Assembly (NCBI GenBank): GCA_010909165.1
Contig: MU008232.1
Coordinates: 1 to 27,500 of the forward strand
Source: Anthoceros angustus
Taxonomy: Eukaryota; Plantae; Anthocerotophyta
Reading direction: 5' to 3'
DNA length: 27,500 nucleotides
Part shown: positions 1 to 27,500 of the stretch, piece after piece
Layout of the letters: each line of letters starts with the position of its first letter
Numbering within the stretch: position 1 is the stretch's first letter
The notes under the pieces: generated by a model
Told to the model about the DNA's origin: nothing
What the model saw: only the letters and a program-made list of their open reading frames with translations
The model's database searches: none
Translations under genes and position numbers: made by a program

Positions 1-549
1 GCACGAGCGCGACGTGAGGGTGCTCGGCCGCCGCCTCGACGACGAGCGCGTTGATCAGGCCCGCGGCACGGTTCATCTCGCCGGTGCGCATGGCCGGAGC
101 AGCCAGACCAAAGGCGTTCCGAGCCGGCCCGCGTGCGCCATGAACGCTGCCACCGTGCCTTGTACTGCTCCTTCCAGCGGTCGGTCCCGAACAAGGCATT
201 CGCGCGGCCGTTCACGAAGAAGCTGCGGCCATCGTCATTGGCGCCAACCATGACAACCAAGGCGTCGACGCGTCCTTTCGCGGCGAGCGCATCGATCTGA
301 TGCGTAAGGTCGGAATCCGCGAAACCAACCGATCGGCGCGAGCCCCGCAGGACGAGGAAGCGCTTGTCCTGAAACAAGCTGCGGTAAAGGCCTTCCCACA
401 GGCCATCGCCCAGGAGTCGCCGACCGTGCCGATGACGTAGGCCCGCACGGCGGGTGCGGCGCCGCGCGCAAAGCCGCGGTCTGGGCGTGAGCCAATCCGC
501 CTGTCAGGCTCACGAACAGCGCAAGGACAACAGAGAGGAAAATACGCAT
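1..549 (-). CDS. Bacterial-type secreted SGNH/GDSL hydrolase (DUF459-like), 3'-truncated by the window edge, 3-4 frameshifts
   Basis: Joining minus-strand frames gives MRIFLSVVLALFVSLTGGLAHAQ (signal peptide, AHA|Q) ... VIGTVGDS(L)GDGLWEGLYRSLFQDKRFLVLRGSRRSVGF ... VDALVVMVGANDDGRSFFVNG ... FGTDRWKEQYKARV ... PLVW..PAMRTGEMN..AGLIN. Block I GDS is at 413-421 and block III GxND at 231-245. High GC, GC-ending codons, no introns. Confidence 0.75.
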
Positions 550-739
550 CGCCAACGTCACGCGCCGCCACACCGGCCAGGGCTGTCTCTCGTACCATAC
601 CGAGAAAAAGAAATCTCGCGGCGCGATCTCACGAGAGGACTGCGATGTGTGTGTTTGCATCTCGCACGCCATGCGCGCGACAATCGCCGCAACCGCCGGC
701 AAGCTGCAGCAACGGGCCTTTGCCTGAAAGATAGGTAGG

Positions 740-3700
740 TCATGTTGTAATGGGTGGCATAGAAAACACCCTGAGCCCAAGGGCAGCCATATGTTTGTAA
801 TGTTTCGTCTTGGGCAAGCCCTTAGTAAAGATGTCTGCCGTGTTATCCTCTGTACTAACATATTGCACTTTGACCATGCCCCTTTCAGCAACATCACGGA
901 CATAGTGATGATAGAGTTCAATATGTTTGGTTCTGGCGTGAAACCTAGGATTGGACACAAGGGCAATAGCGGACATGTTGTCGCAGTGGAGAGTAGTAGG
1001 GTCAACCTGAGGTAAGTGAACTGCATCTAAGAACCGCCTTTTCCCACTCTAATTTTTGCACGCTGTGGCCTGTACCGGCCTCGTTGAAGAGAGTGCCAAC
1101 GACATCGCTTTACAAGACCAATTGATAGCCCCGAGGCAAGAAGAAACACATATGCATGTATCAGAATCAAAGATCGGGACGCCCAACAAGATCTCAAGAA
1201 TGTCAGAGCAAGAACTCCCTCTGTCCACTGGATTCGTATTGCAGACCATAATGCAAGGTGCCCTTAAGATATCTGTAAATTCTCTTAACAGCAGACCAGT
1301 GGGCTTTTCCAGGGTTCTTCAAGAATTGGGAGACAACGCTGACCGAGTAGCTTATATCAGGCCGAGTCCAGTTGGCCAGAAAGATAAGGCATCCCACGGC
1401 CTCAGCATATGGGATAGGCGTCATGGCAAGCTCACTATCAGCATCCTGTGGAGACTGTGCCAAAGTAAGTTTTTCACCCACTGCTGAGGGTGTAGAAACT
1501 GGCCGGGCAGCGTCCATGTTGAATCTTTTAAGAATCTCTTTAAGATACTTGGTTTGATGAAGGACCATCGAATGACTTATCACGAATCAATGCCTGTGCA
1601 ATATTGAAGAGATCCCTGGTCTGTCATCTCGAATTCAGAGCGAAGAAGAGTTTTTACTTGGTCAAGGTGCTGCATACTGTCACTAAGGAGGATGGCATCA
1701 TCCACATAAAGGGCCAGAATCACAAAGGAGTCTCCAGAGATGAGGTAAAACACATTGGTATCTGCAGGAGACTGAACAAAACCATGTTGCTTGAGGAATT
1801 TCATGATCCGTTTAAACCATGCCCGAGGGCTTTGCTTGAGCCCGTAGATAGTTTTCAACAATTTGCACACCTTGTTTGGCCAGCGTTTGTCAACAAACCC
1901 TTCAGGCTGTTCCATAAAGAGAACCTCCTCCAATTCCCCATGGAGGAATGCTGTACAGACATCCATCTAATGGAGCTCAAGGTCGAACTCCGCAGCCATA
2001 GCAAGTAGTATACTATTGCATGGCGGCTTTACTACCGCGTAAATGTATCCCCATAATCGATACTGTATCCGCGAGAAGCCTCTAGCAACCAGACGTGATT
2101 TATAACGTGCAATCGTTCCATCTGCTTTTAACTTAGTCTTGAAGACCCATTTGCGGTGTGATCGATTTTGCGGCCTGTGGCAAGTCCGCCACCCTGTATG
2201 ATTTTTGATCAAAGAGTTATACTCTTCATCGATGGAAACTCGCCAGTGTTTGCCATCAGGTCCATTTAAAGCTTCAGAATAGCTTTGAGGATCTGTTCTG
2301 ACAATAGGAACATGCAGGTCAGCTACATGTACACCTGATCTGCGAAAATGAACCGATTGATAGGGTGGCTCAATCCAGTCCTCACGAGCCCTTCGTTCTC
2401 TTGTAGGGTATCGTGGAAGAGAATTAGCTGCTGGAATAGTTCCCTCTGGATCTACATCTCCCGGCGTGAGGGAGGTGCAAAGATCCTCCATGTAGGTAAC
2501 AGGGTCCATTTCAAGTGCTACAGAACCATTCTCTGAAAGTTCATCCTCTGCAGCATCGACGTGATCAGGTATGTCAGGTAGCACATCATAGGCAGCATCC
2601 TCTATAGGAACGTTGTCAATATCACCATCATAAACAGGTTGGATGGCTCCATGTGTAGGAGCATGTGCTCACCAAAGGCATCCAGTCGTAAATCGCCAGG
2701 CTCCATCCGACATGTGGTAGGTTGTTGGAAGAGAATGTTGATCAAGTTCAAAACCTAGGGAGCTGCTAGCAGAGAGTTCAGGACCGTCTAACTGTTCCAC
2801 ATGTGAAGTTGTCCTTGGGGTAAGTAATTCCTTGAAGGTGGCACTCCTAGACAGAACGATTTTGCGAACTTCAGGGTCATACAACTTGTAGGCCTTCGAC
2901 TCCTCTGAGTAGCCAAGAAAGATCATTGGCTTAGACCTGTTATCTAACTTGCCTCGCTTTGGTTCAGGGATATAGGCAAAAGCAAGTGATCCAAAAACCC
3001 TCAAGTGTAGGAGGCTAGGTTTACGATCCCACAAAGCCTCATATGGCGTTCTACCAGGAAGGGCGGAAGTTACAACTCAAGGCGGGCAGTATCTACTATC
3101 GCCCGCCCAAGAGGACGAAGTGCACTGTGATAGCATGTTGCGCACCATACCCATCAGTGTCTGATTTTTCCTTTCTGCCACACCGTTCTGTTGTTGGGTG
3201 TAGGGAATGGAAAGCTGACGAGTGATGCCATACAATTTTGAATGAAGTCATCAAACTTTCTCCTGAACTCGCCCATTTATGCAAGGGAAACACTTCACCT
3301 GCTTTGTCAGCACCATGAGAATCCATGTTGAGATGGTCTCAAAGACATCACTCTTCAGCGCCAGTGGGTATGTCCAAGTATAACGAGAATAGTCATCTGT
3401 CAGCGTCAGGTAATACTCTGCCCCTCCAAGTGATTTGACCGGCAGTTTACCGGCTATGTCTGCATGAATGAGCTCTAAAACTGCTTTTGCACGAGTTGCA
3501 TTCTTGTTTTTAAAAGGGAGCTCCTTTTTCTTTGATAAAATGCAGGAACTACATGCTACAAGGTGCTTAAAACAAGAAGGAAGACGCTCACGATAGCAGT
3601 TAGAATTAGACATCAAATCAAGCTTGGAACGGTTGACATGACCAAGACGGGCGTGCCACAGGTTGGCCTGTGCATTGAAAGCTGCTAGTAAGGCTCGAAC

Positions 3701-3893
3701 CTTTGACTTTGAGACTGTTACTAGCTGATACAGGTCGTTCACTAGAATGGCTTTTGCAATGTAGCTGCTTGGGTTAGACAGCAAGTAGACATAACAACGC
3801 TTGTCTTCAAACCTAAAGCCATATCTGTTACTCTGGACAATAGCACGTATTGACAATAGATTCTTACTCATGTCAGGTACAAAGAGGACATCA
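740..3893 (-). pseudogene. Copia A pol, 3' part: protease C-terminus, integrase, RT, RNase H (frameshifted)
   Basis: DVLFVPDMSKNLLS; LWHARLGH...C..C; ELIHADIAG, LTDDYSRYTW; SH3-like HLRVFGSLAFAYIPEPKRGKLD; DPQSYSEAL, KARLVARGF, MDVCTAFLHG, LYGLKQSPRAW, LYVDD, TRPDISYSV; RNase H SAIALVSNPRFHARTKHI...NTADIFTKGL. Confidence 0.92.
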
Positions 3894-3908
3894 TCTAGAT
3901 TCTAGATG

Positions 3909-3929
3909 ATATTTATACCGTCGGAATAA
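3909..3929 (+). repeat. Left degenerate (sub)terminal inverted repeat of the insert
   Basis: ATATTTATACCGTCGGAATAA versus the reverse complement of 13475-13494, ATATTCATAACG-CGGAATAA: 18 of 21 positions match with one gap. Confidence 0.45.
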
Positions 3930-4375
3930 ACAGGAAGCGGCTTTTTCAATGAATAAACTGGTAACCGGCGGGAACATGGGAACAAAACGCCTGATCCTGC
4001 CATTTTCCACAAAAAATGGTTCAAAATTACGGTTGCTTTGTGTGCAGGAAGCCGGGATAATGTCATGACATAGGCTGGAAAAGGGATATACAACCTCGAT
4101 GGGCACACACATTTGCCTTGAAATAATGCCCATACATGACATTCTTGGTGGTGAAGAGGGCAGAGAGGCCTCTTGCTATTCATTCAAGACGTAAAGGGTA
4201 TATGATTTTGGAAAACCGTTTTAATGAGGGAGTAATAACTATTGGAGATGACAATGAAAATTCAACATGCGGTGCAAGTCCCTGTTTCCATCTTCCGAAA
4301 TCAAGACATGCAATTCGTTTCCATGCCTCGGTGTGTGTTTTGTACTGTCGAGTCTCACCTTCATGGATGGGTGCT
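3910..4375 (-). pseudogene. Probable last exon of an unidentified gene inside the insert
   Basis: Preceded on the minus strand by a GTAAGT...TTGTTTTTCTTTGATAG intron-like segment (~4437-4376). Reads APIHEGETRQYKTHTEAWKRIACLDFGRWKQGLAPHVEFSLSSP..., then PIEVVYPFSSLCHDIIPASCTQSNRNFEPFF... after a frameshift. No family recognised. Confidence 0.3.
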
Positions 4376-4427
4376 ATCAAAGAAAAACAATCGCAAGGGG
4401 AACAAAAGTCTCGGAAGAGTGAGGAGA

Positions 4428-5150
4428 TTGACTTACCTTAGAGAGAACTTTTGGACGCATGGACTCGAGAAATTCCGCCCCTTCTGACAAACATCGAAAC
4501 ATATGGATATTGAACTGTGCAGGGAGGTATTGTCAATGGGCGCGGCATGCGGCGCCTCCATATCTATATCTTCTCTGAGACGGTGAAACAAGTGACTTAC
4601 CTTGGGCGAGAACTCGTGGGCGGGTCCCGAAATGCCGTCCCCTTCGACAAAGCGTTGTAACATATGCGGAGTGGGCGTATGGGGCGGTGTAAGCATGAGG
4701 CGCCTCCACTGTTACGCCCCTAACAAGTGACTTACCTTGGAAAGAACTAGGGACACATGGACCCGAAATGCCGTCCCATCGACAAGCGTTGAAACATGAG
4801 GAGCGAGCATGCGGGCTAGGGTATTGTCGGTGGAGCGCCCGGCATGCGGTGCCTCCACTATCTATATTTTCTACAAAGCGGTAGAAACAAGTGACTTACC
4901 TTGCAGAACTCGTGACGCATGGCCCCTGCCATCCCTTCGAAAACGTTAAACACATGAGGTGGTGTAGCGGGGGTGGAGGTGGAGGCGGCGCGGCGCCTCC
5001 CTGTTATACCCATAGAAACAAGTGACTAACCTTGGGCTAGGGAACACATGGACCCATGAAATGCCATCACATGTGACAAATGTTCAAACATATTAGGAGT
5101 GAATGCAGCTAGGGTATTGTCAATGATGGCGGATGCGGCCTCCACGGTGG
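4428..5150 (-). repeat. Tandem array of ~5 units alternating ~164 and ~133 bp (higher-order dimer ~297 bp)
   Basis: The anchor ACTTACCTT (usually AAACAAGTGACTTACCTTG) occurs at 4431, 4595, 4730, 4894 and 5025 (spacings 164, 135, 164, 131). Units also share GGCGCCTCCA and CATGGACCCGAAATGCCGTCC. Confidence 0.9.
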
Positions 5151-5499
5151 AAGACAAGCGGTAGACCACGTAAAAGCATGGACCCAGAACGCCTTCATTA
5201 CATAGCGGCGTAAAAGCGCGACCGGTGTTCAGCCAACCTATCTAGTAGCGGCCGAGTATGAAACTCGGAAGCCTACGCTAACTCTATCGTGAAAACAAAA
5301 CCCTAAAATCTCTAGTCTTGGGACCGAATTCCTTCGTCAACCAAAGGACATCCATCATCCACTTCATAGTCCACTATCTCGAATAGCCTTCTCAGCGTAA
5401 AGGTGCTTTCTTGCATTGAGGTTGAACCCATAATAGAGAATAATAGTCTTGCTGAATTTAGTAAATTTCTCTTTCCCACTCTCTTCCCATTTCGCGATC

Positions 5500-8050
5500 G
5501 TCGATTATCGGTCCTCTAACAAAGAACTCCTCAACATATTTCCCTTCAAAAGCATCGGTGCTCGATCTGTACCGTGGACCATAAGAAATGGTTCGCTGCA
5601 AGTCTCGCTTTCCACCTTCCCAATCCGAAAGCCCTTATGTGTATCTCCGAGCATGGAGTTGCAATGAACATGCCCTTCCTTATCTCTTTGACATCTCCAT
5701 TCATCCTTTCTATTTCTTGATGTTGTCGACTTGCATTCGTGAGCTCCCAAATACATATCCCGTTGAGGAACTTCTCTTAGTAATGCTTCATCAAGCACAA
5801 CCTCCTCCGGCACTTGAAGTGGCGGCATGGCCCTCCACCTCTTCTCTGTACCACCTCCACGGTTGTTTAAGCACTAGAGCAATATTGTTCTCCACAATAG
5901 TGGCAATTCCTTCTGTCGACCCAAACAACCTCCACCACACCCTCTCCGATGGCGTGATATACGTCGCAAGTTCGAAGCCATGTCATGCGCCGCCACACCG
6001 CACGGAAAGACCTCCATCTTGACCCTTTTTGTCTCTCGCCTTGCGGCATGAGGGAGTGGGGCGTCGGTGGTTGATGGAACAAATTTCAAAATTCCAACCA
6101 TCTTGATTCCCATTGAGGGATGTTGAGTCTTACTTGAATGGCGTAACTTGACCTCGGTCCGCCGTTCCTCTCTCGTGATTTTAAATTGATGTTGGAAGGA
6201 AAGATTATTCAAGTTCCGGCCTTGTATGCATATCCTCTCGTCCCTTCTTAATGGGCCATACATAAGACCGAAAATCGCCACCTCTGTTAACTTTAACCCG
6301 CGTTGGGGTGAAAGCTGTCAAAATCTCCAGTGTATCAATAGTAAACGCTTCTTTGTGCCTAAGAAGCTTGAGCAAGAAAACATTTGATCAACCTGATCAT
6401 GGGTATGACCAACCAATAGGAACCCAACCTTTATTTTAACGAACACCTGAAGGTCGATGAGCATATTTAGGTACGCGAATAGTAGCTGGTTCTTGTTCTC
6501 GCGGCAAGTATTATCCAGCTGGAGGTAAAGAACTTTAGGAAGCACCCCTTCGTAAGAAAATATGACATCCTGAATTATATGGATAGTGAGATTGGCGTCG
6601 TTGTGCAGATTAGCGTAGTGTAAATATGCCCTCGCCTTGAAAGTGTAATTATGTATCATACATCCCACCACATGAACATTAATAAGTGATGCCTCTGCCA
6701 ACTCTTTGGGATATCGGAGGAAATGAGGGAGCTCTGCTCTTCTTGGTCCATGCCATCGATAGCTGCATATACTTGTGGGCTGACTATAACTTTTGGACCG
6801 ATGTTTTTGCTTTGTCTCTCTCATTGCTTAGTCGCACCCTGTGTGATGCCAAAGCTCCTTCGTAAACCTCTGCAAAAATGGAGACGGGACGAGTATTATA
6901 TCAGACAGTATTGTTGCACAACCAGTCTACCTGTAACATGAACATGGGTGCAGTTAATCTACGCTGAGGCGCCGGCATGCTTCCCCCGGACCGACATGCG
7001 GAAAAGCTTTGGGGCACCTCCGCCCTCCCAGGCGCTCGAGGGGCCACCGGCCTGCTGCGCCCATGTGCATGTCTTGAAGGGTCTGGGCCCCGGACAATGG
7101 AAGCACTCTTGCCTACAGCAACCTATGTGAGTCTTGCACATTGGTATCTACATTGCCACACCTCTGCGACAAGCGCCAAACTGCGGTGGCCCACCTTTTA
7201 AGAATACATATGCATATACACTCACGACATATGTAAACGGTCATGCATCCTTCCGCAAAATGGTTCTTAGAAACTATGCACATCCCCAGGATATGAAGAA
7301 CAAACCTTGTGCCTCTGCGGAAGTGTTCCGGATGGTGCGCTTGATCCTTCACATAAAGAGCAAGTGGAAAACCTATTAGACTTTGGAATCCTAACCTTGG
7401 AAGTTGGTCCTCCGGTCGAGAAAATAGGGATCGACCCAGGCGCATACTAGACCGTGTCATATCCCGATCGGGCCCGGATCTCCAACTTTGAGAACGTGCG
7501 GTGGAACACATCAACGTTTGGCAGCCTTTCCGCCATCACTTGAAAAGCTATCCATCGAACCCGCTCCCGTGTGTAGATGGTTGTCGCGGATTCACTCTTG
7601 ACCCATCCACGGTGCATTGCATAACACCACGCTCTTCAACTCCTCGCCTCTCGAGATGCGATACTCTTGAAAAGCTTGCAAACAACACCGAATGCGTCGC
7701 CCCCATTATATGCGTGATGACCTTGTCCTTTCGGTGGCCTGTAAGTCCACGACCGGAAGAAATGTCTCTTGCTCGCCCTCCCATTCGCAAAAATAACGTT
7801 GCTCATGGAAATTGGCCTTAGACATTGGAGACGCATTGCTTGTTGCGGCATGGCTTAGAAGTCCGTGACGTCGGAGTCTTCTTCGACAAAGGAACTCCAC
7901 TTGCCCGCCTTCGAACCACGGATTGCATGTCCGTGGCGCCACAAATGTTTCTGGTTTGGGGTGGAATGACCGTGCGTCGGGCGGTCGCCTTCCCTGTCTC
8001 ACTAAAGGTGCATCGCCGAGGGTTCGAGAACACCCTCCTTTCCTCAATTG
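5500..8050 (-). pseudogene. DUF7869-like / Sola-like DDD transposase (frameshifted; ends approximate)
   Basis: Motifs in order on the minus strand: Cys-rich C.NKQC...FHEQR.F (~7850), F...AERLPNVDVFH (~7530), VRIPKSNRFSTCSLC (7351-7389), IDGMDQ (6743-6760), VLYLQLDNTCRENKNQLLFAYL (6489-6524), FLLVGHTHDQVDQMFS (6387-6410), C-terminal HQFKITR (~6180). Confidence 0.8.
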
Positions 8051-10904
8051 GAAACAAACCCCGACGGCCTTGGCGTGGGAACTATTCGGTTCTTCATGGC
8101 GCGGCCACTAGGACTCCGCTCCACGGTGAATACAAATTGATGTTCCTTGGTGTCGAGGAACACCCGAGGAATCCTTGGTGAGGTCTGGACCCGCCTCCAA
8201 CCTTCATGCAACGCGCCCGGCATTTGGTGACACATCGGGGAACTAGCCTCTTACAGTGTTGTTGGCATGCGTGAGGGCAGAACTACACGCGAAATTAACA
8301 CACGACCATCTACTACCCACAAGCCATTTGGAGATGCGGTGTGTTGTGCATCGCAGGACGGAGGATCGGACGCATTCAATCTTGCATTGCGTTTCCTTTT
8401 TCTTGTCGACTCTCGGTTGAAGCTGCGATGACAAGTCCTCCCTTCAACATGAAACGCCGAAGTTTAGCTGGGAGAAGAACATCAAGGGAACATTATTGCA
8501 TGGAGTGCATTGGATACAACAAAGATCGCTCACTTCAGCCCATGCGGTGAGTCTCTGTAACATTCCCGCGACGATGCCACTTCACGACACAAAGCAGTGT
8601 GTTCTCCTGCAGGAAAAGGGAAATATAACGTCAAGCCACCAACTTCAACGCACACGAAAGGCGCTGGCCGCTCAATGCACAAGTTCTAGACCTATAACGG
8701 CAAACAATCATTACGCCATCGTAATGGCGCCTCCGCCAAAACGACACCACCATTAAGAGGTGTAGTTAGGACATTATCCTAAAATGGAATTTATGTATTA
8801 TATGCGTTCGCGAATCCATGGAGGTTACGGTGAGAATCGGGCAAATGAAGGGAACCCTAACTTCTTGTCCGGGCGTATAAGGTCTTTTAAAACCATTTCC
8901 CCACGTCCACACGAAGCGGGCTTTACGTCCCTTCAACTTTGTGGTGTGCGGACTCCTGCGGGCGAGAAGAGGGAGTGATTCAACGCTTGCGGTGGATGCG
9001 CGTGGGCCTTTGAGGATCATCCCCACGCAAGGAGGTGTTCTTCTCCCCAATTGTTGCTTTCCACCTCAAAGTGAGAACTCTAATCGATGCAATTTGGTTG
9101 ATGCGTCCGCGTTCCTTGTGGCGAAATCATGGCATCGGGAGGGCTCTCGAGCAAGAAGGACCTAGCGGCGCCTACGCTTGAACCACCTTAGATTGTGCGG
9201 CGAAGAAACCGAAGAAGGCGACTCGGGGAGGAAGTCGCGGATATGGCGGCAATGTCCGACAAGGATGGTGGCGCCAGGCGCAGCAACCGAGCATCGGGCG
9301 TGCAAGGATGTGGGTGGGGCGGAAGAAATCGAGCTCGGAATTCAGCAAAAGCCGGCCACGGAGGCGGGCAGCCACGAAAGACAAGGAGGCTTGAAGGGAA
9401 GAAGAAAGCAACCCGATCCTGTGCCTTCGCCATACAACTTGGAAGAAACTATGCTCATCGGGCGCGACTAACTCAATCGATGCATTAATTGTCTAGGGAA
9501 GGAGTGGTTTTGCAAGAGCGGCGTTGGATGATCTTGACCATATGGACAACAGGCATGGGTTCTGAGGTTTGGACCAGCTAAGCCAAAATCAGAGCAAGAG
9601 TTGGCTGGGTTGTATGGGCAAGTCTGGATTTAGCAGGAACGGGTCGAGATCCTCCTTACAACAAAGCCACACCTGGATGAAATTCGCCCTGCGGAGGAGT
9701 TCAAGGTTATCACCGTGGGCCTTGGGATGTTCAAGCTTAAGAAGTGTTCCCCGGATGTCTGCCTTCCGAGAGGCTAAGCAGAATCAACACGTATGGACGG
9801 GTTGGCTAACATTGCATTGTTGTGCTTGAACGTGCTTTTCATTTCTTGCATGTAGGCATGAGTTGGCTTATGGGTTTTGTGTGTCAGCAGTGGGAGGGCT
9901 TTCTATAAGCAAGCGTGTGCTTTTGTCACATCTATCGTGGACCACCGAGAGAAATGAGCATCGGCGAACCGGGGCAGCCCTCCCCAAAATCACGACGGAG
10001 GACCTCTCGGGCAGCTCGGAGGAAGAGGAGCTGGGCCCGAAGATGAGCATGATGGACCATTGCCCGACATCCTTGGACAATCCGAAGATGATGGAAGAAG
10101 CGGGATGACTTGGAAACCGAGGTTAGAGATGCATTAATAATGGATTATGACATGCCTCGACTCTATGCTTGTGCCCAGTCCCTTATAACCCGCCCACGGT
10201 GGCGGCATCTGCCGCGCCGACTCCATTCCAGGTGAGTCCGCCAACCTCGGCATGTATGGATGTGGCGGAGCAAGGAAGAGGAGGCGGCCGGCCTACGTGC
10301 GGTGTGGAGTCCTCCCAACCCCCATGCAGGCATGTTTATGGATGTGGCGGGGAGCAAGGAAGGGGCGGCGCATGCGGCACTCCTCCTCCCACAGCGCCAC
10401 CCTTCTACTATACCAGTGCTATGAGCTATCGACCCGGCCGTTGGATTGTCGGGAGGGCTGGAGGAAAGGCAAAGCAGCGCACGAGGAGCAGCCGAACACG
10501 ACACCCAAGTCCGGATCATTTGGTAATTTGTTGGCGAACCGAGCTAGTCATTTTGATACAAGGCCGGGATCCGGAAAGAGGAAGCAGTGATGCAAGAGGA
10601 TGCGAGCGAGAGTTTGGAGCCGAACATGGTAAAATACGGAAGAAAGCAAAGACTACGGGAACTATGTCACCAGTGGAGACATTCCCACAGTGCACCTTTC
10701 AGATGAAGAGAGGTTGGAATCTTCCTTCCACGAGGAGGACTACCTCACCCGAATTCGAGATGCAGACATGTCAGAAGGTGGTGGTGAGGCTCTTGGTAAG
10801 CTGGAGAATCTGCGGCTGCCTCTTATCTAACCCGGATGCAGATTCGGCGTGTGGATGAAGCGTGGACTAATTATCTCGGCTGATTGGAAGGGCCGAGTTG
10901 AGGA

Positions 10905-11200
10905 GGGCGTATTGCCCCTTTGTGCATGATTGATCCCAAGGAGTGTGATGATCTAGAGGACTGGGTGGAAAAAGTTCGAGGCAAAGAAATACATCATGGG
11001 TGTGTTAGGCGGGAACCACACATTTGCGGCAATGCAACATTTGGCGGACATATCACCGATGAAGAGCGTTTCAAATGGATAGAGGCACATGTATTGTGGG
11101 CGACCACAGAAATGAGGGTTTTGGCGATCGTCACAATGTCGACAAGCGGCGGAAGATGTCGTTCATAGAGCAAGTAAGATATCTCGAGATGATGAGTTAT
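10905..11200 (+). CDS. ParB/Sulfiredoxin-like domain (across frameshifts)
   Basis: PL(L)CMIDPKECDDLEDW...KFEAKKYIMGVLGGNHTFAAMQHLA (VLGGNHTFAAM at 11002-11034), then LA.(R)HNVDKRRKMSFIEQVRYL (11121-11180). This matches the GxNH..A motif and downstream HN...MSF.E pattern of ParB-like domains. Confidence 0.65.
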
Positions 11201-12180
11201 AGCCAAGCGGGATGGCGTGCATATGTCCATGAATTGGAAGTTCAACTATAAGGTATTGGGTCTTATCGAAGATGATGAAGGACGGGAAGATGATGCCTAC
11301 AAAGCGACAAGGTTGACAACGGGCGCACATCTTGTGCATAGCGAAGTTGGAAGGAAGGGTATGGGAGAATGTGGACAAAATTTTTGCAAAGTGGGAGGCT
11401 TGTGACTTGCCGGAAGAAACATGTGGCGGCGAGAGCAAAAGAGCAAAGGCAAAGCGGAAAGCGGCGGAAGAAACGAAACAAGTTGAGGGTATATTGGTGA
11501 AGCCCAAGGAGATGCGAGACAAAGCCATGGCGTTGCTTTCAAGGTATTCTGCGGGGAGGCGGGCAACAAATGCTTATTAGTGCCACGAGAAAGTTCTCCG
11601 GCCTTATGGATTTGAAGGAATGTCGATGAAATTATTATAATTGCATATCATCCAAGTGGCCATGGCGAAGCACTTAGGATGTTCATCTTTTGAGATGGTG
11701 AGGCAAGAGTACCCACAACATTCCACCGACAGTAGTCGCAGTTCAGGCCTTTCGAGGGAAAGGTATGTTATCATACTCTCTTGTTTCTTAGAACTTTATG
11801 CAGGCGGGAGGAGGAGGCGGCAGGCATGCCGCCCTCCTCCTCACTCCCTCAGCTGTTGTCGCTTGGGGCGCCGCATCGCCGCCGGAGTGGCGCGGCATGC
11901 ACCCGCAGGGTTGCACGAGGAGGGCCCGCATGCGCCTGCCACCGGGTCTAGATGCAGGCCCTAAGTGCGGGGAGGCCGGCATGCGCCCTCCCTCCGACAT
12001 CTAATATTGACAAGCATCCTGTTTTGTGCAGCAACAAAGACATTGAAGTCCTTACCAAGTGCCCGAAACTTTCAACGGTTCATTTATGAGGTCAACACTT
12101 GGAAGGGCTTGGAGGATGAGACGAGCTCAGATAGAGACATAGAAGAGGGATTGTTGCACACATCCCGATCGGAGAAAAAA

Positions 12181-12800
12181 AATGATGTCATTCATGCTCG
12201 AGATGCGGGATATGCGAGGTTTTGTGAGGAAGAGGAGTTACTCTTTGCTTGTGATGGATGTCCACGTGGATTCGAGAAGGGCCCAAAGGATGGAAGGTTT
12301 GATATTTGGCAAGTTGGTAATGTTTTGCATTCCTTCCATGACTTGGTGAATCGCGATTCGGGATGATCATAATGCATGGTGTGGAAGATTCACATATTGT
12401 GGAGCCTGCGGAAGTGGTGCGGAGGGTGGTCTTGTTTCATTTGTGTGGGACAAGACAAATGTCAACAACGACAAGGGTGGGTTTGATACGGTGGAGTATG
12501 TCACCGCGTCGGGTGAAAGAAAAGCTCCGAGTTGCAGTACATCATGTTACCTAATGTTTTGCAGGCACTTTCAATAATGGTCGGTCGGTGATTGCCCACC
12601 ATACGGTTGTGAAAAAGTTGGTTTATCATTCACTTGACAAACTTGTTGTGTCCCTACCGTGCCTTTAGGTTTGATGATGAAGCTTATCAAGACATTCTCC
12701 AAGGAAGGACTGGATATTGGATGCATGTCGGTAGTGGGTCATCTTTAATGTGCCTTGTTGTCGGCCATTGTATTTCTATCGAGGCGGACAAGAGGTGTCT
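12181..12800 (+). CDS. Beta-class N4-cytosine/N6-adenine DNA methyltransferase domain (N6_N4_Mtase-like; frameshifted)
   Basis: In beta order: VIHARDA (12187-), motif IV-like MDV(P)xGF (12254-12273, indel-damaged), I(I)M.WC strand, LVSFVWDKTNVNN...VEYV (12440-12502), RSVIAHHTVVKKLVYH, CPY(QK)PLGLMMKLIKTFSKEG(D)WILDAC(x)GSGSSLM (12650-12750), GHCISIEADKR (-12795). Confidence 0.8.
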
Positions 12801-13474
12801 AATTCATTCCAGCGTGTACATGGATATGAAGTCACGGATGCGGAGGAGGCGACACATGAGCCGCATCGTCGTGGTCCATCTCAATTACAGGCCAAGGAGG
12901 TTTGCGTCGTGAGAAGGATATTGGGAAGGCTCAAATTGTGCCTCTAGGGTCGGGCGAATGAAAGAAGGGGAGACCACGATGAGGGCAAGACACTAGAGGC
13001 ATATGGCACACCTCACGGACGGGAAGGAAGACGCAGCGCGATGATGATTGACTCTTTGAGAGACGGATGAAGCGTCGAGAAAGCGTCACCGTAGTTCACG
13101 ATAGTGAAGCCGGTTTTGTGTGCGGTTGAATCTTGAGACCAACTTCCTTAGGTGGCTAGAACGTTTTCTTCTTTACTGCTGTATATCGTATGGGCCGTTG
13201 TCTTTGGAGTGGATGACACGGATCTTCTAGTAGCAAGTTGTTCGTCGCCATGAGGCCGTTTTGAATACATCCGGACGCACTCTACTTATAATCGAGCATT
13301 GCCGCTTGTCCGCAAGCATCCGCACCTTGGCACCTTCATTGCACCCTTTGACACGAAATTCAAATCTCAATCACAATGATTGCTTGCGGCGCATGTGCCA
13401 AGAGACGTGTTTGGAGTGAATTAGTAATCGATGAAAAGTACCAAGCGGCGGTAATTTTTTCCATAACCGCGACA

Positions 13475-13494
13475 TTATTCCGCGTTATGAATAT
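13475..13494 (-). repeat. Right degenerate (sub)terminal inverted repeat of the insert
   Basis: TTATTCCGCGTTATGAATAT, partner of 3909-3929. Confidence 0.45.
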
Positions 13495-13501
13495 GAATAT
13501 T

Positions 13502-14671
13502 ATCAGACAGAGCAAGAAAGATCCATCCAAAGAAGGGTAACTTAATCAACCGTCCTTTGACACCAGAGTGCCTCTAGAGTCACCGACATAAGCTGGGAAG
13601 GATCACCGAAGGTTGAGAATTGATCTCGATCAAGTGCGGCATGAAGGTTGCTCAGTCTACAAACCAACGAAGAGCTTTTCTAGACGGCAAGTGAGCAAAC
13701 TAAGTAGTCGTGATCGCGCTTCGAGGCTGTGATTGCTGAGACCCAGAGCTCTTGAAGTCCTTGGATGCCAAATGGGCTTCAGATTTGGGCTCTCGCTTTG
13801 GATCACCTGCCTTCTTTTTTTCGATGGCTCCCAAAGGGCTGTAGATGCCACACTGGGCCAGCATTCACAGGCTTGGTCGGAGAAGCGTAAGAGTTGGCAA
13901 ATCGACCAGTTGTTGCTGTTGCTTCTTTCCTCTTTCCTTCCCCTTCCAAGGTCCTTTTGCTTTAGCATAGAGGGCCTTTTCGCCCCTGAGGGGAGTAGTG
14001 CCTGATCTGTGGCGACTCTGTTCTTCTTGCAGAAGAGAGCCCACCACCTCATTCAAGCTTATCATCGAAGGACGTCCAGCAGCCACAGCCTTGTAGGAGT
14101 CTCTCAAGATGGAATTTTGGCTAGACACAAAGTTTTGGTAAGATGGAGGCAAGCTAGACAGTAGTTGAGCAGTCACATCCAATTCGGTCATCGTACTGCC
14201 TAGTGCGGCTAACTGAGCCCGTAGGTAACGCAACCGAGTGACATGAGCTCCAACAGAGTCTCCTTCCTTCAATCTTAGTCCAAAGAAATCATTCCTAGCA
14301 GTGACCAATGTGAGAATGTTCTGAACTTGGTAAGTTTCCTTGAGCTGACTCCAAACTGCTGCAGCTGATCCCAGAAACTCGACTTCGGAGATGGTGACTT
14401 CATCAAGTCCTGACAAGAGGATGGCAAACGCGACCTTGTTCCCTTTATTCCATTTAGCTATTTCATCGTTAGTGCCTTTGGGATCAGCCTTGGAAGGATC
14501 AGGTAGGGAGCCATCCACATACTCCCACACGTCTCTTGCATCCAGGTTAGCTCTCATCCTTGCTTTCCAGCCTTCAAAACGTCCAGGTTTCCCATCGAAA
14601 CGATCTTTCTCTTTGAATTCACCAGAATAAGATGAGCCAATGACATATGACGTTCCAGATGGACCTGACAT
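13502..14671 (-). CDS. Copia A gag and protease N-half
   Basis: ORF 13865-14770 has a copia gag fold (KDRFDG...WKARMRANL..RDVW..V, F..LRLKEGDSV..HVTRL, LLSSLPPSY..FV, LLQEE). A garbled zinc knuckle lies near 13850, then WFVD(SG)ATFH near 13660 and YVGDSR..., ending at LALSD at 13502. Confidence 0.85.
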
Positions 14672-15049
14672 TGTGTTCTGTGATGGGGATACGAATTGCA
14701 GCCAGAAAAATGGATCTGACATGAAAAGTCTCCAGCCAGAACAGAAACTGGATCTTAAAAGGTGTGCCAAAGGAAGCCCCAGATGTGAAACAACACTACC
14801 AGGTACGTTAAATTGTTTTTATGAAACAAGAAAACTAGGAAACCCTAAATTCCATGTCACATGAAAGCTAACTGACAACGGTTGGTTGTGAGCGCATAGG
14901 CTAGCAACGAGAAGCCTGGTGCAGGGCGTGATCACTTGGACAGATCTCAACAGCACACAAACATCAAGCGATCGTCTGCGGGTCAATCCAAAGGGACCTC
15001 TCTCCTTAGAGGAGTCTTCTGTGTCGCTTCAAATCTGGATCATATGGAA

Positions 15050-15619
15050 TCACAACACTCCTCCACTCGATCTATCTCGAGTGGGGACGAGGGAGTCCAG
15101 ATACAAAGCAGCAAGAGGCTGTGTGGCTGACATAGGCATCGGGCACTGATGATCATTCAGCCTTGCAACGTCTTCAGCAACATCCTGTAGTTGGAGATGA
15201 AGACCTTCCACTTTGCGGATAATTTGCGCAAGACTGCAAGCTTGCTGAGATATATGTTTGATCACCAGCGCCTCTGTCTTTGCCAATCGTCGAATTAGAA
15301 TGTCAGCTAGTCTCCACCACTCCTCTTGTTGCTGATGGAAGAATTCTGAGTCTTCACTATCCTTGCTTGACCACACTGACTTTGTGTTTAGACGCGCAGA
15401 TGGGCGATATACACGGCGGCGCGTCGCTCAGGACGAATAAATTGACCAGAATCCATACACGCATCGGGAAGGTAGATTCCTATTGTCTGTAATGTTATTA
15501 TACAAAAGCCAAGACGACGACATGTGTGAAGATCGACTTAATGCGTGGTTGAATAGGCCACCGATGCCTATCAACGTGTTCACTGCCTCAAGATCTCCCA
15601 AAAAGATGTGGAGAAACAA
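15050..15619 (-). CDS. Extra ORF in the copia A leader (coiled-coil-like), one internal stop
   Basis: ORFs 15428-15619 and 15050-15376 share a frame, separated by one TGA. The 3' part has a heptad pattern (LAKTEALVIKHISQQACSLAQIIRKVEGLHLQLQDVAEDVARL). It lies between PBS and gag. Confidence 0.4.
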
Positions 15620-15792
15620 ACAAGCCTGTACTAGAATAGATTAGGAAATTGAGGACCTTTTAATCTGCCGCTAAATGTGTAAAGGGAACGATGCATTATG
15701 CATACCATCATGCACATGTATGCAGATATAAGAACGACGATGTGTGTGATGGAATTCATTTCCCCAGACAGATTAGCGGTAGATTGTAGTAA

Positions 15793-15804
15793 GCTCTGGT
15801 ACCA
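15793..15804 (-). promoter_or_regulatory. Primer-binding site (initiator Met tRNA type) of copia A
   Basis: Minus strand reads TGGTACCAGAGC, one mismatch to the canonical TGGTATCAGAGC, directly after the ...CA end of the LTR. Confidence 0.8.
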
Positions 15805-15967
15805 TGATTGCGGAAGCAGGAGCACAAGCGACTAGACACTCGTGTGCTAAACTGATTAATTAAAACAAGCAAAGTCAAAAATGTTTATATACAAGTGTTA
15901 ACTAACTAACCCTTACGCTCCCTAACCGGAGGTAGGTTAATCATAGGTTAAACTATAAATCCCAACA
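15805..15967 (-). repeat. 5' LTR of copia A (~163 bp)
   Basis: Minus strand starts TGTTGGG and ends ...CAATCA, abutting the PBS, with an internal TATATAAA. No partner LTR in the window, so the boundaries rest on motifs only. Confidence 0.65.
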
Positions 15968-16187
15968 GTTCGTGGCCAATGATTACATAAGGAACATAAG
16001 GGCGTATTCTGAGAGGTAACTGGTTCCTTGTTCCTGTGATCCGCAGTAATAAAAGCTTTTGCCGCAATCGCCTGTGAGGTGGGCGATCGAGCAAACTACA
16101 CGGCCTTTCATAGGATGCGCTCGGGAAGGACGAAGCAAGCAACCGGTAAAAACCAAAGGGGACCTTGTTCGCAGGTGATCACGGACG

Positions 16188-16730
16188 ATGGGGTCTAGAT
16201 ACCGGTCTCGTAGGCTTTGCAAAAAGGAGGAAGAGGTTGAGATTCTGGAACATAGCAGTGGCAATCGGAGGAAGTGTCATCATTGTGGGAACTTCACCCG
16301 AGCTCCTCGCTGTCCGCAGTTCGAAGACAATGAACTTGCTGAAAAATGGACTCAGCAGTTCTCGCGCAAATATTTGCCTGAAAAGCCCATGGTGCCCTCT
16401 GGATATGAAGAGCTTACTCAGTTTTTGCTGTATGTGGAATCCCACCACATGAGGTGTTCGATAGAATATTATCCCACAGATCATCGGGATTTGTTTGAGC
16501 TGCAGCCAAGAGGGCACAAGAACCTACCATGGGTGTGGACATCTTATTGCGAGGGTGCATATCGCAAGATAGAAAATCATCTGTTCATGTACCAAGTGTT
16601 TGATGACTATCCTCTGTCAGCTCTGGTGATTTGGGGGCCTGATGAGTTTCCCAAGGACATGAAGTCCCTTCGAATGTGGTTCAACACTGCCACTGCAAAA
16701 GTGTGTATGTGTTTATCGACATTTCTATGA
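16188..16730 (+). CDS. Orphan 180-aa ORF with a zinc-knuckle-like motif
   Basis: Open 543 bp; RKCHHCGNFTRAPRC resembles a CxxC...C knuckle, followed by an aromatic-rich globular segment. No family recognised. Confidence 0.4.
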   Translation: MGSRYRSRRLCKKEEEVEILEHSSGNRRKCHHCGNFTRAPRCPQFEDNELAEKWTQQFSRKYLPEKPMVPSGYEELTQFLLYVESHHMRCSIEYYPTDHRDLFELQPRGHKNLPWVWTSYCEGAYRKIENHLFMYQVFDDYPLSALVIWGPDEFPKDMKSLRMWFNTATAKVCMCLSTFL

Positions 16731-17118
16731 TTTGCTGCAACTTCTACGACATGGCAATTTGGGATGGATCGATAAAACTATGCAGCGTTTACCACACTTC
16801 AACAAGCAAGCCAGATCATATGGGTCTCACCACGCCTCTCAACCTCACGGCACATCAGAAAGCTTGATTCGATAGGTGATGACAACAATGCTAGCTTTCG
16901 TTCTGCACGCTCATTACCTGGACAGATCAAACAGGAACCACAGTCTGAAGATGAGGAAAGTGACGCATATCGGAATTGAATTAACACGGAGCGCAGATCC
17001 GTGTTGGGAACCTTCTATCGCCGCTGGATGGGCAATTGGTGACAGGTTGTGGGGAATGCTGGTAAACAGATAGTGCCCAAAGTGGTGTTTAGACCTAGGA
17101 CCCCAACTTTGAGCGGGG

Positions 17119-17241
17119 GCCATTGCGGCGCTTATGCTCTTATTTATATCATAGAAATAGGTAAATAAAATGAAAAACATGATAGCGCTTTGGTTCAAGA
17201 TAAAATTGTTTTGTTAGAAAAAATAGGCATACCGGGCGCCA
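17119..17241 (+). repeat. Direct repeat copy 1 (~120 bp)
   Basis: GCTCTTATTTAYATCATAGAAATAGGTAAATAAAATGAAAAACATGATAGCG..TTGGTTCAAGATAAAATTG..TTGTTAGAAAAA is shared with 17709-17836. Confidence 0.9.
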
Positions 17242-17708
17242 CGGTACCGCGGTACCATAGAATGGAAGCATGTGACTTAGGATAATGTGGATAGGCATGT
17301 GCATGTGGATGTTAATAGGCATGCATGTTAATGTAATGCATGTTGATAAAGTCTACAAGCATGCATGTGACCGTATGGCGCCACATGGTAGCCGTGACAG
17401 TATGGGCATGGTGGGCAAGGCACGCAAGCCGTGATGCATATAAACGGCGGGTGGCGTGAAGTCAACGGAGAACAAGAATATTATGAAGACGCGCACATGC
17501 CGCATCTTCTCGGGATAGCAAAGACATTTATGGTGTGGAGGCGGAAGGCTGATAAAAAGGAATGAGCAATCCAAGGGACATGGATTGCTGATGTTTACGG
17601 GAGGAAACACCGAAAGAGGTGGATGTGCGTAGATAGACAGATCCCAAAAGCAGAAGAGCCTAGCTAGTGTGTGTGGGTGGTGTGCGAGTGAAGGAAACAA
17701 AGATTTTT

Positions 17709-17836
17709 GCCATTTGCGGCGTTTGCGGCTCTTATTTACATCATAGAAATAGGTAAATAAAATGAAAAACATGATAGCGTTTGGTTCAAGATAAAATTGC
17801 TTTGTTAGAAAAATGGCGCGGCCGCGTGGCGCCGAC
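17709..17836 (+). repeat. Direct repeat copy 2 (~125 bp), abutting truncated copia B
   Basis: Near-identical core to 17119-17241, offset ~590 bp. Confidence 0.9.
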
Positions 17837-18069
17837 ATAGGTCCGGACCATCTCCCCGCTATCGATATTGCTCAAGTTGTCAGGAATGACAGTCGAGTCT
17901 CAGATAGGTAAGGTCTAGTAACTCCATCTCAGAGTCTTCGACTTCTGCCTCGAGAGCATCCTGTGGATATTGTGAATCTGAAGTTTCTCCCTCGATGAGG
18001 TTAGAGTCTCCCTAAGAATCCAAATGTGATAGAAGTCCGTGTGCTACTGTTCGACAAAAGTAAATAACC

Positions 18070-18989
18070 AAGCAATACAACTGCTGGGTGGCAGGATTAT
18101 AAAGTTTGTAGGCCTTGACTTGTTCACTGTAGCCTACGAAAATAAGAGCTTGGGCTCTCGGATCCAGCTTCTTTCGCTTCTCCTCTGGGATGAGAGCAAA
18201 AGCTCGTGAACCAAAAACACGGAGATGGAGTAGGCTGGGTTTCCTGTTCCAGAAAGCTTCAAAAGGAGTTTTCTTAGGGACTGAATGAGTGAATAGCCTG
18301 TTGAGCACATATGTGGCTGTAACAATTGCTTCAGCCCAGTATCGTGGTGGAAGGCCAGCCCATAACAACATGCTGCGTGTCATAGAGAGTAAGGTCTGAT
18401 TCTTATGCTCTGCTACACCGTTCTGTTGCGGTGTATATGGTACAGTTAATTGTCTTTGGATGCCATGTTCCTGCAGTAGATTATCAAAGGCATGATTGAC
18501 AAATTCAGTGCCATTGTCTGTACGAAGCAACTTGAGAAGATGGCATGTTTGTCGTTGAACAGTCACAAGCCAATCACGAAATGTCTCAAAAGTATCACTT
18601 TTCTGTTGCATAGGATATGTCCAGGTATATCTTGAAAAATCGTCCGTTAGACAGAGATAGTAATGAGATCCTCCTACTGAGGGGACATGAAGCTTTCCTG
18701 AAATATCCGCGTGTACTAACTCAAGTACTTGTGTTGCTCGATAGGTGGCCAAGGACGGAAAAGGCTGCTGCTTTTGTTTGGCAACAATACATGCTTCACA
18801 GGATGGAAGGTCCTTAAAGCAGCGAGGTAATGGCTCGAGGTGACATTGCTGAAGAGACATGTCCACAAGTTTGTGCTTGTTCACATGTCCGAGCCGAGCA
18901 TGCCAAAGAACAGCCAATTTTTGTGTATCCTTGGAAACCAGACTTGCCTGATGGCGCATAGGAAATATGTCCAACTTGTACAAGTCATT
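18070..18989 (-). CDS. Copia B integrase copy 2 (complete HHCC, D-D35-E, SH3-like), in frame with copy 1
   Basis: Within ORF 18012-19448: NDLYKL...LWHARLGH...CEAC, HADISG (D ~18707), RTDNG (D ~18518), NGVAEHKN (E ~18410; D-35-E spacing), HLRVFGSRAF...YKLY. Confidence 0.92.
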
Positions 18990-19046
18990 ATCTGGAGCTG
19001 GGGTCACTCCCTCTGAAGGTAGGGGCTCTCCCATAGATGAATGTGG

Positions 19047-19900
19047 TTCCAAGAAGGTGACTCTTTGTGCCAGAACAATGGTATGTCGATGCTTGTCATA
19101 AAGTTTATAAGCTTTAACACTCTCGCTGTATCCTACGAAAATAAGACCTTGTGCCCTATTGTCTAACTTCCTCCTCTTTTCGGCAGGGATATATGCGAAA
19201 GCCCGAGAGCCGAAGACGCGGAAATGAAGAATGCTGGGCTTACGCTTCCAAAGCACCTCATAGGGGGTCTGCCCTTTTACAGAACTGGTAAGCACCCTGT
19301 TCAGTATGTAGGTGGCAGCCACCACTGCCTCTGCCCAGTATCCTTGGGGGAGTCCAGCCCAAAGCAACATGCTGCGAGTCATGCCGAGTAAAGTTTGATT
19401 TTTACGTTCGGCAACTCCATTATGTTGTGGTGTGTAGGGTACCCACACCGACGTTGAATTCCCGCATCGAGGAGGTAGGCATCAAACTATGCATTGATGA
19501 ACGGGCTACGCTCGAAACCATTTAACGGTCCAGCTTTGCACGCACTGTGGAGTCACCATGAACACCTGGAAAGTATCACTTTAGTCGCATGGGAAGGTCC
19601 ACGAGACTATACCGGTAAGAGTAAGGTAATACCGAGAACCTCCAAGCGATGGCTCATGAATCTTCCCAGAGGTGTCAGCATGTATTAGTTCTAACACATG
19701 ACTGGCCCTATGTGCAGGTGTGCTTGAAAATGGCTGTTCCTTCTGCTTAGCAAGTATACAGGCTTCACAAATCGGAAGGTCCTTGAAACATCTAGGTAAG
19801 GGTTCTCGATAACAGTCCTTTGCAGCCATACCAATAAGCTTTGCCCTATTGGCATGACCGAGCCTGGCATGCCAAAGGGAAGCTAACACTTTTGAATCTA
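19047..19900 (-). CDS. Copia B integrase copy 1 (HHCC, core, SH3-like)
   Basis: LWHARLGH..CEAC, ELIHADTSG (D at ~19676), garbled second-Asp region (~19510), VPYTPQHNGVAERKNQ (E at ~19409), HFRVFGSRAFAYIP...YKLY...TFLE. Confidence 0.8.
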
Positions 19901-20519
19901 GCCGACTGTCCTCGCTGATGTAGCCGTTGGAAACCTACAATGGATGTTAAGACTGTGATGCATCACCAGAATGCCTTTGAACACTAGCCAGCGGAACAAA
20001 GATAGTGTGGAAAGAGCGAAGTCGTGTCTCCAAACATGCCGTAAAGTTTCGTGACTCATCACCGCCAAGGACATGAGGTTCTTCGCCATTCGTGGAACAT
20101 ACAAAACATCTTCCATCAGTCGCCTTGTCATGTAACTCGAAAATGCATTTACCACGCCCTTCAATTCAAGGCTCTCACTCTTCTCGTCACCCAACAAAGA
20201 CCTTATCATGGATATGTGAGGTGTCCGTAGCAGAACAATTGTCCTCAGATATGTGGGCGCACTGAATCTGTACCAATTGTCCCTATCATGGAAGGAGTTG
20301 GAGAGACATACGCGGTAGATTTTGACTCCTTTGATGTTCTCTCGCAGATGAGGAAGAGTCGCTTGAGCTCTTGTCCCACAAAGAACACCGGTGGATGCCT
20401 TCATGGGGTTCACCGCCTTTTTACTAGCCTCGCCCAAGGACCTGCATGCCACACCGCTTGCCTGTCGCCTTCTTAGGAGTTGAGCCGATGATCCGTAATC
20501 ACCTTTGTTCGCCGGTCGC

Positions 20520-21305
20520 TTGCCCCTCCGCCTGTTAGGTTTAAACTTGGCCATTAATACTTTGTCTGCCTTTGGCTTAGAGCTTCCGGTAGAGAATGAT
20601 GGTCAGGCTCCTCCCCGATGCAAGGCAACCACCACATCTTCAATCGTGAGGGTGCTTATGCTCTACGGCCATGCACTGTCGTATACAAAGGTCCATTATA
20701 GACGACAAGCCGGAGGGATGTCGGCGCTTCAGAAATGACAACAAAGATGTTCCTCAAAGAATCTTACTAATGAAGCGAATGACGCAAGTGGCGGAATTAG
20801 TACAGTAAGGACCCACTTTCTCTCCCTCTTTCATTCTTAACGTATAATACTCTTGTCTAATAGCGCATTGTTGCATTATATTTGTGACCTGATAGGTCTT
20901 TTCTAACTGGTTCCATATCTCTATGCCCTTTGTGAGATACTCTATATCAGGGACAAGTATGGAATCCAGTCCATTAACCAAGACGGCTACAACAACTTGG
21001 TTATGTGCTTCCCACCTATCCTTATCAGCTTGATTGCCTGTGGCTGGATCAGGTTCAGCAAATGAACCACTGACCACACTCCAGACACCTCGTGCTATAA
21101 GGATGGCCTTGATTCGCACTCTCCATACAGGGTACTTAGTACCGTTAAACCGATCCTTCTCTTTCAAGTCTGATGTGAAAGATGGGTTTGACATATTTTG
21201 GTATGACTGTGCAACAGGGTTGATGGGATCTACTGGAGAAGAACTGGATGAGGAGTGGTGATGGATGTCACTATCCTCACTATCGTTGTAATCGAATCTG
21301 GACAT
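20520..21305 (-). CDS. Copia B gag
   Basis: ORF 20754-21305 has gag motifs and continues through frameshifts (LK..EDVVVAL, LINGQV.T.EA...). Confidence 0.8.
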
Positions 21306-21604
21306 GCAAACCAGCTAAGTCTCAACCCTAAAACTATGGTTTTGGGAAGACCAAAGAATGGTGTGCTGTCAAGCTTAAAACATGCATGTTATCTTAAGTA
21401 CAGCTAATGCAGACAATACGTGATAGGGGATTTTTAAGAAAAAGAGGAGGGGAGCATGAGAGGTAGTAGGTGGGCACCTACCTGATGAACAGCATGCTTC
21501 CTCCTTAATCTACCTTCCAAGAGACGTGTCTGTCCTGCAAAATTAACTTAGTGCACTTTCAAACATGAAACGTTACAGTTGAGTTCTTTTAGGGTTACTA
21601 ACCG

Positions 21605-22021
21605 TCATGTTGCTTGAATGTGACTGATTAGTGAGCCTATCAAACAGCAGAGGACAGAAAGATGCAAGGGACAGATCTGGAATTGTGCCCCTTCGAATCT
21701 AGAGGAATAGTTGCAACTGTGTAGACAGTGGCGCTTCGTGTCTCCTCGCTCCCTGCCAGCGGAAGCAGGATCATCACAGGATGGTGTTGCTGCTGGTGGA
21801 AGGAGACTCTGGTAAGTATCTCTGTCCAATATGCATTTGATGCAGAATCTCTGTAAGGTGTTTCACGTCACGGCTGATCCTTGCTATCTTAATGTCAAAG
21901 CAGACTTGCATACGAGCAACGCTGTCCCGTAAAATGTGTTGATTTCTTTCAATCTTTCCAAGCGACTCAAGCGATCTTGACAATTTCTTTCCCACCCTTT
22001 GATTGTGCAGTAGCTGGATGG
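21605..22021 (-). CDS. Extra coiled-coil-like ORF in the copia B leader, 3' part (split by copia C)
   Basis: TIQLLHNQRVGKKLSRSLESLGKIERNQHILRDSVARMQVCFDIKIARISRDVKHLTEILHQM shows a heptad pattern followed by a P/S-rich tail. Its position matches the extra ORF in A. Confidence 0.4.
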
Positions 22022-22251
22022 TGTAAGGTGTTATTAAGCTCATAGACTAATACACTTAGTCTAAGTTAGGTGTCGATATCATTAGTTAGCTTAAGCTAAT
22101 CACTAGAAGCTTCTTGTGCTCCTTCCTAGGAGCTTCTTGTGGAGCTTAGAGTATTGAGGGTATAAATACCTCCAAGCCTCATCTCAAGAGAGAGTTACAC
22201 TTGCCTCCTCCTCTCTCCTCTTCCACCATCATGGCCGCCACACATCCTTCA
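22022..22251 (+). repeat. 5' LTR of copia C
   Basis: Aligns with 26768-27009; TG...CA ends; TATAAATA at 22161-22168. Confidence 0.92.
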
Positions 22252-22253
22252 AC

Positions 22254-22264
22254 CGGTATCGAGC
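22254..22264 (+). promoter_or_regulatory. Degenerate iMet PBS of copia C
   Basis: CGGTATCGAGC versus canonical TGGTATCAGAGC, two bases after the LTR end. Confidence 0.65.
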
Positions 22265-22299
22265 AGCTTTGGTTTGTGTGTTGTGATGCTAGAATTTTC

Positions 22300-22815
22300 T
22301 AGCCGCAGGGCGCACCGTGGAATTGCAGATCCGTGATCGGCGAGGCCGCGAACGCCGCAGAAGCCGCGAGCAACCGGTGAGCGAGGCAAGGCGCGACCGC
22401 GCAGCGGGCGCCGCGCCGAGGCCGGCCGTGGAGGCCGCGCGCGCCGCCGGCACGGCGAGGCCGGGGCACGCGGCTGGCCGCGGCCAAGCCGCCGGGCGGG
22501 CGCGTGGCGGCCGCGGCGCCGCTGGCGCGCAGGCCGCTGGCGCGGCGCCGGGCAGCCTGGGGCGTGGCGCGCAGCGGGCCGGCCGCTGGGCGGGCGGGCG
22601 CCGGCAGCCGCTGGCCGGGCACTGGGCGGGGGCGCTGGCGCCGCCGGGCCGCGGGCGCCGCGGTGGCGGGCGCCGCCGCGACGCAGTGCCGGGCAGCGCG
22701 CGGCGCCGGGCTGCGGGGTGCGCGGCGCGGGCGCGCCGCGGGCGCGGCGCGGCCGCGGTGGCGGTGGCGCGTGGCGCCGCGTGGCGCAGCAAAGCGCCGG
22801 GCGCGGTAGCAAGAA
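22300..22815. other. Extremely GC-rich low-complexity tract in the copia C 5' leader
   Basis: Almost only G/C words (GCGCG, GGCCG, CCGGC) between the PBS and the gag start, unlike the rest of the element. Confidence 0.85.
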
Positions 22816-22976
22816 GAGTCGCGGTGCCAACGAATGGCGTGCGGTGAGTAAAATTCGCAAAATATTCGCGAATACTCGTGGAATAGTCAACGCAAAATAT
22901 ACACGCACGGTGATCGCTTTCTTTGACTTTTCCGACAAGGCGAGTCGAGTGTTTTATCTCAGACGATTTTTGAGTC

Positions 22977-25900
22977 ATGATGTCTTCATCATCGAAAACG
23001 CTGTTCAATATCGGTAGTTAGATGGTACTAACTTCCCGCTCGAAAGAACAAGTGTATAATGTTCTAGTGCGTAAAAGCGATCAAGCCCATAAAGTTGTTA
23101 GGCCAAACCGTATAGTATGACTGTGATGAGTGGCGTGACTGGATGAGCTTGCTAGATCTACTATCATGCTAACATTGTCAAAACAAGGTACTTCAATGTG
23201 AAAGATAAGACCAAGTTACGGACCGCGGGCGTAAGTGTAGGACTGTATGAGAAGCAAAGTGCTTCTCGTGTATTGGTTGAAACAAATTGGTGGACTTGAA
23301 GATGAAGGAAGGGACGAGGATGTCCGATCATCCGAATGATTTCAATACCATTTTCAGCCAGCCTCTCATCTCAAGGTATCACATTCCCATTCTGAGAGCT
23401 ATGTCACTGGTCACACACCAGAGTTGGGACACCTTTCAGACCCGAGTAATTCTCGCCTCGCTAGTGGTCTTACCATTGTAAATGTAGAAGGTAGCCTGTT
23501 AACCGAGGAGGTGAACAGAAAACATGGAACCTTCCAAAGGTTCCAAAGGTTCCTCATAGTGAGAGGGAGGTCCATGCAAGGGAAGCAACCGGATGTAAGC
23601 TTCTCTCGTAGCAAATCTCGTAGTCGTAATAAGAATGTGGAGTGTCACTATTGTCACAAAAGGGGTCACTTCAAAAGAGAGTGCGAGAAGTTCAAAAGGA
23701 CCAAGGAAAAGAGAAGAAGCAGACGACAAGAAGGCGATTCTGGAAGTTGGAAGAGTTAAACTCGTTGAGGACGGAGATGTCCTTATCTCTTCTTACTTGA
23801 ATGCCGCACAATTAATGTGGATAGTCATTTATTCCGCAATTGGATAATTGACGTGCATCTTTCCATGTTACTCCTCATAGAGAGTGGTTTAGCACGATGA
23901 TGCTACAAGGAAAGGATGCGTTAGGCTTGAAATAACTATGCACGCGCAGCGAGGTGATGTGCAACTCAAGTTTGACAACGGATCTTCATTCATGCCAAGG
24001 ACGTTAGCATGTTCAAGTTGACAAAGAGCATGATTAGCGCAGATTGGATGATGTTACCACCGGGTTTTGGGGATCACTCTTGGAAGATCTCCAAAGGTTC
24101 TCTTGTGTTAGCTCGTGGATCAAGTGTGGCACTTTGTACTCACTTCGTGTAAACATCCAAAGATCATGTGATCTCGGTGACAGAGCAACCAAATGTTTCC
24201 TTGTGGCATTGCTTGTTAGGACATATGTCTAAGGGAATGAAGGTTTTATCTCGCTCGTTATATCCCCGTTTAACTTCTCCGATCTCTCGATGTGTGAGCA
24301 CTGCTTATATGGGAAATGTATAAAATCATCACATCGAACACGAGGTAAAAGTAGAGTAAACCTCTTGAGTTGGTTCACGTGATGTATGTGGACCTATGCC
24401 TCATCGCATCATTAGGCGGTGCCTCCTATTTTGTCACTTTCATAGATGATTTTCTCACGCAAGGTGTGGGTTTATCCTTTGAGGAAAAAGGATGAAGTTC
24501 ACGGTGTTTCGTAAATTTGTCACCCTTGTAGAGAATCACCGCCACCGATTGAAGTGTCTACGACGATAATGGTGGCGAGAGTATGTTTCAAAGCTTTCAG
24601 CCATTCCGTGATTCCAAGGAATCAAAAGAGAATTGATCACCAGATACTCCTCCACAAAATGGTGTGGCCGAGCGGATGAATGTAACCATTCGTGAGAGGA
24701 TGCGAGTTTGTTGTCAAACTCGATTGCCTAATGGGTTTTGGGCGTATGTGTTCATCGCAGTTCATCTTATTAATGATCTCCTAATAAGGTCGTTGATGAG
24801 CGTGTTCCAGAGGAGCTATGGTCCGAAAGAAACCATCTTACAAGCATCCGCGAGTGTTTGGCTGTGAGGCATACTGCCATGTTCGAAAAGAGTTTCGGGA
24901 CAAGTTGGCACCTAAGTCCAAGAAATGTATTTTTCTTGGCTATGGTGATTCGTGAGATGGGATACCGCTTGTGGGATCCAGAGGCTAGAAAGGTTGTTCA
25001 GACTAACGACGTGTTCTTCAATGAGAACAAGATGCAGGAAGCCTACTCCAACCGTGGAGGTGCGAAGGGTGATCTTCCAAGAAGATGGACATGATCATCA
25101 TGTTGATACCGTGGTAATGTGCAGGAGCACATTCCTCCACCGGTAGATGAACCAAGAGTCGAACAAGCACCTATAGAGGTGTGTCAGAGGTCGCTGATTA
25201 CACGACCTCGGCTGTATGATCCATCTCTGGATTATGTCATGCTGACAGATTGTGGGGAACCCTCTTCTTACAAAGAGGCCATGTCAATGAGTAACAAAGA
25301 GAAGTGGGAGAAGGCCATGCAGTCAGAAATGAATTCGCTGCATAAGAACCAAACTTGGGAGTTGGTTCGGTTGCCTAGGGATAAGAAGGCACTACCGTGC
25401 AAATGGGTGTACAAGATGAAGGTCATACCGCTTGATGGCAAACCGAAGTACAAGGCACGATTGGTTGCTAAGGGTTTCAAGCAACAACAAGGCATTGACT
25501 TTGATGAGATTTTCTCACCAAGAGTCAAAATGACAACTTTGCGATGTGTTCTTGCTTTGGTTGCTGAATGATATGGAACTTGATGGATGTCAAGACGGCA
25601 TTCTTGCATGGTGACCTTCAAGAGGACGTCTACATGCAAAGAACCAAGGTTTTGTTGAGAAGGGCAAAGAGCATCCGTGTGTGTGTTGAGGAAGAGCCTT
25701 TATGGTTTGAAACAGCACCCGAGAGTGGTATCACAAGTTCCACTCATTTATGCTTTCTCAAGGCTACAAACGCGATGAGGATCATTGCCTCTAAGCAAGC
25801 TAAGGATCAAAGCTTGCTCATTTTGATCCTCTATGTGGATGATATGCTAATTGTCGGAACAAGATCGATGAGATTGAAGTCAAAGTTGAATGCTCACTTT

Positions 25901-26724
25901 GAAATGACAGACTTGGGAGAGCGAGCCATATACTTGGCATGCGATTCGGAATGCATAAGCGCCCGCTTTATTTGTCTCGAATACATTAACTGGGTGCTTC
26001 AACGCTTCAACATGGAGAAGGGAAGCCATTGGGTACCCATTGCCTCCATATGTGAAACTTTCGCCGGATTGCCCAAGCTCGAGGAGGACAAAGTCGAAAT
26101 GGAGAAGGTCCCATACTCATCACCGTAGGGAGTTTGATGTATGCAATGATTGCTACATCCCGACATTGCCTTTGTGGGAGTGGTTAGCGGTTTATGTCAA
26201 ACCCGCAAGAAGCATTGGGAGGCGAAAGGAGTTATGAGGTATCCGAATGGTACAAAAGCTTTGTGCATATGTTTTGGTAGTGAAGATGCATGTGGTTGGG
26301 TACACGGATGTCGATTATGGGGATATGGACAAAAGGAGGTCCACATCGTGTTATGTCTTCACAATCGAGGGGCGCCTCATGGCGATCTCGCTTGCGTGCA
26401 TTACGCTATCTACCACAGAGGCCGAGTATGTTGCAGCAACTGAGGCTTGCAAGGAAGCCATATGGCTTGCTCGTTTAGTGGGAGACTTGGGGATCAAGGT
26501 TGAGCTGCCGGTTGCATTGTGATAGCCAGAGTGCTATCCAATTGGCAAAGAATCCAGTGTTTCATGCGAAGACTAAACATGTGGATGTGAAGTATCACTT
26601 CATTCGAGAGGTGTTAGATGACAAGAGGGTACAACTTGTCAAGGTTCACACCACCAACCTCGCAGATATTCTTACCAAGGGACTCTCTGAGCAATTTGCA
26701 CAAGCTCGGACACGATGGGCATGA
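22977..26724 (+). pseudogene. Copia C gag-pol (heavily frameshifted in this read)
   Basis: MMSSSSKTLFNIG(K)LDGTNF; LVDLKMKEGTRMSDH; knuckle CHYCHKRGHFKREC (23643-23684); PR W..D..ASFHVTPHREWF (~23840); IN (HCLYGK, DVCGP, FIDDF, NGVAERMN); [37 protein letters not shown]; RH TTEAEYVAA, CDSQSAIQLAKNPVFHAKTKH, LADILTKGL. Confidence 0.92.
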
Positions 26725-26756
26725 GATAGTCCATTCTTCAAGGTAAATTGGCCTTT

Positions 26757-26767
26757 AAGTGGGAGGT
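26757..26767 (+). promoter_or_regulatory. Polypurine tract of copia C
   Basis: AAGTGGGAGGT immediately before the 3' LTR, typical of copia. Confidence 0.8.
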
Positions 26768-27009
26768 TGTAAGGGTATTAAAGCCCAATGTACTTAGACT
26801 AATACACTTAGTCTAAGTTAGGTGTCGATATCATTAGTTTAGCTTAAGCTAATCACTAGGAAGCTTCTTGTGCTCCTTCCTAGGGGCTTCTTGTGGAGCT
26901 TCCTAGGAGCTATTGGAGGGTATAAATACCCTCCAAGCCTCATCTCAATGTGAGTTACACTTGCCTCCTCCTCTCCTCTCCTTTCCACCATCATGTGCCA
27001 CGATCCTTC
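26768..27009 (+). repeat. 3' LTR of copia C
   Basis: Aligns with 22022-22251 and is preceded by the PPT. The terminal A of CA is missing in this read. TATAAATA at 26921-26928. Confidence 0.92.
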
Positions 27010-27014
27010 GATGG

Positions 27015-27500
27015 TCCTTGAGACTAAGAGAATCGCAAATGGTTATCTCACCAGGGCGAAGAGGGCGTAATTTATGAAAGATAATGCAGTGAATACCGGC
27101 AGTGTGATATAACGCAATCCGTGTTCTTTTCAGAGGTAGCACCTAGCACGATACAAGGAGTCTACTTGAGAATTTTTCTCCTGTGACCTTGCAGCATGTG
27201 CTCGTGCACTAGGGGGTCCTCAATTCCTACTAACAAAATGCCTGGCATGTCAGGTAGTTGCCTAGAGATCTAGAACCAACAGGAATAGCCATTTTGATGC
27301 GTGTGGTGCCATGCCCACTGTCGGCCTCTTCTGTTCTGGCGACGATCTCCACGGGATCTACCCTGTCCTGGCATTATGGATTAAGGAGTCTGAGCATCTA
27401 AGCTCACGATACATGTGAAGTTTATGGAAGCGCTATTTTGTCTCAACTATTCTCAATAATAATCAATGGTACAAAATGTCACTATAAGTGTTTGTTTTCA
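27015..27500 (-). mobile_element. Displaced 5' leader of copia B (right of the copia C insertion)
   Basis: It follows the GATGG duplication. Removing copia C restores a continuous frame ...FALVR*PFAILLVSRT|IQLLHNQR. No PBS or LTR is seen before the window ends. Confidence 0.55.

What the first reader, a model, noticed from the sequence alone, without database searches (positions are those of the whole stretch)
12181..12800. Prokaryote-type N4C/N6A DNA amino-methyltransferase carried inside a plant DNA transposon
Seen: the ORF track hides this domain because indels split it over several frames. Re-joined, it has the beta-class motif order: catalytic-position motif IV-like DV(P)xG, FVWDKTN...VEY, HHTVVKK..CPY(QK)P, then the SAM-binding FSKEG(D)WILDAC.GSGSSL...GHCISIEAD. 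Known: this order typifies the N6_N4_Mtase family of restriction-modification and phage MTases. Eukaryotic members are rare horizontally acquired cases (bdelloid rotifer N4CMT, Marchantia 4mC methyltransferases). Inference: a cut-and-paste element in a land plant may deposit 4mC or 6mA, either to mark or protect itself or to evade 5mC silencing. It could also be a vehicle for such enzymes into plant genomes. Motif IV is indel-damaged, so target base and activity cannot be called, and the gene may be intact in the real genome.
Basis: partly seen in the sequence, partly recalled or inferred. Interest (0 to 1): 0.92.

Follow-up and report, generated by a model that had tools for sequence, protein, structure and literature searches.

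The report
Dead transposon-borne DNA methyltransferase remnant
This stretch is the broken remains of a bacterial/phage-type DNA methyltransferase gene carried as cargo by a dead Sola1-type jumping gene in a plant-like genome; the pairing is real, but it was published for algae and this copy cannot work.

Summary
One relative (L012) matches Pfam PF01555 N6_N4_Mtase above its curated cut-off (38.1 bits, E 2e-9). The window's own C-terminal blocks, joined with X at the breaks, hit PF01555 alone, but below the cut-off (16.9 bits, E 0.0064).

The remnant spans about 12056-12798. It follows a ParB-like remnant (about 10911-11623) and lies head-to-head with a DUF7869/Sola1-type transposase remnant (6072-6827, minus strand). 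All three sit in a roughly 9.6-kb element that splits a Copia retrotransposon. Relatives L007 and L012 have the same layout.

This copy is a pseudogene. It has at least 6 robust frame changes and at least 5 stops in every frame, and no RNA contig was found.

Motif IV is not a damaged DPPY. The family conserves D-I-P-H-G-[FY], and the window reads D-V-P-R-G-F, so catalytic activity is uncertain.

A Sola1 element with an opposite-strand ParB-like/N4C-N6A methyltransferase gene was published for Ectocarpus in 2025. This scan has also reported the same family several times on other DNA of this genome. Verdict: a new member of a known kind, of low to moderate interest.

The parts
3902..13504 (.). 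Sola1-type (DUF7869) DNA transposon copy of about 9.6 kb, nested in a Copia element; the ends are approximate to within a few bases
   Evidence: Copia gag-pre-integrase/Pol_BBD lies at 3254-3901(-) and Copia gag at 13868-14818(-). Removing 3903-13504 joins the Copia protease region into one reading frame...SFLLCL|NLDDVLFVPDM....
3905..3970 (+). Left terminal region with a weak inverted-repeat match to the right end
   Evidence: Local alignment of 3895-3990 with the reverse complement of 13420-13512 scores 31. Shuffles give 18.3 +/- 3.4 with a maximum of 36 in 500. Support is weak, and no clean 4-bp target-site duplication was found.
13437..13504 (-). Right terminal region, partner of the left end
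   Evidence: The Copia codons resume at 13504.
6072..6827 (-). Transposase core remnant (DUF7869, Sola1-type)
   Evidence: PF25273 DUF7869 at E 3.3e-37 for 6321-6827(-). It is 42% identical over 53 aa to the published Ectocarpus Sola1-1_Ec32 transposase core, E 5e-15. tblastn from relatives covers only 6072-6821.
10911..11623 (+). ParB-like part of the cargo gene, decayed
   Evidence: Frameshift-tolerant alignment to the L012 ParB-like exon scores 125, against 66.3 +/- 10.7 for shuffles, with 0 of 200 reaching it. The blocks include VLGGNHTFAA versus VIGGNHSAEA. The relative's part lies nearest to ParB_N clusters in the Atlas (42 of 100). There is no Pfam hit.
11814..11995 (.). Cluster of four GC-rich quasi-palindromes with a GCATGC core, between the ParB-like and methyltransferase parts
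   Evidence: GCATGC occurs at 11824, 11895, 11928 and 11979 with GGAGG/CCTCC-type arms. Ten of the window's 17 GCATGC sites lie inside the element, and 9 of those 10 have GC-rich flanks.
12056..12798 (+). Beta-class (PF01555-type) amino-methyltransferase remnant; a pseudogene
   Evidence: The blocks lie in frames 2,1,2,1,0,2,1,0,1,2,0,1 (start coordinate mod 3). The three frames hold 5, 6 and 15 stops across 12056-12792.
12212..12363 (+). Motif IV-like region, SYSLLVMDV|PRGF..., with a frame break after 12262
   Evidence: The family consensus is Y[SA]LVI[AV]DIPHG[FY]NI. hhalign places DIPHG on DPPYG of the Vibrio phage jenny 12G5 DNA methylase. A contig from run X1 has an extra C after 12261, which puts MDVPRGF in one frame.
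12425..12511 (+). FVWDKTN...VEYVTAS block
   Evidence: It aligns to YLCYRHKPN...IHLATW of the relatives, where the PF01555 match of L012 begins (profile positions 81-193).
12662..12798 (+). Motif X/I region, PLGLMMKLIKTFSKEG|DWILDAC|GSGSSL...HCISIEAD, with two frame breaks
   Evidence: The X-joined read-through hits PF01555 profile positions 163-213 at E 0.0064. It is 9/16 identical to the phage enzyme's PVDLMEYLIKTYTNEG. The equivalents in L007 and L008 hit PF01555 at E about 3e-6, above the cut-off.

Best explanation
Window 12056-12798 (+) is the decayed methyltransferase half of a two-domain cargo gene. The gene has a ParB-like N-terminal part and a beta-class, PF01555-type DNA amino-methyltransferase C-terminal part. 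It belongs to a Sola1-type (DUF7869 transposase) cut-and-paste transposon.

The element is about 9.6 kb and spans roughly 3902-13504. It inserted into the protease region of a Copia retrotransposon. The cargo gene lies head-to-head with the transposase gene, as in better-preserved relatives. In this copy the transposase, the ParB-like part and the methyltransferase part are all broken, so nothing here is made or active.

At family level the gene has been under purifying selection, so it does something for the element. The most likely role is inferred, not shown: the ParB-like part binds element DNA, perhaps the element's own GC-rich palindromes, and the methyltransferase module marks or binds that DNA.

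The catalytic motif is conserved but non-canonical. It reads D-I-P-H-G-[FY] in the family and D-V-P-R-G-F here, in place of DPPY. Whether the module still methylates, and which base, is open.
For: Identity:
- Relatives hit PF01555 above its cut-off: L012 at 38.1 bits and E 2e-9; L007 and L008 at about 27.7 bits.
- The L012 exon matches annotated phage DNA methylases, E 5e-4 against 2.3 Gb.
- The N-terminal exon lies nearest to PF01555 clusters in the Atlas, 76 of 100 at score 0.87.
- hhalign places GDC...DIPHG on GDC...DPPYG of the phage enzyme.

Window copy:
- The frame-tolerant alignment is collinear: 0 of 300 shuffles reach its score, and its tiles rank top of 192.
- The X-joined blocks hit PF01555 alone, E 0.0064.

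Transposon context:
- DUF7869 at E 3e-37.
- 42% identity to the published Sola1-1_Ec32 transposase core.
- The Copia element is split, and its frame is restored when the insert is removed.
- L007 and L012 have the same head-to-head layout.

Decay:
- Frames and stops as listed.
- The ParB-like part is fragmented.
- Transposase similarity is limited to the core.
- No contig of the RNA-labelled run X2 lies on the stretch.

Selection in the family:
- dN/dS is 0.23-0.61 for the more diverged exon-1 pairs.
- The motif is conserved in about 90% or more of 99 ORFs.

Precedent:
- Ectocarpus Sola1-1_Ec32 carries a ParB-like plus N4C/N6A methyltransferase gene on the opposite strand to its transposase (PMC12477816).
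Against: - The window's pieces give no Pfam hit singly, and none in two very large protein searches.
- The X-joined hit is below the Pfam cut-off.
- The frame-tolerant alignment has a high noise floor: the best unrelated tile scores 80 against 91.
- Terminal inverted repeats are weak and no target-site duplication was identified.
- The ParB-like label rests on language-model similarity and a GGNH-type motif, not on a profile hit.
- The N-terminal half could not be confirmed by structure; the AF2 model reached only pLDDT 45.
- The run X1 contig differs from the window by almost as many indels as substitutions. That is unusual, and it leaves some room for assembly indel errors.
Confidence: 0.85

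Rival explanations
1. The gene is intact and functional in the real genome. On this view the apparent frameshifts are introns plus assembly indel errors.
For: Several run X1 contigs match the window with 0 substitutions but one single-base indel. The 318-nt contig over 12128-12426 differs by at least 9 indels, one of which (+C after 12261) repairs the frame across motif IV. Relatives do contain introns.
Against: - The relatives read through 12511-12570 and through the FSGSG junction region without any intron that could absorb the window's shifts.
- The X1 contig still carries the break at DSG|MIIMHG.
- Neighbouring Copia ORFs of 317 and 489 aa argue against a generally indel-ridden assembly.
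- The transposase and the ParB-like part are broken too.
- No RNA contigs were found.
- The X1 contigs have word depths of 45-250, so they are collapsed repeat copies, not this locus.
Confidence: 0.05
2. A rival about family-level function: the methyltransferase-like module is a pseudo-enzyme. On this view it binds S-adenosylmethionine or DNA but no longer transfers methyl groups, and it serves the transposon only as a DNA-binding or regulatory partner of the ParB-like domain.
For: The motif that aligns with DPPY is D-I-P-H in about 90% or more of 99 family ORFs and D-V-P-R in the window lineage. The first proline and the aromatic residue of the canonical (D/N/S)PP(Y/F/W) are both replaced. 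From established knowledge, METTL14, which has EPPL at this position, is catalytically inert. No profile recognises the N-terminal half.
Against: - The motif I glycine loop (FSGSG) and the motif X region are well conserved, and they score above the Pfam cut-off.
- The aspartate, one proline and a following G-[FY] are nearly invariant, which suggests a constrained active-site loop rather than free drift.
- dN/dS is below 1.
- Histidine does occur at the fourth motif position in some amino-methyltransferases (recalled from memory, not checked here).
Confidence: 0.35
3. The motifs are a chance resemblance in decayed repeat DNA, and there is no methyltransferase homology.
For: No single piece hits Pfam, and large database searches with a piece found nothing real. 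Permissive frame-tolerant alignments score up to 80 on unrelated tiles.
Against: - There are twelve collinear blocks in the family's exon order, and none of 300 shuffled queries reaches the observed score.
- PF01555 is the only family hit by the X-joined blocks, out of 24,736 models.
- A ParB-like remnant lies just upstream, and a DUF7869 transposase sits in the arrangement the family predicts.
Confidence: 0.02
4. The gene is a host gene or a separate horizontal acquisition that merely lies next to a transposase, not transposon cargo.
For: Terminal repeats and the target-site duplication are poorly defined.
Against: - Both genes lie within the single insert that splits the Copia frame.
- The same head-to-head pair occurs in L007 and L012 on other contigs.
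- The stretch is multi-copy in run X1.
- The published Ectocarpus element has the same design.
Confidence: 0.03

Closest known systems
Sola1-1_Ec32 of Ectocarpus (Dinatale et al., Genome Biol 2025, PMC12477816)
   Same: The transposase is of Sola1 type: the window core is 42% identical over 53 aa, with shared DNTxxENKN and VGHTHxxxDQxFS motifs. [quoted passage not shown] Both elements are large.
   Different: - The host is a brown alga, whereas this genome is plant-like.
- The Ectocarpus element is 21.5 kb with 282-bp inverted repeats and a 4-bp duplication. Here the element is about 9.6 kb, with weak terminal repeats and no recognisable duplication.
- The Ectocarpus accessory protein sequence was not in the supplementary FASTA part read, so its catalytic motif could not be compared.
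- This copy is dead.
Phage and bacterial beta-class N6_N4 DNA methyltransferases (Pfam PF01555), for example the Vibrio phage jenny 12G5 DNA methylase AGN51381.1
   Same: The motif order is the same: GDC...motif IV, then the W/Y-x-K-x-N block, the xQKP helix, and the FxGSG glycine loop at the C-terminus. The L012 exon is 32% identical over about 108 aa. The window's LIKTFSKEG-DWILDAC-GSGSS resembles the phage LIKTYTNEGDTVLDFACGSGTT.
   Different: - The phage enzyme has the canonical DPPYG motif. The family has DIPHG[FY] and the window has DVPRGF.
- The eukaryotic genes have introns, a ParB-like N-terminal part of about 490 or more aa, and an acidic tail.
Marchantia MpDN4MT1a/b and the bdelloid rotifer N4CMT (eukaryotic 4mC methyltransferases)
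   Same: Both are prokaryote-derived beta-class amino-methyltransferases that now reside in a eukaryotic nuclear genome (PMC8885841 is listed).
   Different: - Those are host genes with the TSPPY/SPPY motif typical of 4mC enzymes and with demonstrated activity.
- The Marchantia preprint does not mention a ParB domain.
- The present family is transposon cargo with a DIPH-type motif and no demonstrated activity.
ParB-HTH-fused 'chlorophyte-type Dam' methyltransferases (Iyer, Zhang and Aravind 2016, PMC4738411)
   Same: A ParB-type module is fused to an amino-methyltransferase in green algae and chytrids, and the fusion derives from phage ParB-terminase loci.
   Different: That clade belongs to the M.EcoKI/M.TaqI/Dam group, with a different motif order. 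The present family is PF01555 beta-class. The two are independent fusions of similar design.

Membership tests
N6_N4_Mtase (Pfam PF01555, beta-class DNA amino-methyltransferases) | Profile match at or above the curated cut-off (26.7 bits) | tested here: inconclusive
   In the window copy the single pieces give no hit. The X-joined C-terminal blocks give 16.9 bits at E 0.0064, as the only family listed. Relatives in the same gene position pass the cut-off: L012 at 38.1 bits and E 2e-9; L007 at 27.8 and L008 at 27.6 bits.
N6_N4_Mtase (Pfam PF01555, beta-class DNA amino-methyltransferases) | Beta-class permutation: motif IV to VIII region N-terminal, motif X then motif I (FxGxG) C-terminal | tested here: met
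   The window order is MDV|PRGF (12254-12273), then FVWDKTN (12440-12460), then PLGLMMKLIK (12662-), then GSGSS (12730-). The relatives have the same order, and so does the phage enzyme aligned by hhalign and tblastn.
N6_N4_Mtase (Pfam PF01555, beta-class DNA amino-methyltransferases) | Catalytic motif IV (D/N/S)-P-P-(Y/F/W) | tested here: not met
   The family has D-I-P-H-G-[FY]. Of 98 residues at each column, the counts are D 86, I 98, P 89, H 95 and G 91. This motif aligns to DPPYG of a phage enzyme. The window has D-V|P-R-G-F, with a frame break inside the motif.
N6_N4_Mtase (Pfam PF01555, beta-class DNA amino-methyltransferases) | Intact S-adenosylmethionine-binding glycine loop (motif I) | tested here: not met
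   The relatives have DLFSGSG. In the window the loop is split, with DWILDAC in one frame and GSGSS in another.
N6_N4_Mtase (Pfam PF01555, beta-class DNA amino-methyltransferases) | Methyl transfer to N6 of adenine or N4 of cytosine in DNA | not testable with these tools
   This needs a biochemical assay or methylation-aware sequencing of a host with intact copies.
Sola1 superfamily DNA transposon | Transposase homologous to Sola1 transposases | tested here: met
   PF25273 DUF7869 at E 3.3e-37. BLASTP to the curated Sola1-1_Ec32 transposase core gives 22/53 identical residues, E 5e-15.
Sola1 superfamily DNA transposon | Terminal inverted repeats | tested here: inconclusive
   The ends align with score 31, against 18.3 +/- 3.4 for shuffles, and the shuffle maximum of 36 exceeds the observed score.
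Sola1 superfamily DNA transposon | 4-bp target-site duplication | tested here: inconclusive
   The insertion point is fixed to within a few bases by the split Copia frame. No identical 4-mer flanks both ends; the nearest candidates are ATTC and ATC. The 4-bp figure comes from the Ectocarpus supplement.
ParB/Srx-like domain | Profile or structural match to the ParB N-terminal domain | tested here: inconclusive
   The 488-aa L012 ORF gives no Pfam hit at E <= 1. L008 gives DUF6551 at E 0.009, below the cut-off. In the Atlas, 42 of 100 nearest named clusters are ParB_N and 25 are DUF6551, at scores of 0.90-0.92. The window keeps a VLGGNHTFAA block.
Eukaryotic 4mC methyltransferases (MpDN4MT1 / N4CMT type) | TSPPY/SPPY motif IV | tested here: not met
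   The preprint states that TSPPY is their hallmark. The family and the window have DIPH and DVPR.

The most novel reading that the evidence does not exclude
The intact members of this family form a self-marking system of a land-plant-lineage DNA transposon. On this reading the ParB-like domain docks on the element's own GC-rich palindromes. These are the GCATGC-cored repeats in this window and the 35-nt palindromes in L012. The DIPH-motif methyltransferase then writes 6mA or 4mC there, either to regulate transposition or to shield the element from host silencing. That would be a non-5mC epigenetic mark in plants that is written by a transposon.
Probability: 0.12. Interest if true: 0.8.

Novelty: new member of a known kind. 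Interest (0 to 1): 0.33.

Why it matters
Transposons that carry their own DNA amino-methyltransferase are a recently recognised curiosity, described so far in algae. Finding the family in a plant-like genome extends its host range. The relatives include near-intact copies (L012) and show purifying selection. They also conserve an unusual D-I-P-H catalytic loop. Together these make a concrete question testable: does a eukaryotic transposon write 6mA or 4mC on itself? This particular copy adds only a dead example and one more instance of the gene arrangement. It cannot itself deposit any mark.

Tried and rejected
1. Pfam on eight single stop-free pieces of the window gave nothing relevant.
2. 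A word-indexed homologue search with 12100-12363 found no candidates.
3. An exhaustive phmmer search of 12028-12363 against 1.84 billion representatives gave only a repetitive kinase artefact, P0001.
4. I first read 12511-12570 and 12644-12662 as introns (GT...AG). I rejected this because the relatives read through both in one ORF.
5. I first took the frame of NDVIHARDAGYARFCEEEELLFACDGC as the true frame upstream of motif IV. I rejected this after the run X1 contig and the family alignment showed ...MRGFVRKRSYSLLVMDV|PRGF.
6. tblastn of the window pieces against the first loci gave nothing at E < 0.05. Only the reverse search and the frame-tolerant alignment showed collinearity.
7. Profiles of the N-terminal exon against PDB sequences found no methyltransferase.
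8. AlphaFold2 on the exon-1 alignment gave pLDDT 45.5, so no fold search was run.
9. A fixed-spacing palindrome pattern found no matches because the spacing varies.
10. Direct frame-tolerant alignment of the window to the phage enzyme is significant against shuffles, but its upstream half is probably misaligned, so only the C-terminal blocks are used.
11. Riccia locus L001 and loci L003-L006 have DUF7869 without a detectable cargo gene within the sequence fetched. L002 has the ParB-like part but has lost the methyltransferase part.
12. The organism could not be identified. Run names are coded, and the cluster look-up gave no taxa beyond Riccia sorocarpa for a 48%-identical transposase fragment.
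Full report
**What is in the sequence**

Exact positions:
- MRGFVRKRSYSLLVMDV, 12212-12262
- PRGFEKGPKDGRFDIWQVGNVLHSFHDLVNRDSG, 12262-12363
- SRFGMIIMHGVED..., 12351-12425
- GGLVSFVWDKTN...VEYVTAS, 12425-12511
- FNNGRSVIAHHTVVKKLVYHSLDKL, 12570-12644
- LLCPY, 12643-12657
- PLGLMMKLIKTFSKEG, 12662-12709
- DWILDAC, 12708-12728
- GSGSSLMCLVVGHCISIEADKRC, 12730-12798

The longest open frame in the region is 133 aa. The three frames hold 5, 6 and 15 stops between 12056 and 12792.

**Is it more than chance?**

The pieces tested alone fail. Pfam finds nothing relevant. A word-indexed search of 5.8 billion proteins finds no candidate. An exhaustive phmmer run over 1.84 billion representatives returns only a repeat artefact. 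The homology became visible only through better-preserved relatives, which were reached through the neighbouring transposase.

- Window 6321-6827(-) is a clear DUF7869 domain (PF25273, E 3.3e-37).
- Its homologues led to contigs L007 and L012 from a JGI metagenome. In both, a DUF7869 gene lies head-to-head with a multi-exon gene.
- A second route, through the ParB-like exon and the methyltransferase exon 1 of those relatives, gave L008, L010, L011, L013, L014 and 99 exon-sized ORFs.

The C-terminal exon of that gene hits PF01555 N6_N4_Mtase above the 26.7-bit curated cut-off:
- L012: 38.1 bits, E 2e-9, profile positions 81-193.
- L007: 27.8 bits, and L008: 27.6 bits.

The L012 exon also matches annotated phage DNA methylases. 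The best match is Vibrio phage jenny 12G5, 32% identity over about 108 aa, E 5e-4 against 2.3 Gb.

The window blocks align to these exons in the same order. A frameshift-tolerant alignment of the 288-aa L012 methyltransferase part to 11950-13050 scores 90.9. Residue-shuffled queries score 53.4 +/- 8.2, with a maximum of 79.6, and 0 of 300 reach the observed value. In a scan of 192 tiles over both strands of the whole window, the two tiles on this region rank first and second, at 90.9 and 87.7. The remaining tiles average 50.9 +/- 9.2, and the best unrelated tile scores 80.2. This method therefore has a high noise floor, and the result is supportive rather than overwhelming.

The more specific test was to join the window's own C-terminal blocks with X at each break. 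Pfam then returns PF01555 as the only family among 24,736 models, at E 0.0064 and 16.9 bits over profile positions 163-213. That is below the curated cut-off. I count the observation as confirmed. Family membership of this copy rests on its relatives.

**Motif IV**

It is not. In 99 exon-1 ORFs the corresponding stretch reads Y[SA]LVI[AV]-D-I-P-H-G-[FY]-N-I. Of 98 residues at each column, the counts are D 86, I 98, P 89, H 95 and G 91.

A profile-to-sequence hhalign comparison with the phage enzyme aligns GDCEKLANIVPKKEYSLVIVDIPHG with GDCLEVMKGIPSGSIDMILTDPPYG, so D-I-P-H sits on D-P-P-Y. The E-value is 0.0065 for that single comparison, but the HH probability is only 5.8%, so this is a lead. 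A protein-language-model search agrees: 76 of the 100 nearest named clusters to exon 1 are PF01555, at score 0.87, which is again a lead.

Other attempts on the N-terminal half gave nothing. PDB profile searches and Pfam do not recognise it. AlphaFold2 on the exon-1 alignment gave an unusable model, with pLDDT 45.5.

The window reads D-V, then a frame break, then P-R-G-F. A high-depth contig from an independent run (X1) carries an extra C after 12261, which puts SLLVMDVPRGFEKGP in one frame. The canonical (D/N/S)PP(Y/F/W) feature is not met in either the family or this copy.

**Context**

- Just upstream, 10911-11623 aligns collinearly to the relatives' ParB-like exon, with a score of 125 against 66.3 +/- 10.7 for shuffles, and 0 of 200 reach it. 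The blocks include VLGGNHTFAA against VIGGNHSAEA, and this part also has many frame changes.
- The ParB label is soft. There is no Pfam hit and only a sub-threshold DUF6551 hit. In the Atlas, 42 of the 100 nearest clusters are ParB_N.
- On the minus strand, only the DUF7869 core (6072-6827) is still recognisable.
- That core is 42% identical over 53 aa (E 5e-15) to the curated Sola1-1_Ec32 transposase printed in the Ectocarpus paper's supplement. The two share the DNTxxENKN and VGHTHxxxDQxFS motifs. The Sola1 label used in earlier notes of this scan is therefore supported.
- The whole unit sits between Copia gag (13868-14818, minus strand) and Copia gag-pre-integrase (3254-3901, minus strand).
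- Deleting 3903-13504 restores one Copia reading frame across the junction. This fixes the insert to about 9.6 kb.
- The terminal inverted repeats are weak, and I found no clean 4-bp duplication.

**State of this copy**

Counting only blocks of 16 aa or more, there are at least 6 frame changes in about 740 bp. Counting all twelve blocks, there are 11. Two candidate introns that I first proposed are excluded, because the relatives read through both places in a single ORF. The relatives' introns after exon 1 and after FSGSG have no counterpart in the window.

Run X1 holds many short contigs at 85-100% identity with word depths of 45-250, so the family is multi-copy in that organism. Its 318-nt contig over 12128-12426 differs from the window by about 10 substitutions and at least 9 indels, yet it still shares the break at DSG|MIIMHG. 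This suggests, but does not prove, that an already defective subfamily amplified. It would also explain why the nested element looks more broken than the older Copia around it.

The near one-to-one ratio of indels to substitutions is odd, and it leaves a small chance that assembly error contributes. The companion RNA-labelled run had no contig on the stretch.

**Family-level function**

Exon 1 shows dN/dS of 0.23-0.61 between the more diverged copies and about 1 between close copies. This is the pattern expected for a gene selected in active lineages that decays after insertion.

L012 looks nearly intact. Its transposase is in two ORFs of 744 and 613 aa, and its cargo gene is in long exons.

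Not every copy keeps the gene. L002 has the ParB-like part but has lost the methyltransferase part. No cargo gene was detected within the sequence fetched for L001 and L003-L006.

The mechanism I favour is that the ParB-like part docks on element DNA and the methyltransferase module then marks it. This is inferred from the domain content and from the published suggestion for the algal elements. Nothing here tests it, and the DIPH motif makes an inactive module a serious alternative, which I put at about 0.35.

**Comparison with what is known**

- Dinatale et al. 2025 describe Sola1-1_Ec32 of Ectocarpus. [quoted passage not shown] - Their supplement names a Repbase element, Sola1-1_PPa, as the best match of that transposase. 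By Repbase naming this is a moss element; that reading is my own knowledge and was not checked.
- Iyer et al. 2016 describe ParB-HTH-fused methyltransferases in chlorophytes, but these belong to the Dam/TaqI group, which is a different class (PMC4738411).
- The Marchantia 4mC enzymes carry TSPPY, and the preprint mentions no ParB domain.
- I found no paper on this family in land plants. A search for DUF7869 returned no papers.

This scan has already reported the same family several times on other DNA of this genome (s1-257989, s1-257985, s1-278000, s1-270519 and others). My results agree with those notes.

**Verdict**

The feature is real and was correctly recognised. It is a dead copy of a cargo gene of a known kind of element in a new host group. 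Interest is low to moderate for this locus. The family itself, and L012-type intact copies in particular, is the better object for experiments.

Noticed in passing
window 4545, 4842, 6975, 10370, 11824, 11895, 11928, 11979: GC-rich quasi-palindromes of about 26-30 nt with a GCATGC core and GGAGG/CCTCC-type arms recur inside the element only. Ten of the window's 17 GCATGC sites are in the element, and four of them are clustered at 11814-11995, just upstream of the methyltransferase remnant. They could be binding or target sites.
   Followed up: partly
L012 7351-7385 and 7438-7472: In the AT-rich relative, the region between the transposase and cargo genes holds two copies of a 35-nt GC-rich palindrome (GGGGGCTGGGGCGATG...CATCGCCCCAGCCC; 97% complementary arms). 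The sequence differs from the window's palindromes, but the design is the same.
   Followed up: partly
L012 2582-11316: This is a near-intact family member on a 42-kb metagenome contig. Its transposase is in two long ORFs (744 and 613 aa), and its cargo gene is in long exons with a PF01555 hit at 38 bits. It is the best template for experiments.
   Followed up: partly
L008 4680-4682; L008 595-2700: This relative has an in-frame stop where other copies have tryptophan (ATW-TKDD). It also has a reverse-transcriptase-like insertion just upstream of its ParB-like exon.
   Followed up: no
L002 4400-6600: This relative has a DUF7869 gene and an intact-looking ParB-like exon but no methyltransferase part. 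The cargo gene is therefore not retained in every copy.
   Followed up: partly
window 12425/12426 and 12728-12735 versus L012 10453-10524 and 11009-10957: The relatives have introns after exon 1 and after the FSGSG glycine loop. The window lineage has none at either place. Intron content therefore differs between lineages of the same transposon gene.
   Followed up: no
window 22250-23020: A block of about 65% GC and roughly 750 bp has long overlapping Ala/Arg/Gly/Pro-rich open frames on both strands. It looks like low-complexity sequence rather than a gene.
   Followed up: no
window 18015-21314 (minus strand) and 23340-26125 (plus strand): Two further Copia-type elements or fragments lie here. 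One includes a 489-aa open integrase-region frame. The window is a nest of retrotransposons.
   Followed up: no
window 10169-10858 (+): A 229-aa GC-rich open frame upstream of the ParB-like remnant consists largely of repeats (GGATGTGGCGG...GCAAGGAAG...). It is probably non-coding repeat sequence that includes the palindromes above.
   Followed up: no
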